Positions 1-64,000 of a stretch of DNA of 64,000 nt are shown here, in pieces. Position 1 is the first letter of the stretch. The number at the start of each line of letters is the position of its first letter. The stretch is from the NCBI GenBank assembly GCA_963816145.1, contig CAWFJP010000014.1:320001-384000 (forward strand). Direction: 5' to 3'. A program made the translations under genes and the position numbers. Under the pieces are notes generated by a model. The model had not been told where the DNA came from and searched no databases. It saw nothing but the letters and a program-made list of their open reading frames with translations. This stretch comes from an uncultured delta proteobacterium. GTDB taxonomy: Bacteria; Desulfobacterota; Binatia; UBA9968.

Positions 1-1335
1 CGCCATGGAATTACCGCGAAACTTTATGACGCCGCGACCCGCGTCGGCGGCCGCTGCTGGTCCCTACGGGAATTCTTCCCCGGCCAGGTGGCCGAACGCG
101 GCGGCGAGTTTATCGACACGCCGCATAAGACGTTACTTGGGTATGTGAAGGATTTCGGCTTGGCCATCGAAGATGTCGACAAGCAGCCGGGGGAAGTTTT
201 CTATTACTTCGGCGGTCAACGCTACGCCGAGAGTGCAATCGTCGATGAATACCGCGCCTTTGTTCCCGCCATGCGCTCCGATCTGCGAAAACTGTCCAAT
301 GAGCCCACGGCTGCGGATCATACCTCCGCAGACATTCTACTCGACACCTTGAGTCTTGCCGAGTATCTCGACCGGCGCGGCGCCGGCAGGCTGCTTACGT
401 CAGTGATCGAACAGGCTTACAAGGCCGAGTATGGTCTGGAAATCGACGAACAGAGCTGTCTCAACTTCTTGTTGTTTATTCACGCCGACCGGCGATCGAA
501 GTTTACGCCGTTCGGTATATTCAGCGACGAACGTTACCATGTTGTTGACGGCAACGATCGCATCGCCGAAGGCTTGAGCAGTCGCTTGCCGGGCCAGATC
601 GAAACCGGTATGCGCCTTGTGCGCGTGCTCAAAACCGGCGCTGGCAAGATCGAGCTGACCTTCGCACTGGGCGCGGCGACTCGGCAAGCGAGTTTCGACG
701 CCGCGGTGCTGGCGCTGCCGTTCACGACGCTGCGAGAGGTCGAACTCGATGCCGGCCTGGGATTGCCGACTTGGAAGATAGAAGCGATTCAGTCTTTGGG
801 CTACGGCACCAATGCCAAAATGATGCTAGGCTTCAACGGTCGTCCTTGGCTCGCCCTCGGCGGCAACGGCGAATCCTACAGTGACTTGGCGAATCATCAA
901 CTGACATGGGAGTCCAATCCAACTCGTGCCTCAATTGATCGTGGTGTGCTGACCGATTATTCGAGCGGCGCTCGCGGCGCGGCATTGAATCCGGCGAACC
1001 TCCAGGGCGAAGCCGCAACGTTTCTCAACGATCTGAACGTTGTGTTTCCCGGCGCACTGACGGCGGCGACGCGCGACGGCAGCGGCAAGCTTCGCGTCCA
1101 CCTCGAGCACTGGCCCTCCAATCCGTTAACCAAGGGGTCGTATACCTGCTACCGGCCCGGCCAGTTTACGGCCATCGCCGGCAATGAAGGCCGGCCGGTA
1201 GGCAATCTCCATTTCGCCGGCGAGCACGCCAACTCTTTCTACGAGTGGCAGGGATTCATGGAAGGCGCCGCGCTTTCCGGAATTCAGGCCGCCCGGGAGA
1301 TTCTCCAGGACGCAAAGGTCGGTGTGTTGCCCTAA
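1..1335 (+). CDS. Flavin monoamine oxidase family protein, 5'-truncated by window edge
   Basis: Frame 1 is open from base 1 (RHGITAKLYDAATRVGGRCWS...GGEFID); C-terminal LHFAGEH...GFMEGAALSG FAD motif. Confidence 0.85.
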   Translation, partial: RHGITAKLYDAATRVGGRCWSLREFFPGQVAERGGEFIDTPHKTLLGYVKDFGLAIEDVDKQPGEVFYYFGGQRYAESAIVDEYRAFVPAMRSDLRKLSNEPTAADHTSADILLDTLSLAEYLDRRGAGRLLTSVIEQAYKAEYGLEIDEQSCLNFLLFIHADRRSKFTPFGIFSDERYHVVDGNDRIAEGLSSRLPGQIETGMRLVRVLKTGAGKIELTFALGAATRQASFDAAVLALPFTTLREVELDAGLGLPTWKIEAIQSLGYGTNAKMMLGFNGRPWLALGGNGESYSDLANHQLTWESNPTRASIDRGVLTDYSSGARGAALNPANLQGEAATFLNDLNVVFPGALTAATRDGSGKLRVHLEHWPSNPLTKGSYTCYRPGQFTAIAGNEGRPVGNLHFAGEHANSFYEWQGFMEGAALSGIQAAREILQDAKVGVLP

Positions 1336-1498
1336 TTTTTGAGGCAGGGGGCTTTGCGGGCGGAGTTATATTGGCGAGGGGAAATGACCTGTCTCCTGAA
1401 AGCTTTCGGCGTGATTTGACAGTGCTGCACCTCTCGTCGTATCGTTGAACCCAATTCGTTAATTCACCTTATTGTCGTTACCAAAAGGGGAGGATTCC

Positions 1499-3196
1499 AT
1501 GGCTTATGATCTGGTTATTCGCGGTGGGCGCGTGGTCGATGGGTCGGGTTTACCGTCTTATGTTGCCGATGTCGGGGTCAAGGACGGCAAGGTTGCCGAA
1601 ATCGGCAAGGTCAAAGAGGGTGCAGCGAAAACGATCGATGCCGGCGGTCTCGCGGTTTCGCCGGGGTTTATCGATCATCATACTCATCTCGACGCGCAGA
1701 TGCTTTGGGATCCCTACGGCACTTGCGAGCCACAGCATGGCGTGACCTCGGTGGTGATGGGCAACTGCGGGTTGTCCCTGGCGCCGGTCCGGCAGGGCAT
1801 CGAAGATGCCATCGTCAAAAGTTTCGTGCGTGTCGAAGCGATCCCGCGCATTGCCCTTGATCAGGGCGTCAAATGGAACTGGCATAGCTACGGCGAGTAT
1901 CTCGACAACTTCGAAGGCAAGGTCGGCATCAACGTCGGCGGCCTGGTCGGTCATATCGCCGTGCGCCATCATGCCATGGGCGAAGAAGCGGTGGAGCGCA
2001 AGGCCACCGGCGCAGAAGTGCAAAAGATGAAGGGCTTGGTGCTCGATGCCATGGAAGGCGGCGCCTTGGGTATGTCGACCAACCGCAACGACCGCCATAT
2101 GCGCGAGGACGGCAAGCCGGTGTCGAGCCGCTTGGCGGACGACGACGAATTTTTCGCGCTCTGCGATGTCTTGGGCGAGCGCAATGCCGGCGTGATCGAA
2201 ACCATTCTAGGGCGCAATAAAGTCGAACATTTCGAATGGTATCATGAGCTGGCGAAGCGTACCCAGCGGCCGATCCTGTGGCAAAGCCTGCAGCATCGCT
2301 GGTCCGAGCCCAATCTCTGGCGCGAGCAGTTGGCGGCGGTGGAGCCGATTTTCAAGGCCGGCTACCAGGCTTACGGCTTGTCGCATACGGTGCCGTTGGT
2401 GCGCCATTTCACCATGAAAGACTGTCAAATATTCGACGAATTTCCGACTTGGAAGAACTTGATGTTTCTGCCGGTGGAAGTGCGCAAGCAGGCCTTTGCC
2501 GACGCGGATACCCGAACGAAACTACAAGGCGAGCTCGACAACCTGCGAGAGACCAACTATCACAAACGTTGGGATATTCCGAAAGTCGAAAAGGTTGTTA
2601 AACCGGAGAATCAAAAATACGTCGGCAAGACCATCGCCGAGATGGCGGCCATGCGCAATCAAGCGCCCATCGACGCCTTCCTCGATCTCGCCCTCGACGA
2701 AAACTTGGAGACGATTTTCTGGAACGCCAACAACGGCGGCGATTGGAACGCCATGGGCGAAATTCTGCGCAGCCCCTATGTGCTGATCGGCACTTCGGAT
2801 GCCGGCGCCCATGTGCTGTTCGGCGCCGACTTCGGCTACGGCACGATTCTCTTGGGTCTATGGGTGCGCGAGCGCCAAGTGATGTCTCTGGAGCAGGCGA
2901 TTCATAAGCTGACCTTTCATCCGGCTTCAATCTTCGGCTTGCAGGGGCGCGGCTTGCTGCGGCCGGGCTATGCCGCAGATATCACGATCTTCGATCCCAA
3001 GACGGTTAACGCCGAGGAGCCGGTCTGGGCCAATGATTTTCCGGCCAACAGCAAACGCATGGTGCAGCAAGCGATCGGTATGCATTACACCATCGTCAAC
3101 GGCACCGTGATCAACGATCATGGGCGCATGACCGGCGATCTGCCCGGCCAGGTGATGCGCGGGCCGCTCTACCGCCAGCATAAGGCGGCCGCGTAA
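1499..3196 (+). CDS. N-acyl-D-amino-acid deacylase-like amidohydrolase
   Basis: YDLVIRGGRVVDGSG, PGFIDHHTHLD metal motif, SDAGAH, GYAADITIFD; GGAGG RBS before ATG 1499. Confidence 0.85.
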   Translation: MAYDLVIRGGRVVDGSGLPSYVADVGVKDGKVAEIGKVKEGAAKTIDAGGLAVSPGFIDHHTHLDAQMLWDPYGTCEPQHGVTSVVMGNCGLSLAPVRQGIEDAIVKSFVRVEAIPRIALDQGVKWNWHSYGEYLDNFEGKVGINVGGLVGHIAVRHHAMGEEAVERKATGAEVQKMKGLVLDAMEGGALGMSTNRNDRHMREDGKPVSSRLADDDEFFALCDVLGERNAGVIETILGRNKVEHFEWYHELAKRTQRPILWQSLQHRWSEPNLWREQLAAVEPIFKAGYQAYGLSHTVPLVRHFTMKDCQIFDEFPTWKNLMFLPVEVRKQAFADADTRTKLQGELDNLRETNYHKRWDIPKVEKVVKPENQKYVGKTIAEMAAMRNQAPIDAFLDLALDENLETIFWNANNGGDWNAMGEILRSPYVLIGTSDAGAHVLFGADFGYGTILLGLWVRERQVMSLEQAIHKLTFHPASIFGLQGRGLLRPGYAADITIFDPKTVNAEEPVWANDFPANSKRMVQQAIGMHYTIVNGTVINDHGRMTGDLPGQVMRGPLYRQHKAAA

Positions 3197-3197
3197 T

Positions 3198-3530
3198 ATG
3201 GGAGTGAGTTATATTCCAGTTGCCCGTGTCGGCGAACTCAGTCCCGGTGCCATGAAGGAAGTCGACCTCGGCGGACGCCAAGTGCTGGTGGCGTTCGTCG
3301 AGGGCAAGTACTATGCGTTCTCGCGCCAATGTCCCCACGAAGAGGCGGATTTGAAGGAGGCGGGACAGCTGGTCAATATCAATAATGGCACACAGATCCG
3401 CTGCAACAATCACAGCTACTGCTTCGATCTTAGAACCGGCGACTGCACCCTGCCCAAGGGCGGCGCGCCGTTGACCGTGCTGCCTGCCGAAGAGCGCGGC
3501 GAAGAGGTTTGTATTCGTCTCGAGTGGTAA
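3198..3530 (+). CDS. Rieske [2Fe-2S] ferredoxin
   Basis: CPH...CNNH ligand pattern; 110 aa; starts 1 nt after the amidohydrolase stop. Confidence 0.85.
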   Translation: MGVSYIPVARVGELSPGAMKEVDLGGRQVLVAFVEGKYYAFSRQCPHEEADLKEAGQLVNINNGTQIRCNNHSYCFDLRTGDCTLPKGGAPLTVLPAEERGEEVCIRLEW

Positions 3531-3633
3531 TTCCTGGTTGGCGATTTTTGTCGCGTTTTGACGGGCGCGAGCTCAAGTCCGGCCGCGCCAAGTAGGGCGC
3601 GGACGGGCAATGTTGCCATCGGCGCCGGCAAGT

Positions 3634-4539
3634 ATGCTCATGCAAAGAAATAAATTGCTCCTCGCTGTGCGCGCGCTTGCACTGGTCTTGGTGGTCACCG
3701 GCATTAGCGCGCATTTCGCGCAGCTCTGGGCCGAGGAAAAAATTTTTCTTTGGAAGGCTCCGGGCGACAAGAACACCGTCTATATTCTAGGTTCGATTCA
3801 TCTGCTCAAACGCGAGCACGCGACGCTAAAACCGATTGTCCAGGAGGTCTTTGGCAAGAGCCGTCGTTTGGTGTTGGAGATCGACTTGCTCAAAGAGGGG
3901 CCGGCCAAGTTTCAGCAGCTGTTGATGCAGAAAGGTTTAAATCTCGACGGTACGCAGCTGCAGCAGCAACTATTACCGGAGACGTATGAATTGACCGCGC
4001 AACGTGCCGCCGATTTGGGTCTGGATCTCAAGCTCTTGGCGTCGTTTAAACCTTGGGTCGTGGCTTTGACCATGGTGGTGATGGAGCTGCAGAAGTTGGG
4101 CTACGATCCGAATTCGGGCATCGATCATCAACTGGCGCAGCGGGCCAAGCAGGCGAACAAGCCGGTCTCCGGTTTGGAAACCGCCGAGTTCCAGATCGAT
4201 TTCTTCAGTCGCTTGAGCCCCCCGGAGCAAGACATGTTCCTGCGCCGGTCGTTGCTTGAAATGGACCAGCTCGAAAAATCCGTCGACGATATGGTCGACG
4301 CGTGGAATCGTGGCGATGTCGAACGTGGCGAGAAGTTGTTTCTTGAAAGCATGCGCGACTATCCAGAGCTGAAAACCAAATTAATCGATGAACGCAATCG
4401 TAGGTGGATACCGCAACTCGAACAATTTCTTAAACAAGACGAAGACATCCTCGTCGTGGTCGGCGCCGCGCACTTGGTCGGCAAAGAGGGCGTCATCGAG
4501 TTACTCAAAGCGCGCGGCTACAAGTTGGAGCAAATGTAA
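3634..4539 (+). CDS. TraB/GumN family protein (exported)
   Basis: Signal peptide; YILGSIH, GLET..FQ, ERNRRW, VVVGAAHLVG motifs; start uncertain (3610/3634/3640). Confidence 0.85.
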   Translation: MLMQRNKLLLAVRALALVLVVTGISAHFAQLWAEEKIFLWKAPGDKNTVYILGSIHLLKREHATLKPIVQEVFGKSRRLVLEIDLLKEGPAKFQQLLMQKGLNLDGTQLQQQLLPETYELTAQRAADLGLDLKLLASFKPWVVALTMVVMELQKLGYDPNSGIDHQLAQRAKQANKPVSGLETAEFQIDFFSRLSPPEQDMFLRRSLLEMDQLEKSVDDMVDAWNRGDVERGEKLFLESMRDYPELKTKLIDERNRRWIPQLEQFLKQDEDILVVVGAAHLVGKEGVIELLKARGYKLEQM

Positions 4540-5033
4540 TGACGGAACAAAATCAACAACTCAAATCGATCCTGGTGGCGGATTGGATGAGCGAAAATGT
4601 GCTGGCCGTGGATACCTACGATAGCATCGCCATCGCCCGGCAGCTCATGGCGAAGCACCGGGTCAATCAGTTGCCGGTGCTCGACAACGAGCATATCGTC
4701 GGCATCGTCACGGATCGGGATATCCGCGACGCCTATCCGACCAGCATGATGATCGACCAGACCAAGGCGATCGACAGTTTCGCCGAAAAAATCACCGTCG
4801 AGGAAGTAATGACGCACGATGTTCTGATCGTACGGCCGGACACGCCGTTGGCGACGGCGGTAGGATTGCTGCGCAAACATCGCATCGGCTCGTTGCCGGT
4901 GGTAAAAGACAAGAACTTGGTTGGGATCATCACACGCAGCGATATTCTCGATTTTGTTCTTGATGGCGAGCCTAAGCGCAAGCGGTTGCTGGCCAAAGCG
5001 CCCCCGGTCAAAGCCAAGAAAAAAACTAAATAG
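4539..5033 (+). CDS. CBS-pair domain protein (AcuB-like)
   Basis: Two CBS repeats (LPVLD..IVGIVTDRDI; LPVVKD..LVGIITRSDI). Confidence 0.85.
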   Translation: MTEQNQQLKSILVADWMSENVLAVDTYDSIAIARQLMAKHRVNQLPVLDNEHIVGIVTDRDIRDAYPTSMMIDQTKAIDSFAEKITVEEVMTHDVLIVRPDTPLATAVGLLRKHRIGSLPVVKDKNLVGIITRSDILDFVLDGEPKRKRLLAKAPPVKAKKKTK

Positions 5034-5077
5034 TTGCACTTTCCGGGCCTTCACGGATATCCAAGGGGAGAGGGAAT

Positions 5078-5572
5078 ATGCCGTCATTCGATATTGTCAG
5101 CCGCATTGATTTGCAGGAGGTCGACAACGCGGTGAACATTACCAGCAAGACTATTCTAACCCGCTACGATTTCCGCGGTTCTAAGACCGAAATCTCGCTG
5201 GACAAAAAAGAGAAAAAACTTTTCGTGACCACGGAAGACGACATGAAAATGCGGGCGATTCAGGACACCCTGATCGAGAACCTGGTTAAGCGGAAAGTTG
5301 ACCGCCGCTGTTTGGATCCCAAAACCACCGAGCCGGCCGCCCACGGCATGATCAAACGCGAGATCGCCATCAAAGACGGCGTCGACTCGGACAACGCGCG
5401 GGCGATCGTCAAGTTGATCAAGGATAAGAAGTTAAAAGTCCAAGCCGCCATGCAAGAAAATCAGGTGCGGGTGACCGGCAAGAAGATTGACGATTTGCAG
5501 GAAGTGATTCAGATGCTGCGCGGCGCGGAGATCCCAATTCCACTGCAGTTCGTTAACATGCAGAGCCGCTGA
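5078..5572 (+). CDS. yajQ: YajQ family nucleotide/c-di-GMP-binding protein
   Basis: MPSFDIVS..D.QEVDNAVN, RYDFRGSK, VRVTGKKIDDLQ, PLQFVN. Confidence 0.93.
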   Translation: MPSFDIVSRIDLQEVDNAVNITSKTILTRYDFRGSKTEISLDKKEKKLFVTTEDDMKMRAIQDTLIENLVKRKVDRRCLDPKTTEPAAHGMIKREIAIKDGVDSDNARAIVKLIKDKKLKVQAAMQENQVRVTGKKIDDLQEVIQMLRGAEIPIPLQFVNMQSR

Positions 5573-5599
5573 AAAATATCATTAAGATTGGAGCCGGCG

Positions 5600-5995
5600 A
5601 TGGAGAAAATCAAAAAAACCGATGACGAATGGAAGAAACAACTGAGCGAAGAGCAGTACCAGGTGGCCCGCAAGAAGGGCACCGAGCGTGCCTTCACCGG
5701 CGCCTATTGGGACAACCATGAGAAGGGCACGTACCGCTGTAGTTGCTGCGGCAACGAACTGTTTAGCTCGGAGACCAAGTTCGACTCCGGCACCGGTTGG
5801 CCGAGCTTTTGGGCGCCGCTGGCGACGGACAAAGTCGAGACCGAAGAGGATAACAGCTACGGCATGCGTCGGGTTGAAGCGCTGTGCAGTAGATGCGATG
5901 CCCACCTGGGCCATGTCTTCGATGACGGCCCCAATCCGACCCATCTACGTTACTGCATCAATTCGGCGTCGCTTAAGTTCGACAAAGACAAATAG
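5600..5995 (+). CDS. msrB: Peptide-methionine (R)-S-oxide reductase
   Basis: [39 protein letters not shown]. Confidence 0.95.
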
Positions 5996-5996
5996 G

Positions 5997-6452
5997 GTGA
6001 GCGAACTCGCTTTTCAGGATCAAGGCTCGGTGCACCACTGCCATGGCTGCGGTGCGGCGAACGAAAAAGGTCTGCGGCTGAAAAGCTACTGGGACGGCGA
6101 GGAGGCTGTCGCGCGCTGGCGCGCCGAGCCGCATTACTGCGGCGGCAGCCCGGAAAATCTCAACGGCGGTATCATCGCTACGCTAATCGACTGCCATTGC
6201 TTGAATCTAGCAATCGCCCACGCTTATCGCGCCGCCGGCCGCGCCATTGGCAGCGCACCGCGGATCGGTTATGTGACGGCCAATTTGAACATTACCTATT
6301 TGAAACCGACGCCGCTTAACGAGACCATTGGCTTGCGCGCCCGGATCGCCAAACTCGAAGGGCGCAAAGCCTGGGTCAATTGCGCCCTCAGCGCCGCCGG
6401 AATCGTGTGTGCGACGGGCGAAGTCTTAGGCGTACGGGTGGAATGGCAATAA
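5997..6452 (+). CDS. PaaI family (hotdog) thioesterase
   Basis: GTG start 1 nt after the msrB stop; CHGCG..N..GL, NGGIIATLIDCH, VTANLNITYLKPTP. Confidence 0.8.
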   Translation: MSELAFQDQGSVHHCHGCGAANEKGLRLKSYWDGEEAVARWRAEPHYCGGSPENLNGGIIATLIDCHCLNLAIAHAYRAAGRAIGSAPRIGYVTANLNITYLKPTPLNETIGLRARIAKLEGRKAWVNCALSAAGIVCATGEVLGVRVEWQ

Positions 6453-6458
6453 CCGAAA

Positions 6459-6556
6459 TTGTTCAAGCAGTTCAAAAAGTTCAAAGCGTTCAAGTCGTCT
6501 GAAAAAGAACCTCCGATACTGTTTGAACTTATTCAACGACTCGAACGATTTGAACG
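6459..6556. repeat. Inverted arrays of about 9-nt GTTCAA units
   Basis: gttcaagcagttcaaaaagttcaaagcgttcaag ... tttgaac..ctcgaacgatttgaac; related copies at 34441-34480, 42543-42577 and 63870-63965. Confidence 0.7.
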
Positions 6557-6568
6557 TGCTTAGGAATT

Positions 6569-7513
6569 ATGGACTACACCACACTCGGTAAAACGGGATT
6601 GAAAGTTAGCGTGGTTGGTTTAGGCTGCGGCGGGCCGAGCCGGCTGGGGATGCGCGGCGACGTCGGCGCGGAAGATCATGCGGTTCGCTTGATCAAGCAG
6701 GCGCTCGATCTCGGCGTCAACTTTCTCGACACCGCGCAGAATTACGGCACCGAGGGCGTTGTCGGCAAGGCGATTGCCGGGATGCCGCGGGATCATGTGG
6801 TCATCTCGACCAAGAAGACCTTGCCAACCGCCGATGAGGCGAATCCGGAAGCGGCGATTGTCCAAGGATTGGAGAAGAGTCTAAAACTTCTCGGCACCGA
6901 TTATATCGATATCTATCATTTGCACGGCGTTGAGCCCAAGGATTACGAATTCGCGCAAAACCGGCTGATCGAGCCGATGCGCCGGCTCCAGGAGCAGGGC
7001 AAGATTCGTTTTGTCGGTGTCACCGAAGGGTTTGTCGTCGACACGAGTCACACGATGTTGGCCGACAGTCTCAAGAAAAATCTCTGGGACGTGATCATGG
7101 TAGGTTTCAGTTTGCTCAATCCATCGGCGCGGAAAAACATTTTCCCACTGACTCTAAAGAGCCGCGTCGGCGTGCTCGATATGTTCGCTGTGCGTCGCGC
7201 TCTGAGTCAACCTACGCGGCTCAAGGAGATGTGTGTCGAGTTAGTTGAGAAAGGCGCCATCGCAAAAGGCGCGCTCGATCTTAACGATCCTCTCGGTTTC
7301 TTGCTCAAAGAAACCGACGCCGCGACGTTGCCGGAGGCGGCGTATCGTTACTGCCGCCATGAGCAAGGTGTCGACGTCGTTCTCACCGGTACCGGCAATC
7401 CCGATCACCTAAAAGAAAACATCGCCGCGATTCTGAAACCGCCGCTGCCCGAAGCGGCGTTGGCTCAACTTGAGAGCTTGTTCGGCGGTTTAGATACCTT
7501 GACCGGGAATTAA
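6569..7513 (+). CDS. Aldo/keto reductase
   Basis: LGKTGLKVSVVGLG, FLDTAQNYG, LGTDYIDIYHLH, GKIRFVGV. Confidence 0.9.
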   Translation: MDYTTLGKTGLKVSVVGLGCGGPSRLGMRGDVGAEDHAVRLIKQALDLGVNFLDTAQNYGTEGVVGKAIAGMPRDHVVISTKKTLPTADEANPEAAIVQGLEKSLKLLGTDYIDIYHLHGVEPKDYEFAQNRLIEPMRRLQEQGKIRFVGVTEGFVVDTSHTMLADSLKKNLWDVIMVGFSLLNPSARKNIFPLTLKSRVGVLDMFAVRRALSQPTRLKEMCVELVEKGAIAKGALDLNDPLGFLLKETDAATLPEAAYRYCRHEQGVDVVLTGTGNPDHLKENIAAILKPPLPEAALAQLESLFGGLDTLTGN

Positions 7514-7538
7514 TTGCCGCTAGAAAGACTTCCGGAGG

Positions 7539-7576
7539 CCCTCACCCTAACCCTCTCCCATCGGAATGGGCGAGGG
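7539..7576. repeat. REP-like hairpin (ccctcaccctaaccctctccc family)
   Basis: ccctctcccat-cgga-atgggcgaggg between convergent genes; reverse-complement copy at about 35549-35588. Confidence 0.7.
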
Positions 7577-7599
7577 AACTTTCGCAGTTCATGGTATGT

Positions 7600-8721
7600 C
7601 TATTCGGCGGACGACTGCGCTTGGAACAACTTCGAGTATTGTTCCCAAGGCGCCGGCGCGACGCGCGCAGCGGCAAGAGTATCCTCAACATGTTTTTGTT
7701 GCTTCATGCCGACAAGCGCGGTGGTGACGCCGGGCGTCGAGCGGACGAACTGCAAGGCGCGCTGCGCGTCGCTTTCCAGGCCGGCGAAGGTTTCAGCGAT
7801 GACCGGCGGCAGATCGCGGCTGAGCTGGCCTTGCAAGATTGAGGCGCTGCACATCACCGTGAGGCCAAAATCCTGGGCGACTTCGAGCACGTTATGTTGA
7901 TGGCCATGGGCCGGCTGATTGGCATTGGTTAGCGCTTCGCTCATGCCGAGGTTGAGCGGCAATTGGATGACTTTGAAATGGTGCTGTTTGCCGCCGGCCT
8001 TTTCGGCCAACTCGACGACATGCGATAACGACAAATAATCTTTGGCGCCGGCGGCATTGCGAAAGCAATTCCAGGTTGCCATGCCGTACATTTGAATCTT
8101 GCCAGCCCCCACCGCGCTCTCCAATGCTCTGAACGCTTTGACCAGGCGATCATCGAATTCCCCGGCGGTTACTTTGCTTAACTGCGTTTCCGGGTTGTGC
8201 ACGTAATAGATATCTATGGTTTCGACATCGAGATTGCGCAGACTGCAATCGAGCTGGTTGAGCAGATATTTGGGCGCTATGCAGTGGCAGCCGCTGACGA
8301 TATCGGCAGCGCCGGCGAGGCCGGTCTTGATAAAAGTGTTCTCGATGTATTGGCGCGGTTCCTTGGGCGGCGTGCCGTCATAGGGTATGAAGCCGCCTTT
8401 GGTGGCGACGACGATCTCGTCGCGGTTGAAACCCTGGCCGCCGAGTTCTTTGAGCGCCGTGCCGATGGAGCGTTCGCTGCGCTGGAGGCGGTAGTTGATG
8501 GCGCTGTCGAAGACGTTGCAGCCGGCGCCGACCGCCGTGACGACGGCTTGGTGATATTGTTGATCGGTGGCGTCGTCATAGTTCCCCAAGTAAGTGCCGA
8601 GGCCAATGGACGACAACCAAAGATCTTGTGCCTGGCGAAAATGCTCGCTAGGAAGCTTGTCGGCGAATCGCTTGCGGTAACGGTCGGTGCCGGCGAGTGA
8701 TGCCTGTCCGGGAATTTTCAT
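7600..8721 (-). CDS. Aldo/keto reductase
   Basis: SSIGLGTYLG, FDSAINYR, IDIYYVHNPE. Confidence 0.85.
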   Translation of the reverse strand: MKIPGQASLAGTDRYRKRFADKLPSEHFRQAQDLWLSSIGLGTYLGNYDDATDQQYHQAVVTAVGAGCNVFDSAINYRLQRSERSIGTALKELGGQGFNRDEIVVATKGGFIPYDGTPPKEPRQYIENTFIKTGLAGAADIVSGCHCIAPKYLLNQLDCSLRNLDVETIDIYYVHNPETQLSKVTAGEFDDRLVKAFRALESAVGAGKIQMYGMATWNCFRNAAGAKDYLSLSHVVELAEKAGGKQHHFKVIQLPLNLGMSEALTNANQPAHGHQHNVLEVAQDFGLTVMCSASILQGQLSRDLPPVIAETFAGLESDAQRALQFVRSTPGVTTALVGMKQQKHVEDTLAAARVAPAPWEQYSKLFQAQSSAE

Positions 8722-9200
8722 TTGGATCCTTTTCCTTTCGCGCCGGCGCCGCGAAATAGCAGGCCGTCGAGGCCGAGGGTGCGGCCGGGACCGGCAAGCA
8801 CGAAGATGGCGAGTGAGATGATATAAAATTGTTGATGGGCCAGCAGATAACCGCCGCGCGCCATGCCGGGGCCGAGATAATAATTGACCAGCATGACGAG
8901 CCCGACAAACGCGCTCAAGCGGGTGAACAAACCGAAGAGCAGGCAGACGCCCGCGGCGATCTCGCCGATCATAACCAGGTAGCCGACCAGCTCGCTATGC
9001 GGCACGACGTAGTTTTGCAGAAAGACTTTGTACCATGGATAGAGATCAAGGCTGGCGATATCGCCGATCTGCCGGCCGATCCAGTCGCCTTTGGGAAAAT
9101 GGCGCTGAAACTTACCGATCCCCTGAAAGAACAGATAATAACCGCAGTAGATGCGCAAGACGGATAAATACCAGAGGTAGGTTCGTTCTCTGAAATTCAT
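8718..9200 (-). CDS. DoxX family membrane protein
   Basis: LRIYCG, GEIAAGVCLLFGLFTR, GPGRTLGLDG. Confidence 0.8.
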   Translation of the reverse strand: MNFRERTYLWYLSVLRIYCGYYLFFQGIGKFQRHFPKGDWIGRQIGDIASLDLYPWYKVFLQNYVVPHSELVGYLVMIGEIAAGVCLLFGLFTRLSAFVGLVMLVNYYLGPGMARGGYLLAHQQFYIISLAIFVLAGPGRTLGLDGLLFRGAGAKGKGSK

Positions 9201-9272
9201 TACGCTCCTGGGAATTCGCTAACGATCCCTGCCGGCGCGAAGCGTGGTCACGGGACGGGGCACTCGGTGATG

Positions 9273-10040
9273 CTAGAACGCATCCTTCATTTTCCGCACC
9301 GCTGCGAACACCGAGACAGGATCGGAGCGGGTACTCGGGGCGGCGGCTTTCGCACTAGCTTGGATTTCCTTGCTGTCCCAGCGCAAAAACGGATTTGTCT
9401 GTTTCTCTTCTTCCATGGTCGACGGTACCGTCGAGGCGCCGCGGGCGCGCAGCCCTTGGATGCGCTCGAAGCGCGCCGCCAGTTTGGGATTCTTCCCTTC
9501 GACGGTCATGGCGAAGCGGAGGTTGCTTTCGGTATACTCATGGCCGCAATACACTTGGGTATTGTCGGGCAGGGACATGAGTTTTTTTAGCGAGCCGTGC
9601 ATTTGCTCTGGGGTGCCTTCGAAAAGTCTGCCGCAACCGGCGGTGAACAGCGTGTCGCCGCAAAAAAGATTGTTGTCGAATAGATAAGCGACATGACCGG
9701 TGGTGTGGCCGGGAATGAAGAACACCTTGCCCGTAAGTTCGCCGATTTGAATCGTGTCGCCCTCATCGACACCGTCGGTCAAGCCGAAGACTCGCGTCTG
9801 ATCGCTCTTGTGCGCGTAGACTTTCAGTGGGTGCTTGGCCAGCAGCCCTTCATTGCCGCCGGTATGATCGCGGTGGTGGTGCGTGTTCAAAATCGCCACC
9901 GGATCGACTTTTTCTTGCTCGATGCGGCGCAGCACCGGTTCGGCTTCCGACGGGTCGACGATGGCGGCTTGGTTGGTCTTCTCACAGACGATCAAATAAC
10001 CGTAGTTATCTCGCAATAGCGGGATTTGCAGTATCTTCAT
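9273..10040 (-). CDS. gloB: Hydroxyacylglutathione hydrolase (glyoxalase II)
   Basis: DNYGYL, THHHRDHTGG, PGHTTGH, FCGDTLF..GCGR, CGHEYT, NPFLR. Confidence 0.92.
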   Translation of the reverse strand: MKILQIPLLRDNYGYLIVCEKTNQAAIVDPSEAEPVLRRIEQEKVDPVAILNTHHHRDHTGGNEGLLAKHPLKVYAHKSDQTRVFGLTDGVDEGDTIQIGELTGKVFFIPGHTTGHVAYLFDNNLFCGDTLFTAGCGRLFEGTPEQMHGSLKKLMSLPDNTQVYCGHEYTESNLRFAMTVEGKNPKLAARFERIQGLRARGASTVPSTMEEEKQTNPFLRWDSKEIQASAKAAAPSTRSDPVSVFAAVRKMKDAF

Positions 10041-10271
10041 AAGTTTTCCCAAAAGATGTGACTGGTGGAGTAAATCGATTTGGATTCTAGTCGGAACCGC
10101 GCACCTTTTCAAATACCGGCGCAATTCTGTTGTCGTTGAACGGCGCGGCCGATCCAAGCATCCATGACGACCACCCGGCGTCGCACTTCCCTTGGACGTC
10201 ATTGCGTTGCTACGACGCGAGAATGAATCTGCTTGACCCTGTACTCAGAGGTTCTCTATAGTGCCGTTATT

Positions 10272-11450
10272 ATGATACGAGCCGGTGTCGGACAATCGAT
10301 TAACCCCTCTACTGCACACGCTGTCAGTGAGGCGGCCGAGCAAGCGATGAAGCAGGCCGGCATCGGCCGAGCCGATGGCGGTGTGATTTTCTTCACTGCG
10401 GATCACGCAGGACATGGCCAGGAGCTTGTGAACACCCTGGCGCGGGTAATCGGCACCGACTGCGTCACCGGGGCGAGCGGCGCGGGAGTCTTGACCGGCG
10501 CCGGCGAAATCGAAGGCGACCATGGCCTTGCCGTGATGGTCTTTGCCACCGATCGATTTTTTGCCCGGCCGTTTCTCTTCGAACCGCTGCGCGACAATGA
10601 GGCCAACCTAGGCGAAACCTTCGGCGGTTTCCTGGCCAAGGCCCAAGATGAAAAGTCGCTCATGCTGCTGTTCCCCGACACCTACAACGGCAACGCGCAA
10701 GCTCTCTTGCAGGCGATCGAAGCGCGCGCGGGTTTTCATCCGATCGCCGGCGCTGGCGCATCGGAGAACGGCGTTGCCGGGGCGACCTATCAGCTGTGCG
10801 GCGACAAGCTCGCTACCAATGCGCTGGCCGGCATGTACGTATCCGGCGCTCTCGACACGCATATTGACATTACCCAGGGCTGCCAGCCGATTACCGAGCC
10901 GATGACGATCACCAAAGCGGAAAACAATTTGATCCATGAGATCGACCACCAGCCTGCGTTGGAAGTCTTTGCCAAGCTCCTCAAGGGGCCGCTGGCGGAA
11001 GATCTGCGGCGCGCGCTAACGGTCTTGTTCGTTGGCCTGCCGGCGGATCGCAGCGAGAATAGCGTTGCCGCGGGAAAGTATCTGGTGCGAAATATCATCG
11101 GTTTGGACCCTGAAAAAAACATCGTCGCGGTGGCCGAACGAGTGAGCCAAGGCCAGTCGATGAACTTCGTCCTGCGCGACGGCCAGCGCGCGCGGGACGA
11201 TTTGCAGGAAATGCTCCAGCGCCAGCTCGCGCGCTTGAACGGTAAAAAGCCGGCATTAGGTTTTTACTTCAATTGCTGCGCCCGCGGCAGCTCGCTCTAC
11301 GGCATCCCCGGCATCGACGCCGCTTACATCAAGCAGGTACTGGGCGATTTTCCATTAATCGGCATGTTCGGCGGCTACGAGCTCGCGCCGCTCGGGCGGG
11401 CCAATCATTTGTTCGCTTACACCGGGGTGTTGGTTTTGGTTACTGAATAA
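10272..11450 (+). CDS. FIST N/C-domain sensory protein
   Basis: TQGCQPI.EPMTIT, VRNIIGLD, FNCCARGSSLYG, IGMFGGYELAP. Confidence 0.85.
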   Translation: MIRAGVGQSINPSTAHAVSEAAEQAMKQAGIGRADGGVIFFTADHAGHGQELVNTLARVIGTDCVTGASGAGVLTGAGEIEGDHGLAVMVFATDRFFARPFLFEPLRDNEANLGETFGGFLAKAQDEKSLMLLFPDTYNGNAQALLQAIEARAGFHPIAGAGASENGVAGATYQLCGDKLATNALAGMYVSGALDTHIDITQGCQPITEPMTITKAENNLIHEIDHQPALEVFAKLLKGPLAEDLRRALTVLFVGLPADRSENSVAAGKYLVRNIIGLDPEKNIVAVAERVSQGQSMNFVLRDGQRARDDLQEMLQRQLARLNGKKPALGFYFNCCARGSSLYGIPGIDAAYIKQVLGDFPLIGMFGGYELAPLGRANHLFAYTGVLVLVTE

Positions 11451-11470
11451 CCCTCGGCGCCGTAACTCTA

Positions 11471-11578
11471 ATTTTGGATTTTAGATTTTCGATTTTGGAT
11501 TGCCGGAATAGGACCAAAATCTCCTGACAGGCGGTCTTGTTCCTCGAATCTAAAATCCAAAATCAAAAATCCAAAATC
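11471..11578. repeat. Inverted heptamer arrays (ATTTTGG / CCAAAAT)
   Basis: attttggattttagattttcgattttggatt ... aatctaaaatccaaaatcaaaaatccaaaat between convergent genes. Confidence 0.75.
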
Positions 11579-11603
11579 GGGGAGTGGGGTGGAGCTGGGC
11601 GGT

Positions 11604-13430
11604 CTAACGTCCGACGCGTTTTTTCTTATTGTTGAGATAGTCGACCATGATGTAGTTGCCCATCTGATCGGGGGTGGTGTAGAAGACCCGGCCGATATTG
11701 AGGCGCGATAGCTGGTCGACGAAGCCCTGGCGGTAGTAATCAGCGCCGAGCATGAAGGTATTGATCTTGATACCGCTCTGGGTGCAGCGTTTCACCTCTT
11801 TTAACGTCTCGTGGACGATCCGGCCATGGAGCATGGCCGAACCCCAGCCGCTATGCAGCCGGCCGCCGCGATCGAGGCTCGCCGCGGTCGGCTCGCCGTC
11901 GGTGATTAAAATGATCTGCCGATTGGCGCTGCGGTTCGAGCCCAAAAGCTGGCGCGCATAGCGTAGGGCCTCCTTAATATCCGTGCCATGTTCCATGAAA
12001 TAGGTGAGGGAGACAATGGACGGCAGATCCTCGGCTTGAATCAACTTGGCATTGGAACGAAACGCGACCAAGTGAAGCGTGTCCTGAGGATATTTCGTCT
12101 GGATCAACCGGTGCAGCGCCAGCGCAACTTTTTTGCCGGCGTGCAGCGCGTCGTTCATCAGCATCGAGTAGCTGACGTCGATGAGCAGGGCGGTTTCGCT
12201 TGTCGTGGAATACTCGACGCGGTTGACCGAGAAGTCCTCGGGATGGATTTTTAACGGATCGCCGGGTTTGCGCTTTTCCAGCGAGTTCAAAATGGTCTCG
12301 CTAATATTGACGTTCATCGGGTCGCCAAACTCGTAGGGCTTGGTCTCTTCCATGCGCTCGCCTTGGGAGCCGCGCAGCGAGGTGTTGTGGTTTCCCCAGC
12401 GCCCCTTGTTGAGCATCTGGAAGATTTCCCGCAGCGCTTTGTCGCCGATCTTGCGCATGCCCTTGGGTGTGAGCCGCAGGCCATGGCTGCCGCGCAGGAT
12501 GTAGCCTTCCTCTTCGAGCATCTGCTCGACATTCTGCAAATATTTGAGATTTTCGTAGGCTTCTTCACCAAGCAATTCGCGCAACTCGTCGAGATTCAAA
12601 TCCGACGGATCGCCCATGCCGCGCTGGCCCCAGCGGAGAAAGCGTTCCAAGCCGCGCAGCTGGCTCAAGACCTGTCCGGCCTCGCCCATGCCCATGCGCT
12701 GGGAACCTTGGAACGGGAACTGGTTCATCAACTGTTCCAACTGCTGCATCTGATTCATCATGTCACTCATCTGCTGCAGCTGCTCCTCGGTCATGTTGCC
12801 CATGTTTTCCAACATGCTTTCGAGGTTGTTGATGGCGTTGTCCATCATGCTCGGCAAATTCTTAAGAAAGTTCTCGTCGTTCAACAGCTGGCTCATGCGG
12901 TCGAGCATGTCCATTAGCGACTGCGGGTTTTGCTGGCCGTTCATATTGGACTGGCCCTGCATGCCGCGTTCTTGGATCTGCTGCTTCAATCGTTGCTGCA
13001 GCTCTTGGTAGCGCTGGTAAGCCTCCTGCATTTTTTGGCTGAGTTCGTCCATGCGGTCGGCGAACTTGCCCGACATGCGCTCCATGAAGTTGCGCATCTG
13101 CTCGTTGTAGGCTTCCATCTTCTCAGCCAGATTGCTGAGCTTTTCGCTGAGCTTTTGCTGCTCTTCGGGGGTCAGCTTGAACGAGTCGGGAGAGTATTTG
13201 TTGAGCAGCTCGCGGCGCTTTTCGTCGGCTTGGCGGAGAAAGTCGCGCAGCCCTTTAACCGAGCGCTGGCCGTCTTCAGAGGTAAAGCCCCGGCGCATCA
13301 TGTCGCGCAAAGCGCGGCGCACGCCTTCTTCCTCTAACAGATGGTCGGAGAGCTGATTGATGATATCGTCGGTCGTGGGAAAGAGAATTTCCTGCGTGCC
13401 ATCCCACTGGGTGTAACGATGGATTCTCAT
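11604..13430 (-). CDS. VWA-domain protein with Q/M/N-rich coiled-coil segment
   Basis: RYTQWDGTQ N-terminus, LTPKGMRKIG, ETKPYEFGD, MIDAS motif DVSYSM ... T ... ITDGEPT. Confidence 0.85.
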   Translation of the reverse strand: MRIHRYTQWDGTQEILFPTTDDIINQLSDHLLEEEGVRRALRDMMRRGFTSEDGQRSVKGLRDFLRQADEKRRELLNKYSPDSFKLTPEEQQKLSEKLSNLAEKMEAYNEQMRNFMERMSGKFADRMDELSQKMQEAYQRYQELQQRLKQQIQERGMQGQSNMNGQQNPQSLMDMLDRMSQLLNDENFLKNLPSMMDNAINNLESMLENMGNMTEEQLQQMSDMMNQMQQLEQLMNQFPFQGSQRMGMGEAGQVLSQLRGLERFLRWGQRGMGDPSDLNLDELRELLGEEAYENLKYLQNVEQMLEEEGYILRGSHGLRLTPKGMRKIGDKALREIFQMLNKGRWGNHNTSLRGSQGERMEETKPYEFGDPMNVNISETILNSLEKRKPGDPLKIHPEDFSVNRVEYSTTSETALLIDVSYSMLMNDALHAGKKVALALHRLIQTKYPQDTLHLVAFRSNAKLIQAEDLPSIVSLTYFMEHGTDIKEALRYARQLLGSNRSANRQIILITDGEPTAASLDRGGRLHSGWGSAMLHGRIVHETLKEVKRCTQSGIKINTFMLGADYYRQGFVDQLSRLNIGRVFYTTPDQMGNYIMVDYLNNKKKRVGR

Positions 13431-13579
13431 TTGCGTTGAACTATAGCGCAGTTCCGGCGGGTTTCAAACCCAAAATTGGCCTACTGCCGCGGCCCGCCTT
13501 AAACCGGCAAAAACTCTTGCCGGCCCCCTTTGGAAATGGCGGCGACTTCGTATAGAAAATAGAGGGATTAACGTTTGCC

Positions 13580-14701
13580 ATGCAGAATTTCGCTTATGTC
13601 ATCGTCGGCGCCGGATTCGCCGGAGCCGCAACCGCCTATCACCTGGCCCGCCGCGGTATCGGAGACGTGTTGGTCTTGGAACAAGAAAGTATCCCAGGAT
13701 TTCATGCTTCAGGCCGCAATGCCGCAATGCTGCGCCAGTGTGTCGCCGAACCCGACTTGACCAAGCTGGCGCTCGATGGCGCGGCATTTATTCGAAACCT
13801 GCCGAAGGATTGGCCGGAGCCGGTGTTATTCAAGAACAACGGCTCGCTATTGCTCGGCAGCGGCGCCGGCTGGGAGAAGCTCAAGCGCGACGGCGACATC
13901 GGCCGCAGCGTCGGCATCCCCGGCATCGCCGAGTGGTCGCCGCAAGAAGCGGTTCGCCATGTGCCGCTGCTCAAGGAAGCGGAGTTCGACGGTGCGTTAT
14001 GGTGCGCCAGCGATGGCGTTGTCGACATTCATGCGCTCTTGTCCGGTTATCTAAAGTTCGCCGCCAGCCGGGGGGCGCAGATTCGCTACAATGCGGTGCT
14101 GCGTGCGGTGCGTCGCAGACCGGGCGCGGATATCGAATTGGAAACCGCCGATGGGGTCGTGAGTTGCAAGGTCTTGGTCAATGCCGGCGGCGCTTGGGCA
14201 AATGTCGTTGCTGATTTGGCCGGCGCGCGCGCTCTGCCATTGCGCGCATGCCGGCGCCATCTGTTCGTTTCGCCGCCACTGGCCTGGGTCGATCGCCGCT
14301 GGCCGTTTGTCTGGGATGTCAGCCACGATATCTATTTTCGCCCAGAAGGCGAGGGGCTTTTGCTCTGCGCTTGCGACCAAACTGAACTCGCGCCTGGCGA
14401 TCCGCCGTTGGACGAAGGTGTCAAAGACATGCTCGCCGATAAGATCCAGCGCTACATGCCGGGGCTGTCGGAAGTTTCCATCAGCCGGGGCTGGGCGGGG
14501 TTGCGCACTCTGACGCCGGACGGGCGTTTCGTCATCGGTTGGGACGCGCGAGTGGCGGGTTTGTTTTGGGTCGCCGGACTTGGCGGTCATGGCATGACGA
14601 CCAGCGCGGCGGTGGGCGAGTTGGCGGCGGAACTGCTGATCGGCGGGCCGGGCCGGAAGTCGGAGCCGTTCGCGCCGGAACGGTTCGATGCATTGGGGTA
14701 A
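13580..14701 (+). CDS. FAD-dependent oxidoreductase (DAO/glycine oxidase family)
   Basis: IVGAGFAG, ASGRNAA, WAGLRTLTPDG, GLGGHGM. Confidence 0.88.
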   Translation: MQNFAYVIVGAGFAGAATAYHLARRGIGDVLVLEQESIPGFHASGRNAAMLRQCVAEPDLTKLALDGAAFIRNLPKDWPEPVLFKNNGSLLLGSGAGWEKLKRDGDIGRSVGIPGIAEWSPQEAVRHVPLLKEAEFDGALWCASDGVVDIHALLSGYLKFAASRGAQIRYNAVLRAVRRRPGADIELETADGVVSCKVLVNAGGAWANVVADLAGARALPLRACRRHLFVSPPLAWVDRRWPFVWDVSHDIYFRPEGEGLLLCACDQTELAPGDPPLDEGVKDMLADKIQRYMPGLSEVSISRGWAGLRTLTPDGRFVIGWDARVAGLFWVAGLGGHGMTTSAAVGELAAELLIGGPGRKSEPFAPERFDALG

Positions 14702-14713
14702 TGGAGTGTTGGA

Positions 14714-15664
14714 GTGATGGGGTACCGGGAAAGCAAAGTTCAGTGTTTGGCAGTGATGATTGTAATTCTGTGTATTGTCGGCACGAGTTGGGGGGCGCAA
14801 CCTACCAAGGTGCGCATGTCCTACTCGAGCCGGAGCAATTCCAACACGCCTTTCGTCATCGCCTTGCGCAAGGGATTCTTTGCCGAGGAGGGAATGGACG
14901 TGGAGATGATCCAAGTCAATCCGCGCCTCGGCGCAACCGCGCTGCTCAACGGCGATATCGATTTTACCGCCACCTTCGGCACCACCTTGCGCGGCATCGT
15001 CGGCGGTTTTCCGATCAAGTTCGTCGCGGTGTCGGTCAAGAAGTCCGAACACTTTTTGATCGTCAGGCCGGAGATCAAGGAGATTCGCGATCTCAACGGC
15101 AAGAAATTAGGCGTCGCGACGCTGTTCGGTTCGGATCAAAAAGCCGCCGAAGAGATGATCCGCAGCAAAGGCTTTTCGCCGAATATGATCAAGCCAATCG
15201 CGCTCGGCGAATCGCCGGTGCGGGCGCAGGCGCTGCGCTCGGGTCTGGTCGATGCCATCTCGGTCTCCTCGCCGTTCGATCTGACCCTGCAAACCGAGGG
15301 CTTCCGCGCCTTGGCCGGGCCAAAAGATATCGACATGGCGCTGCCGACCTCCGGCATCGCCGTTGCCACCCGCTTGCTGCAGCAGAATCCGCAACATATC
15401 AAACGAGTGGTGCGTGCGTTGATGAAAGCGCACCGATTTGTTTTCGAAAATCGCAAAGAAACGGTGCCGCAAATGATCCGTTACCTGGAACAGAGTCCTG
15501 AGGTAGCCGAACGGTCCTACGATCTCGTCGTTAATTCGCTCAGCCGCAACGGTGAAATCACCGATCAAGAGTGGGAAGCGCTGACCGAGAAAAAGAAGAC
15601 GGCGGACGAAGTGCGTGACTTCACGCTGCTGCGCGAAGTGCAGAAGGAATTGAAGATTCGCTGA
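14714..15664 (+). CDS. ABC substrate-binding protein (NMT1/TauA/SsuA-like)
   Basis: Signal peptide; KGFFAEEGMDVEMI, DLNGKKLGV; start uncertain. Confidence 0.82.
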   Translation: MMGYRESKVQCLAVMIVILCIVGTSWGAQPTKVRMSYSSRSNSNTPFVIALRKGFFAEEGMDVEMIQVNPRLGATALLNGDIDFTATFGTTLRGIVGGFPIKFVAVSVKKSEHFLIVRPEIKEIRDLNGKKLGVATLFGSDQKAAEEMIRSKGFSPNMIKPIALGESPVRAQALRSGLVDAISVSSPFDLTLQTEGFRALAGPKDIDMALPTSGIAVATRLLQQNPQHIKRVVRALMKAHRFVFENRKETVPQMIRYLEQSPEVAERSYDLVVNSLSRNGEITDQEWEALTEKKKTADEVRDFTLLREVQKELKIR

Positions 15665-15741
15665 AGCATGTCGAATGCATGCTCTCTCGACTTGACGTCG
15701 ATCACGAGTATGCGGGACTCCACCGTTCCCGCCCCGCCTCA

Positions 15742-15770
15742 CCTGGATACCGGCTTTCGCCGGTATGACG
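15742..15770. repeat. Half copy of CGTC-type palindromic repeat
   Basis: cctggataccggctttcgccggtatgacg; matches the right arm of the 57916-57992 element. Confidence 0.65.
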
Positions 15771-15842
15771 GATGGTCGGTCCGCCTAATGCGAAATTGGA
15801 GAGTCTCAGTATAATGGGCGCAAACTTACTGCGAGGTGCCGC

Positions 15843-16622
15843 ATGAAAATCCAAGTTGAACGAGGCAAGAAATATTCGGCGCAGGATGCCAAGGCGATCG
15901 TCGATGGCCTGTATGCCAAGGTCCGCGAGCGTTGGGAGGCGCGGGTCAATCAGCGGCCGTTCATGCAGCAATTGATGGCCGGCAAGCTGCCGCTCAAAAC
16001 CTTGCAGCTGTTTTTTCGCAACTGGGGCGCCTACACCATCGAGATCAACACGCTGACCGCCTGCACTTACCATCGCAACATTACTTTTCTCAAAGTGAAC
16101 CGCGATCTGATGGGGCCCATCGGCGAGAAGATCGCCGACGAATTCATTCATCCCAAGCCGCCGGGCCATTTTCTCGTCATGATGGAAACGGCGAAAGCAT
16201 TGGGTCTCAGCGAAGAGGAAGTCTTTACCTCATCAATGCTGTCGGAGTTCCGCGGCAAGATCGATTTCATGCGCACCATCGTCTACGAGGGATCGGCGGC
16301 GGAGTGGTACGCAGCGGTGACCACTGAAGAACAGATCGGCCACTGGTCAGCGGCCTGTTACAAAGCTTTGACTACCCACTACGGCTTCGATCGCGCCAAG
16401 GCGACCTATTTCGCCACCCATGTCGAAGCGGACTTGGAAGAGCATGAAGACGGTGTCATGGGCCACGCCAGTTTCAACCGCATGGCGCTGCAGCGGTTGC
16501 TCGAAACCGGCATGGCCGAAGAGCGGCCGACCTACGGCTTGGATTATTGCGCCATGACTTCCGTGGACTTGCACGGCGCCATGCTGCGGGCGGCCATGGA
16601 AGAGGCGGAGCGGGGGATCTGA
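15843..16622 (+). CDS. Heme-oxygenase-like diiron protein (CADD/PqqC/TenA fold), copy 1
   Basis: PFMQQLMAGKLP N-terminus; E-x8-H (DEFIHPKPPGH), TTEE, HVEAD..H; ALGLSEEEV. Confidence 0.75.
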   Translation: MKIQVERGKKYSAQDAKAIVDGLYAKVRERWEARVNQRPFMQQLMAGKLPLKTLQLFFRNWGAYTIEINTLTACTYHRNITFLKVNRDLMGPIGEKIADEFIHPKPPGHFLVMMETAKALGLSEEEVFTSSMLSEFRGKIDFMRTIVYEGSAAEWYAAVTTEEQIGHWSAACYKALTTHYGFDRAKATYFATHVEADLEEHEDGVMGHASFNRMALQRLLETGMAEERPTYGLDYCAMTSVDLHGAMLRAAMEEAERGI

Positions 16623-16642
16623 AAATTTAACCACAAAGGTCG

Positions 16643-16720
16643 CCCCCACCTTCATCCTCCCCCGTGTGCGGGGGAGGAAGAGGAGGGGGGATTGGCCGCA
16701 AAGAGCGCAAAAGGCGCAAA
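16643..16720 (+). repeat. About 80-bp REP-like element, copy 1
   Basis: ccccaccttcatcctcccccg-tgtg-cgggggaggaagaggagggggg-attggccgcaaaga; near-identical to 21422-21502. Confidence 0.8.
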
Positions 16721-16738
16721 AAAGATTCGGAGGATTTT

Positions 16739-17662
16739 ATGAAAGAAGTTAGGGGCGTAGTTCTGCCGAGCCCGACGGTGTTTCGCGCGGATGGCAGCGT
16801 CGATGAGCCGCTCATGCGCGAGCTGACCGACTGGTTTGTCGCCTGCGGGGTGCATGCTTTTTTTATTCTGGGATCCTACGGCCAGGGGGCGGCACTGAAT
16901 CCGGAGGAGCGCAAGAAGGTCGCCGAGATTATTGTCCAGCAAGTGAAGCATCGGGTGCCGGTGGTGGTGCATATCGGCGCTGTGGATCCCTACACCGCCA
17001 TCGATTTAGGCAAGCATGCCAAGGCGATCGGCGCCGAAGCGATCGGCCATGTCGGGCCTTACTATTACGCCGACCGCTCGGAATACGAGATCATCGAGCA
17101 TTTGAAAATGGTCGACCGCGCGGTCGGCATGCCCATGCTCATCTATAACAACCCGCGCTATTCCGGTTATAACATCCATCCGCAATTCATGGCGCGTTTG
17201 GTGGAAGCGGTGCCGAATATCTTCGGCGCCAAGCTGGCGATGGGCAGCGTCGATGAAGCGATGGCCTATCTGAAGCTGGTCAAGGCGCGGTTCGCGCCCT
17301 ACGCGCTGGCGAGCAATTTGGTTTCGGCCATGTCGGTGGGTGTCGCCGGCACCATCAGCCCGCCGCTGGCGGTGACCCCGGAGATCGGCGTCGAGCTGGT
17401 CCGCGCCATCGATGCCGGCGACGCGGCGCGCGCCTTGGCGCTGCAAAAAGATGTGATTCGCATTCACGATATTTTTCTGCGTCTCGCCGGTCCCTTCGGC
17501 CGGACCATCTATTGCGAAGCGATGCGGCTGCGCGGCTTCGATGTGAAAATGTATCCGCGCTGGCCGTCCAAACCGCTGAGCCGGGACGCTTACGATGAGC
17601 TGCGCGACCTTTTCACCGAACTAAAAATCATCGGCGCGCAAGCCCAAGCAAGGAGCGCATAG
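16739..17662 (+). CDS. Dihydrodipicolinate synthase/class I aldolase family protein
   Basis: DGSVDE, LGSYGQG, IYNNPRYSG, Schiff-base Lys in GAKLA; GGAGG RBS. Confidence 0.85.
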   Translation: MKEVRGVVLPSPTVFRADGSVDEPLMRELTDWFVACGVHAFFILGSYGQGAALNPEERKKVAEIIVQQVKHRVPVVVHIGAVDPYTAIDLGKHAKAIGAEAIGHVGPYYYADRSEYEIIEHLKMVDRAVGMPMLIYNNPRYSGYNIHPQFMARLVEAVPNIFGAKLAMGSVDEAMAYLKLVKARFAPYALASNLVSAMSVGVAGTISPPLAVTPEIGVELVRAIDAGDAARALALQKDVIRIHDIFLRLAGPFGRTIYCEAMRLRGFDVKMYPRWPSKPLSRDAYDELRDLFTELKIIGAQAQARSA

Positions 17663-17667
17663 AACGG

Positions 17668-18612
17668 ATGACTATGAAGCGTTTTTTTCCAATTGTCGCA
17701 ATTTTCGGTTTGGTTTCGCTTATGGTTTCCGCCGCGCGCGGCGAGGAGCAGGTGCGGGTCGCGTTGTCGGTGCGCAACGTGGTGTTTCTGCCTTTTTACT
17801 ACGCTAAGACGTTGAAGATTTACGACCGCTACGGCCTTAACGTCGAGTTGATTCAGATGCGCAGCGACTTGCAGTTGGCGGGTTTGGTTTCCGGCGAGAT
17901 CGACTTTACGCCCTCCGTCGGGCCGGCGGGGACGGCCATCGCTAATTCGCTGCCGCTCAAGGCGTTGGCGATTCTTTACCGGGCGCCGTTGTTCTCCTTG
18001 GTCAGCCCGGCGGGCACCGCCAACGTGAAAGAGTTGGAAGGCAAGAAAGTCGCGGTGTCGCGCATCGGTTCGGAGAGCCACCGCTACGGCTCGCTGATGA
18101 TCGAAAGCGCCGGCGCGGACCCGAAGAAGGTGACGTTCATTCAAACCGGCAGCACGTCGATCAGTCTGGCGGCGATTCAGCAGGGGACGGTGAACGCGGC
18201 GGTGTTGAGTCCGCCGTTTACCGGCATGATGGCGGAAAAGGGCTACAAGATTCTTGCGCGCAGCCGGTCGTTGGCGGAGGCACCATGGCTCGGTCTGGTC
18301 GCCAACCGCCAAAAGATCGAGAAGAATCCGGAGCAGGTGCGCAACATGCTGCGCTCCATGCGCGATGTCGTGGCGGTGATGCGCCGGGATCGTGCCGGAG
18401 TGATCAGCTATATCGAGAAGGATTTCAAAGTGAGCACGGCCAATGCCACCGAATCCTACGAGGACATCATGGGCGTGACCATGGATAATTTGACTTTGCG
18501 CGATGAGCAGATTCAAAAGTATCTTGATAATTCGCTGGCGCGCGGCGAGATCGGCAAGCGGCTGACGGTCAACGAGATGTTCGATTTCTCGTTCTTGCGT
18601 AATTTGAAATAG
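17668..18612 (+). CDS. ABC substrate-binding protein (NMT1/TauA-like)
   Basis: Signal peptide; YGLNVELIQM, ELEGKKVAVSRIGS. Confidence 0.82.
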   Translation: MTMKRFFPIVAIFGLVSLMVSAARGEEQVRVALSVRNVVFLPFYYAKTLKIYDRYGLNVELIQMRSDLQLAGLVSGEIDFTPSVGPAGTAIANSLPLKALAILYRAPLFSLVSPAGTANVKELEGKKVAVSRIGSESHRYGSLMIESAGADPKKVTFIQTGSTSISLAAIQQGTVNAAVLSPPFTGMMAEKGYKILARSRSLAEAPWLGLVANRQKIEKNPEQVRNMLRSMRDVVAVMRRDRAGVISYIEKDFKVSTANATESYEDIMGVTMDNLTLRDEQIQKYLDNSLARGEIGKRLTVNEMFDFSFLRNLK

Positions 18613-18645
18613 CTGGGGCGATGAACGCGGCCAAAGGATATTTCC

Positions 18646-19590
18646 ATGTCTGACAAACCAACTCTTTCGCTCGCCGCGGGGTATCATCTGCGCGCCAAGG
18701 CTCTGTGCGATGGCCGCGTGCAGCTCAAGAATTTCGACCTGCGCGCGATCGCTTATGAAAACGACGGCTTGGGCCATGACGAGTTCATGGCCGGCAAATT
18801 CGATGCCGGCGAGTTTTCCCTGGCGATGTATCTTGCGCTCAAAAGCCGCGGCGCGCCGTATATGGCGATCCCGGTGTTTCCCAATCGCAAGTTTCGCCAG
18901 TCTTATATTTTCGTGCCCGATCGCTCGCCGCTGACCGATGCCAAAGAGCTCAAAGGCAAAAAGGTCGGCATTCCCAGCTGGCTCAACACCGCGGGCTTAT
19001 GGGCGCGGGGCATTTTGAGCGACGAGTACGGCGTCAAGCCGGCGGATATTCACTGGGTCATGCCGCGCAACAACAAAGTCGATGTCACGTTGCCGGCGGG
19101 GACCCGGCTCGATGTTGTCGCCAGTGACGCATCCTTGACGGCGCGCATGCTCAAAGGCGAATTCGATGCGATCATTGTGCCGGACTTTCCCGAAGAGCCG
19201 GGTTGGCGCCGACTGTTCGGCGATTCGAAGGCGGTGGAGCAGGACTTCTTCCGGCGCACCGGCATTTTTCCGACCAGCCACGCGATTACCTTTCACGCGG
19301 CCTATCTGGAGAAGCATCCGCTGGCGGCTCAAGAAATGTTCGATGCCTGTGTCGCGGCCAAGAATCTAGCGCTGCGCGATGACGCCGACGCGACCTATTC
19401 CAATTTTGTCTGGAACCGCCAGGTGTGGGAGGAGCAGCGTGCGGTAATGGGTGGCGATCCTTGGAAATTCGGCATCAAGCATAACGAGAAAGTTTTGAAC
19501 ACGATTGTGCGCTACGCCGGGGAGCAAGGGTTTTTGGCGAAGAGTGTTTCGCTCGAAAATTTGTTTATTCGCATCGATGAAAGGGATTGA
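18646..19590 (+). CDS. 4,5-dihydroxyphthalate decarboxylase-like protein (periplasmic-binding fold)
   Basis: LCDGRV, FDAGEFSL, AIPVFPNRKFRQS, TAGLWARGIL, TGIFPTSH, GDPWKFGI; no signal peptide. Confidence 0.75.
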   Translation: MSDKPTLSLAAGYHLRAKALCDGRVQLKNFDLRAIAYENDGLGHDEFMAGKFDAGEFSLAMYLALKSRGAPYMAIPVFPNRKFRQSYIFVPDRSPLTDAKELKGKKVGIPSWLNTAGLWARGILSDEYGVKPADIHWVMPRNNKVDVTLPAGTRLDVVASDASLTARMLKGEFDAIIVPDFPEEPGWRRLFGDSKAVEQDFFRRTGIFPTSHAITFHAAYLEKHPLAAQEMFDACVAAKNLALRDDADATYSNFVWNRQVWEEQRAVMGGDPWKFGIKHNEKVLNTIVRYAGEQGFLAKSVSLENLFIRIDERD

Positions 19591-19634
19591 AAAATCTAAA
19601 GCGGCGCCCCCTTATCCTAGCCTTCTCCCGCGAG

Positions 19635-19764
19635 AGGCTGTGTCGTAATGAGCAAATGCCCCACATTTGTCATCCCGAGCGCAGCGAGGGATCTCGTGTT
19701 TTCAGCCACATACGAAGAAGAGATTTCTCGGCTTCACCTCGAAATGACAGTTGTGACACAGTCT
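19635..19764. mobile_element. 130-bp MITE with imperfect 14-bp TIRs and 5-bp target duplication
   Basis: Ends aggctgtgtcgtaa / ttgtgacacagtct (11 of 14 complementary); GCGAG at 19630-19634 and 19765-19769; excision restores the hairpin ccttctccc-gcgag-gggagaagg. Confidence 0.75.
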
Positions 19765-19845
19765 GCGAGGGGAGAAGGGACGGAATTGAGGGAAGTCGCG
19801 GCCTAACAATAAAGGTTCTGACCCTTAAGCTACAACTATCGACAC

Positions 19846-21306
19846 ATGGCAATTACGACACATGAGCATGGCGGTCACGGCCACGATCACGAAGGCGCAG
19901 TCGGGCCGCATACCCACTTGACCAGCGTCGGCATCGACATCGGCTCTTCGACATCGCATTTGATGTTCTCCCGGCTGTTGATCGGCTATCCGTCGGTCTT
20001 GCAGCGCAAGCCCTTGGTGCTCGAACGCAACGTGATCGCCCGCTCGCCGATCTTGCTTACACCGTTTTCCGGCGATTGGAACATCGAGGCGGGGCCGCTC
20101 AGAGAATTGATTGAGTCGACATTTGCCGAAGCCGGATTGAGCCGCGATGCCATCGACACCGGGGCGGTGATCATTACAGGCGAGGCGGCGCGGCGCGACA
20201 ATGCGGCGAAGATCGCCGAGTTGTTCGCCGATGAGACCGGTAAATTTGTTTGCGCCACAGCGGGGCCGAGGTTGGAGACCATCATGGCGGCTCATGGCTC
20301 GGGCGCCGTCCAGCAGAGCCGCGAACAGAAAATGACGCTGCTTAACATCGACATCGGCGGCGGCACGACCAAGATTAGCGTCATCGAAGAGGGGCGGATT
20401 CGCGCCACCACGGCAGTCAATATCGGCGCGCGCTTGGTGGCGCATAACGGCGCCGATGAAATCGTCCGCTTGGAAAAAGGCGGACAGCGCTTTCTCGCCG
20501 ATCTCGGCAATAATCTCGATTACGGCGCCAAAGTGCCGGCGGAACTCAGGGCGCGCCTGGCCCATCGCATGGCGCTCGCGCTGTTCGATGCATTGGCTAC
20601 CGGCGAGCCACCCTGGGAGGAATTTTACGTGACGCCGGGTTTGGGCGCGCTGCCCAAGATCGATGGCATACTCTTCTCCGGCGGCGTTTCCGAATATATT
20701 TATGCGCGCGAGAGCACATCTTTCGGCGACCTCGGGCCATTTCTCGGGCGTGAGATTCGCCGTGAAGCGGAAGCGCGCGGGTTCAATATTCTCGAAGCCG
20801 GCGAAGGCATCCGCGCAACGGTCATCGGCGCGTCACAATACACGGTTCAGTTGAGCGGCGAGACGATCTTCGTGCCGGACAGTCTCGAACTTCCGGTGCA
20901 CAATTTGCGGGTTTTTGTCGTGCAATGCGACTGGGCTGCGCCGATTGCCGATAAGGTTGAAAAAGCGGTTGTGCGAGTGCTTGGCGAGCGTGACCCGGAA
21001 GTGCGAGGCTCGCCATTCGCTCTGGCGTTTTCGACGCCGCCGTTTGTCGGCTATGGCGCAGCGCAAGATATGGCCAAAGGCATCGACACGGCGTTGGCGC
21101 GGTTGGCCGCGGCGGACCGGCCGGTCGCTTTGGTCTTCGGTCAAAATGTCGGGCAAGTGATCGGCGGCATGCTCTCGGCCAAATGGAACATGCCCTGTAT
21201 CGACGAAGTGACGCTATCCGAGTTGGATTTTATCGACGTCGGTGAAGTGGTGCCGGAAGAGGGGTTCGTTCCGGTGGTGATCAAGAGTCTGGCCTTTGGC
21301 GTGTGA
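19846..21306 (+). CDS. eutA: EutA-like ASKHA ATPase (ethanolamine ammonia-lyase reactivase family) with His-rich N-terminus
   Basis: SVGIDIGSSTSHLMFS, RSPILLTP, TGAVIITGEAAR, AAHGSGA, NIDIGGGTT, FSGGV, GIRATVIGASQYT, VPVVIKSL. Confidence 0.85.
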   Translation: MAITTHEHGGHGHDHEGAVGPHTHLTSVGIDIGSSTSHLMFSRLLIGYPSVLQRKPLVLERNVIARSPILLTPFSGDWNIEAGPLRELIESTFAEAGLSRDAIDTGAVIITGEAARRDNAAKIAELFADETGKFVCATAGPRLETIMAAHGSGAVQQSREQKMTLLNIDIGGGTTKISVIEEGRIRATTAVNIGARLVAHNGADEIVRLEKGGQRFLADLGNNLDYGAKVPAELRARLAHRMALALFDALATGEPPWEEFYVTPGLGALPKIDGILFSGGVSEYIYARESTSFGDLGPFLGREIRREAEARGFNILEAGEGIRATVIGASQYTVQLSGETIFVPDSLELPVHNLRVFVVQCDWAAPIADKVEKAVVRVLGERDPEVRGSPFALAFSTPPFVGYGAAQDMAKGIDTALARLAAADRPVALVFGQNVGQVIGGMLSAKWNMPCIDEVTLSELDFIDVGEVVPEEGFVPVVIKSLAFGV

Positions 21307-21421
21307 GTCCGTTGGTTGGACAGCGCAAACTTGCATGTGATAGAAACTAAAGGCCAACGCCGCGGCGAGAAAAAGTTGTAGGATGAGAGTCTTCGCTTGA
21401 CATGATTCGTGACAATGGAGA

Positions 21422-21502
21422 CCCCCACCTTCATCCTCCCCCGCAAACGGGGGAGGAAAGAGGAGGGGGGGATTGGCCGCAAAGAACGCCAAAGGCTCAA
21501 AA
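21422..21502 (+). repeat. About 80-bp REP-like element, copy 2
   Basis: Near-identical to 16643-16720, same orientation. Confidence 0.8.
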
Positions 21503-21521
21503 TCGATTAGGGAGTTACATC

Positions 21522-22238
21522 ATGGGCGGGGCACCCAGCGGGTTAGAAAAGATGTGGCAGGAACTTGTCAGACTGTGCAACGAGCAGTTCGACTCCGACC
21601 CGTTCAAACGTTTGTTGAATGCCAAATTCACCAAGCTGCGGGCGCAGCATTACTCGATTCAGATGGCCTACTACGTGCAAAACCGGCGCGACTGTTGGGG
21701 CTACGTGCAGGGCTCGGCGCCGCTCCCGGTCAAACAGATTATCTGGCACCATGAAGAGGACGAACTGATCGGCCAGAAGGCCCAGGGCAAGATGGATCAT
21801 ATTACGCTGGCGGTCAAAGAAGGCGAAGTATTCGGTCTGACCGCCGAGGCGTTCGAGAAGACCGCGCGCATGGAGGGCGGCGAGGTCTGTTTCAGCGCGT
21901 GGATTCACCTGTCGCAGAAATCCTGGCTGGAAGCGATCGCCGCATCGGCGATTCTGGAAATGCGCAATTCGGCAGAATTGATTCCCGGTGGGTCGTTGTC
22001 CCAACGCATCGGTATGATCTTCGAACGGGATTTGAGCATACCGATGAAAAAGCAGATCAACAACTCCGAGCATGTGGTGATGGATGTCGAGCATGCCCAT
22101 CTGTTGATGCAGGTGGCCAAACAGTATGCCACCAGCGCGTCGGCGCAAGCAGCGATCTTGAGCGGCGCCCGGGAAAGCTTGATGATCGATCGGATTTATC
22201 GCGGCCACTTGGCTGATTTGATGGAAAGTTTAGACTGA
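21522..22238 (+). CDS. Heme-oxygenase-like diiron protein, copy 2
   Basis: WHHEEDELIG...MDH, ILEMR, EHVVMDVEH (H-x3-D-x2-H); GGGAG RBS. Confidence 0.75.
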   Translation: MGGAPSGLEKMWQELVRLCNEQFDSDPFKRLLNAKFTKLRAQHYSIQMAYYVQNRRDCWGYVQGSAPLPVKQIIWHHEEDELIGQKAQGKMDHITLAVKEGEVFGLTAEAFEKTARMEGGEVCFSAWIHLSQKSWLEAIAASAILEMRNSAELIPGGSLSQRIGMIFERDLSIPMKKQINNSEHVVMDVEHAHLLMQVAKQYATSASAQAAILSGARESLMIDRIYRGHLADLMESLD

Positions 22239-22270
22239 TAGGTCACTAGCAGCATTGGCATGGAGGAACG

Positions 22271-22975
22271 ATGAATTTGGTGCAGGATCTTTGTCGAGAA
22301 CTCGACCAAATGGTCAACGACCAATTCGACAGCGTCGAGTTCAAAGCATTTCTCGGCGTGCCGCTGACCATGGAGCGGGGCCGGTTCTACGTCGTGCAGA
22401 ACGCGCTTTATACCGCCAATCGGCGCGACTGCTGGGGCTATGTTCAAGGCGGCGCACCCTTGGAAGTCAAACGGGTGATTTGGGAGCATGAGAGCGATGA
22501 GTTGATCAACGATCCGCGCGCCGGCATGGACCATTTCAACTTGACCGTGAAGCAAGGCGAGGTCATCGGCCTCAAGCGGGAGGATTTCGACAGCGCGCAA
22601 GTGCCGGCGATGGTGCAAGCGTGCTTTCATGCCTGGCATCATATCGCCATGCGCGGCCACTGGCTGACATCCTATGCAGCTTCGCATATGCTCGAGCGGC
22701 GCAACAACGGCAAGATCGTCAAGGGTGGCGGCATGTCGTTCCGGGTCGGCAAGAAGTTCGAGAACGAACTGGGGATTAACTTGAAGCGGATGATCTCACT
22801 GGATGTCCACGTCGTCGCCGACACCGAACACTCGGAGAATATTTCCGAGATGTTCGAGAAATACGTCAAGACACCGGAGGATTGCGAACGGGTGCTGGAT
22901 GGCGCGCGCGAGTCCATGGCCATCGACCGGGCTTATCGCGGTGCGCTCGGCTTTTATATGGAGCGCATCAACTAA
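22271..22975 (+). CDS. Heme-oxygenase-like diiron protein, copy 3 (paralog of copy 2)
   Basis: NRRDCWGYVQG shared with copy 2; WEHESDELI...MDH, MLERR, VHVVADTEH. Confidence 0.75.
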   Translation: MNLVQDLCRELDQMVNDQFDSVEFKAFLGVPLTMERGRFYVVQNALYTANRRDCWGYVQGGAPLEVKRVIWEHESDELINDPRAGMDHFNLTVKQGEVIGLKREDFDSAQVPAMVQACFHAWHHIAMRGHWLTSYAASHMLERRNNGKIVKGGGMSFRVGKKFENELGINLKRMISLDVHVVADTEHSENISEMFEKYVKTPEDCERVLDGARESMAIDRAYRGALGFYMERIN

Positions 22976-23007
22976 TGTCTACTGGTAAAAATTAGGGAGA
23001 ATCGATA

Positions 23008-24102
23008 ATGAAGAACCTAAATTTGAACGAAGCTTCGGCTTACTCGGCGAAGAGTCCATACGAAATTTATCAGGAGTGGGAAGGGATTCCGGTGGAAAAG
23101 GGTTTCATCGTGCCGGATTTGTTAAAGCTCGAGTTGGGCGATTGGCAGCGCAGCGGCGGCAAGGCCGCTTTCGTCAATCAAGACGGCGCCGGCGGCATGT
23201 GCGATGCTATGGTCGAAGAAATCCCAGCCGGCGGCCAACTCAAACCACAGCGGCATATGTACGAAAAAGCGGTTTTTATCCTCCAAGGCCAGGGGGCAAC
23301 GACGATCTGGAACGAGGGCGGCAAGAAGCACACTTTGGAGTGGCAGCGCGGCAGCCTGTTTTCGACGCCGCTCAACACCTGGCACCAACATTTCAACGCC
23401 CAGGGCAGCGAGCCGGTGCGGATGGTTTCTCTAACCGATGCGCCGGTGATCATCAATCGCTACCGCAATCTCGATTACATTTTTAACAACAATTTTACTT
23501 TTATGGATCGTTACGAAGGCGGCGCCGATGCTTGGAACGGCGCTGGCGGACGTTACTTGGGGTCGGAGATCAAGCGCGGCCGGGTTTGGGAGTCCAATTT
23601 CATCGCCGACCTATGGGCGTTCGAGCCGAAGGATTACAAAGAACGCGGCGGCGACAACCGCACGACTCTATTCGAGTTCGTCGACAACACCATGAGCGCG
23701 CATCTGTCGGAGTTTCCCGTCGGCAAGTACAAGAAGGCCCATCGTCATGGCGCCGGCGCCCATATCGTCATGTTGACCGGCTCAGGGTACTCCTACCTCT
23801 GGCCGGAAGGCGAGTACGGCACGAAGCGGCGCGTCGAGTGGGGTCGGATGAGCATGTTCACGCCGCCGATGCAGTGGTGGCACCAGCATTTCAATCCCGG
23901 CGCCGAGCCGGCGCGTTATCTCGCGCTCAAACCCTGGGGGTTCAAGTACAAAGTCGAAGACCTGAAGGATACCGGCGAGGACGTTAAAAACGGCGGCGCG
24001 CAGATCGAATATCAAGACCAGAATCCCGAGGTCCATCAAATTTTCCTCGGCGAATGCAAAACCCGCGGCGCCCAACCGCGTATGCCGATGTTCGACAAGT
24101 AG
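23008..24102 (+). CDS. Bicupin, gentisate-1,2-dioxygenase-like
   Basis: Two cupin motifs: QRHMYE..GQG.T...WHQHFN and KAHRHGAG...WWHQHFN. Confidence 0.75.
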   Translation: MKNLNLNEASAYSAKSPYEIYQEWEGIPVEKGFIVPDLLKLELGDWQRSGGKAAFVNQDGAGGMCDAMVEEIPAGGQLKPQRHMYEKAVFILQGQGATTIWNEGGKKHTLEWQRGSLFSTPLNTWHQHFNAQGSEPVRMVSLTDAPVIINRYRNLDYIFNNNFTFMDRYEGGADAWNGAGGRYLGSEIKRGRVWESNFIADLWAFEPKDYKERGGDNRTTLFEFVDNTMSAHLSEFPVGKYKKAHRHGAGAHIVMLTGSGYSYLWPEGEYGTKRRVEWGRMSMFTPPMQWWHQHFNPGAEPARYLALKPWGFKYKVEDLKDTGEDVKNGGAQIEYQDQNPEVHQIFLGECKTRGAQPRMPMFDK

Positions 24103-24212
24103 CCGAGCAGGGCGGTTTGCAGGGGCGGGGGAAGGAGATCAGTTGGTCAGGACTGCCACGGGGAGGCTTTTTTCTCGACAAAATGGTTCAATGATGGTAA
24201 AAAGTTGCTAAA

Positions 24213-24617
24213 TTGATAGCGCTTCCCGTGACGTCACTTCCTAAAATCTCCGCCGGATCGGCGCGAAATCGAAACGCCGGTTTCACGCTACTTGAACTCC
24301 TGGTTGTCATTGCGGTATTGGGAATTTTGGCCGCTATCGCAATACAAAACTTTGCCGTCCACCGCGCCCGTGCTATCGATGCCTCGATGCGCTCCGATCT
24401 GCGCAATGCGGCGATGGCGATGGAAAGCTACTACGGGGAGTTTCTCGAATATCCCAGCACCGACACGCCGCTTCTATTGATCGGCTACCGTAAGACCACT
24501 GGGGTCACGCTGACGATCAATGTGACGACGCCATCGACCTATACATTGACTGCGGCAAGACCTTCCGGGAGCCAGGCCAGTTTCACCTTCGACAGCAGTA
24601 CCGGGTTGATCAACTGA
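24213..24617 (+). CDS. Type IV pilin-like protein
   Basis: Prepilin cleavage motif NAG/FTLLELLVVIAVLGILAAIA; start uncertain. Confidence 0.85.
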   Translation: MIALPVTSLPKISAGSARNRNAGFTLLELLVVIAVLGILAAIAIQNFAVHRARAIDASMRSDLRNAAMAMESYYGEFLEYPSTDTPLLLIGYRKTTGVTLTINVTTPSTYTLTAARPSGSQASFTFDSSTGLIN

Positions 24618-24670
24618 TTTATTGGCGTTGCTTCGTCAACGGCTCTTTTCACACGCCGATTGCCGAAGAG

Positions 24671-24709
24671 AAAAAAAGCCGCGCAGCTAGCGCTGGGCGG
24701 CTTTTTTTT
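24671..24709. terminator. Bidirectional intrinsic terminator
   Basis: aaaaaaagccgcgcagc-ta-gcgctgggcggctttttttt between the convergent pilin and SDR genes. Confidence 0.85.
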
Positions 24710-24715
24710 ATGATG

Positions 24716-25447
24716 TTACTTTGGGGTGCGGAGAAAGTAGGTTTGACCGGTAATATATTTCGCGGCATCGGAGAGCAGGTAGCGCACCAGGCCGACGATC
24801 TCGAATTTGTGCGTCAGACCGTCCATCAAAGGCGGGATTTCTTCGCGTTTTTTGAAAGCATCGTCGGTGAAGCCGATGCGCGACATTGGCGTATCCGTCG
24901 CGCCGGGACAAACGCAGTTGACCGTGATGTTGTTGGGCGCCAACTCGACGGCGAGGGATTTGGTGAAGGCGATCACACCGGCCTTGGATGCCGCGTAATG
25001 TGCCGAGCGCGCCTGGCCGGCGACGCCGCGGCCCGAGGCGATGCTTAGAATTCGGCCCTCATTGCGCGGAATCATATGCCGGGCGGCAGCCTGGGCGCAG
25101 AGGAACACGCCCTTCAAGTTGATGCGCATCAACCGGTCCCACATTTCTTCGGGCATGTCGACGATAGGCACGCGATCCATGACGCCGGCGCCGCAGAAGA
25201 CATAATCGACCTGGCCGTACTTCGCGATCGCCTGCTCCATCATCGAAGCGACGCTCTTGGGGTCGCCGACATCGACCTGCACGGCGATGGCGCTACGTTT
25301 GGTATCGCGAATTTCAGCGGCAACCTTCTCCGCCCCGTCTTTGGCGAAATCCGCCACCACAACGTTTAGCCCGTCAGCTGCCAGACCGCGGCAGATTTCA
25401 GAACAGATTCCCCCGGCGCCGCCGGTAACTAAAATTGTCTTTGCCAT
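24716..25447 (-). CDS. SDR family oxidoreductase
   Basis: VTGGAGGI, YAASK, NCVCPG..DT. Confidence 0.9.
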   Translation of the reverse strand: MAKTILVTGGAGGICSEICRGLAADGLNVVVADFAKDGAEKVAAEIRDTKRSAIAVQVDVGDPKSVASMMEQAIAKYGQVDYVFCGAGVMDRVPIVDMPEEMWDRLMRINLKGVFLCAQAAARHMIPRNEGRILSIASGRGVAGQARSAHYAASKAGVIAFTKSLAVELAPNNITVNCVCPGATDTPMSRIGFTDDAFKKREEIPPLMDGLTHKFEIVGLVRYLLSDAAKYITGQTYFLRTPK

Positions 25448-25619
25448 GAATTGTCCCTTCTCATCTATTTGAATGAAGTCTGGCGAAGCTATCACCGCGG
25501 TTTGCCTGCGTCAACTTTTCTTACTACCTTTAAATCACCGAAGTAGTCGCAAGCCGGAGTCGGCAGTTGTCGCTCATGGTTTTTTCGGTGTCACCGTTTA
25601 TTCCCTCGTCTCAGGACGA

Positions 25620-26975
25620 TCATGCCGGTTTTGATGGATCGCGCTGCCAGGGGTTAGCGACAAAGCGGCTCGCATTCGTCGCGGCGCGCCAGACCATGAG
25701 CGCCGCGATGGCGAGTAAAATTCCCATCAGTCCCCAGCCAAATTGTAACGACGACCAGGCGAGCGGAATCATAATCGCGGCGCCGGCGAGCATGGCCTTC
25801 ATTAGGTAGCGGGTGTCGCGGGCGCCGATCAAAAAACCGTCGAGAACGAAGACGACGCCGTTGAGCGGTTGGATCAGGCATACCAAGATCATGACGCCGG
25901 GACTTAACAGCGCGATCACAGCGCTGCTGGTGGTGAAGAACGCAACGATCGACTGCCAAGCGACAACGAAACTCACGGTGAACAGCAGGCCAGAGACGAC
26001 GCCGCAGCGTAGCAGAATCACACCCATGCGATAAGCGCGCTCCTTTTCTCCCGATCCTAGATATTTTGCCGCCAGCGCTTGGCCGGCGATGGCCAAGCCG
26101 TCGATGACGTCGGAGCAGAGCATGAAGAGCTGAAAAACGATTTCATATGCCGACAGAGTCGCAGCGCTTATGCGCGCCGCGGTGCTGGTGGCGAAGATCA
26201 GCGAAAGTCGCAATGCGCCGGTGCGGATAGCGAGATCCTGGCCGATGCGGAACAGCGGCCGCAGGCCGGCGGCGGTGATGCGAAAGGGGATCGTGCGGTA
26301 GCCGGCGGTCCCTACGGAATGAAAGAATAGTCCGAGGTAGAGAATTGCGCCGGTGAGTTGCGAGCAGCAAGCGGCGACCGCGGCGCCGACGAGCCCCAGT
26401 GACGGCAGGCCGAAGCGGCCGTAGATAAGTGCGTAATCGAGGGCGATCTGCATGGCTGTTATCGTAAATGCGATCCGCATCGGCACTGTGGAGTTTTGAA
26501 TGCCGCGATAGAAGCCCACCGAACAGTAAATCGACAAAGTGAGCGGCGCGCTTAAGATGTAAAGGCGAAAATAGTTGGCGCCCTGAGCTGCCACTACGCT
26601 CTCGGCACCCATCAGGCGGTAGAGAGATTCCGCGAAGATCACGCCGGCGCAAGCGATGAGCAGGCCGCCCGCCAGCGCGAGGAAGAGCGCATGAAGGTAA
26701 GTCTCGCCGCAGGCTTTGCTATCTTTGGCGCCGTAATGATGACCAATGAGACTAGTGGTGCCGAAGGTAAGGAAAGCGAAGATCCAGTAGACCGTGCCGA
26801 CGATCGCCGCGCCGATGGCACGAGCGGCTAGCGCTTCAGCGCTCAACCGGCCGATCATCGCCGTCTCGCCGATGTTGAGCAGCGGTTGGCTCGCTTGGGC
26901 AAGCATGGCGGGGATACCCAGGGCGAGAATATCGCGCAGGTCCGTGTGGCGCGAGGGTTGTGGCGAATCCGTCAA
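25620..26975 (-). CDS. MATE family efflux transporter (DinF-like)
   Basis: About 12 TM segments; GFYRGIQNS, LIYGRFGLPSLGLVGAA, DGLAIAGQAL, DGFLIGARDT. Confidence 0.88.
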   Translation of the reverse strand: MTDSPQPSRHTDLRDILALGIPAMLAQASQPLLNIGETAMIGRLSAEALAARAIGAAIVGTVYWIFAFLTFGTTSLIGHHYGAKDSKACGETYLHALFLALAGGLLIACAGVIFAESLYRLMGAESVVAAQGANYFRLYILSAPLTLSIYCSVGFYRGIQNSTVPMRIAFTITAMQIALDYALIYGRFGLPSLGLVGAAVAACCSQLTGAILYLGLFFHSVGTAGYRTIPFRITAAGLRPLFRIGQDLAIRTGALRLSLIFATSTAARISAATLSAYEIVFQLFMLCSDVIDGLAIAGQALAAKYLGSGEKERAYRMGVILLRCGVVSGLLFTVSFVVAWQSIVAFFTTSSAVIALLSPGVMILVCLIQPLNGVVFVLDGFLIGARDTRYLMKAMLAGAAIMIPLAWSSLQFGWGLMGILLAIAALMVWRAATNASRFVANPWQRDPSKPA

Positions 26976-26997
26976 GTTAACTTTGAAAATTCTATCT

Positions 26998-27064
26998 CAC
27001 CACGAAGGCACGAAGATAAGATGTTTAGATTCCGAACCTTCGTGTGGTTTGTGCCTTCGTGGTG
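26998..27064. repeat. Inverted CACGAAG-unit hairpin
   Basis: caccacgaaggcac ... gtgccttcgtggtg; related half at 48582-48608. Confidence 0.7.
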
Positions 27065-27094
27065 GACATCCTGCTTCTTTGCAAGCGCGCCATT

Positions 27095-28003
27095 TCAATT
27101 GAATCGCGATGCGTCGGTCGGCCCGAGCGACCAGTTGACGGTTTCCGGATGAATGATGCGCGCTAGGATTTCCAGGCCGTTGACCAGGCGCGGACCGGGG
27201 CGGCTGAAGTAGGCGTTGCTGTTGAGAGCGAAGACATTTTCGCTGCGCACGGCGGGTAGGTCGGTCCAGCCGGGCAGGGCGCGCAGCGGCGTCGATTCCT
27301 TTACGGTGCGCCGCACATCGAAACCGCAGGGCATCAGCAGAATGACTTCCGGTTTTGCATCGACGACATCTTGCCATTCGATTTTCGCGGATGGTTCGCC
27401 GGCACGGCCGATGACGTCGTGGCCGCCAGCGAGGGCAACCATCTCGGGAACCCAGTGGCCAGCGGTATAGAGCGGTTCGAACCATTCCAAGCAGACAACC
27501 CGCGGCCGGCGGTCCGGCTCGCGGCCGCCGACCTGGGCAATGCGCAAACGCAAATCACCGACCAGCGCTGCGGCGGAGTTGCTCTGTTCAGTGGCCACGC
27601 CGACGCGCAGGATATCGTCGAGTAGCTCAGCCAAGCTATGGGGATTCAACGAAACGATCGCCGGCGGGTGTGACAACTTGCCGGCGGCTCTGACGACCTC
27701 GCTGTAATCGAGGGCGCAGACCTCGCATAGCCCTTGGGTGAGGATGACATCGGGCGCGGCATCGGCAAAGGCGGCTTCATCTATGAAATACAGACCTTTG
27801 CCGGCTTGTAACAACTCGGTAACTTTGCGGTCGATCTCGGCGCCGCTCATGCGTTTGGAGTCGATGACGCTTCTGACGACGATTGGTTTATATTGAGCGT
27901 CGGCCGGGTGGTCGCATTCATGAGTGACTCCGACGATTTGATCGCCCAGCCCTAAAGCAAAAGCAATTTCAGTGGCGCCCGGCAGCAAAGAGCAGATTCG
28001 CAT
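27095..28003 (-). CDS. BtuF-like cobalamin/iron-complex binding protein
   Basis: MRICSLLPGATEI, VGVTHECD, TQGLCEVC, GHWVPEM, MPCGF, YFSRPGPRL. Confidence 0.85.
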   Translation of the reverse strand: MRICSLLPGATEIAFALGLGDQIVGVTHECDHPADAQYKPIVVRSVIDSKRMSGAEIDRKVTELLQAGKGLYFIDEAAFADAAPDVILTQGLCEVCALDYSEVVRAAGKLSHPPAIVSLNPHSLAELLDDILRVGVATEQSNSAAALVGDLRLRIAQVGGREPDRRPRVVCLEWFEPLYTAGHWVPEMVALAGGHDVIGRAGEPSAKIEWQDVVDAKPEVILLMPCGFDVRRTVKESTPLRALPGWTDLPAVRSENVFALNSNAYFSRPGPRLVNGLEILARIIHPETVNWSLGPTDASRFN

Positions 28004-28328
28004 GGTCGATGCATAGCGTATGTAGCGGCTAGATGCTACCGAAAATGGTTCATGTCTCTGCAATATCGGCCGTGAAAAGTTTTGGCGGAGAAAAAATTTT
28101 GGTATGTTTTGCGTCAGTCTGCTGGTTTCCTCGCTCGGTGCGCCCGGTGCGCTTTTTGTCGGTCGCTTGCTCAGCCTTGCCGTGGTGGCGGGAGCGGCAT
28201 TCACAGTACCGGCGATCAAGATTTTCGAACCGGAGAAAATTAAGGAGTGAGTAGTAAATAGTCAGGAGCGACGAACGAAGTATTCCGATACGAAACCCCT
28301 AACTCCTTACTACTCACTCCTAACTCTT

Positions 28329-29114
28329 CTAGATTCCCGCGTACCATTCGTAACCTTCGTCTTCCCAGTAGCCGCCTTTCCCGGAGGCAATTTTGTCGAA
28401 GCTGGCAACGAATTCCAAAGATTTAATATATTTCGCCTGCTTGTAACCAAGCTGGTTTTCCACCCGCAGGCGCAGCGGCGCACCGTTGGCGACCGGTAGC
28501 GGTTTGCCGTTCATCTCATAGGCGAGAATGGTTTGCGGATGGACGGCATCGATGAGGTCGATGCTTTCGTAATAGTTAGCGCCGTCGCTGTCGCTGTCCA
28601 TGCAGCGGATGACCACATACTTCGCCTCCGGCGTTGGCTGAACTTTGTCGATGACCTCTTCGAGACGCACGCCCTTCCATTTGGCGATGGCGCTCCAGCC
28701 CTCGACGCAGTCGTGTCGGGTGATCTGCGTGCGCGATGGCAGGGCCTGCAAATCCGCCAGGGAAAAACTCGCCGGCTGCTTGACCAAACCGGTCACTTCG
28801 AGCTTCCAACCGCCAAACTGATTGGCCGCGTCGGCGGCGTATTCCAGCGTAATGGGCGGCGGGTTGCCATTGCTACGAAACTTGGGCGAGATGTCTTTCT
28901 CGCTGAATTCCTGAGCCAGTTTGTGACGGCTGGCGAGAAGTCTTTGCACTCGGCGGTTGCCGCCTTCGGCTTTGGCTAAGATCGACCTGACGGTTTCGTT
29001 ACGGCTAAGACTATTGAACGCTTTTTCGCAGCCGGCGAAAAGCAAAAACGCCGCGCCGTTGAGCGCCCCGAGAAGTAGATTGCGTCGGGAGAAGTTGGTA
29101 TCGGTCTTAGCCAT
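28329..29114 (-). CDS. Molybdopterin oxidoreductase, sulfite oxidase/MsrP family (Tat-exported)
   Basis: SRRNLL Tat motif; TRHDCVEGWS, NGAPLRLR, GYKQAKY, GGYWEDEGY. Confidence 0.9.
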   Translation of the reverse strand: MAKTDTNFSRRNLLLGALNGAAFLLFAGCEKAFNSLSRNETVRSILAKAEGGNRRVQRLLASRHKLAQEFSEKDISPKFRSNGNPPPITLEYAADAANQFGGWKLEVTGLVKQPASFSLADLQALPSRTQITRHDCVEGWSAIAKWKGVRLEEVIDKVQPTPEAKYVVIRCMDSDSDGANYYESIDLIDAVHPQTILAYEMNGKPLPVANGAPLRLRVENQLGYKQAKYIKSLEFVASFDKIASGKGGYWEDEGYEWYAGI

Positions 29115-30009
29115 TTTTGCTCGCCTCCACGGTCGTCTCGGGATCCGCCGCCGCTGATTCGATTGTCAACGGCGGCAGGGGTTCGGTCGTGACGGTTATC
29201 GTCGTGGAATCCTGATGTGTAACTTTCTCCCGAAACCAACCGGTAATCATCGATCGCATGTTATTGAAAAATCCCTGGGTTATGACCATGAAGATATGGC
29301 CGAAGGCGAAGAAAAGAACCCCGAAGGCGATTACAAAATGAATCGTCCGCGCCGATTGGCGCCCGCCGAACATGGCCGGCAGCCAATTGAATGCCAGATT
29401 CAACTGCGGCGACATCGCCATGCCGGATAGCAGGATGATTGGCGCGAGCAGCAGAAAGACACTGGTATAGGCGATTTTTTGCAACGGATTGTATTCACCG
29501 AGCTGGGGCGAGTCTTTGCGCAGTTTTAAATAGTAGGCGATCATCGTCGGCACTCGGGCGGCGTCAGCCGGGGTGAAGAGAAATTTCTTCATGTGACCGA
29601 CGGCGAGATTGTAGACCACGTAGAGCAGCCCGGTGAGGCTGAACAGCCAGCCGAAAAAGAAATGCCAGCGGCGCGCGCCGGCGAGCGAATAGTACCCTGG
29701 CACGGTAGCCCAGCTCGGAAAGGCACGTTGGGTCGTGCCATTGGCGGTCCGCTGGACGCCGAGCACACCGGTGGTGTTTATCATCATCCCTAATATTTCG
29801 AGGTAGCCGTGCGTTTCACCGCCGCGCACAGTGGCGCCAATCGACAGCAACGCTTTATCGGGTTCCGAGGTGTGACCCAAGTAGAGGTGCGGGTGGGCGT
29901 TGAAGATCATCAATCCGCTCATCAACAGGATCATCGACGCTAGCGCGTTGAGCCAATGGGTGAGGCGGGTGATGCGATTGTGGCGATAGACCAGATTGCT
30001 CGCTGCCAT
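29107..30009 (-). CDS. Cytochrome b membrane subunit (Ni-hydrogenase cyt b/YdhU type)
   Basis: RLTHWLN, SGLMIFNAHP, RRWHFFFGW, YNPLQK, ARTIHF; overlaps the Mo enzyme start. Confidence 0.85.
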   Translation of the reverse strand: MAASNLVYRHNRITRLTHWLNALASMILLMSGLMIFNAHPHLYLGHTSEPDKALLSIGATVRGGETHGYLEILGMMINTTGVLGVQRTANGTTQRAFPSWATVPGYYSLAGARRWHFFFGWLFSLTGLLYVVYNLAVGHMKKFLFTPADAARVPTMIAYYLKLRKDSPQLGEYNPLQKIAYTSVFLLLAPIILLSGMAMSPQLNLAFNWLPAMFGGRQSARTIHFVIAFGVLFFAFGHIFMVITQGFFNNMRSMITGWFREKVTHQDSTTITVTTEPLPPLTIESAAADPETTVEASKNG

Positions 30010-30120
30010 GTGCCAGTTCCTTTGCGCCGTCGGCGCGGCGGTAGGTCGTACAGTTTTGTGTATTAGATGACTGAAACAGAGCAATGGATGCAGTGAAGCG
30101 GAATCACGATGCGGTCCGCC

Positions 30121-31455
30121 TTAGGCGACACCCTTGCCCAATTCAGTTGTGCACGGGCATTGATCGGGGAAACGCACGCAGTCAAGTTCCGGTTTCGATT
30201 TCGCGACGGCGGGTGCCGTTTGTTGCACTTGGGCGCGCAGTCGCTCGGTGATGAAAAGCCAGACCAGCACTGTTGCCAAAGTTAGCCAAGCCATCCATCG
30301 CGTATCCAGCGTCCCTCTGACATTTCCGCCGGGGGCGACGTGCTGCACCCAGACATACAATCCCGCGGCGGCGAGCCCCTCGGCAATGCGCGCGCCAACG
30401 CCATCGACGGCGATTTTGACCAATGAGCGTTCGCTGGAATCGACCGGGATAAACGCTTGCTCCCAAATCGAGCGGTGCACCGACGAGCGCAGGCCGCCTT
30501 CGGTCACCCGCAGCACCGACAGGCTGAAGGCGGTGGCAGCCGCGCTGGCAAACCCGGCGCCGCCAATCAGGGCGAAGGGCAGGATCATCAAACCGCCGCC
30601 GACGCCGATCTTGTTTTGGATTTTCGGTGTGACGAAGAGCTGCAAGAGCAGCGAGCCGAAATTTAGCATGATGTAGAAATTGGCAAAGAAATTGGCATTG
30701 CCTTTGGAGCCCATGCCGGCGCCGGTGGCGGAGATATAGAACTGCACGTCGATCAGCAATCCTGCCAGGGCCCCGCTCATCGCGACCAATAGCAGCGTGA
30801 AGGCGTATGGCTTGGCCAGCGGCGCAAGATACCCGGCGGGCTTTCCTTCCTTGGCTCGTTGCGACGCAAGGTTGGTCGGAAACTTCCGGTGCGCTTGGAT
30901 GACTAACCCGACGACGACGAGGATCATCAGAGCGCCGATGAAGATCAGCCATTTCGGTTCGATAAGCGGGCTGATTGTTTTGGCGATGAAGCCGCCGGTC
31001 ATGCCGCCGCCAAGCGAGCTGGCGCCGATCTTGGCGAATGCGGCGGCCGACTGTGCATTGGGCGTGGTCTCGAAAATGTCGCTGGCGAGCAACCACAGGC
31101 TCGCGAACATGACGCCGAAAGCGCTTGGGATAAAGATGAAAATATTGAACAGCAGCGTCGATTCACCGGCATAGAGAAACGGCGCAGCCATAGCCAGCAC
31201 TCCGGCAGCGAAAAACATCAACCCGACCCGCGCCGGCCGCGCGCCGAAGCTCTTCATCGCTTTGACGAACAATATCGCCAACGGCAGGGAGGCCGCCGTG
31301 ATCATCATGGTCGCCGCCGGCAGTTGAAATATACCTTTGCCCTGAAAGAACAGCGCGTCACGGCCGGTCTTGGCGATGATGAACGCCGCTGTCAGTATGC
31401 CGAGACACAGTGCCGGATAAGTTGTTTTAGCGCGGAGATTGACGCGATTGGACAT
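30121..31455 (-). CDS. Npt1/TLC-like MFS transporter with Cys-rich C-terminal tail
   Basis: About 12 TM segments; AKTGRDALF, FFANFY, GLRSSVHRSIWEQAFIPV; ends DCVRFPDQCPCTTELGKG. Confidence 0.65.
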   Translation of the reverse strand: MSNRVNLRAKTTYPALCLGILTAAFIIAKTGRDALFFQGKGIFQLPAATMMITAASLPLAILFVKAMKSFGARPARVGLMFFAAGVLAMAAPFLYAGESTLLFNIFIFIPSAFGVMFASLWLLASDIFETTPNAQSAAAFAKIGASSLGGGMTGGFIAKTISPLIEPKWLIFIGALMILVVVGLVIQAHRKFPTNLASQRAKEGKPAGYLAPLAKPYAFTLLLVAMSGALAGLLIDVQFYISATGAGMGSKGNANFFANFYIMLNFGSLLLQLFVTPKIQNKIGVGGGLMILPFALIGGAGFASAAATAFSLSVLRVTEGGLRSSVHRSIWEQAFIPVDSSERSLVKIAVDGVGARIAEGLAAAGLYVWVQHVAPGGNVRGTLDTRWMAWLTLATVLVWLFITERLRAQVQQTAPAVAKSKPELDCVRFPDQCPCTTELGKGVA

Positions 31456-31724
31456 GTTTGGGTTTTGCGATCCTTTGTGAGAGTGAAGTTCATGGCGCGC
31501 GCTCTACAGGCACAGTTCAGGACTTCGTCACAAATCGCGCCGGCTCCGATCCGGTTTGTTAACGAAGTTGCCTGCAATATTAGTTCCGCGGCCGAGTATC
31601 ACTAAAGATTTCCTCGACAATGGGAAATCCTCGCCGTGCACTCGAACCACTGATCTCTCCAATTTGATCGTGCGCTCAATCCTTAGATGACGCTGCTTGG
31701 CGATTGGATGCGGTGCACCCGGGG

Positions 31725-34403
<2,679 letters not shown>

Positions 34404-34504
34404 TCTAACACATCCGATACGGCTCGATCTGGAGATTTGCAGTTCAAGCCGTGCAAAAGGTTCAAATCGTTCAAACCGTCGGGTGGAACTTTCAGATAGA
34501 CACC

Positions 34505-35164
34505 TCAAGCGCCTTTGTCCGACGTCAATTTTTCGACACGCTCGCGAAAATAGCTCCGCCAACTCTCCGGCAAAGCCTTGAGATCGGCGGCGCGCCGCAT
34601 GCTGCTGAGATCCTGTTTGTCGAAGGCATAGAGCCGGGTAATGTCGGCCACGGTCACGCCCCCGGGATCGCGGCCAAGGAGCGTAATGGTATCTTCCGCG
34701 CTCAGTTCGCCTTCCTGCATGACCGCGCAGTAAAACCCGGTGCGCCGGCTGCGCAGAAAGCGTTTCACCATGTCGTCGCGGTTGAACCTGACGCCCAACT
34801 TGTAGCAGGGCAGGCGCGGTTCGGTGACCGCCAGTTCGACGGAGCCGACGCACAATCGGTCGCCGATGTTGAGTTCTTTTTCCAGCAAACCTTCGGTGGT
34901 GAGGTTTTCACCGAAGGCGCCCGGCGTCAATTCTTCATCGCCGAGCTCGCGGCGCCAGAAATGGTAGTGCTCGGACGGGTAGACGTAGATCGCCTTGCTC
35001 GGCCCGCCGTGGACGGTCAAGTCGGCTTGGCGATCGCCGTCAATATTCAAAGCGCGCACGCGCACGCGCCCGGCCACGGGCGATTTGAAAATGCTTGTGC
35101 GAATCATCCGCCCATCGTGAACTATCTCGCGCGGCAGCCCGACATTGACAGATATGATCTTCAT
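34505..35164 (-). CDS. MOSC domain protein (YiiM-like)
   Basis: [38 protein letters not shown]. Confidence 0.9.
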
Positions 35165-35174
35165 GGGTCCTCGA

Positions 35175-35476
35175 TTAGATGTTGCGGGGCGCGGGTTGGG
35201 TGCGCGCGACATTTTTCTCGGCAAGTACAATGCGATCGAGGCGCAGCAGTTCAGCGAGCGACCAAGCTTGAAACGAGCAGCCGCGCGGCGTACGCGGCGC
35301 ATCGGCGTCGGCGATCTCCATCGCGGCGTCAAAACCGTTGACCAAAATAGACCGTCCAGCCGGCGCTTTGGTCGCGCTGAGCAGTAGCGCCCGGTAGCGC
35401 CGCGTGCGGATGCCCGACACTGTGCCGGAAGCGAAGCCGCCAAGCCCTCGGTTTCCAGCCATTCGTCGCGCATCAT
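35175..35476 (-). pseudogene. Collapsed glycogen-debranching (amylo-alpha-1,6-glucosidase) pseudogene
   Basis: N-terminal EWLET/GLGGFASGTV..IRTRRY (frameshift near 35448) fused to C-terminal EIADADAP.TPRGC.FQAWSLAELLR. Confidence 0.75.
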
Positions 35477-35655
35477 GTGGGAAGAGGTCAAGCGTCATTG
35501 CCGGTGTCATCTAACGATTTTTTGAATAGCGCCAATGCCGATTTCTTACTCTCTCGCCCATTCCGATGGGAGAGAGCGGGGGTGAAGGCTATCTGCTTTC
35601 ACCAATCGCCCCCTCACACTTCCCGAAGGCGTGGCGGCGAGGAAACCAGATATGA

Positions 35656-36714
35656 TCACCGCTCGACTATCTGCAACCCGTGGCCGTCGGGGTCGCGTGC
35701 CAGAAAGCCCTTTGCGAAGCTGAGAGTATTCTCCGGCAAATTCGCCAGGCTCGGCGAAACTACTCGCCGCTTCGCTTGTCGCAGTTTTTGTGCGGCGTTT
35801 GCCGCGTTGTCAGTCGTCAGAGTCGTTTGCCAGTGCCACAAATCGTTTGCTCTGGTGTCGCTCGGCGCAGGCCGGCCGTCGCGCGGCGCCAGGTATTCCA
35901 ACAACTCGATGCCAGGCCCAGCGGCGGCCCTGAGGCCGCTGATATGCAAACGCGCGCCAGCGACATTGTTCAAATGCTCTTGTTCAGTGCCGTAGTTAAA
36001 GCTGTCGCCGGCGAGTTTCATACCAAGTAGGTCGCGATAATATTTCAAACTGCTCGGTGTGTTCGACACGACGATGGCGCTGTGGTCGATGCCGAGAAAG
36101 AGCTTGTCGTTATTCCTTTGCCAGCGCGGATCGCCCTTGCCTGGCGGAAAGTAGATGATCTCCAAATTGTGCCCGTCGGGATCTTTGAAATAAAAAGCTC
36201 GAATACCGGCGGCGGCCTTGTTGGTGACCGGAATCGTTTGCGGCGCGGTGGAGACGTGGCGCACTTTGTGGTTGCGCAGCTGCTGATAGGCCCGGTCCAT
36301 ATCGCTGACCACGATGGCGATATGCTGAAACCCATGATCGTGGCTGCGCCATTCCAGCGGGATCGGCCGGCCCTCCGGGGCGAGATACTGCGTCAGTTCG
36401 ATCATTTCTTCGCCAAGCTTAAGGCGCACCACGCGCATGCGCAGCCCGAACAATCCCTGCAATTTCTCATACTCGCTGCCGTGAACTTCAACGTCCGTGA
36501 TCTTTTCAAAGCGTAATACTTTCGAGAAATACTCAACCGATCGATCCACATCGGCGACGGTCATGCCGATCGTTTCTAGGGAGCGGATCAGCTGCGCGGA
36601 CCCCGCTGAAGTAACAAGTAAAAAGGAAAAAATGAAAATCGCCGTCGTCAACGCGATATGAATATTATAGCGAATCTGTTCCGACCTTTTCAATTTTCCA
36701 TTCTCCATTATCAA
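35656..36714 (-). CDS. Exported two-domain VOC/glyoxalase family protein
   Basis: GMTVADVDRS, FQHIAIVVSDM, FKDPDGHNLE, GIDHSAI, RDPDGH. Confidence 0.85.
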   Translation of the reverse strand: MIMENGKLKRSEQIRYNIHIALTTAIFIFSFLLVTSAGSAQLIRSLETIGMTVADVDRSVEYFSKVLRFEKITDVEVHGSEYEKLQGLFGLRMRVVRLKLGEEMIELTQYLAPEGRPIPLEWRSHDHGFQHIAIVVSDMDRAYQQLRNHKVRHVSTAPQTIPVTNKAAAGIRAFYFKDPDGHNLEIIYFPPGKGDPRWQRNNDKLFLGIDHSAIVVSNTPSSLKYYRDLLGMKLAGDSFNYGTEQEHLNNVAGARLHISGLRAAAGPGIELLEYLAPRDGRPAPSDTRANDLWHWQTTLTTDNAANAAQKLRQAKRRVVSPSLANLPENTLSFAKGFLARDPDGHGLQIVER

Positions 36715-38282
36715 TTCATTCTTTGAATGAGGTGTTCGCCGACGCGTAGCGCGTTCGCCATGATCGTCAGCGCCGGATTGACCGCGCCGCTAGAGACGAA
36801 GAAGCTACCGTCTACGACATAAAGGTTGTCCAATTCATGGGCCTTGCAGTTGGCATCGAGCGCGCTGGTTTTAGGATCGTTGCCGAAACGCACGGTGCCG
36901 ACCTGGTGCGCCACGCCGGCGAGCGGAATGCGCTGGCCGACGAACAAGTTGCGCGAGAACAATCCTTCGTGGCAGTCGTGGCCATGTACGGCGCATTTAG
37001 TCTGCTGCTGCATCAGTTCTTTCAACTTGGCGATCAAACGTTTGTGTCCTTCCTCGTTGTTGGGCTTATAGCTCAGGACGATCTTGCCGTCGGCGTCGAC
37101 AGTGACTCGGTTGTTGGGATCGGGAAGATCTTCCGAGGTAAGCCAAAAGTCGAGAGAATGTTTGGCCATGAGATCCAAGGTCCAGCCCGGCGCGATCGCC
37201 GGCGCACCGCCCTTGAGTGTCTCGCCGTCGAGCTTGCCAACAAACGAGATGTGACCCATGGGAAAATTCCAACCCGGGGCGCCAAAGTAGAAGTCGTTTA
37301 TTGAAAGAGACTTTTGAAAGATCGTTGGGTTTGGGCATTTTGACAGCGCCATCAAGACAGAATTGACATGACCCATGTAGTGACGGCCGACGGTGTCCGA
37401 GCGGTTCGCCAGGCCTCGTGGGTGTTGGTCGTTTTTTGAGCGCAACAATAGCGCCGCGGAATTGATCGCGCCGCAGGCCGAGACAACGATATCGGCCGAC
37501 AGTTCTTCGCGGCTGCCGTTGTGACTTACGATGACTTTCGACACGCACCGGCCCGCGGCGTCGGTTGTCAGTTTTTCGACGTAGGCGTTGGTCATTAGGG
37601 AAACATTTTCATGTTGCAGTGCCGGATCGACGGCGCAGACTTGCGCGTCGGACTTGGCGTAGACCAAACAGGGAAAGCCGTCGCAGGTCTCGCAGCGGAT
37701 GCATTTGCTGGCGCGCGGGTTCATTTCATCCAACATCACCCCCAGCGGTGTGTGAAACGGATGCAGCCCGAGCCGGGCAAAGTCATCGGACAACTGCTGG
37801 ATGCGCGGCTCGTGGCTGACGGGCGGGTGGAGGTAGGGGCCGGATGCTTGTGGTTCCGTGGGGTCTTCGTTGCGTTGGCCATGGACGTGATAAAGCGCCT
37901 CGGCTTCACTGTAGTAAGGCTCCATGGCGTCGTAGGAGATCGGCCAAGCCGGCGAGATGCCGCCATGATGCTTAATCTCGCCGAAGTCTTCCTTGCGCAG
38001 GCGAAACAGCGCCGCGCCGAAGAACTTCGTGTTGCCGCCGACGAAGTAGTTCGTGTGCGGATGGAGATCTCGGCCGTCTTGGTCGCGCCACTTCTCTTTT
38101 GTCTGATATTTGCCGTCGAGATTGACCGCTTTCGGGCTCCAGTTGTCCTTTTCGCGCGGCACGTAATCGCCCCGTTCGAGGATCAAAATCTGTTTTCCCG
38201 TCGGCGCTAGTTTGTATGCCAGCGTCCCGCCGCCGGCGCCGCTGCCGATGATGATCACGTCATAATGGTTCTGTGTCGCCAT
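36711..38282 (-). CDS. GMC family FAD oxidoreductase
   Basis: IIGSGAGGG, VGGNTKF, CIRCETCDGFPC, AHQVGT, VNPALTIMANALR. Confidence 0.9.
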   Translation of the reverse strand: MATQNHYDVIIIGSGAGGGTLAYKLAPTGKQILILERGDYVPREKDNWSPKAVNLDGKYQTKEKWRDQDGRDLHPHTNYFVGGNTKFFGAALFRLRKEDFGEIKHHGGISPAWPISYDAMEPYYSEAEALYHVHGQRNEDPTEPQASGPYLHPPVSHEPRIQQLSDDFARLGLHPFHTPLGVMLDEMNPRASKCIRCETCDGFPCLVYAKSDAQVCAVDPALQHENVSLMTNAYVEKLTTDAAGRCVSKVIVSHNGSREELSADIVVSACGAINSAALLLRSKNDQHPRGLANRSDTVGRHYMGHVNSVLMALSKCPNPTIFQKSLSINDFYFGAPGWNFPMGHISFVGKLDGETLKGGAPAIAPGWTLDLMAKHSLDFWLTSEDLPDPNNRVTVDADGKIVLSYKPNNEEGHKRLIAKLKELMQQQTKCAVHGHDCHEGLFSRNLFVGQRIPLAGVAHQVGTVRFGNDPKTSALDANCKAHELDNLYVVDGSFFVSSGAVNPALTIMANALRVGEHLIQRMN

Positions 38283-38443
38283 GGATCGCCCCGTTATTCG
38301 TCAGTGCCAGCGCTTAAGATCTTGTGCGTAATAGCCGTTAGATGCGCGAGAGCATCGATAGGATGCTAGGTGTATTGATTCGGAGTGATTCGCTGAGTCG
38401 GAGGATTCAACACAGAGGACACGGAGATCACAGAGAGCTACAG

Positions 38444-38920
38444 TCATGACAACCGCGCCGAGCCGAAATTGACGCTAAAGCGGGCGCACCAGATCGAGAC
38501 GTTCTTATACTTGGTTAGGTCCACGTCCGCCGGGATTACGTAGTTCTGGTCGCCTTTGTTGCCTTTCATCGAACCCAAGTCGACGAAGCCGGCGGCCATG
38601 ACGGCGTCGCTGCCCTTCTCCACTTCAGCTCCGGTTAGGTAGACATGCACGTCAGGGCCGTTGGAGGTCTCGAACTCGGTGAGTCGCAGCGTCTGCTTGC
38701 CATCGGCGAGTTTGTAGATCGTCGCTAAACCCTTGGTTTCATGGGCCAGGCTTTTGAAGTTACCTTGCACCAAACTCATCGGTCCGGCGGCAACCTGGGC
38801 GCCAACAGGAAACTGCTCGTTGACCTGTTTGTTGATGAACAGCAGCTCCGGGCGGAAGGCGTACCAAGCTATCGCCAATCCGACAATGCTAACTCCAACA
38901 AGGATTTGACGCTTATTCAT
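38444..38920 (-). CDS. DM13 domain protein
   Basis: HETKG, FETSNGPDVHVYL, KGNKGDQNY, IWCARFSVNFG. Confidence 0.88.
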   Translation of the reverse strand: MNKRQILVGVSIVGLAIAWYAFRPELLFINKQVNEQFPVGAQVAAGPMSLVQGNFKSLAHETKGLATIYKLADGKQTLRLTEFETSNGPDVHVYLTGAEVEKGSDAVMAAGFVDLGSMKGNKGDQNYVIPADVDLTKYKNVSIWCARFSVNFGSARLS

Positions 38921-39151
38921 AATTATGATCCTCCGCAAACGATCTTGTTAATTTTCAACCTAGTGCATGACCTGATGCGCGGCCTCTTACGATCTGGTCT
39001 GTTAGATGCAAAATGGTGCGTGAAGGATGCTGTAAGGCGGCTAACCGGGGCGAGCCCGGCTGTTGGCGTTGTTCTTGTACGAGTTGGGCGGTCGCCGTAG
39101 AATTGTCCGATCAGGTCAATTTCGAGAGAGGAATCAGTTACGGCGAGTAAT

Positions 39152-39748
39152 ATGAACATCATTTTCGATCTAGGTGGAGTCGTCGTGCGTTGGGAGCCCG
39201 AGGCGCTGCTGGCGCGGACCTTTAACGACCCTGCCGTCTGCGAAATCGTACACCGCGAATTCTTAGGCCATCCAGATTGGCTGGAACTCGACCGTGGAAC
39301 CCTGGCGCCGGAAGATGCGATTGCCAGCGCCGCACGGCGCACAGGTCTAATGGATCATCTGATCGCAAGTCTGCTGAACAATGTGCCGTCATCGTTAGTG
39401 CCGATTCCCGAAACAATTGCATTGCTCTACCGCTTAAAAGCCCAAGGCCACGCGCTCTATTGCCTGTCGAACATGCATTTGGCATCCATCGAATTTCTTG
39501 AACGTACACAGAGCTTCTGGGACGCCTTTAGCGGTAAAGTTATTTCCTGCCGCGTCAACCTGTGCAAGCCCGAAGCTGGGATGTACGCGCATTTGCTGGA
39601 AACTTTTCATATCGATGCGGCAAGCGCTGTCTTCGTCGACGATTTTGAGGTCAATTTAGTCGCCGCCCGGCAATTTGGCATTAGAACGATCCGATTTGAA
39701 AATTCAGCCCAATGCGCCGGCGAACTCAAGGCCTTGGGTTGTATTTGA
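39152..39748 (+). CDS. HAD family phosphatase
   Basis: IIFDLGGV, LSN, KPE, FVDD. Confidence 0.88.
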   Translation: MNIIFDLGGVVVRWEPEALLARTFNDPAVCEIVHREFLGHPDWLELDRGTLAPEDAIASAARRTGLMDHLIASLLNNVPSSLVPIPETIALLYRLKAQGHALYCLSNMHLASIEFLERTQSFWDAFSGKVISCRVNLCKPEAGMYAHLLETFHIDAASAVFVDDFEVNLVAARQFGIRTIRFENSAQCAGELKALGCI

Positions 39749-39928
39749 ATCTTGAGTCGACGTGTGTTTGGCGCTTGATTCTTACTCCGGATGTTTTCGC
39801 CGCGAACGGCGGTTTTTTGCTAAGCCGCGGAAATCAAGATAGAATTGATAATGATGGTGATTTTGGACGTAAGACGAATTGGTCAACAAACTGATGGATT
39901 CAGGACCAATGAAGGCAAGCTTCCTTAA

Positions 39929-40135
39929 ATGGGCAACTCAGCAGCTTTACTTTGGGCGACGGTTTTTGGTGTGATCGGTCTCGCCTATTTTGTCTACGGG
40001 AAGAATCAGAATTGTTTCGTTCCACTGTTCTGTGGAATGGGGCTTATGGCATTCCCCTATTTTATCTCGAATACGGTTCTCCTGGTCGTTGTCGGGCTTG
40101 GCCTTTCGGCGGTTCCCTACTTTTTCCGGGATTGA
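39929..40135 (+). CDS. Small membrane protein
   Basis: IGLAYFVYGK...GLMAFPYF; hydrophobic, 68 aa. Confidence 0.6.
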   Translation: MGNSAALLWATVFGVIGLAYFVYGKNQNCFVPLFCGMGLMAFPYFISNTVLLVVVGLGLSAVPYFFRD

Positions 40136-40215
40136 AGCTTATGAAGCAGAGCGTTGCGCTCGTCAATCGTTTAGCCTAAACCAATTTAGCGTCTTCCATA
40201 AGATATCAGAACACC

Positions 40216-40678
40216 ATGCTGAATAAGCAATTTCCAACTGTTTTCATGCTCGTGTACATAGTTTCCGCATCCGCCGGCGCTAGTTTTTCCGCGCCAGTAT
40301 TCGCGCAGCCGGGCGGAACGGCTACGGTGATCGTTAAAATTATTGGTCTTCTTTCCGAAAAGGGGCAGGTGAAAATCGCCATGTTCAATTCGGCTGGATC
40401 CTGGCTAGGCGATCATCCGAAATACAATACGACGATCGATGTGAATAGTCAGTCGGTTTCATGGGAACTGGGCGATGTTCCGTATGGGGATTATGGCATC
40501 ACGGTTTTTCATGATGAAAACAAAAACGGCAAGATGGATAAAAACTTCTTGGGAATACCGCAAGAGCCCTACGGATTTTCGAACAACATGAGGGTCGATG
40601 TTCAGACCGCCGTTATGGGACAAATCCAAGTTTGTCGTCACTGGCCCAACTACCGACGTTTCCATTGAAGTTAAATAG
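40216..40678 (+). pseudogene. DUF2141 family exported protein with +1 frameshift near the C-terminus
   Basis: FHDENKNGKMD.NFLGIP.EPYGFSNN; removing one G at 40597 gives MFRPPLWDKSKFVV...IEVK-stop. Confidence 0.65.
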
Positions 40679-40758
40679 GGCGCCGGTCGGGGTGCGAATC
40701 TTGCGCTCCGATCACTAAATGCTGCTGTTCATAGGCATCGCAAAAGGAGCTTTCGGAT

Positions 40759-41151
40759 ATGCCAAGAAACATTATCATGGCGGCTTCACTGCCCGCGCCT
40801 CCCGATAAACTCTTCGACATGTATCTCGATGCGGCTCAACACGCGGCATTGACCGGTTTACCCGTGACATTGGAACCTCGTGCCGGCGGTGCGTTTCATG
40901 CCTTCGACGGCATGCTTTCCGGTATCATCCTGCATATTCAGCCGAAGTCGCTGATCGTGCAAACCTGGAGGTCGGTGAATTGGCCACTCACTGCGATGGA
41001 CTCGGTGCTGACGCTCTCGTTCTACCCGGCGGAAGACGGAGGCCGGATCGAGCTCGTCCATATCAACGTGGCGGATGAAGACTTCGCCGGTGTCAGCCAG
41101 GGTTGGGAAAAATATTACTGGACGCCGTGGCGAGCCTATCTGACTAAATAG
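40759..41151 (+). CDS. SRPBCC/AHA1-like domain protein
   Basis: GGAFHAFDG, LIVQTWRS, GWEKYYWTPW. Confidence 0.8.
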   Translation: MPRNIIMAASLPAPPDKLFDMYLDAAQHAALTGLPVTLEPRAGGAFHAFDGMLSGIILHIQPKSLIVQTWRSVNWPLTAMDSVLTLSFYPAEDGGRIELVHINVADEDFAGVSQGWEKYYWTPWRAYLTK

Positions 41152-41237
41152 AACGGTCGTTAAGATCTCGCCTAATTGATTGTTAACCTCGGCAAAAGCG
41201 GCGACACCGATCACGACTGTAACTTGGCGAGGTTTAT

Positions 41238-41688
41238 TTGAACAGCGTAGGTGAACTTTCGATCGCGGCCACGGGCCTGTCGTTTACAGGATTCTTCGTG
41301 TTTTGCTTGGTGTCCTTTCTCGGCAGTCATATCGCCGGTGCGCTAGCACTGGTTGGCGGCGTGTTGGTGTTGGCGACGATGGCGTCTTGGTGGGATCGTT
41401 GGTCGCGCCGGCCTGTCCGGAGCGCCATCAGTTCGTCAGCACGCACTCTGTCGTGATGACGATCCAGCATGGCCTTAAAATCATTGTCTTCGTGCTTTGG
41501 GCTTTGCCTTCGGTCCTTACATCGCGCTTTTGATTGGTCTGGTAACTTTCAGTTTTATCGGCAGCTACGCCGGCAAGCTCTTGCTCAATCGTCGGCCGAA
41601 ACGGATTTTTCGCATGGCGTTAAAGGCGACCCTAACCATGCTCGCGTTGCAGCTGTTCTATTCGGCCTTGCGCCCAATCCTCGGATAG
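41238..41688 (+). pseudogene. Degraded TauE/SafE-like membrane protein
   Basis: Fragments in three frames (GGVLVLATMA; FVSTHSVVMTIQHGLKIIVF; GFAFGPY...GKLLLNR); too short for a full gene. Confidence 0.55.
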
Positions 41689-41737
41689 TCGCTAGCCAAT
41701 TTGAAATAGCCAGATCCCATGCGTTGCAAATGGTTTG

Positions 41738-42466
41738 TTAGCGCATGCCCGAGTAGCTGTTCACCGTCGCGTGCAGGTTGCGGGCGAAGTCGGTGGCAGC
41801 TTGGGTGCTGATGCTGAATGCCGTGCGGGCGTATTCTTTGACCGCAAGCACCGCGGCGAGCGGCATGGATTTGAAATGATCGACCAGGCGATTGACGCTC
41901 GCGGCCAACTCGTCGTGCGTGACAACGTCACTGACGAGCGCATAGGTGAGGGCTTTGTGGGCGTCGATTTCTTGCGCCGAATAGATCATGAAGGTGGCGG
42001 CTTTGCGCGGCATGCGGTCGACCAGGGCGGAGAAGGCGATGGTCGGCATGATTTTATGCGCGGTTTCGGGAAACGAAAAACGCGCCTTGTCGCCGGCGAT
42101 GGTGATATCGCAGAGCGCTGCGAGGGCGCAGCCGAGACCCACCGCGCGCCCCTGGACGACGCCGATGATCGGAACTTTGGCGTTGCGAAAGGCGCCGTAG
42201 AGATTGAAGATCGTCTCGCTGCGCTCGCGAACTGAATAAGCTTCCGGGCCGGGAGTCGGCGGCGCGACGCCCATGGAGTCGCGCCCCAAACAGAAATCGT
42301 CACCGGCGCCTTTGAAAATAATCAGGCGAGACGACTTGGCAGCGTCATCGAACATCTGCGTCACCTGCGCCCAGGTGGCATCGCTCTGGCGGTTGCCGAC
42401 TTCCGGCCGGTTCAACAAGATAGTCGTGATGTCGTTATCTTTGGTTACGAGTACGGGGTCCGCCAT
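41738..42466 (-). CDS. Enoyl-CoA hydratase/isomerase family protein
   Basis: LNRPEVGN, FCLGRD, GRAVGLGCALAALCD, FSFPE. Confidence 0.85.
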   Translation of the reverse strand: MADPVLVTKDNDITTILLNRPEVGNRQSDATWAQVTQMFDDAAKSSRLIIFKGAGDDFCLGRDSMGVAPPTPGPEAYSVRERSETIFNLYGAFRNAKVPIIGVVQGRAVGLGCALAALCDITIAGDKARFSFPETAHKIMPTIAFSALVDRMPRKAATFMIYSAQEIDAHKALTYALVSDVVTHDELAASVNRLVDHFKSMPLAAVLAVKEYARTAFSISTQAATDFARNLHATVNSYSGMR

Positions 42467-42686
42467 GGTCATGCCTCCAAGGTTTGGTCGGGCCACTTTA
42501 GGGAGGCGCAGCGCGGCTGTCAACGGCTTAAACGGCGCCGCGCGTTCCAGTCGTTCCATCGGTTCCAAACGTTCCAAGTGTTTTCGTCACTGATCAATTG
42601 CCAAAACGCAAGCCTCTCGTCTTGCGAAGAAGTTAGTTTCAAAATAGACTTCGGGCGTTTAAATTCGAAAGATTTAGGAGAGTGCT

Positions 42687-43091
42687 ATGGCTGAGCAGAC
42701 TTTGAAGGGGAGTTGCCTGTGCAAATCGGTGCGCTATGAAGTGACCACGCCGTTCATGCGTTTCGGCCACTGTTATTGCTCGCGTTGCCGCAAGGCGACG
42801 GGCGGAGTGCGCTCGACCAATATTGCCGTGCCGATCGCGCAGTTTCGCTGGACTCAGGGGGAAAACCTGATCAAACGCTTCGACCTGCCCGAAGCGAAGA
42901 GTTTTGCGCGGCAGATATGCAGCAACTGTAATTGTCCGATCCCGCACGCCTCGCGCGATGGCACGCGGGTGATTGTTCCGTCTGGAACCTTGGACGACGT
43001 GCCTCCGGGCAAGCCCTCGGTACACGGCCACTGGAGCAGCCGGGTGCGTTTCGTCGAGACCAACGAGTCGGATCTGCCCTGCGAGAATTGA
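42687..43091 (+). CDS. GFA (glutathione-dependent formaldehyde-activating) family protein
   Basis: GSCLC, HCYCSRCRK, CSNC. Confidence 0.88.
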   Translation: MAEQTLKGSCLCKSVRYEVTTPFMRFGHCYCSRCRKATGGVRSTNIAVPIAQFRWTQGENLIKRFDLPEAKSFARQICSNCNCPIPHASRDGTRVIVPSGTLDDVPPGKPSVHGHWSSRVRFVETNESDLPCEN

Positions 43092-43109
43092 GTAGAGCTT
43101 TTCCGACCC

Positions 43110-43400
43110 ATGCATAGGACAACGGTGGGGCGGTTGCGCGCGGCGGGGATGGTCGAAGCGGTTTCGTTTCTGCTGCTGCTGGGCGTGGCGATGCCGCTCA
43201 AGTATTTTGCCGGCATGCCGCTGGCCGTGAAGATCGCCGGCTGGACTCATGGTTTGCTGTTCCTGGCATTTGTCGTGTGTTTGCTCGTCGCCCACGGCGA
43301 ACGGCAATGGCCGATGCGTTGGACCGCGATGATTTTCGTCGCGGCATTGTTGCCGTTCGGGCCGTTTGTCATCGATCGGCGGCTTAGGAACGAACAGTAA
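43110..43400 (+). CDS. DUF3817 membrane protein
   Basis: EAVSFLLLLGVAMPLKY, HGLLF, LLPFGPFV. Confidence 0.85.
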   Translation: MHRTTVGRLRAAGMVEAVSFLLLLGVAMPLKYFAGMPLAVKIAGWTHGLLFLAFVVCLLVAHGERQWPMRWTAMIFVAALLPFGPFVIDRRLRNEQ

Positions 43401-43431
43401 GAGTTTAAATTGAGTCACTAAGGAGCAACTG

Positions 43432-43926
43432 ATGGCTGATGAAATGCAAGTGAACCGCGAGATCGTCATCGAAGCCGATGCTGAGTCCATCGAGCGTTTG
43501 CGCAAGGAAGGGCATGTGCGCGGCTTCACGGTGTTCTGCGACGAGCAGCAACGCACCGGCGGCGACAACTCGGCGCCGTCTCCTATGGGATACTTCGCTT
43601 TATCCGTGGCGTTTTGACTGCTCACCCAAGTTTCCCGGTACGGGGAAATGATGAAGGTGAAAGTCGACAAGATGAAAATCTATGTTACCACGCGCTTTCG
43701 CGCCGAGGGCTCGGTGCTGCGCGAGACCATCAAGTCGGGCGGTGTCGGCGTCGAGTTGCGCAGCGAGGTTTCCTCGAGCGCGCCGGCGGAGCGAGTTGCC
43801 GCGCTGATGCGCAACGCCGAGGCAGGCTGTTACATTATGCAGACGATTCTCAATCCGACGCCGGTGACGCGCGAGTTCAAACTTAACGGCGCCGCCTTCG
43901 ATCCCGACAGTTACAAAAAGCCGTAA
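43432..43926 (+). CDS. OsmC-like peroxiredoxin, probable selenoprotein (UGA at 43615-43617 read as Sec)
   Basis: ORFs 43432-43617 and 43648-43926 are in one frame: CDE...GGDNSAPSPMGYFALSVAF-U-LLTQ...AEAGCYI; downstream hairpin. Confidence 0.8.
43631..43648 (+). promoter_or_regulatory. Bacterial SECIS-like hairpin
   Basis: tttccc-ggtacg-gggaaa, 13 nt after the in-frame UGA, with G at the start of the loop. Confidence 0.65.
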
Positions 43927-43995
43927 GCGATCCGCGGATTGCCGAACGACCAGGGGCCACGCTTGTGGGACTTGGCATTATGAACTGCGGCTCTT

Positions 43996-45108
43996 TCAAT
44001 GCAGCAGCATGTGGGCGACGACTTCGAACGCAACGATCCCGAGCGTGATCACCGATGCGACGAGCACGAACGTGGTGCGCTGCTTTTCCAACGTGGTCAT
44101 GGTCTTGAGTTGTTCGGGGACTTTCGCTTCACTTCTAAGCTTTCTCGCATGCCAGACCGTGTAGAAGTTCGCTAGAGCGGCGAGGGTCGTTAATATCAGC
44201 ACCGGAACGCGCAAGCTACTTTGATCGAGAAACGTCAGCAAGCCGGCCAGGCCGAAAAGGCTGCCGGCTCCGAGCGCGACCGCCAACGGACCGATCAGAG
44301 TGACCACCGCACAAGGGGCGCCGAGGATGCCGAAGACGATTGCGCCAATGCTGGTTTTTTCTCCCGCGGACGATTCCGGTGGATCGCCGATCAATCGCAC
44401 GGCTTGATTGGCGTGCAGACGATAGGCGGTCACTGGATCGCGAAAACCCTTGAGAATAACCTGTTCGGAGGTTGCCTCGGTGAAGTCCACGGGATGTTTG
44501 CGATAACTTTCCTCGCTGATGAGCACTTCGCCGGCGCTGGCTTTGCTTTGCAGGCGCGCCGCGAGGTTAACGACGTCGCCGATCGCCGTATAGTCCTTTG
44601 AGTCGTCGGAACCCAAGCGACCGACACGGGCGAAGCCGGTGGCGATGCCTATGGAAGCCTTCAAGTTCAAGCCAAAATTCGCACCGAGAGTCGTTAGCGC
44701 CGCGCTCAGTTCGATCGCCGCGGCCACGGCGCGCAAGGCGTGGTCGTCGTGGCGCAGCGGCACGTTGAACAGCGCCATGACCGCGTCGCCGACATATTTG
44801 TCGATGAAGGCGCCATGCTTGACCAGTACTTCGGTTGCCATGCGCAAGAAGGCATCGACGACTTCATGGGTTTTCTCCGCGCCCAAATCTTGAGTCAGCT
44901 CGGTGAACGACGACAGGTCGGCGAACAGCACAGTGATCTCCACCATGCGCCCTTCTTCGACATGGGTGCTGCAGCGGGTGCAGATGTTCGGATTGCGCGG
45001 GCTGCGCTTGATGCCGAAGGTACGGTAGACCGCGCTCAGCGCGCCGGACAGCATGGTGCCGCAGACGCTGCATTGTGCCGCCAGTCGCGGGCTCGAATGG
45101 ACATGCAT
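43996..45108 (-). CDS. Class III adenylate/guanylate cyclase with N-terminal CxxC..CxxC and C-terminal MerT-like TM domain
   Basis: TVLFADLSSFT, IDKYVGDAVMALF, DYTAIGDVVNLAARLQ; CSVC/CTRC; about 3-4 C-terminal TM helices. Confidence 0.85.
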   Translation of the reverse strand: MHVHSSPRLAAQCSVCGTMLSGALSAVYRTFGIKRSPRNPNICTRCSTHVEEGRMVEITVLFADLSSFTELTQDLGAEKTHEVVDAFLRMATEVLVKHGAFIDKYVGDAVMALFNVPLRHDDHALRAVAAAIELSAALTTLGANFGLNLKASIGIATGFARVGRLGSDDSKDYTAIGDVVNLAARLQSKASAGEVLISEESYRKHPVDFTEATSEQVILKGFRDPVTAYRLHANQAVRLIGDPPESSAGEKTSIGAIVFGILGAPCAVVTLIGPLAVALGAGSLFGLAGLLTFLDQSSLRVPVLILTTLAALANFYTVWHARKLRSEAKVPEQLKTMTTLEKQRTTFVLVASVITLGIVAFEVVAHMLLH

Positions 45109-45206
45109 GGGTCAACAACTTACGTAGGCTCGGCAGCGCTGTCAACGCGATTGCTTCGTATGGCGATTACGGGAATAATGCGGCAACTTTCAGGAGGATT
45201 ATTTAA

Positions 45207-45557
45207 ATGTCGGACCATTACCATGATGAAAACGATTTGAAGTTGATGCGCGACATGCGCAAGTTGGCGCCGGACGATTTCAACGCGTGGCTTGGACTGG
45301 AGAAAATTGTTGGGCGAGACAACGGCGCGATCCCGCGAAAATACCGAGAGTTGATCGCCGTCGCGGTGTCGGCGACGACCCAGTGTCCCTACTGCATGGA
45401 GGCCCACGCCAAAGCCGCCCACGCCGCGGGTGCGACGCGGGAAGAAGTCGTCGAAGCGTCCTTTATCGCCGCGGCATTGCGTGCCGGCGCGGCGGCAACC
45501 CACGGTACAATGGCGCTTAAGTTTTTCGACAAGCAGGCAGAGCAGAAGAAGGATTAG
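45207..45557 (+). CDS. Carboxymuconolactone decarboxylase/AhpD family protein
   Basis: KYRELIAVAV, TQCPYCMEAH. Confidence 0.88.
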   Translation: MSDHYHDENDLKLMRDMRKLAPDDFNAWLGLEKIVGRDNGAIPRKYRELIAVAVSATTQCPYCMEAHAKAAHAAGATREEVVEASFIAAALRAGAAATHGTMALKFFDKQAEQKKD

Positions 45558-45563
45558 CCCGGG

Positions 45564-46043
45564 GTGTCGGTCAGCGCGAACTTGAAGCAGCAGATTCTCC
45601 CTTTACTGGCTATCTGGATCATAACGATGCCGCTATTTTCATGCTCCGGAACACGGCCCACCAACTTGGGGGTCAGAGACGGCCGGTTGACCGTCTGTCC
45701 GGCATCGCCCAACTGCGTGTCGAGCGACGCCGTTGATGGCGCCCACGCCATCGCGCCGTTGCAGCTTATTGTCTCGTCGCCCGATGGTTGGCGCGCGGTT
45801 CGAAAGATTATCGATGAACTGCCCCGCACGAAAATCATCAGTTCGACGGACGATTATCTCCACGCCGAATGCACCAGCGCGGTATTTGGCTTCGTCGACG
45901 ATCTCGAACTACACCTTCGGCCGGCGGAGAAGCTGCTCGCGGTGCGTTCGGCCTCGCGTCTTGGTTACAGCGATCTTGGCGTGAACCGCAAACGAGTCGA
46001 GAGTTTACGCGGGGTGTTGCGCGAACGCGGGGTGATTCGTTAA
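45564..46043 (+). CDS. DUF1499 family protein (possible lipoprotein)
   Basis: CPASPNCVSS, GFVDDLE, RSASRLGYSDLGVNRKR. Confidence 0.88.
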   Translation: MSVSANLKQQILPLLAIWIITMPLFSCSGTRPTNLGVRDGRLTVCPASPNCVSSDAVDGAHAIAPLQLIVSSPDGWRAVRKIIDELPRTKIISSTDDYLHAECTSAVFGFVDDLELHLRPAEKLLAVRSASRLGYSDLGVNRKRVESLRGVLRERGVIR

Positions 46044-46066
46044 CCAAGGGTTCGCAATTCGATTCC

Positions 46067-47122
46067 ATGCTGAGCTACGACGTTATCGAATGGGGCAAGC
46101 CGCTTGAGAAGCGCGAACGCCAGACGCCAGTGCCGACCGGCACAGAGGTGCTGGTCAAGCTCAAGTACTGCGGTGTCTGTCACAGCGATGTGCATATCCG
46201 CGACGGTTATTTCGATCTCGGCGGCGGCAGACGCTTGCAGATGAGCGAGCGCGGCATGGCGCCGCCGGTGACTTTGGGGCATGAACCTTACGGTACTGTT
46301 ATCGCGGCCGGTCCTGACGCGGGCGCGGTGCCCATCGGCGCAGACCGCTTGGTCTATCCTTGGATCGGGTGCGGCGGCTGCGTCCGTTGCCGCGAAGGAT
46401 TGGATAACTACTGCATGGCGCCAAACATGATCGGCATCCAGCGTCCCGGCGGTTACGCCGATCACTTGCTCGTGCCGCATCCGCGCTATCTCGTCGACGC
46501 CAGCGGCGTCGATCCGGTGTGGGCGGCGACTTTGTCGTGCTCGGGGCTCTCGACTTATTCGGCGGTGTCGAAGCTTTTGCCGATTCCTTCCGACGAATGG
46601 ATCGCGGTGATCGGAGCGGGTGGGTTGGGTTTGTCGGCCATCGGCATGTTACGTGCGCTGGGCCATGCGCGAGTTGTTTCAGTCGACATCGACGATAAAA
46701 AACTCAACGCGGCCAATGGGGCAGGAGCGGCTGCGACGCTGAATAGCCGGAAGAGTGGCGCGGAGGAGAATCTCAAAAGTATCACGCACGGGGCTCTTTA
46801 CGGCGCAGTAGATTTCGTCGGCAGTACGGAAACCGCGGAGTTGGCCGTCGGCGTTTTGCGCAAGGGCGGCAGGCTAATTTTGGTTGGCTTGTTCGGTGGC
46901 GAAATCAAACTGTCGATCGCTGGCACGATCCTGCGCGCTGTCACGGTTCAAGGCTCCCACCTCGGCAGCGTGGCGGAATTAAAGGCCGTCGTCGCCTTGG
47001 CGCGGGAAGGGAAGATCAACCCGATTCCAATTGAGACGCGGCCCATGTCGGAAGTCAGTCGGACGTTGGATGAGTTGATGGCAGGAATGATTGTGGGGAG
47101 AGTGGTGGCAACGATTGGCTGA
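46067..47122 (+). CDS. Zn-dependent alcohol dehydrogenase
   Basis: CGVCHSD, GHE, CGGCVRC..G..NYC, GAGGLG. Confidence 0.9.
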   Translation: MLSYDVIEWGKPLEKRERQTPVPTGTEVLVKLKYCGVCHSDVHIRDGYFDLGGGRRLQMSERGMAPPVTLGHEPYGTVIAAGPDAGAVPIGADRLVYPWIGCGGCVRCREGLDNYCMAPNMIGIQRPGGYADHLLVPHPRYLVDASGVDPVWAATLSCSGLSTYSAVSKLLPIPSDEWIAVIGAGGLGLSAIGMLRALGHARVVSVDIDDKKLNAANGAGAAATLNSRKSGAEENLKSITHGALYGAVDFVGSTETAELAVGVLRKGGRLILVGLFGGEIKLSIAGTILRAVTVQGSHLGSVAELKAVVALAREGKINPIPIETRPMSEVSRTLDELMAGMIVGRVVATIG

Positions 47123-47188
47123 GGGTTTGCTGAATATCGTCTCGCTCCATTCAGGCTACGTGAAGATTGGATGCTGGTGCAATTCGGA

Positions 47189-47300
47189 AAGATCCCTCTC
47201 TTCGTTCGGGATGACGGCGGCTTATGGATTTGTCATTTCGAGCGAAGCGAGAAATCTATTCGACAAACTTGCGAAGGACCAGTATGAAACTGAACCACGA
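47189..47300. repeat. TGTCAT..GAGCG.AGCGAG palindromic repeat family
   Basis: tgtcatttcgagcgaagcgagaaatctattcgac...cagtatgaaactgaaccacg; similar copy at 49158-49221; core also inside the MITE (19668-19749). Confidence 0.65.
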
Positions 47301-47323
47301 TCGAAGACTGGGTCATATTGACG

Positions 47324-48541
47324 ATGCTTGAAAAAAACAAAAACTCCTGGCGCTACATCACGCTCGCCGCAGCGGCGATGCTGATGATCACCATGGGGGC
47401 GCGCCAGGCGCAGGGGCTATTCGTCTTTCCGATCAGCGGTTCGACGGGAGTGAGCATCGTTGCGATCAGTTTCGCCATGGCGGTGGGGCAGTTCATGTGG
47501 GGGTTGGCGCAGCCAGTCGCGGGGGCGTGCGCGGATCGTTTTGGCTTCACCCCCGTGTTGATTGGCGGAGTGCTTCTGCTTGCGGTCGGCACGGCATTGA
47601 CTCCGTTATTCACCAGCAGCTTTGGCTTAGTCGTGACCATCGGCATTGTCTCGGCCATAGGTTCCGGCGCGGGGAGTTTTTCGGTCATGATCGGCGCACT
47701 GGCGCAGCGCTTGGCGCCCAAAGAGCGAGCGACGGCGTCCGGACTCATCACTGGCGGCGGCTCGTTCGGTCAGTTTCTCTTCGCGCCGATAACTCAGAAA
47801 CTAATTTCAACCTGGGGTTGGATGGGGGCGATGTGGTCGCTTGGCGCCATCGCGCTGTTGGCGTTGCCGCTGGTGAAACCAATCATTGGGCCTGCGCGCC
47901 ATAGCGGTGTCATTGGTATCTCTGGCCGCGATGGCGGCATGAAGGCAACGCTGCGCACGGCTTTTGGCAACTCCAGTTATCTCTTGCTGCACGGCAGTTT
48001 TCTCACCTGCGGATTTCACATTGCATTTCTGGTCACTCATCTGCCGGGTGAAGTCGACCTTTGCGGTTTGCCTGCTTCGGTCGCAAGCTGGTCGCTGGCG
48101 ATCATCGGTCTTTCCAACATCGCCGGCAGCTTCGCTGCGGGCTGGATGCTCAATCACTTCCGCGGCAAGTATATCCTGTTCGGCATGTACGGCTCACGCA
48201 CGCTCTTGATTCTGATTTATCTTGCCGCACCCAAAACCGAGTGGACGTTTTATCTTTTGGCGATCGGACTCGGCTTCTCGTGGTTGGGTACCGCGCCGCC
48301 GACCGCCGGTGTGGTCGGCAAACTCTTCGGCACGCGTTACCTGGCGACGCTCTATGGTCTAACCATGCTGTCGCATCAGACCGGCGCATTTTTCGGCGCT
48401 TGGTTGGGCGGACTTGCGTTCGCGCATTACGGCAATTATTTGTGGATGTGGTACGCGGATGCTTTGTTCGCGGCGGGAGCGGCGCTATTAAATCTGCCGA
48501 TTCGCGAACCACGCGTCGAGCGCGCGGCGGTGCCGGCATGA
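47324..48541 (+). CDS. MFS transporter
   Basis: About 12 TM segments; ADRFG, GGSFGQF, CGFHIAF, SHQTGAFFGAWLGG. Confidence 0.88.
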   Translation: MLEKNKNSWRYITLAAAAMLMITMGARQAQGLFVFPISGSTGVSIVAISFAMAVGQFMWGLAQPVAGACADRFGFTPVLIGGVLLLAVGTALTPLFTSSFGLVVTIGIVSAIGSGAGSFSVMIGALAQRLAPKERATASGLITGGGSFGQFLFAPITQKLISTWGWMGAMWSLGAIALLALPLVKPIIGPARHSGVIGISGRDGGMKATLRTAFGNSSYLLLHGSFLTCGFHIAFLVTHLPGEVDLCGLPASVASWSLAIIGLSNIAGSFAAGWMLNHFRGKYILFGMYGSRTLLILIYLAAPKTEWTFYLLAIGLGFSWLGTAPPTAGVVGKLFGTRYLATLYGLTMLSHQTGAFFGAWLGGLAFAHYGNYLWMWYADALFAAGAALLNLPIREPRVERAAVPA

Positions 48542-48732
48542 TTTTAAGTTGGTGCTACCGGCATTAGTGCGAAGATTTATTCACCACGAAGGACACGAAG
48601 ACCACGAAGTTAGGAGATTGGGCAATCCGATCCCCTCATGCTCATGCTGGTGAACGTCACAAATTGATCGAGATACACTGTTCGTATCAGTGTCTGAACA
48701 ATCGTTGAGATAGATCGGGAAGAAAAATCGCA

Positions 48733-49050
48733 ATGTCAGAATTTACCAATGTCACTGTCATCAAAAAGGCCAATGTTTATTTCGACGGTAAGGTCGTCAG
48801 CCGGACCGTAGTCTTTGCCGACGGCTCCAAGAAAACCCTCGGCATCATGCAGCCGGGCGAATACGAGTTCAACACCGGCGACAAAGAGCTCATGGAAATC
48901 ATCAGCGGCGAGTTAGCTGTGGCGCTTCCGGGCGCCGCGGGCTTCAAACCGATCAAAGCCGGGGAGTCTTTCGAAGTGCCGGCGAACTCTAAATTTCGCA
49001 TGACGGTCAAGACTTTGACCGACTACTGCTGCTCGTTTATTGCGTCGTAG
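48733..49050 (+). CDS. ppnP: Pyrimidine/purine nucleoside phosphorylase (DUF1255)
   Basis: [41 protein letters not shown]. Confidence 0.9.
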
Positions 49051-49296
49051 ACCCGCCGACAAATGTCAACAGTTTTTGTGACTCAACGCTGCTCGGGCCA
49101 CCGATGCTCTGAACGCGCCTCTCTTCGTTTGTAATGAATGCTGCACGATATTCGTCGTTTCGAGCTTAGCGAGAAAGCTATTCGACTCATTTCCACAGTC
49201 GCAGTATGAAATTCAACCACGTGCCAGCATCGCTAACGCTTAGCCTCTAATTGCGGCGCCATTGAGAAGTTTGCCTGGTCGTGCCTATATAGTGGT

Positions 49297-50505
49297 ATGC
49301 CATTTGCTACGCTTGGTTTGTCCGACAAGGTACTTGAAGGGGTTAAGGCGGCAGGTTACACCGTTCCTACACCAATCCAGCTACGGGCGATTCCGCTAGC
49401 GCTCGCCGGCCGCGATCTCATCGGCTCGGCACAGACGGGCACGGGTAAAACCGCCGCGTTTGCCTTGCCGATCATTTCTCGTCTTGGCCAGCATGGCAAA
49501 ACCCGCGCCCTGATACTCGAGCCGACCCGCGAGTTGGCGGCACAGGTTGAAACCGCTTTTCATGACTATTCCCGCTTTACCGACCTGCGTACGGTGGTGT
49601 TGTTCGGCGGCACGGGCTACGGCAAACAAGATCAAGCACTACGCCGCGGTACCGATATCGTGGTCGCCACGCCTGGCCGGTTGCTCGATCAATTGCAGCG
49701 CCAGATGCTGCGCCTGAACGACATCGAATTTTTGGTGCTGGACGAGGCCGACCGCATGCTCGATATGGGCTTTATGCCGGACGTGCGCAAGATCGTCGAC
49801 CGCGTGCCCAAGACCCGCCAGACCATGTTGTTCTCGGCGACCATCCCGCCCGAGATCGATGCGCTGGTGCGCTGGGCGATGAAAAATCCCGAAACGATTC
49901 AGATCGGCCTGCGCCGCTCACCTGCCGAAACCATCACTCACGCGCTCTATCCCGTCGATGTCGGGCAGAAACAAGAACTGTTGGCGGAGCTGTTAGAGCG
50001 CACCGAGTACGATCAAGTGTTGATCTTCTGCCGCACCAAGAACGGTGCCGACCGGGTGGCGCGCCGACTCACCGAGAAGGGCCATTCGGTCGCGGTGCTG
50101 CATTCCAATCGAACCCAGCGCGAGCGCGAGCAGGCGCTCAATGGATTCCGCAACGGCCGTTACGAAGTCATGGTCGCCACCGATATCGCCGCCCGCGGCA
50201 TCGACGTCGAGCAGATCAGCCACGTGATCAATTACGACGTGCCGCATCATCCGGAAGATTACGTTCACCGCATCGGCCGCACCGGACGGGCGCAAAGCGT
50301 CGGCGATGCTTTCACCCTGATGACCGCGGAGGATTTGCAGGAAGTCGCCGCCATCGAACATTTCATCGGGCAGAAAATTCCCCGGCTCAAACTGGAAAAT
50401 TTCAACTACGCATTCACACGTTTGCTCGATCCCAATCCTAAACCGACCTTCGGTGCTCGCGCCGGCTCCAAACGTTCCTATGGCCCGGGGCGGGGACGCT
50501 GGTAG
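49297..50505 (+). CDS. DEAD-box RNA helicase (RhlE-like)
   Basis: TPIQ, AQTGTGKT, PTRELA, DEAD, SAT, HRIGRTGR. Confidence 0.93.
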   Translation: MPFATLGLSDKVLEGVKAAGYTVPTPIQLRAIPLALAGRDLIGSAQTGTGKTAAFALPIISRLGQHGKTRALILEPTRELAAQVETAFHDYSRFTDLRTVVLFGGTGYGKQDQALRRGTDIVVATPGRLLDQLQRQMLRLNDIEFLVLDEADRMLDMGFMPDVRKIVDRVPKTRQTMLFSATIPPEIDALVRWAMKNPETIQIGLRRSPAETITHALYPVDVGQKQELLAELLERTEYDQVLIFCRTKNGADRVARRLTEKGHSVAVLHSNRTQREREQALNGFRNGRYEVMVATDIAARGIDVEQISHVINYDVPHHPEDYVHRIGRTGRAQSVGDAFTLMTAEDLQEVAAIEHFIGQKIPRLKLENFNYAFTRLLDPNPKPTFGARAGSKRSYGPGRGRW

Positions 50506-50581
50506 GTTATCCTCATCCGAATATACGACTCAGGTTACCGAGTGTTGCTAGCCGGTAGTGGTCATTTACTTCTAGTAAACT

Positions 50582-50664
50582 CGTCATGCCGGTGAAAACC
50601 GGCATCCATCTTCGTATTCGCTGGATCAGGAAGAACCTGGATTCCGGCCTCCGCCGGAATGACG
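50582..50664. repeat. CGTC-type palindromic repeat
   Basis: cgtcatgccggtgaaaaccggcatcc...ctggattccggcctccgccggaatgacg. Confidence 0.75.
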
Positions 50665-50731
50665 AAAGATCGATCGACTTCCAACCCAAGTGCCCAAGGA
50701 AACTTCGCTAAGGGCTTCCCGCTTCCAAGCG

Positions 50732-51781
50732 CTATTGTACGAATAATTTCTTGATCTGCTCGGTCACTTCCGGCGGTTGCTTGATGATGTCGACGGCGGT
50801 TTTCTGCAATTGCTCGCCGCGCAGGGGCACGACTTCGATGGAAAGCTTTTTGGCTTCGGCGAGTAATTCCGGGTCCTTCGAAGCTCTTTCGTAGGCGTCG
50901 CGCAAGATTTTGACCAGGTCGGCCGGGGTCGCCGGCGGGGCGATCAGCGGGCGCGCCCACTCGCCGCCTTGGAGCATCGCCTCGGCGACGCGCCGTTTGT
51001 TCGCCGGGGTTTTATATTCGTCCATCAATTCGTAAATCGTCGGCGCGTCAGGGACGCGCGGCGAACGCTTATGGCCGCTCTGGGCGAGGAAGCGGACGAA
51101 CTTGGTCTTGAGCCAGCCCAAAAAAGGCTCGCGGCCATAGTAGGTCGCGATGGTCAGTCCCATGCAGGCAACCTCGCCGCGCTCCATGGCCAAGGCGATC
51201 TCGCTGCTGCCGGGATAGCCGGTGACATGACCGACTTTCATGCCCACGGTCTCGTCCAAAATCTTCGACATCACATAGTCCGAGCTTCCGACCCCGGTGG
51301 AGCCGCATTTGGGCGGCTCCTTCGAGCGAATGATGTCGGCGACGGACTTGAACGGCGCGTCGGCACGGGCAAACATGATCATGTCGTCGTTCTCCAAAGA
51401 GCCGATCCACTGAAATTTGGTCAGGTCGAACTTCGCTTCCTTCTGGCCGGATAGCTGGGCCAGATAAAAATTGTTGTGCGGCGCCAACAAAGTCAGTCCA
51501 TCGGGTTTGGCCACGCCCCAGACATAATTCGCCGCGCTCACGGAACCCGCGCCGGGCATGTTCTGCACGGCGAAGTCGGGATTGCCAGGAATGTACTTAC
51601 CCATGTAGCGGGATATCAGTCGGGCGGCGCGATCGTAGCCGCCGCCGGTGCTTAGGCCGACAACGATGCGGATCTGTTTGCCCTTGAAATAGGGTTCCTG
51701 GGCATGCAGCGAGGGCAGCGGCAAAATCGCCGCAGCCGTGACGGCTAGGGCCGGCCAAATGGTTTTGTATAGAGCTCTCAT
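50732..51781 (-). CDS. Bug/TctC tripartite tricarboxylate transporter binding protein
   Basis: FKGKQIRIVVG...GGGYD, PGNP..VQNMPGAGS, KPDGLT, GYPGS. Confidence 0.88.
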   Translation of the reverse strand: MRALYKTIWPALAVTAAAILPLPSLHAQEPYFKGKQIRIVVGLSTGGGYDRAARLISRYMGKYIPGNPDFAVQNMPGAGSVSAANYVWGVAKPDGLTLLAPHNNFYLAQLSGQKEAKFDLTKFQWIGSLENDDMIMFARADAPFKSVADIIRSKEPPKCGSTGVGSSDYVMSKILDETVGMKVGHVTGYPGSSEIALAMERGEVACMGLTIATYYGREPFLGWLKTKFVRFLAQSGHKRSPRVPDAPTIYELMDEYKTPANKRRVAEAMLQGGEWARPLIAPPATPADLVKILRDAYERASKDPELLAEAKKLSIEVVPLRGEQLQKTAVDIIKQPPEVTEQIKKLFVQ

Positions 51782-51970
51782 TTTGATCTCCTTCGGGCCG
51801 CTTCGGTGGCGCAGTAAATATAATTGCTGACACGGCTAATGCAACCGGGTTTGAAGCCCTCTGCTTGACAGTAGATTCCCCGGCAGTGATATTCTACCGA
51901 TGCTCCACGACAGCTCATCCGAATTGATTTGCGCGCGAATGTTGGGCGCGGTGACGCGAGATCCTGATTC

Positions 51971-52047
51971 CGTCATACTCGCGAAAGCGGGTATCCAGGC
52001 TAATTCGGCGCGTTTCAAATCTGGATTCCCGCCTGCGCGGGAATGAC
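51971..52047. repeat. CGTC-type palindromic repeat
   Basis: cgtcatactcgcgaaagcgggtatccag...ctggattcccgcctgcgcgggaatgac. Confidence 0.75.
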
Positions 52048-52162
52048 AATCCGGAGAACGGAGCCTGTGGTACGAAAATTCGCTAATTTCGCAGCCAGGA
52101 GACGAGCGTTAGCTCGTGGACACTTGGTTGTATCCTGAAGTCAGGCAGGTTGTCAGCACGCA

Positions 52163-52804
52163 ATGTATCTACCGAGTCATTTTGAAGAAACCCGCACAGA
52201 TGTTTTGCACGAGTTGGTGGGCCAATATCCGCTCGGCACTTTGGTGACCTTGGGGAGCGAAGGGCTCAATGCCAACCATATCCCGTTCGAACTCGATGCG
52301 ATGCCCGCGCCCTATGGGACATTGCGTGGTCATGTGGCGCGGGCCAATCCGGTGTGGCGCGATTATTCCCGCGACATGGAGGCGTTGGTGATTTTTCACG
52401 GGCCGCAGGTCTACATTTCGCCGTCATGGTACGACACCAAGAAACAAACCGGCGAGGTGGTGCCGACCTACAATTATGCCGTCGTCCACGCCTATGGCCG
52501 ATTGCAAATCGTCGAGGACCGCAACTGGCTGCGCGGTCTCGTCACCCGGTTAACGGAGCGTTTCGAGAAGGGCAGCGCGGCGCCGTGGCAGGTGAGCGAC
52601 GCGCCACAGCCGTTTATTGAGAAGCAGTTGGACGCCATCGTCGGTATCGAGATCGTGATCAGCAAATTGTTCGGTAAATGGAAGGCGAGCCAGAATCGCC
52701 CGGTCACGGATCGCGCGGGTGTCGTCGAAGCGCTTGGTGCTGCGGCCGACGCCGACAGTTTGGCGATGGCGCAATTGATTAAAGAACGTTCCACGCCGTC
52801 GTAA
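52163..52804 (+). CDS. PaiB family FMN-binding negative transcriptional regulator
   Basis: MYLPSHF, GHVARANP, YISPSWY, VPTYNY..VH, KWKASQNR. Confidence 0.9.
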   Translation: MYLPSHFEETRTDVLHELVGQYPLGTLVTLGSEGLNANHIPFELDAMPAPYGTLRGHVARANPVWRDYSRDMEALVIFHGPQVYISPSWYDTKKQTGEVVPTYNYAVVHAYGRLQIVEDRNWLRGLVTRLTERFEKGSAAPWQVSDAPQPFIEKQLDAIVGIEIVISKLFGKWKASQNRPVTDRAGVVEALGAAADADSLAMAQLIKERSTPS

Positions 52805-52880
52805 CCACGGACAACCGATGCGAGGCTTTGCAGCGCCCACGGTAGCGCGCTAAAGTTCTCTAAACCAGGTTGCAACATCG

Positions 52881-53270
52881 ATGATCTCTCCGGTTTACTT
52901 AGTCCTTGGCGGAATCCTGTTGCTTGTCACCTTGGGCCGGGTGGTTGTCCGCGGTGGAGCCAAAGGCACGGACTGGGCCCTCGAAACCGCGTTCATCCGT
53001 CTCGACTTTCCGCCTGAGCATAGAGCCGTGGCGCAGCAACTCGCCGCTGGCCTCGCCGAAGTGGTCGGCATGAAGATCAAACAATTATCGCCGGATCATA
53101 ACCTCGCCCAGATCGCCGATTGGGCCGATGACCATATATATGCCAAGGATTTGATCACGCTATTCCTCGTCGCCTTCGATGTCCGGTGCGACGCAAATAC
53201 GACTTTTCGCACTCTAGTCGAGAAGGTTGCCGAGAAGAAAGCGCTGGATAACACTAATGCCACGGCGTGA
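52881..53270 (+). CDS. Hypothetical protein with N-terminal membrane anchor
   Basis: 129-aa ORF with hydrophobic N-terminus; no recognised family. Confidence 0.55.
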   Translation: MISPVYLVLGGILLLVTLGRVVVRGGAKGTDWALETAFIRLDFPPEHRAVAQQLAAGLAEVVGMKIKQLSPDHNLAQIADWADDHIYAKDLITLFLVAFDVRCDANTTFRTLVEKVAEKKALDNTNATA

Positions 53271-53396
53271 TGGAGTCTCGGATGTTAATGTTCGGAGTTA
53301 TGATACTAGAATCGCGCAGCTTCAGTCGGCAGTTGCCAGCGGGCAGTTCAATCCTGGGCTAATAGCTGACCACTGACACCTGACGACTATTTCACC

Positions 53397-54068
53397 ATGA
53401 TTAAAGCGCTCATCTTCGATTTCGACGGCATTATCATTGACAGTGAAAGCCCGGAGCTATTGGCTTGGCAGGAAGTGTTCGCCGCGCATGGGCGGGAACT
53501 CGATCTGGAGGTCTGGGCCGATCTGGTCGGGCGGCCGCGCACTCATTTCGATCTTTACAGCTATTTCCAAGAGCAGATCGATCCATCTGCCGACATTGCC
53601 GCGTTGCGCAAGGATCGGCGCGCCCGCGTGATCGCGCTCACCGAGCAGCAGCCAGTACTGCCCGGTGTGCACGACTATCTGCGCGGCGCGCGCGATCTTG
53701 GATTGAAAATAGGCATGGCGTCCAGTTCGTCATCGGATCATGTGCATGGCCACTTGCAGCGGCTCGAGCTCATTCATTTCTTTCACACGACCAAATGTTT
53801 TGAAGATACCGAAGCTCATAAGCCCGAGCCGGCGCCTTATCAAGCGGTGCTCGACGAGCTTGGGGTCTTCCCTGACGAAGCGGTGGCGTTCGAAGATTCG
53901 CCCAACGGCGTGACCGCGGCGCGGGCCGCGGGCATCTTCTGCGTCGCCGTGCCCAATCCTGTCACCTGCCGTTTGTCTCTCGACCATGCTGACCACCGTC
54001 TAGCGTCGCTCGCCGAGGAACCGCTCGAACAAGTGCTGCGGCTGGCCTTGGCAAAGATCGAGTCGTGA
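53397..54068 (+). CDS. HAD family hydrolase (beta-PGM-like)
   Basis: IFDFDGIIIDSE, KPEP..Y, FEDSPNG. Confidence 0.9.
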   Translation: MIKALIFDFDGIIIDSESPELLAWQEVFAAHGRELDLEVWADLVGRPRTHFDLYSYFQEQIDPSADIAALRKDRRARVIALTEQQPVLPGVHDYLRGARDLGLKIGMASSSSSDHVHGHLQRLELIHFFHTTKCFEDTEAHKPEPAPYQAVLDELGVFPDEAVAFEDSPNGVTAARAAGIFCVAVPNPVTCRLSLDHADHRLASLAEEPLEQVLRLALAKIES

Positions 54069-54161
54069 AAATTACCGTCGGACACGGCGGAGCCGGCCGC
54101 TTGGTGAGCGGTTTGAGCGTGTGATGAATAGGGGTTGCCAAGTTATAGAAAAGGAATCGCG

Positions 54162-55157
54162 ATGCATAAACTTTTCGTCTTAATTCTCACTCTTGGCCTC
54201 GGCGTTCTCTCGTTTGCCGCGCCGGCGGCGGCGCAGCCGTTGGAGAAGTTGCGTTTGACCTACAGCGCCATCGGCGGATCGCAGGCGTCTTTCTGGGTTC
54301 CTTACGAAGCGGGCCTATTTCGCAAGTATGGACTCGACGTCGAATTGCTCTACGTCGCCGGCGGCGGCCGCGCCGCGCAGGTCGTGCAGTCGGGCGAAGT
54401 GCCCATCGGCGTGTTTACCGGCGGCGCGGTGATCAATTCCAACCTTGCCGGCGGCGATCTGGCGGTCATCGCCAGCTCGATGAACGTGATGACTTTCGCT
54501 GTCATGGCACGGCCCGAGATCCGTCGGGTCGAGGATCTCAAAGGCAAAAAGATCGGCGTGTCGCGCTTCGGTTCGGCCACCGATTTCGGCCTGCGTTACG
54601 TCGAAGAGCAGTGGCCGGTCAAGCGCCAGCGCGATTTTGCCGTGCTGCAAATGGGCGGCGTCAGCGACGTTTACAATGCGCTGCGCGCCGGAGTGTTGGA
54701 TGCGGCGGTGATCAATGCCGAGCTGGCGATTCTCGCCCGGCGCGAAGGTTTTCGCGAACTTGCCGACATCGCCAAGATGGGCATTCAGTTTCCGACTTCA
54801 TCGGTGATCACGACACGCAGTTATATCAAGCGAAATGAAAACACCCTGCGCAAATTCATCCGCGGTTTCGTCGAAGGCGTTCATTACGCTAAAACCCAGC
54901 GCGCGCCGACGATCAAGATCATGATGAAATACCTGCGCAGCAGCGACGCGTCGATGTTCAACGAGCTCTACGACATGTACATCCTGCAAAATATCCCGCG
55001 CATCCCGCGGCCGTCGCCGGAGTCCTTGAAGACCGTCATCGACCAGATGGCCGAAACCGATCCGCGAGTTGCGGGTTTAAAACCGGAGCAATTTATCGAC
55101 GGACGGTTTCTTGCGGAATTGGAGAAGGAAGGTATTATTCAAAAACTGTGGAAGTGA
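54162..55157 (+). CDS. ABC substrate-binding protein (NMT1/TauA-like)
   Basis: Signal peptide; KYGLDVELLY, DLKGKKIGVSRFGSATD. Confidence 0.85.
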   Translation: MHKLFVLILTLGLGVLSFAAPAAAQPLEKLRLTYSAIGGSQASFWVPYEAGLFRKYGLDVELLYVAGGGRAAQVVQSGEVPIGVFTGGAVINSNLAGGDLAVIASSMNVMTFAVMARPEIRRVEDLKGKKIGVSRFGSATDFGLRYVEEQWPVKRQRDFAVLQMGGVSDVYNALRAGVLDAAVINAELAILARREGFRELADIAKMGIQFPTSSVITTRSYIKRNENTLRKFIRGFVEGVHYAKTQRAPTIKIMMKYLRSSDASMFNELYDMYILQNIPRIPRPSPESLKTVIDQMAETDPRVAGLKPEQFIDGRFLAELEKEGIIQKLWK

Positions 55158-55178
55158 GAATTAGACGAACAAGATATG

Positions 55179-55228
55179 GACTAACACGATTCCTCTGACC
55201 CGGTATTGGGTCAAGCGGCAGGTTAGGC
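55179..55228 (-). mobile_element. attC-like site (degenerate)
   Basis: Minus strand GCCTAAC...TTGACCC-aatacc-GGGTCAG...GTTAGTC; R'' overlaps the DUF2283 stop codon. Confidence 0.6.
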
Positions 55229-55420
55229 CGTAATCTGCCCGTAGGAAAACTTCGGAATGTCGGTTCGCTCGCTCGCGTGCTCGATGGTTATCCCGCAGAT
55301 GTTGCCGCTATCGTCGAGATCAAGGATCGTGTTCTCATCAAGGTCTTTGGTTTCAGCCACTTCGATAGCGCGAAACTCGATGTATAGGGTGTCCGTGTCT
55401 TGAAAGTATTTGATCTTCAT
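55223..55420 (-). CDS. DUF2283 family putative antitoxin
   Basis: MKIKYFQDTDTLYIEF...ILDLDDSGNICGITIEHAS. Confidence 0.85.
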   Translation of the reverse strand: MKIKYFQDTDTLYIEFRAIEVAETKDLDENTILDLDDSGNICGITIEHASERTDIPKFSYGQITA

Positions 55421-55606
55421 GGCGTGAATGATCGGTCAAAAAACGCGTTGTGCACCGTTTCTCCGTCTGGTAGGAGTATAACCCTCAAGTACCTTCCCTC
55501 CGCCTCATCGATCGGTGCCCACTGACGAATGCGACCATCCTCATTGGATCACCTCCTTCACTGGGCGGTTTATGACAAACTCAATCCACACATCTGTAAT
55601 ATTAGC
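55417..55606 (-). pseudogene. 5'-truncated, frameshifted small toxin-like gene (DUF4258/RelE-like partner of DUF2283)
   Basis: WIEFVINRPVKEVIQ[+T at 55543]EDGRIRQWA...YLRVILLPDGETVHNAFFDRSF; TGA overlaps the antitoxin ATG. Confidence 0.65.
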
Positions 55607-55985
55607 CACTTCTTGCTTGCAGCGGTCTCAGAGTGACATTTCCACCGCGTTGGACTTGAACAGTCAGCTCATATCCCTCAACCAGAGACATTCCAACGAG
55701 CGGAAAAGTTTCGGCTTCGTCCACGGGAATGCGTCTTGGCTCTCCGTCCCAATCCACCGTGGCTTCGTAGATATCGAAAACGCTCTCACTGCCGTCTGCC
55801 AAAAGCGCACGACCTCGTTGGCGCCACGTCAAACCAAGTTGGGCGATAATGGACGATGGGAGACTAAGCCACCCGTCAAACCCTGTGTCGATAATCGCTT
55901 CGATCTCTTGATCTTGTCCGGTGGGACCACGCACCTTGAGGCGGATAACCGCTTCGCGGCGGTCCGTCACAATGCCGGTAATCAT
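55602..55985 (-). CDS. Retropepsin-like (clan AA) aspartic protease
   Basis: AIIDTGFDG, LADGS, PLVGMSL. Confidence 0.85.
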   Translation of the reverse strand: MITGIVTDRREAVIRLKVRGPTGQDQEIEAIIDTGFDGWLSLPSSIIAQLGLTWRQRGRALLADGSESVFDIYEATVDWDGEPRRIPVDEAETFPLVGMSLVEGYELTVQVQRGGNVTLRPLQARSG

Positions 55986-56254
55986 GCCGCCGGTAATCGT
56001 GGGTAGGAACCGAAGTGGCGAACATAACGGGAGCCAATCCGCCTCAACCATATCTGAGCGTCTGGAACCCGAGTCAAGAGGCGATCGGAAGCAGTTAATT
56101 CGTCACTGTCAACCTCAAAAGTCCCGGTTTCAATATCAATCGCAACGAATTTCCCTTCGTTCTCCGGTTCCAGAACGGAACGAAGTTTATTCTCATAAAT
56201 CGCATCGCCGCGGCAAGCGAACTCTTCTTTCGTGTAACGTGGCTTGGACTTCAT
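55982..56254 (-). CDS. Small DUF5678-like protein coupled to the aspartic protease
   Basis: EGKFVAIDIETG.FEVD..EL.A, WLRRIG; ATGA overlap with the protease. Confidence 0.7.
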   Translation of the reverse strand: MKSKPRYTKEEFACRGDAIYENKLRSVLEPENEGKFVAIDIETGTFEVDSDELTASDRLLTRVPDAQIWLRRIGSRYVRHFGSYPRLPAA

Positions 56255-56323
56255 CGTGGCAACCTCTTTTGGAACCTGATTTCAATATACATCAGCTCTG
56301 ACAAACTTACGAACTTGGTGAGT

Positions 56324-56377
56324 GGCTAACGTTGTGGTCTGCGGCGGCAAAGCCGTCCGCAGCACCTAAAGTTGGGC
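56324..56377 (-). mobile_element. attC site
   Basis: Minus strand GCCCAAC-tttag-GT[G]CTGCGG[A]CGGC-ttt-GCCGCCGCAGAC-cacaac-GTTAGCC: R'', L'', L' and R' boxes with two extrahelical bases. Confidence 0.8.
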
Positions 56378-56914
56378 GGCATTTGCGCGAACATGCGTGT
56401 ACTCGTCTTTCATCCCTTGCAGAAAGCTCCCTAGTTCCTGGCGAGAACAGAGGTGAAAAACTCTCTTATTTGCCACTTGCGAAACGTATGATCGGTACCG
56501 CGGTGTAAGACGCGTATGGCAAGGCCAGAGTACCCGATAACTTTGAATTGAACTGCTGATCACCGGACTTCCTTTGGGCCAGCCTGGTGAATCGACAAAT
56601 AGTCCTTTGACCAGCCGTTTCGTGACCCACAAAGCATGCATCGCCAAGGGTAAGTCCACGAGAACCAGTGTATCTGCTGCTTCAAACCTTTCCCACGCAA
56701 ACTTGATAGATTCAAAACCGTCGATGATCCATTTTTCGCGACTCACCAGCGCAGACTGCAGTTGAAGATACTCTTCGTGTGGAACCTCAGAACCTCCCGG
56801 CCGGAACTTGACCATATCGATCACGTAAAGAGGCAATCCGGTGATTGTCGCCAACTCACGGGCGAGAGTTGACTTACCGCCACCCGCGTTCCCGAATATC
56901 GCCACTCGCTTCAT
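56366..56914 (-). CDS. FlaR/topology-modulation-like P-loop kinase (gene cassette)
   Basis: GNAGGGKSTLA, WIIDG, ADTLVLVDLP; GTTGGGC core site 3 nt before the ATG. Confidence 0.8.
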   Translation of the reverse strand: MKRVAIFGNAGGGKSTLARELATITGLPLYVIDMVKFRPGGSEVPHEEYLQLQSALVSREKWIIDGFESIKFAWERFEAADTLVLVDLPLAMHALWVTKRLVKGLFVDSPGWPKGSPVISSSIQSYRVLWPCHTRLTPRYRSYVSQVANKRVFHLCSRQELGSFLQGMKDEYTHVRANAAQL

Positions 56915-56917
56915 GCG

Positions 56918-57061
56918 GCCCAACCATTGAGTGAACAGATCTCGTATATTGGAAATCCAACAATCACCAATTCGAAAATTACTCCTGCAATCAACAGCTT
57001 GTCAATTGTCACTGCGGCTCGTATATCCAATATCGCTAGTCTCGTATATTCAATATACGAG
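56918..57061 (-). mobile_element. Putative attI region
   Basis: GTTGGGC core (56924-56918); CTCGTATAT repeats at 56941, 57018 and 57041; palindrome CTCGTATATT-C-AATATACGAG at 57041-57061. Confidence 0.5.
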
Positions 57062-57078
57062 CACCGAGGACCCATGAC

Positions 57079-57195
57079 TTACAGACCGTCGGCCAGGTTC
57101 CGCATTTCCTTGCCGCCGCGATTTAGCACATGCGTAGAGATCATCGTCGTGCCGACACACCGCTGCACCAGTAAGTCCCGGGTCATAGACGAGCG
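57079..57195 (-). pseudogene. intI: Integron integrase C-terminal remnant
   Basis: Translates DLLVQRCVGTTMISTHVLNRGGKEMRNLADGL-stop, resembling IntI ELLGHxDVxTTMIYTHVLNRGG.GVRSP.D; catalytic Tyr is now Ser. Confidence 0.75.
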
Positions 57196-57268
57196 CAATT
57201 CTTCCAATTAGAATCGGCTCCATGACGAAAATTGACAGCTCAGTGATTTCGAGGAGAATTTCAATCCT

Positions 57269-57862
57269 ATGAGTAATTTGAACGGGCGGATCTGCGTTTT
57301 CACCGGCTCCCGTCATGGCCAACTTCCGGAGTATACCGACGCGGCGCGGCAGCTTGGCCGCCAATTGGTCGCGCATGGTTACGGCTTGGTTTACGGCGGC
57401 GGCAACGTTGGCTTGATGACGGTGATCGCCGACGCCGTTCTCGAATTGAGTGGCCATGTCACTGGCGTGATTCCCAATTCGCTGGTTAGCAAGGAAGTGG
57501 CGCATCTCGGCTTGTCCGATTTGCGCATTGTCGATTCGATGCATGAGCGCAAGGCGCTGATGGCGGAGTTGTCCGACGGCTTTATCGCCATGCCCGGTGG
57601 TATCGGCACCATGGAGGAGTTTTTCGAGGTGCTGAGCTGGGCGCAGTTGGGGTTGCATGAGAAGCCCTGCGCTTTGCTCAATGTCGCCGGTTATTACGAT
57701 CCACTAGTTCAGTTTCTCGACCACGCCGTTGAGCAGGATTTTATCAAGCCGAAGCATCGAGCTTTGATGATTGTGGAAAGCGATCCGGGCCGGCTGCTCG
57801 ATCGCTTTGGCGAATTGATTGACGTTCATCCGGCCAAGAGATTTGATCCGAAATTGACGTAG
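57269..57862 (+). CDS. LOG family nucleotide phosphoribohydrolase (TIGR00730)
   Basis: LVYGGGNVGLM, MHERK, PGGIGTMEE. Confidence 0.92.
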   Translation: MSNLNGRICVFTGSRHGQLPEYTDAARQLGRQLVAHGYGLVYGGGNVGLMTVIADAVLELSGHVTGVIPNSLVSKEVAHLGLSDLRIVDSMHERKALMAELSDGFIAMPGGIGTMEEFFEVLSWAQLGLHEKPCALLNVAGYYDPLVQFLDHAVEQDFIKPKHRALMIVESDPGRLLDRFGELIDVHPAKRFDPKLT

Positions 57863-57915
57863 TTGAAGAACAATCGACGATGGGGGGTGTCTTAGCTTCA
57901 CGGGAATAGAAGGTT

Positions 57916-57992
57916 TGTCATGCCGGCGCACGCCGGCATCCAGTTGTTTGCCACCCCGCCGCACCTGGATACCGGCCTGCGCCGGTATGACG
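57916..57992. repeat. CGTC-type palindromic repeat
   Basis: tgtcatgccggcgcacgccggcatccag...cctggataccggcctgcgccggtatgacg. Confidence 0.75.
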
Positions 57993-58046
57993 AAAAGAAC
58001 ACTAGACGAATTAAACTATGAGGTGGCAGCAACAATCGGAGGAATC

Positions 58047-59066
58047 ATGCCACGCTTCCTTTGTCTGACGCTTTTGCTCGGTTGCAGCATTCACTGTCAT
58101 CTTTTCACCGCCGCGTGGGGACAAACCGTTGCGTCGCCGACAGCCTTGGTCGAAGCCGCAAAAAAAGAGGGGCAGGTGGTTTTCTACACGCCGCTCAACA
58201 TCAACGACTCGCGGCCATTGTTGCAGCGCTTCGAGCAGAGATATCCGTTTATCAAGACCGAGCTTTTGCGCATGAGCGCGGAGCCGCTGCTCAATCGCAT
58301 CCTTACCGAAGATCGCGCCGGACGAAACGTCGTCGATGTGATCAATAACACTGTGATCAACGCTTTGAAAAAAGCCCGCTTGCTGCAGGCTTATCGCTCG
58401 CCTGAGTTTCCGGCTTATCTCGATCAGTTCAAAGACGCCGAGGGCTACTGGGCCTCGCTCAACAATAATTATTATGTCCTCGGCTACAACACCAAACTGG
58501 TAAGCGCCAAAGAGGCGCCCAGCGATTGGCAGGACCTGCTTAATCCCAAGTGGCGCGGCAAGATTGGCATGGATCAAGAAGAGATCGAATGGTTTGCCGC
58601 CACCGCCGACGCCTGGGGACGCGAGCGCGCGGGCAACTATCACCGCGCCCTGGCGCAGCAGCAGATTCATTGGCGCAAGGGCCACACTTTGATTTCGCAG
58701 CTGATCGCGGCTGGCGAGTTTCCTCTCGGCATCGTTTACGCGCACCGTATCGAGTCGATGAAAAAGGCCGGCGCGCCCATCGAATGGATAAAGACCGTCA
58801 ATCCGGTGTTCGTGGCGATGTCGCCGGTGGCTGTCGCTGCCAAAGCGCCTCACCCGAACGCGGCGCGCTTGCTGCTCGATTTTCTCCTGTCCAAGGATTC
58901 CCAGCAGTTTTTGCGCAACTCCAACCGGGTTTCCGGCCGCGCCGATATCGAACCGCTGGTTCCCGAGATGCATCATAGCAAACTGAAACTGTTCGCCATC
59001 GATCCGCAGATCGGCGAGGATCTGAATCGCCATACCAGCGAATTCCGCGAGATTTATTTTCGCTAA
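58047..59066 (+). CDS. Extracellular solute-binding protein (Fe3+/AfuA-like)
   Basis: AKKEGQVVFY, YNTKLV, DLLNPKWRGKI, APHPNAARLLLDFLLS. Confidence 0.85.
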   Translation: MPRFLCLTLLLGCSIHCHLFTAAWGQTVASPTALVEAAKKEGQVVFYTPLNINDSRPLLQRFEQRYPFIKTELLRMSAEPLLNRILTEDRAGRNVVDVINNTVINALKKARLLQAYRSPEFPAYLDQFKDAEGYWASLNNNYYVLGYNTKLVSAKEAPSDWQDLLNPKWRGKIGMDQEEIEWFAATADAWGRERAGNYHRALAQQQIHWRKGHTLISQLIAAGEFPLGIVYAHRIESMKKAGAPIEWIKTVNPVFVAMSPVAVAAKAPHPNAARLLLDFLLSKDSQQFLRNSNRVSGRADIEPLVPEMHHSKLKLFAIDPQIGEDLNRHTSEFREIYFR

Positions 59067-59095
59067 CCCGCATAGCTCGGACTCGGAATCGACTC

Positions 59096-59205
59096 TCGCA
59101 AAGGCGCAAAGACGCTAAGTTAGGAGCGGAATTTTAGAGCGTTCTCGCGAATGCTCGGCACCCTTCTTTTCTTTTCCGAACTTTGCGGCCTTTGCGCCTT
59201 TGCGA
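59096..59205. repeat. Inverted GCAAAG-unit hairpin
   Basis: tcgcaaaggcgcaaag ... ctttgcgcctttgcga. Confidence 0.7.
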
Positions 59206-59312
59206 GATATACTCCGAAATTTCGCTGCTAATTGCTGAGCAAGTGCTACCATTTTACCTGCGATCTCTGCTATTCAAATTAGATACCTGAAGATAAGGAG
59301 CGGCTTGTTGTA

Positions 59313-59818
59313 ATGGACTCGAATGTAAAGATTCTAACCAATCTTGAGCGCCGAACGTTGGAGGCGATTGCCGAGCGGATTTTTCCCAAGACCGATAGCC
59401 CGGGCGCCGTGGAGATCGGCGCGTTGGATTACATCGAGATCGCGCTGGCGGGCGATTATGCGGCGTTGCTGCCGCTCTATCGCGCTGGTTTGCGGGCGTT
59501 AAATCGTTACGCCAAAGTGAAGTGCGCCGGGCAGTTCGCCCGGCTCGACGGGCAGCAACAGGATCGACGTTCTCAAAGACTTCGAATCCGGCTCGGATAG
59601 CGGGATTCAAAAAAGCCGCGGAGTTTTTCGAGACGGTCAAATATCATGTTTTCGAAGGCGTATTTTGCGAGCCGCATTATGGCGGTAACAAAAATATGGA
59701 CGGCTGGCGTGTCGTCGGTTTTCCCGGTCAGCAGTGGGGTTATCCCGATCCTTACATCAACAAGCCGGTCGACATCGAGCCGGTGGCGGTGGATTACACC
59801 AAAGCGGAGGTCAAGTAG
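59313..59818 (+). pseudogene. Gluconate 2-dehydrogenase subunit 3 family, two +1 frameshifts (or sequencing errors)
   Basis: AIAERIFP..D.PGA...YI in frame 1; IDVLKDFESGS in frame 2; FFE...EGVFCEPHYGGNKNMDGW..VGFPG in frame 3. Confidence 0.75.
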
Positions 59819-59819
59819 C

Positions 59820-61520
59820 ATGGCGGATTCCATTGCGGATGTTTGCATTGTCGGCGTCGGCGGCATGGGCGGCATCATGGCCAAGGAGCTGGCCTCCGCC
59901 GGTTTGAAAGTGGTCGGCTTCGAGCGCGGTCCGGCACCGAAGAAAGAGGACTACGCGCCGCGCGACTCGATTCGCTTTTTGATCCGCCCCGAGCAACTCG
60001 AATGGGTGCGCCATGAACCGACGACGACGCGGAAGAAGGCCGGACAAAAAACCAACTTGCAATACCGCACCAGCCCCTTGAACGTGTTAGGCGGGGCGCT
60101 GCTGCATTGGACTGGGCAGTCGTCGCGCTATATGCCCGGTGACTTCAAGCTCCATAGCAATGAAATCGAGAGCGGCAACGCCGAGCGCGCCAAGGCGGAT
60201 CTCACCGGCTACGATATTATCGACTGGCCGCTCAGTTACGACGATCTCGAACCGTATTACGAGAAGTTCGAGTGGGAGTTCGGCATCTCCGGACAGGCGG
60301 GACTCAATCCTTTCGCCGGGCCGCGCAAGCGCGGCTTCCCGCTGCCGCCGCTGCGCCACAGCGGCAAGATGCAGTTGTTTGCCGAAGCATGTAAAAAACT
60401 CGGCTATCATCCCTACGACACCGCGGCGGGCATCGCTTCCGAACCTTACAAGCCGGTGGCGCCGTTCGATACGCGCATTGGAGAACGGCCGGCCTGCGTT
60501 TACTGCGCGCACTGCAACTTCTACGGTTGTCATGTGCATGCTAAGTCGGCGTCGCTCTATATTACAATTCCGGTCGCGCTGCAGACCGGCAACTTCGAGC
60601 TCAAGACCAATACAAAAGTCTGCCGCATCAACAGCGACGCCAGCGGCCAGGTGACCGGCGTGAATTACTTTGACGCTGACGGCTCTGAGCATGAGCAACG
60701 CGCGCGAGTGGTGATCTTGAGCGCGTTTATCTTCGAGCATGCGCGTTTGTTGCTGTTGTCGAAAACGGATACCGGCAAGTTCGCCAAAGGGTTGGCCAAC
60801 TCGAGCGGTTACGTCGGCCGCAATATTCTCGCCCATGGCGACGTCCGCGCCATGGGGGCTTTCGACGACTTCATCGTCAACGGTTACATCGGACCGGGAT
60901 CGGCGGCCATGCGTATCGACGATTTCAACGGCAACAATTTCGATCACACCGGCTTGGGCTTTATCCGCGGCGGCACCATCGGCACCAGCGGCGATGGCAC
61001 GCCGGTAACGCGGGTCGATGTCCTGCCGCCGGACGTGCCGACCTGGGGCAGGGAGTTCAAAGAATTCTACACGCGCTATTACAACCGGATCATGGATCTG
61101 AACATGCAGCCGGAGACCTTGCCGCACAAAACCAATCGCATCGATCTCGATCCGCGCGCGCGCGACCGCTGGGGATTGCCGCTGCCGCGGGTGACCTTCG
61201 ATTTTCACCAGAACGAGCACCGGCTGCAAAAGTACATGGCCGGTGTCGGCGATCGCATCATGCGCGCCACCGGCGCGAGCAAGGTGTGGACGGAGGAGAA
61301 GGGCCGCCCCAACCGCTGGGCCGGCGGCACGCGGATGGGTGCCAACCCGAAAAATTCCGTCGTCAACCAATATTGTCAGACCCATGATATTGCCAATCTC
61401 TTCATCGTCGGCGCTTCGGTATTCCCGACCATGGCCGGTTATCCGCCGACCGCGACCGTCGCGGCGCTGAGTTATCGGACCTCCGAGTTTATCTTGCGGC
61501 AGAAAGATTGGTTCAAGTAG
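59820..61520 (+). CDS. GMC oxidoreductase (gluconate 2-dehydrogenase flavoprotein-like)
   Basis: IVGVGGMGG, DWPLSYDDLEPYY, CVYCAHC..YGC, GGTRMG, SVVNQYCQ. Confidence 0.88.
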   Translation: MADSIADVCIVGVGGMGGIMAKELASAGLKVVGFERGPAPKKEDYAPRDSIRFLIRPEQLEWVRHEPTTTRKKAGQKTNLQYRTSPLNVLGGALLHWTGQSSRYMPGDFKLHSNEIESGNAERAKADLTGYDIIDWPLSYDDLEPYYEKFEWEFGISGQAGLNPFAGPRKRGFPLPPLRHSGKMQLFAEACKKLGYHPYDTAAGIASEPYKPVAPFDTRIGERPACVYCAHCNFYGCHVHAKSASLYITIPVALQTGNFELKTNTKVCRINSDASGQVTGVNYFDADGSEHEQRARVVILSAFIFEHARLLLLSKTDTGKFAKGLANSSGYVGRNILAHGDVRAMGAFDDFIVNGYIGPGSAAMRIDDFNGNNFDHTGLGFIRGGTIGTSGDGTPVTRVDVLPPDVPTWGREFKEFYTRYYNRIMDLNMQPETLPHKTNRIDLDPRARDRWGLPLPRVTFDFHQNEHRLQKYMAGVGDRIMRATGASKVWTEEKGRPNRWAGGTRMGANPKNSVVNQYCQTHDIANLFIVGASVFPTMAGYPPTATVAALSYRTSEFILRQKDWFK

Positions 61521-61541
61521 AATAGAAGAAAATCCGGAAAG

Positions 61542-61610
61542 ATGGAGTGTCGGAGTATTGGAGTGTTGGGTAACCGGACCCACTACTCCACCGCTCCATT
61601 ACTCCAGCTC
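61542..61610. repeat. Inverted GGAGT(G/A)TT octamer arrays
   Basis: atggagtgtcggagtattggagtgttggg ... cccactactccaccgctccattactcca; related at about 14701-14720. Confidence 0.65.
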
Positions 61611-61624
61611 CCCAAGGAGTTGTT

Positions 61625-62647
61625 ATGAAACGCATCGTTATTTGTTTCGATGGGACTTGGAACAAGCCGGCGGATGAGTCGCTGCCGGCCGATCGGCAGG
61701 TGGAAACCAATGTGCGGCGATTTTACGAGTCGGTGCGGCCGCAGTCCGCGGATGGCGTGAAGCAAGTTAAATGGTACGACGAAGGCGTCGGCACTAAATG
61801 GTACGATCAGGTAATCGGCGGCGGTATTGGCTCCGGATTGGAGATGAATATCGTTCAGGGCTACGAGTTCTTGGCCAAGGAGTACGAGGAAGGCGACGAG
61901 ATTTATGTACTCGGTTTTAGCCGCGGCGCGTACACGGCGCGCAGTTTGGTCGGGATGGTGCGTAACTGCGGTCTCATCCAGGCCAAGCATCTTGGGCTAC
62001 GTACCGTGATGGCCTACGGAATTTATCGCACGCGGGGTGATAAAGCCGATTCCGTCACGGCGAAGCTGTTCCGGTCATCGTTTAGCCGCGAAGTGAAGAT
62101 CAAATTCATCGGTGTTTGGGATACCGTCGGCGCGCTCGGCGTACCGCTCGACATTCTCAAAGATGTGAACATGAAGTTTTACGAGTTCCACGACACCAAT
62201 CTCAGCGGCATCGTTGAAAATGCTTATCACGCGATGGCGGTCGACGAGCATCGACAAGACTACGATGTCTGCCGCTGGAATCCGGTGGAAAAGCCGCAGC
62301 AGAATATTGAGCAACGCTGGTTCATCGGCGCGCATTGCGATGTCGGTGGCGGCTACCCGGACCGGCGCTTGTCCGACATAGCGTTACGCTGGATTCAGGA
62401 CAAAGCGAGCGAGTTGGGTTTGGCGCTCGATGCCGTCAATATCGACGCGAAGATTTATCTCGGTGAATACACCGACTCCTACGCCGAGTTTCTTAAGGGC
62501 CTCTACGCCAAACGCATTGCCCGCCACTACCGTCCCATCGATATCGCTAAGTTTGGCAACGAAGTCGTCGATCCGTCGGTGCAACAGCGCCGCAAAGATG
62601 ATCGTGACTACGAGCCGCAAAACGATGGGATGCCGAAGCTCGGGTAA
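61625..62647 (+). CDS. DUF2235 (Tle1-like alpha/beta hydrolase)
   Basis: CFDGTWN, TNV, GFSRGAYTARSL, GVWDTVG, HAMAVDE, WFIGAHCDVGGG. Confidence 0.9.
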   Translation: MKRIVICFDGTWNKPADESLPADRQVETNVRRFYESVRPQSADGVKQVKWYDEGVGTKWYDQVIGGGIGSGLEMNIVQGYEFLAKEYEEGDEIYVLGFSRGAYTARSLVGMVRNCGLIQAKHLGLRTVMAYGIYRTRGDKADSVTAKLFRSSFSREVKIKFIGVWDTVGALGVPLDILKDVNMKFYEFHDTNLSGIVENAYHAMAVDEHRQDYDVCRWNPVEKPQQNIEQRWFIGAHCDVGGGYPDRRLSDIALRWIQDKASELGLALDAVNIDAKIYLGEYTDSYAEFLKGLYAKRIARHYRPIDIAKFGNEVVDPSVQQRRKDDRDYEPQNDGMPKLG

Positions 62648-62717
62648 CGGCGCTCGCGGCTCGACTGATTTGTCCAGCGCGAAGCGCATTGTCGATACGA
62701 GCGGGAAAATTTCTTAA

Positions 62718-63380
62718 ATGACAACACCTCTGGATATTCTTGTTACCGGCGGCACCGGTTACATCGGCCGGCATCTTATCCCATTACTCGTCGCGCGCGG
62801 TCATCAGGTGCGCGTGCTGGCGCGCGAGCAATCGCTCGGCCGGGTGCCCACCGGTGCGGCGGGAGTGGCCGGCGACGCGCTCAACGCCGAGTCGGTGGCG
62901 AGCGCGCTGCGGCCGGGCGATACGGTGATTCATCTGGTCGGCACGCCCCATCCGAGTCCGAGCAAAGCGGATCAATTCGAGAAAGTCGATTTGGTGTCTA
63001 TTCGTTCGACCGTCAGCGCAGCGCGAAAAGTCGGTATCGCGCAGCTGATTTACGTGAGCGTCGCCCAGCCGGCGCCGATTATGCAATCTTACCTCTGGGT
63101 GCGCATGTTGGGCGAGACGATGATTCGCGAAGCCGGGTTGACGGCGAGCATAGTCCGGCCTTGGTATGTCTTGGGCCCGGGCCACTGGTGGCCCAAGCTC
63201 ATCCGGCCGCTGTATCAACTTGCCGACATGATCCCGCCGCTCCGGCCCATGGTCGAGCGCTTGGGTTTGCTGAATATCGAGCAAATGGTGACCGCGATGG
63301 CCTATGCGGTGGAAAACCCGCCGCAGAACGGACAGCGGCGGATCTACGACGTGCCGGCGATCCGCCGGGCGCGGCTGTGA
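62718..63380 (+). CDS. NAD(P)-dependent epimerase/atypical SDR
   Basis: VTGGTGYIG, HLVGTPHPSP, RPWYVLGPG. Confidence 0.82.
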   Translation: MTTPLDILVTGGTGYIGRHLIPLLVARGHQVRVLAREQSLGRVPTGAAGVAGDALNAESVASALRPGDTVIHLVGTPHPSPSKADQFEKVDLVSIRSTVSAARKVGIAQLIYVSVAQPAPIMQSYLWVRMLGETMIREAGLTASIVRPWYVLGPGHWWPKLIRPLYQLADMIPPLRPMVERLGLLNIEQMVTAMAYAVENPPQNGQRRIYDVPAIRRARL

Positions 63381-63437
63381 GTGGTGCGACTGTGCACTCA
63401 AAATTTTGAACAACAAGTTTGAGCATCGATTCAGATG

Positions 63438-63525
63438 CCCCCCTTTGAAAAAGGGGGGGTGGGGGGATTTTCTTAAGCGAGCAGTGATTAAATCCCCCTA
63501 AGTCCCCCTTTTCCAAAGGGAGAAG
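63438..63525. repeat. REP-like double hairpin (cccccttt..aaagggg family)
   Basis: cccccctttgaaaaaggggggg..gggggattt ... aaatccccc..cccccttttccaaaggg. Confidence 0.7.
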
Positions 63526-63549
63526 GTCGGAGTCGTCAGGAGGTGAACT

Positions 63550-63864
63550 ATGGATGTGAAAAATCTATTCGCCAATCTTTCGAACTCCCAGGCTGGCGAA
63601 GAGTTCGTGACGCTGTTTGAAAACACCAGCGTAAAGATCGAGCGCATCGTATCTCATGCGCAGGCGAGCCCGGCAGGCTTTTGGTACGATCAGGAAGAAG
63701 ATGAATGGGTGTCGGTCTTGCGCGGCACCGCGACCCTCGAATTCGCCGGCGGTGAGCTATTGGAGCTAAAAGAAGGCGACTCCCTAATGATTCTGCGCCA
63801 TGTGCGGCATCGCGTCGCGCGGACTAGCGAAGAAACGATTTGGTTGGCCGTTCATATAAAATAA
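63550..63864 (+). CDS. Small cupin domain protein
   Basis: IERIVS, GFWYDQEEDEWV, RHRVART, WLAVH. Confidence 0.85.
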   Translation: MDVKNLFANLSNSQAGEEFVTLFENTSVKIERIVSHAQASPAGFWYDQEEDEWVSVLRGTATLEFAGGELLELKEGDSLMILRHVRHRVARTSEETIWLAVHIK

Positions 63865-64000
63865 ATGGCGGTTCAAGGTTCAAGGGATCAAAAGTTCAAG
63901 GTCGGATATCCCAAGGTCTTCTCGGATTGCGAACCTTGAACCCTGGGACGTTGAACTTTTGAACCGCCGCTACTGCGGCTTGGGCCTGACCCACGGCTTT

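Follow-up and report, generated by a model that had tools for sequence, protein, structure and literature searches.

What do the co-oriented genes at positions 14714 to 24102 of the window (the whole 64,000-nucleotide stretch analysed, from an uncultured Binatia-type bacterium of soil and wetland) do together, and why does a EutA-family ATPase stand among heme-oxygenase-like diiron-type proteins (HDOs) and a bicupin? The analysis set out below suggests that the probable role of this island is to break down an aromatic acid by means of unusual two-iron enzymes.

Gene content of the island

Open reading frames and family matches bear out the nine genes, and their order and positions, that an earlier note had listed from the letters alone. 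A tenth co-oriented gene lies outside the span given there; it encodes a DauA-like flavoprotein and ends 12 nt before SBP1. The features are as follows.

13580..14701, + strand: DAO-family FAD-dependent amine/D-amino-acid dehydrogenase-like gene (DauA-like); PF01266, 239 bits
14714..15664, + strand: SBP1, secreted NMT1/SsuA-type solute-binding protein; PF09084 (NMT1), 89 bits
15740..15772, no strand: REP-like dispersed repeat in the SBP1-HDO1 gap; 54 genome copies at no more than 4 mismatches
15843..16622, + strand: HDO1, CADD/PqqC-like heme-oxygenase-fold protein; TENA/PQQC PF03070, 35.4 bits, and PF14518, 29.9 bits
16664..17662, + strand: DHDPS/N-acetylneuraminate-lyase family enzyme; PF00701, 172 bits
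17668..18612, + strand: SBP2, second secreted NMT1-type binding protein; PF09084, 67 bits
18646..19590, + strand: PhtD-like gene; match to PDB 9jp7 (4,5-dihydroxyphthalate decarboxylase), E 1.5e-43, residues 4-307
19660..19695, no strand: REP-like dispersed repeat in the PhtD-EutA gap; 54 genome copies
19846..21306, + strand: EutA-family ASKHA ATPase; PF06277, 373.5 bits, full length
21424..21466, no strand: REP-like repeat in the EutA-HDO2 gap; 11 genome copies
21522..22238 (longest ORF from 21402), + strand: HDO2, heme-oxygenase-like diiron-type protein; PF14518, 31.7 bits
22271..22975, + strand: HDO3, paralogue of HDO2; PF14518, 45 bits
23008..24102, + strand: bicupin; PF07883, 49.6 bits

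The DauA-like gene is present as a single copy in the genome (tblastn) and has the D-arginine dehydrogenase DauA (3nyc, E 5e-45) as its closest solved structure. SBP1, which has about 350 paralogues in the genome and scores 87.5 bits against TIGR01728, under the cut-off of 163.5, carries a signal-peptide-like hydrophobic N-terminus ahead of its mature part, as judged by eye, and the N-terminus of SBP2 likewise resembles a signal peptide. The DHDPS-family gene, which may really begin at the ATG at 16739, falls under all NCBIfam equivalog cut-offs; its closest solved structure is the 2-keto-3-deoxy-galactonate aldolase YagE (E 3.5e-38), and it is likely a class I aldolase or hydratase-aldolase. 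The PhtD-like protein lacks a signal peptide and is cytoplasmic with a binding-protein fold; judged from its sequence it is a homologue of a non-oxidative aromatic-acid decarboxylase, and it is 38% identical to a gene product in a bicupin/EutA-like cluster of Sinorhizobium terangae. The more probable start of HDO2 is the ATG at 21522 and not 21402, since GGGAG is found 7 nt upstream of the former and the orthologue alignment begins only there. A family search of the island's ORFs found no reductase, regulator or membrane transporter genes, nor any NRPS, PKS, methyltransferase or exporter genes.

Dispersed REP-like repeats occupy all three larger intergenic gaps. Four metatranscriptome libraries hold short near-identical contigs, some of them bridging DAO-SBP1 and HDO2-HDO3, and these are weak evidence because such libraries can contain DNA. 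The contigs depart from the window at the repeat 15740..15772, and a local peak of word depth is found at 19652-19765, where contigs continue unlike the window on both sides.

Conservation and modularity

The genes do co-occur elsewhere, namely in 19 Binatia-like genome loci and 14 orthologue-like metagenome loci. Presence was counted gene by gene in the 12 relatives whose sequence covers the region: the DauA-like gene is syntenic in all 12, HDO1 is found in 10, SBP2 and the PhtD-like gene in 9 each, and SBP1 and the DHDPS-family gene in 6 each, SBP2 being duplicated in loci L016 and L054. HDO2 is followed by HDO3 in all 21 related loci reaching that far, and HDO3 by the bicupin in 19 of the 20 with room for one. 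The near-constant part is thus made up of DAO, HDO2, HDO3 and bicupin only, while SBP1, HDO1, DHDPS, SBP2, the PhtD-like gene and EutA are variable. The complete gene set is retained in 5 of the 12 spanning relatives and in the metagenome loci L054 and L062; the other 7 are without one to five genes, and the coordinates show no space for these, locus L011 being reduced to DAO-EutA-HDO2-HDO3-bicupin. Two of the 12 clusters (L008 and L016) have HDO2-HDO3-bicupin and no EutA, so that the core does not depend on a EutA gene in cis.

Sub-modules are furthermore found apart elsewhere, as DHDPS-HDO1, bicupin-EutA and HDO-bicupin. The DHDPS-HDO1 pair is repeated in the window genome itself (C3:285759-287552), a Gemmatimonas MAG has a DHDPS gene (45% identical to that of the window), an HDO and bicupins side by side, and HDO-bicupin adjacency also occurs in a MAG titled Alphaproteobacteria.

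The heme-oxygenase-like proteins

Alignments confirm that all three HDOs keep the set of three histidines and three carboxylates ascribed to them. In the 27-row alignment of the HDO2/3 family E77, H88, H180 and H187 are invariant and E142 and D184 at least 90% conserved, HDO2 having all of the invariant columns, and in the 15 rows of the HDO1 family E100, H109, E162/E163, H193, D197 and H201 are each found in at least 93%. HDO1 scores 34.3 bits against the CADD model TIGR04305 (cut-off 200), and an NCBIfam search gave no match of HDO2 or HDO3 to that model. HDO3, which is 44% identical to HDO2, is predicted with high confidence (pLDDT 95.6) as a heme-oxygenase-like bundle holding the ligand set, the top solved fold being CtCADD (8va9, TM 0.77/0.83). 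Its profile matches include 4lqx (2.3e-16) and the pABA synthase 9pj4 (4.6e-15), a diiron/FeMn p-aminobenzoate synthase with which the motif columns of HDO2/3 line up. Among the 120 matches listed, the HDO3 orthologue clusters are 81-98% identical and none bears a functional name.

The genome has 32 HDO genes at 27 loci. A bicupin is found within 5 kb at 8 of these loci (null mean 1.59) and a UbiD gene within 5 kb at 9 (null mean 1.79), with 0 of 2000 draws as high in either case; Amidohydro_2 genes are not enriched near HDO loci (601 of 2000 null draws as high). Genome-wide there are 151 Amidohydro_2, 45 UbiD and 30 PhtD-like genes. The enrichment of HDO genes beside bicupins and UbiD decarboxylases suggests a catabolic role for them. 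Genes for ABC importers, IclR/LysR regulators, decarboxylases and extradiol dioxygenases are found at related loci. In the alphaproteobacterial locus L020 three HDOs surround a small ChrR-type cupin.

The EutA-like ATPase and its bicupin partner

EutA reactivates ethanolamine ammonia-lyase by ATP-dependent release of the damaged cofactor. The absence of EutB and EutC noted earlier for the window holds for the genome as a whole (7.82 Mb, 99.47% complete), and EutB is likewise absent from 5 further genomes with EutA-like genes, 4 of which have bicupin-EutA-like pairs. The ATPase falls under all NCBIfam EutA cut-offs (297 bits against NF007992, cut-off 598), with the loops D31-G33-T36 and D169-G171-G172-G173-T174 conserved in 25 rows. 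In the tree the ATPases of this cluster form a single clade of 14, with canonical EutB-adjacent EutA as a distant outgroup (33% identity). A His-rich N-terminal tail (residues ~5-24) is kept in all 12 orthologues and, counted as at least 4 His in the 45 residues preceding the ATPase motif, is found in 13 of 13 ATPases of the cluster clade but in only 15 of the 49 paralogues that adjoin a bicupin.

The label orphan, which the earlier note gave to this gene, is misleading, because the bicupins are a conserved family of partners to it. With adjacency taken as a bicupin on the same strand no more than 400 nt from the EutA-like gene, 48 of 66 paralogue-like metagenome loci have one, or 38 of the 47 with 600 nt or more to either side; 18 of the 66, including 9 of those 47, do not, and no third conserved gene stands next to the pair in these loci. 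EutB was found in none of 80 metagenome EutA-like loci. In genomes G000, G291 and G124, 6 of 9 EutA-like paralogues adjoin a bicupin, and MAGs titled Gemmatimonas, Candidatus Lustribacter and Alphaproteobacteria, three further phyla or classes by their titles, show 3 full and 2 partial adjacencies among 6 loci; one whole EutA-like subclade, to which the window genome's C2 paralogue belongs, is without an adjacent bicupin. The pair also occurs on plasmids of cultured rhizobia (Phyllobacterium zundukense and Sinorhizobium terangae/mexicanum), where its neighbours are a Rieske oxygenase, a flavin aromatic-ring hydroxylase, a PhtD-like protein, Amidohydro_2, aldolases, an NMT1 binding protein and IclR/LysR regulators. 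By sequence and gene neighbourhood the ATPase is hence a member of a large, widespread and undescribed EutA-family branch tied to a bicupin and not to a B12 enzyme, with members in the phylum of the window as well as in these MAGs and rhizobia. A reading of it as a stray, orphan B12 reactivase was rejected, since the genome is without EutB and EutC and the branch sits beside a bicupin and was never found beside EutBC.

Of the 49 EutA-adjacent bicupins, 48 belong to the 77-row family of the window bicupin, and a rhizobial copy is 63% identical to the Binatia copy C30. H245, H247, H292 and H294 of the C-terminal barrel are invariant in 25 rows and the ligand positions of the N-terminal barrel vary, giving a putative His-only metal site that resembles that of 3-His ring-cleaving dioxygenases. 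The predicted structure (pLDDT 85.1) matches salicylate 1,2-dioxygenase best (2phd, Z 21.2, rmsd 3.2 over 257 residues), followed by gentisate 1,2-dioxygenase (3bu7, Z 20.7), MncA (20.2) and OxdC (19.9), so that the ring-cleaving dioxygenases lead the non-dioxygenase bicupins by only about 1 Z. The NCBIfam models for gentisate dioxygenase and 5-aminosalicylate dioxygenase are matched weakly, the former at 30.8 bits (cut-off 442).

A proposed function and its alternatives

Our preferred reading, offered tentatively as quite possible, is that of a real, conserved and modular Binatia-type island for uptake and oxidative breakdown of a carboxylated (hetero)aromatic acid, in which the ATPase is a maturation or reactivation factor. 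The fixed core would be the paralogous diiron oxidases HDO2 and HDO3 followed by the bicupin. The substrate would be captured by the secreted SBP1 and SBP2 and lose a ring carboxyl group to the PhtD-like enzyme without oxygen, after which HDO2 and HDO3, either joined in a heterodimer or in two successive steps, would use O2 for ring hydroxylation or oxidative decarboxylation, where the equivalent rhizobial clusters hold Rieske and flavin hydroxylase genes. The bicupin would then open the ring and the DHDPS-family lyase split the open-chain product, with HDO1 and the DauA-like flavoprotein perhaps performing side steps. By analogy with EutA, the ATPase could load the bicupin with its labile metal, or exchange that metal, at the expense of ATP, and the His-rich-tailed ATPases of this clade may also serve labile HDO cofactors; HDO cofactors are called labile in the review PMC13108848.

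The ATPase might instead be a catalytic partner, activating or phosphorylating a small-molecule substrate with ATP for conversion by the bicupin in a two-component ATP-dependent enzyme. Kinases with the ASKHA fold are known, the loops that bind ATP show no variation, and the two genes form a tight same-strand pair with no third conserved gene, often amid housekeeping genes; the strong conservation of EutA-adjacent bicupins across phyla, at 63% identity for the rhizobial copy and that of Binatia C30, furthermore fits one fixed reaction. The nearest characterised relative, EutA, is however a reactivase and not a kinase, tails rich in His and acid residues suggest metal handling, and the core exists without the ATPase in L008 and L016, so we regard a catalytic partner as unlikely. 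The literal claim of the earlier note, that the nine genes are one obligatory linear pathway for a single compound, has in its favour their co-orientation and short gaps, the full set in the window, in the five genome relatives and in L054 and L062, and the coverage of many genes by RNA-library contigs. It is nevertheless decidedly unlikely, since in 7 of the 12 relatives between one and five genes are missing, with no room left for them, and the sub-modules recur separately. What stands of that claim is a possible oxidative route for an aromatic or heterocyclic acid, which is consistent with the contexts of paralogous loci; the nine genes as one fixed pathway do not.

A biosynthetic island, in which HDO and cupin would yield an N-oxygenated or N-N bonded metabolite after the example of SznF, next to binding proteins unrelated to them, would accord with locus L020 and with the review PMC13108848, in which all HDOs validated to date are biosynthetic and SznF joins HDO and cupin domains. 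The island is however without NRPS, PKS, methyltransferase and exporter genes and has two secreted binding proteins, the importers, regulators, decarboxylases and extradiol dioxygenases of related loci point the other way, and so does the enrichment of bicupins and UbiD decarboxylases at the 27 HDO loci, which together make biosynthesis very unlikely. Inherited synteny of functionally unlinked genes in close kin could be argued from the flanking VWA, pilin, SDR and PBP2 genes, which are equally syntenic, and from the 19 close loci, which all stem from one lineage, but it seems most improbable given that HDO-bicupin and DHDPS-HDO-bicupin adjacency returns in the MAGs titled Alphaproteobacteria and Gemmatimonas, bicupin-EutA adjacency in MAGs of other phyla and in cultured rhizobia, and bicupin enrichment at HDO loci within the genome.

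Comparison with known systems

A catabolic island with a reactivated bicupin, as we prefer to read it, has several partial precedents. The self-sacrificing p-aminobenzoate synthases CtCADD and NePabS of the HDO superfamily have the seven-helix fold and the 3-His/3-carboxylate columns in common with HDO3, but the identity is merely 14-15%, and 32 HDO paralogues in catabolic-looking contexts do not fit a single cofactor-making enzyme of that kind. SznF, in which according to the review PMC13108848 fused HDO and cupin domains act in turn on one substrate in N-nitrosourea synthesis, shares with the island the combination of HDO and cupin metal enzyme. The island differs in having separate proteins, two HDO paralogues, a two-barrel cupin and an ATPase, and whereas SznF is biosynthetic the island's context is one of uptake and decarboxylation.

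The window ATPase resembles EutA in its full-length PF06277 match and conserved ATPase loops, at 30-33% identity to canonical EutA. It differs in that all 6 genomes checked for EutB are without EutBC and the neighbour is a bicupin, not a B12 enzyme, and in that His- or acid-rich tails occur in the EutA-like branch but not in the canonical EutB-adjacent EutA (L045) or the AFOR-adjacent forms (L043, L044). An ATP-driven rescue factor for one cofactor enzyme may, by analogy, be the common theme. DdrAB and GdrAB are the reactivases of diol and glycerol dehydratase. XylT-type ferredoxins reactivate catechol 2,3-dioxygenase by reducing its iron through electron transfer; the likeness is that of an accessory protein of a catabolic operon rescuing an oxygen-damaged Fe(II) ring-cleaving dioxygenase, whereas for the island we propose an ATP-driven ASKHA protein that would exchange or load metal.

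Gentisate and salicylate 1,2-dioxygenases, ring-cleaving bicupins with 3-His Fe(II), are the top structural matches and have a His-only metal site in common with the window bicupin. Their active site lies in the N-terminal barrel, while the invariant His cluster of the window bicupin is found in the C-terminal one. PhtD, the 4,5-dihydroxyphthalate decarboxylase of the phthalate pathway, shares full-length homology, a cytoplasmic location and the binding-protein fold with the window protein. No phthalate dioxygenase or dehydrogenase genes were found in the family search of the island's ORFs, and the PhtD-like gene of the window differs from PhtD in being 1 of 30 paralogues in its genome.

Composition and conservation of the island

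Ten co-oriented genes occupy positions 13580-24102 of the + strand, in a genome of 7.82 Mb (31 contigs, 99.47% complete); among public sequences, the window is closest to MAGs that bear the titles Candidatus Binatia or 'delta proteobacterium'. The earlier note had named nine of these genes with the correct order and coordinates, but had missed the first, a DauA-like FAD dehydrogenase gene (DAO).

Genes of the island at 13580-24102, in order (HDO, heme-oxygenase-like diiron oxidase; SBP, NMT1-type binding protein)
Gene 1, +, DauA-like FAD dehydrogenase (DAO); best solved relative D-arginine dehydrogenase, E 5e-45
Gene 2, +, binding protein SBP1
Gene 3, +, HDO1, heme-oxygenase-like by Pfam and alignment
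Gene 4, +, DHDPS-family enzyme; best solved relative YagE aldolase, E 3.5e-38
Gene 5, +, binding protein SBP2
Gene 6, +, cytoplasmic homologue of 4,5-dihydroxyphthalate decarboxylase (PhtD-like); PDB 9jp7, E 1.5e-43
Gene 7, +, EutA-family ATPase, full-length
Gene 8, +, HDO2, heme-oxygenase-like by Pfam and alignment
Gene 9, +, HDO3, heme-oxygenase-like by structure model
Gene 10, +, bicupin, last gene of the island

The neighbourhood, including flanking VWA, pilin, SDR and PBP2 genes, is retained at 19 genome loci with HDO2 proteins 70-90% identical, and 14 orthologue-like loci were found in metagenomes, so that the genes do co-occur in other genomes, which was a check set by the earlier note. 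HDO3 follows HDO2 in all 21 loci reaching that far, and the bicupin comes after this pair in 19 of 20. The exception is L017, where no bicupin lies downstream and a classical one is found upstream of the ATPase. At another locus an insertion of about 1.1 kb (L009:1621-2729) separates HDO3 from the bicupin. Among the 12 genome loci spanning DAO to HDO2, all island genes are retained in five, presence being scored as a single tblastn segment covering at least half of the query, and the coordinates of four loci (L008, L010, L011 and L016) leave no room for the absent genes.

Presence of island genes in the 12 spanning relatives
SBP1, 6 of 12
HDO1, 10 of 12
DHDPS, 6 of 12
SBP2, 9 of 12
PhtD-like, 9 of 12
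EutA-like, 10 of 12

This mosaic content argues against a single obligatory pathway of nine steps, and the comparison of gene content favours a fixed core accompanied by exchangeable feeder modules.

The PhtD-like protein is homologous over its full length to 4,5-dihydroxyphthalate decarboxylase (residues 4-307 against 23-339 of 9jp7) and is by sequence a member of the PhtD family and a putative decarboxylase, with 30 paralogues in the genome. The DHDPS-family protein likewise contains the full-length domain of the DHDPS/N-acetylneuraminate lyase class I aldolases (PF00701, 172 bits, profile positions 3-287 of 289), yet it scores below every equivalog cut-off.

The EutA-like ATPase is paired with a bicupin

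The island ATPase matches PF06277 with 373.5 bits over profile positions 2-474 of 475, and the ATP-binding loops of the ASKHA fold (D31-G33-T36 and D169-G171-G172-G173-T174) are conserved in 25 rows, but it falls short of the NCBIfam equivalog cut-offs for EutA (best NF007992, 297 against 598 bits). The absence of the ethanolamine ammonia-lyase EutBC, which had been pointed out for the window, extends to the whole genome, where neither EutB nor EutC was found, and EutB is likewise absent from all five further genomes searched (Gemmatimonas, Candidatus Lustribacter and Alphaproteobacteria MAGs and two kin genomes) and from all 80 metagenome loci. PF02286, the large subunit of diol dehydratase, gave no match in the genome, but its control likewise matched nowhere.

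The view of the ATPase as an orphan does not hold, since a bicupin partner is found in metagenomes, beside paralogues, in MAGs of other phyla and in rhizobia. A metagenome scan with the EutA-like family alignment returned 80 loci, 66 of them paralogue-like, and a same-strand bicupin lies at most 400 nt from the EutA-like gene in 48 of these 66, or in 38 of the 47 that have at least 600 nt of flank on both sides; no third conserved gene was found beside the pair in these loci. There are four EutA-family genes in the genome, and of the three outside the island two lie directly downstream of a bicupin, among housekeeping genes (an ATP synthase operon and complex-I-like genes), and one stands alone. 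An EutA-like gene at E up to 1e-20 is found in seven of 301 sampled genomes of the phylum, and across three genomes six of nine non-window paralogues are bicupin-adjacent. Furthermore, the Gemmatimonas, Candidatus Lustribacter and Alphaproteobacteria-titled MAGs each have HDO-plus-cupin loci and two EutA-like genes, and of these six genes three lie beside a full and two beside a partial bicupin. With the queries used, no cupin neighbour was detected at the Eremiobacterota loci L025 and L026, and L021 is too short to judge.

In a FastTree phylogeny of 94 ATPase sequences, rooted on the EutB-adjacent member, the island ATPases form one clade of 14 (support 99) within a clade of 18 rows, the sister of which is a 75-row clade with 52 bicupin-adjacent members; this tree and that of the bicupins were built by FastTree only, so their deep branches are uncertain. 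In one EutA-like subclade without an adjacent bicupin, the protein is extended at the N-terminus by a long acidic stretch that closes with a conserved 'HPMW' motif (L041, L042, L048, L066, L104, L114, L121, L132 and, in the window's genome, G000:C2:174858-176279, the neighbours of which are DUF4175 and TPR proteins). Of the distant members, which are 30-36% identical, one lies beside EutB and two, at L043 (G201) and L044 (G140) and 34-36% identical to the window's ATPase, lie beside an aldehyde ferredoxin oxidoreductase and a 4Fe-4S ferredoxin, a context that involves neither B12 nor a cupin and is the third for the EutA family.

Searched by sequence against the PDB at E up to 0.01, the EutA-like protein has no solved relative, and a predicted complex with the bicupin, run without controls, scored 0.00, which has no bearing on whether the two bind. 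No description of the bicupin-EutA pairing was found in the searched literature, which lies outside subscription journals; no paper there brings heme-oxygenase-like proteins together with EutA, and among the matches listed those on EutA-like or PF06277 proteins concern ectoine catabolism.

The bicupin

The model of the bicupin (pLDDT 85.1) has two beta-barrels in a bicupin fold and is, by VIA re-alignment, closest to salicylate 1,2-dioxygenase (2phd, Z 21.2) and gentisate 1,2-dioxygenase (3bu7, Z 20.7), although bicupins other than dioxygenases follow within about one Z unit (MncA 20.2, oxalate decarboxylase 19.9). Foldseek returned generic bicupins only (TM about 0.48), and an ESM Atlas query gave only unnamed 'cupin domain' clusters. 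Four histidines of the C-terminal barrel (H245, H247, H292 and H294) are invariant in 25 sequences and the position of the usual cupin Glu is variable, which fits a predicted metal site made of histidines only; the ligand positions of the N-terminal barrel are not conserved. Since the lead in Z is narrow and the curated gentisate 1,2-dioxygenase model is widely missed (TIGR02272, 30.8 bits against a cut-off of 442), the protein may work like a three-histidine dioxygenase but is not classed as a member of that family.

In the bicupin tree of 98 sequences, 48 of 49 EutA-adjacent bicupins fall in the same 77-row family as that of the window, a family to which the HDO-adjacent bicupins from the Alphaproteobacteria and Gemmatimonas MAGs belong as well. 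The remaining one (L017) belongs to a small clade apart, and the 'classical' bicupins form a separate clade of 17 rows with six HDO-adjacent cases and no EutA-adjacent member.

A histidine-rich tail and the pair in cultured rhizobia

The N-terminus of the island ATPase is a run rich in His, Gly and Asp that is conserved in all 12 orthologues. At least four histidines occur in the 45 residues preceding the ATPase motif in 13 of 13 rows of the cluster clade (median 8), as compared to 15 of 49 bicupin-adjacent paralogues (median 3), many of which have acidic, His-containing tails instead, and the tail is absent from the canonical, EutB-adjacent L045 and from the two members linked to aldehyde ferredoxin oxidoreductase. 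Tails of this kind are typical of metal-handling accessory proteins.

Plasmid searches by tblastn found ATPases about 41% identical to that of the window in Sinorhizobium chiapasense, S. terangae, S. mexicanum and Phyllobacterium zundukense, whereas the EutA proteins of enterobacteria, clostridia and listeria are 30-32% identical. In P. zundukense (L139, NZ_CP104971.1) the record annotates a 'cupin domain-containing protein' followed by 'EutA', surrounded by a Rieske ring-hydroxylating oxygenase with its ferredoxin and reductase, two class II aldolases, an NMT1-type binding protein and regulators of the IclR and LysR types, and directly downstream of the pair lie genes for a NiCoT nickel/cobalt transporter and nikR. 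Two Sinorhizobium loci came without annotation in the sequence collection used, and our own scans found there the same cupin (95% identical to that of P. zundukense) and ATPase (78%) together with a flavin aromatic-ring hydroxylase, an Amidohydro_2 enzyme, aldolases, IclR regulators and a PhtD-like protein 38% identical to that of the window. A similar toolkit thus surrounds the cupin-ATPase pair in cultured bacteria, with conventional hydroxylases in the place of the HDOs of the Binatia island.

The NiCoT and NikR genes adjoin the pair in one of three rhizobial loci (L139) and were found neither in the two Sinorhizobium loci nor in any other locus examined; the window's genome has one NikR homologue and no NiCoT. 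This single neighbourhood means that the metal handled could be nickel or cobalt rather than iron, and together with the His-rich tail it is our main reason for preferring a putative role in metal loading or metal exchange. As the pair is carried on plasmids of cultured rhizobia, the central hypothesis is directly testable.

The HDO proteins

The model of HDO3 (pLDDT 95.6) is all helical and forms a seven-helix heme-oxygenase-like bundle, with CtCADD (TM 0.77/0.83), PqqC, BesC, UndA and FlcD as the best solved folds; HDO1 and HDO2 are assigned to this fold by Pfam and alignment. The ligand set of three histidines and three carboxylates reported for all three proteins is real and conserved, since all 27 sequences of the HDO2/3 family have E77, H88, H180 and H187, with E142 and D184 kept in 90% or more of them, and the HDO1 family (15 rows) retains each of E100, H109, E162/163, H193, D197 and H201 in 93% of rows or more. 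Furthermore, the HDO2/3 profile matches the diiron/FeMn p-aminobenzoate synthase 9pj4 (4.6e-15) with the motif columns in register; other matches are 4lqx (2.3e-16), CtCADD (2.5e-08), PqqC (about 1e-07) and BesC (0.0044). HDO1-3 are predicted dimetal, O2-activating proteins. They fall short of the curated model for the self-sacrificing CADD/PabS p-aminobenzoate synthases, HDO1 reaching 34.3 bits against the TIGR04305 cut-off of 200 and HDO2 and HDO3 having no match.

Probable catabolic setting of the HDO genes

Counts by tblastn for the genome are about 350 for NMT1-type binding proteins, 30 for PhtD-like genes and 22 for window-type bicupins, and there are 151 Amidohydro_2, 45 UbiD and 29 PF14518 matches by Pfam; across counts the totals are 151-169 Amidohydro_2, 45-46 UbiD, 41 bicupins of two kinds and 29-32 heme-oxygenase-like proteins, and homologues of aromatic-acid decarboxylases number more than 200. 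Profiles built for this analysis found 32 HDO genes in 27 loci, and the neighbours within 5 kb of these were compared with 2000 random placements.

Gene families within 5 kb of the 27 HDO loci
Bicupin, 8 loci, null mean 1.59, 0 of 2000 draws as high
UbiD, 9 loci, null mean 1.79, 0 of 2000 draws as high
PhtD-like, 4 loci, null mean 1.24, 58 of 2000 draws as high
Amidohydro_2, 7 loci, null mean 5.48, 601 of 2000 draws as high, not enriched

Pfam inspection of five paralogous HDO loci likewise found LysR regulators, binding proteins, decarboxylases and bicupins nearby, and a Gemmatimonas locus begins with a dicarboxylate symporter and a DHDPS (45% identical), continues with a bicupin and an HDO, and then has three further bicupins and dioxygenases of the extradiol type. 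A catabolic role of the HDOs of this genome is suggested by the island together with its 26 sister loci, and the large paralogue families suggest that this uncultured soil lineage specialises in carboxylated aromatic compounds. Such a role would contrast with the validated HDOs, which according to a 2026 review (PMC13108848) number about a dozen and are all biosynthetic, the lability of their cofactors being stressed. In the searched literature, which lies outside subscription journals, we found neither a description of a catabolic HDO nor, among the matches listed, an account of these families in reports on Binatia and aromatic compounds or decarboxylases.

Possible function of the island and its ATPase

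The island had been read as an undescribed O2-dependent route, and this appears right in kind, the substrate probably being an aromatic acid, but it does not hold for the fixed pathway and the orphan ATPase which that reading included. Salvage of the thiamine pyrimidine by a ThiY-type binding protein and TenA was considered and dropped, since each of the three TenA-fold proteins has the metal ligand set and a thiaminase model is reached by none of them. The island may alternatively serve a hydroxyproline or cyclic imino acid route, as the pairing of DAO with DHDPS and a locus with OCD, DHDPS and HDO1 would suggest, but DHDPS is absent from six of 12 relatives that retain DAO.

Returning to aromatic acids, gene context and analogy make it nearly, though not quite, an even chance that the EutA-like protein uses ATP to mature or reactivate labile metal oxygenases within a modular island for aromatic-acid catabolism. 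Our chief result, a widespread module of bicupin and EutA-like ATPase that is here joined to a diiron HDO pair, partly exceeds the frame of the earlier note. A broader proposal, which we put forward tentatively and consider rather doubtful as a whole, is that the bicupin-linked EutA-like proteins are a new class of ATP-driven factors that load or reactivate non-heme metal oxygenases (cupins and, in the cluster clade, also diiron HDOs), and that Binatia recruited HDOs, a group known to date only in biosynthesis, for catabolism, where they would activate the rings of carboxylated aromatics as oxygenases. If true, the reactivase principle would extend from B12 enzymes to cupin enzymes and, in the cluster clade, to diiron HDO enzymes, and should the branch serve a bicupin metal enzyme, metalloenzymes that use oxygen would have a new type of accessory factor, which would offer a concrete way of making active preparations of them.

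At least 7702 public proteins match a bicupin-adjacent EutA-like paralogue at E up to 1e-30, and where sources give its close relatives a name, this is 'ethanolamine ammonia-lyase reactivating factor EutA', with one exception, 'recombinase'. Since the carrier genomes checked have no ethanolamine ammonia-lyase, this automatic name, borne by thousands of public proteins, is probably wrong for the whole branch in genomes without EutBC.

Expression and repeats

Between 82 and 87% of the sequence words sampled from the stretch are present in 14 wetland or soil DNA runs, and contigs from four metatranscriptome libraries match the island with 0-6 differences over 80-619 nt. These fall in DAO, SBP1, DHDPS, SBP2, the PhtD-like gene, the ATPase, HDO2 and HDO3; one piece bridges DAO-SBP1 (14422-14792) and another HDO2-HDO3 (22184-22334), with cover absent for instance at 15988-16755 and from 24052 onward. 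As RNA libraries may hold DNA and contigs cannot show a transcript, they lend weak support to expression in situ and leave a single operon unproven. Between 13300 and 24800, Rfam gave no match at E up to 0.1, and promoter and terminator counts were no higher than in shuffled sequence.

The three larger intergenic gaps of the island are occupied by REP-like elements, and the dispersed repeat at 19652-19765 accounts for the local peak in depth that RNA libraries from soil and sediment show there.

REP-like repeats of the island (genome copies at up to 4 mismatches)
15740-15772, 54 copies
19660-19695, 54 copies
21424-21466, 11 copies

Outside the island, the window has two further small oxidative gene groups, one at its start (88-3530) with an amine oxidase, an Amidohydro_3 enzyme and a Rieske ferredoxin, and one on the minus strand at 35656-38938 with a glyoxalase-fold dioxygenase, a GMC oxidoreductase and a DM13 protein.
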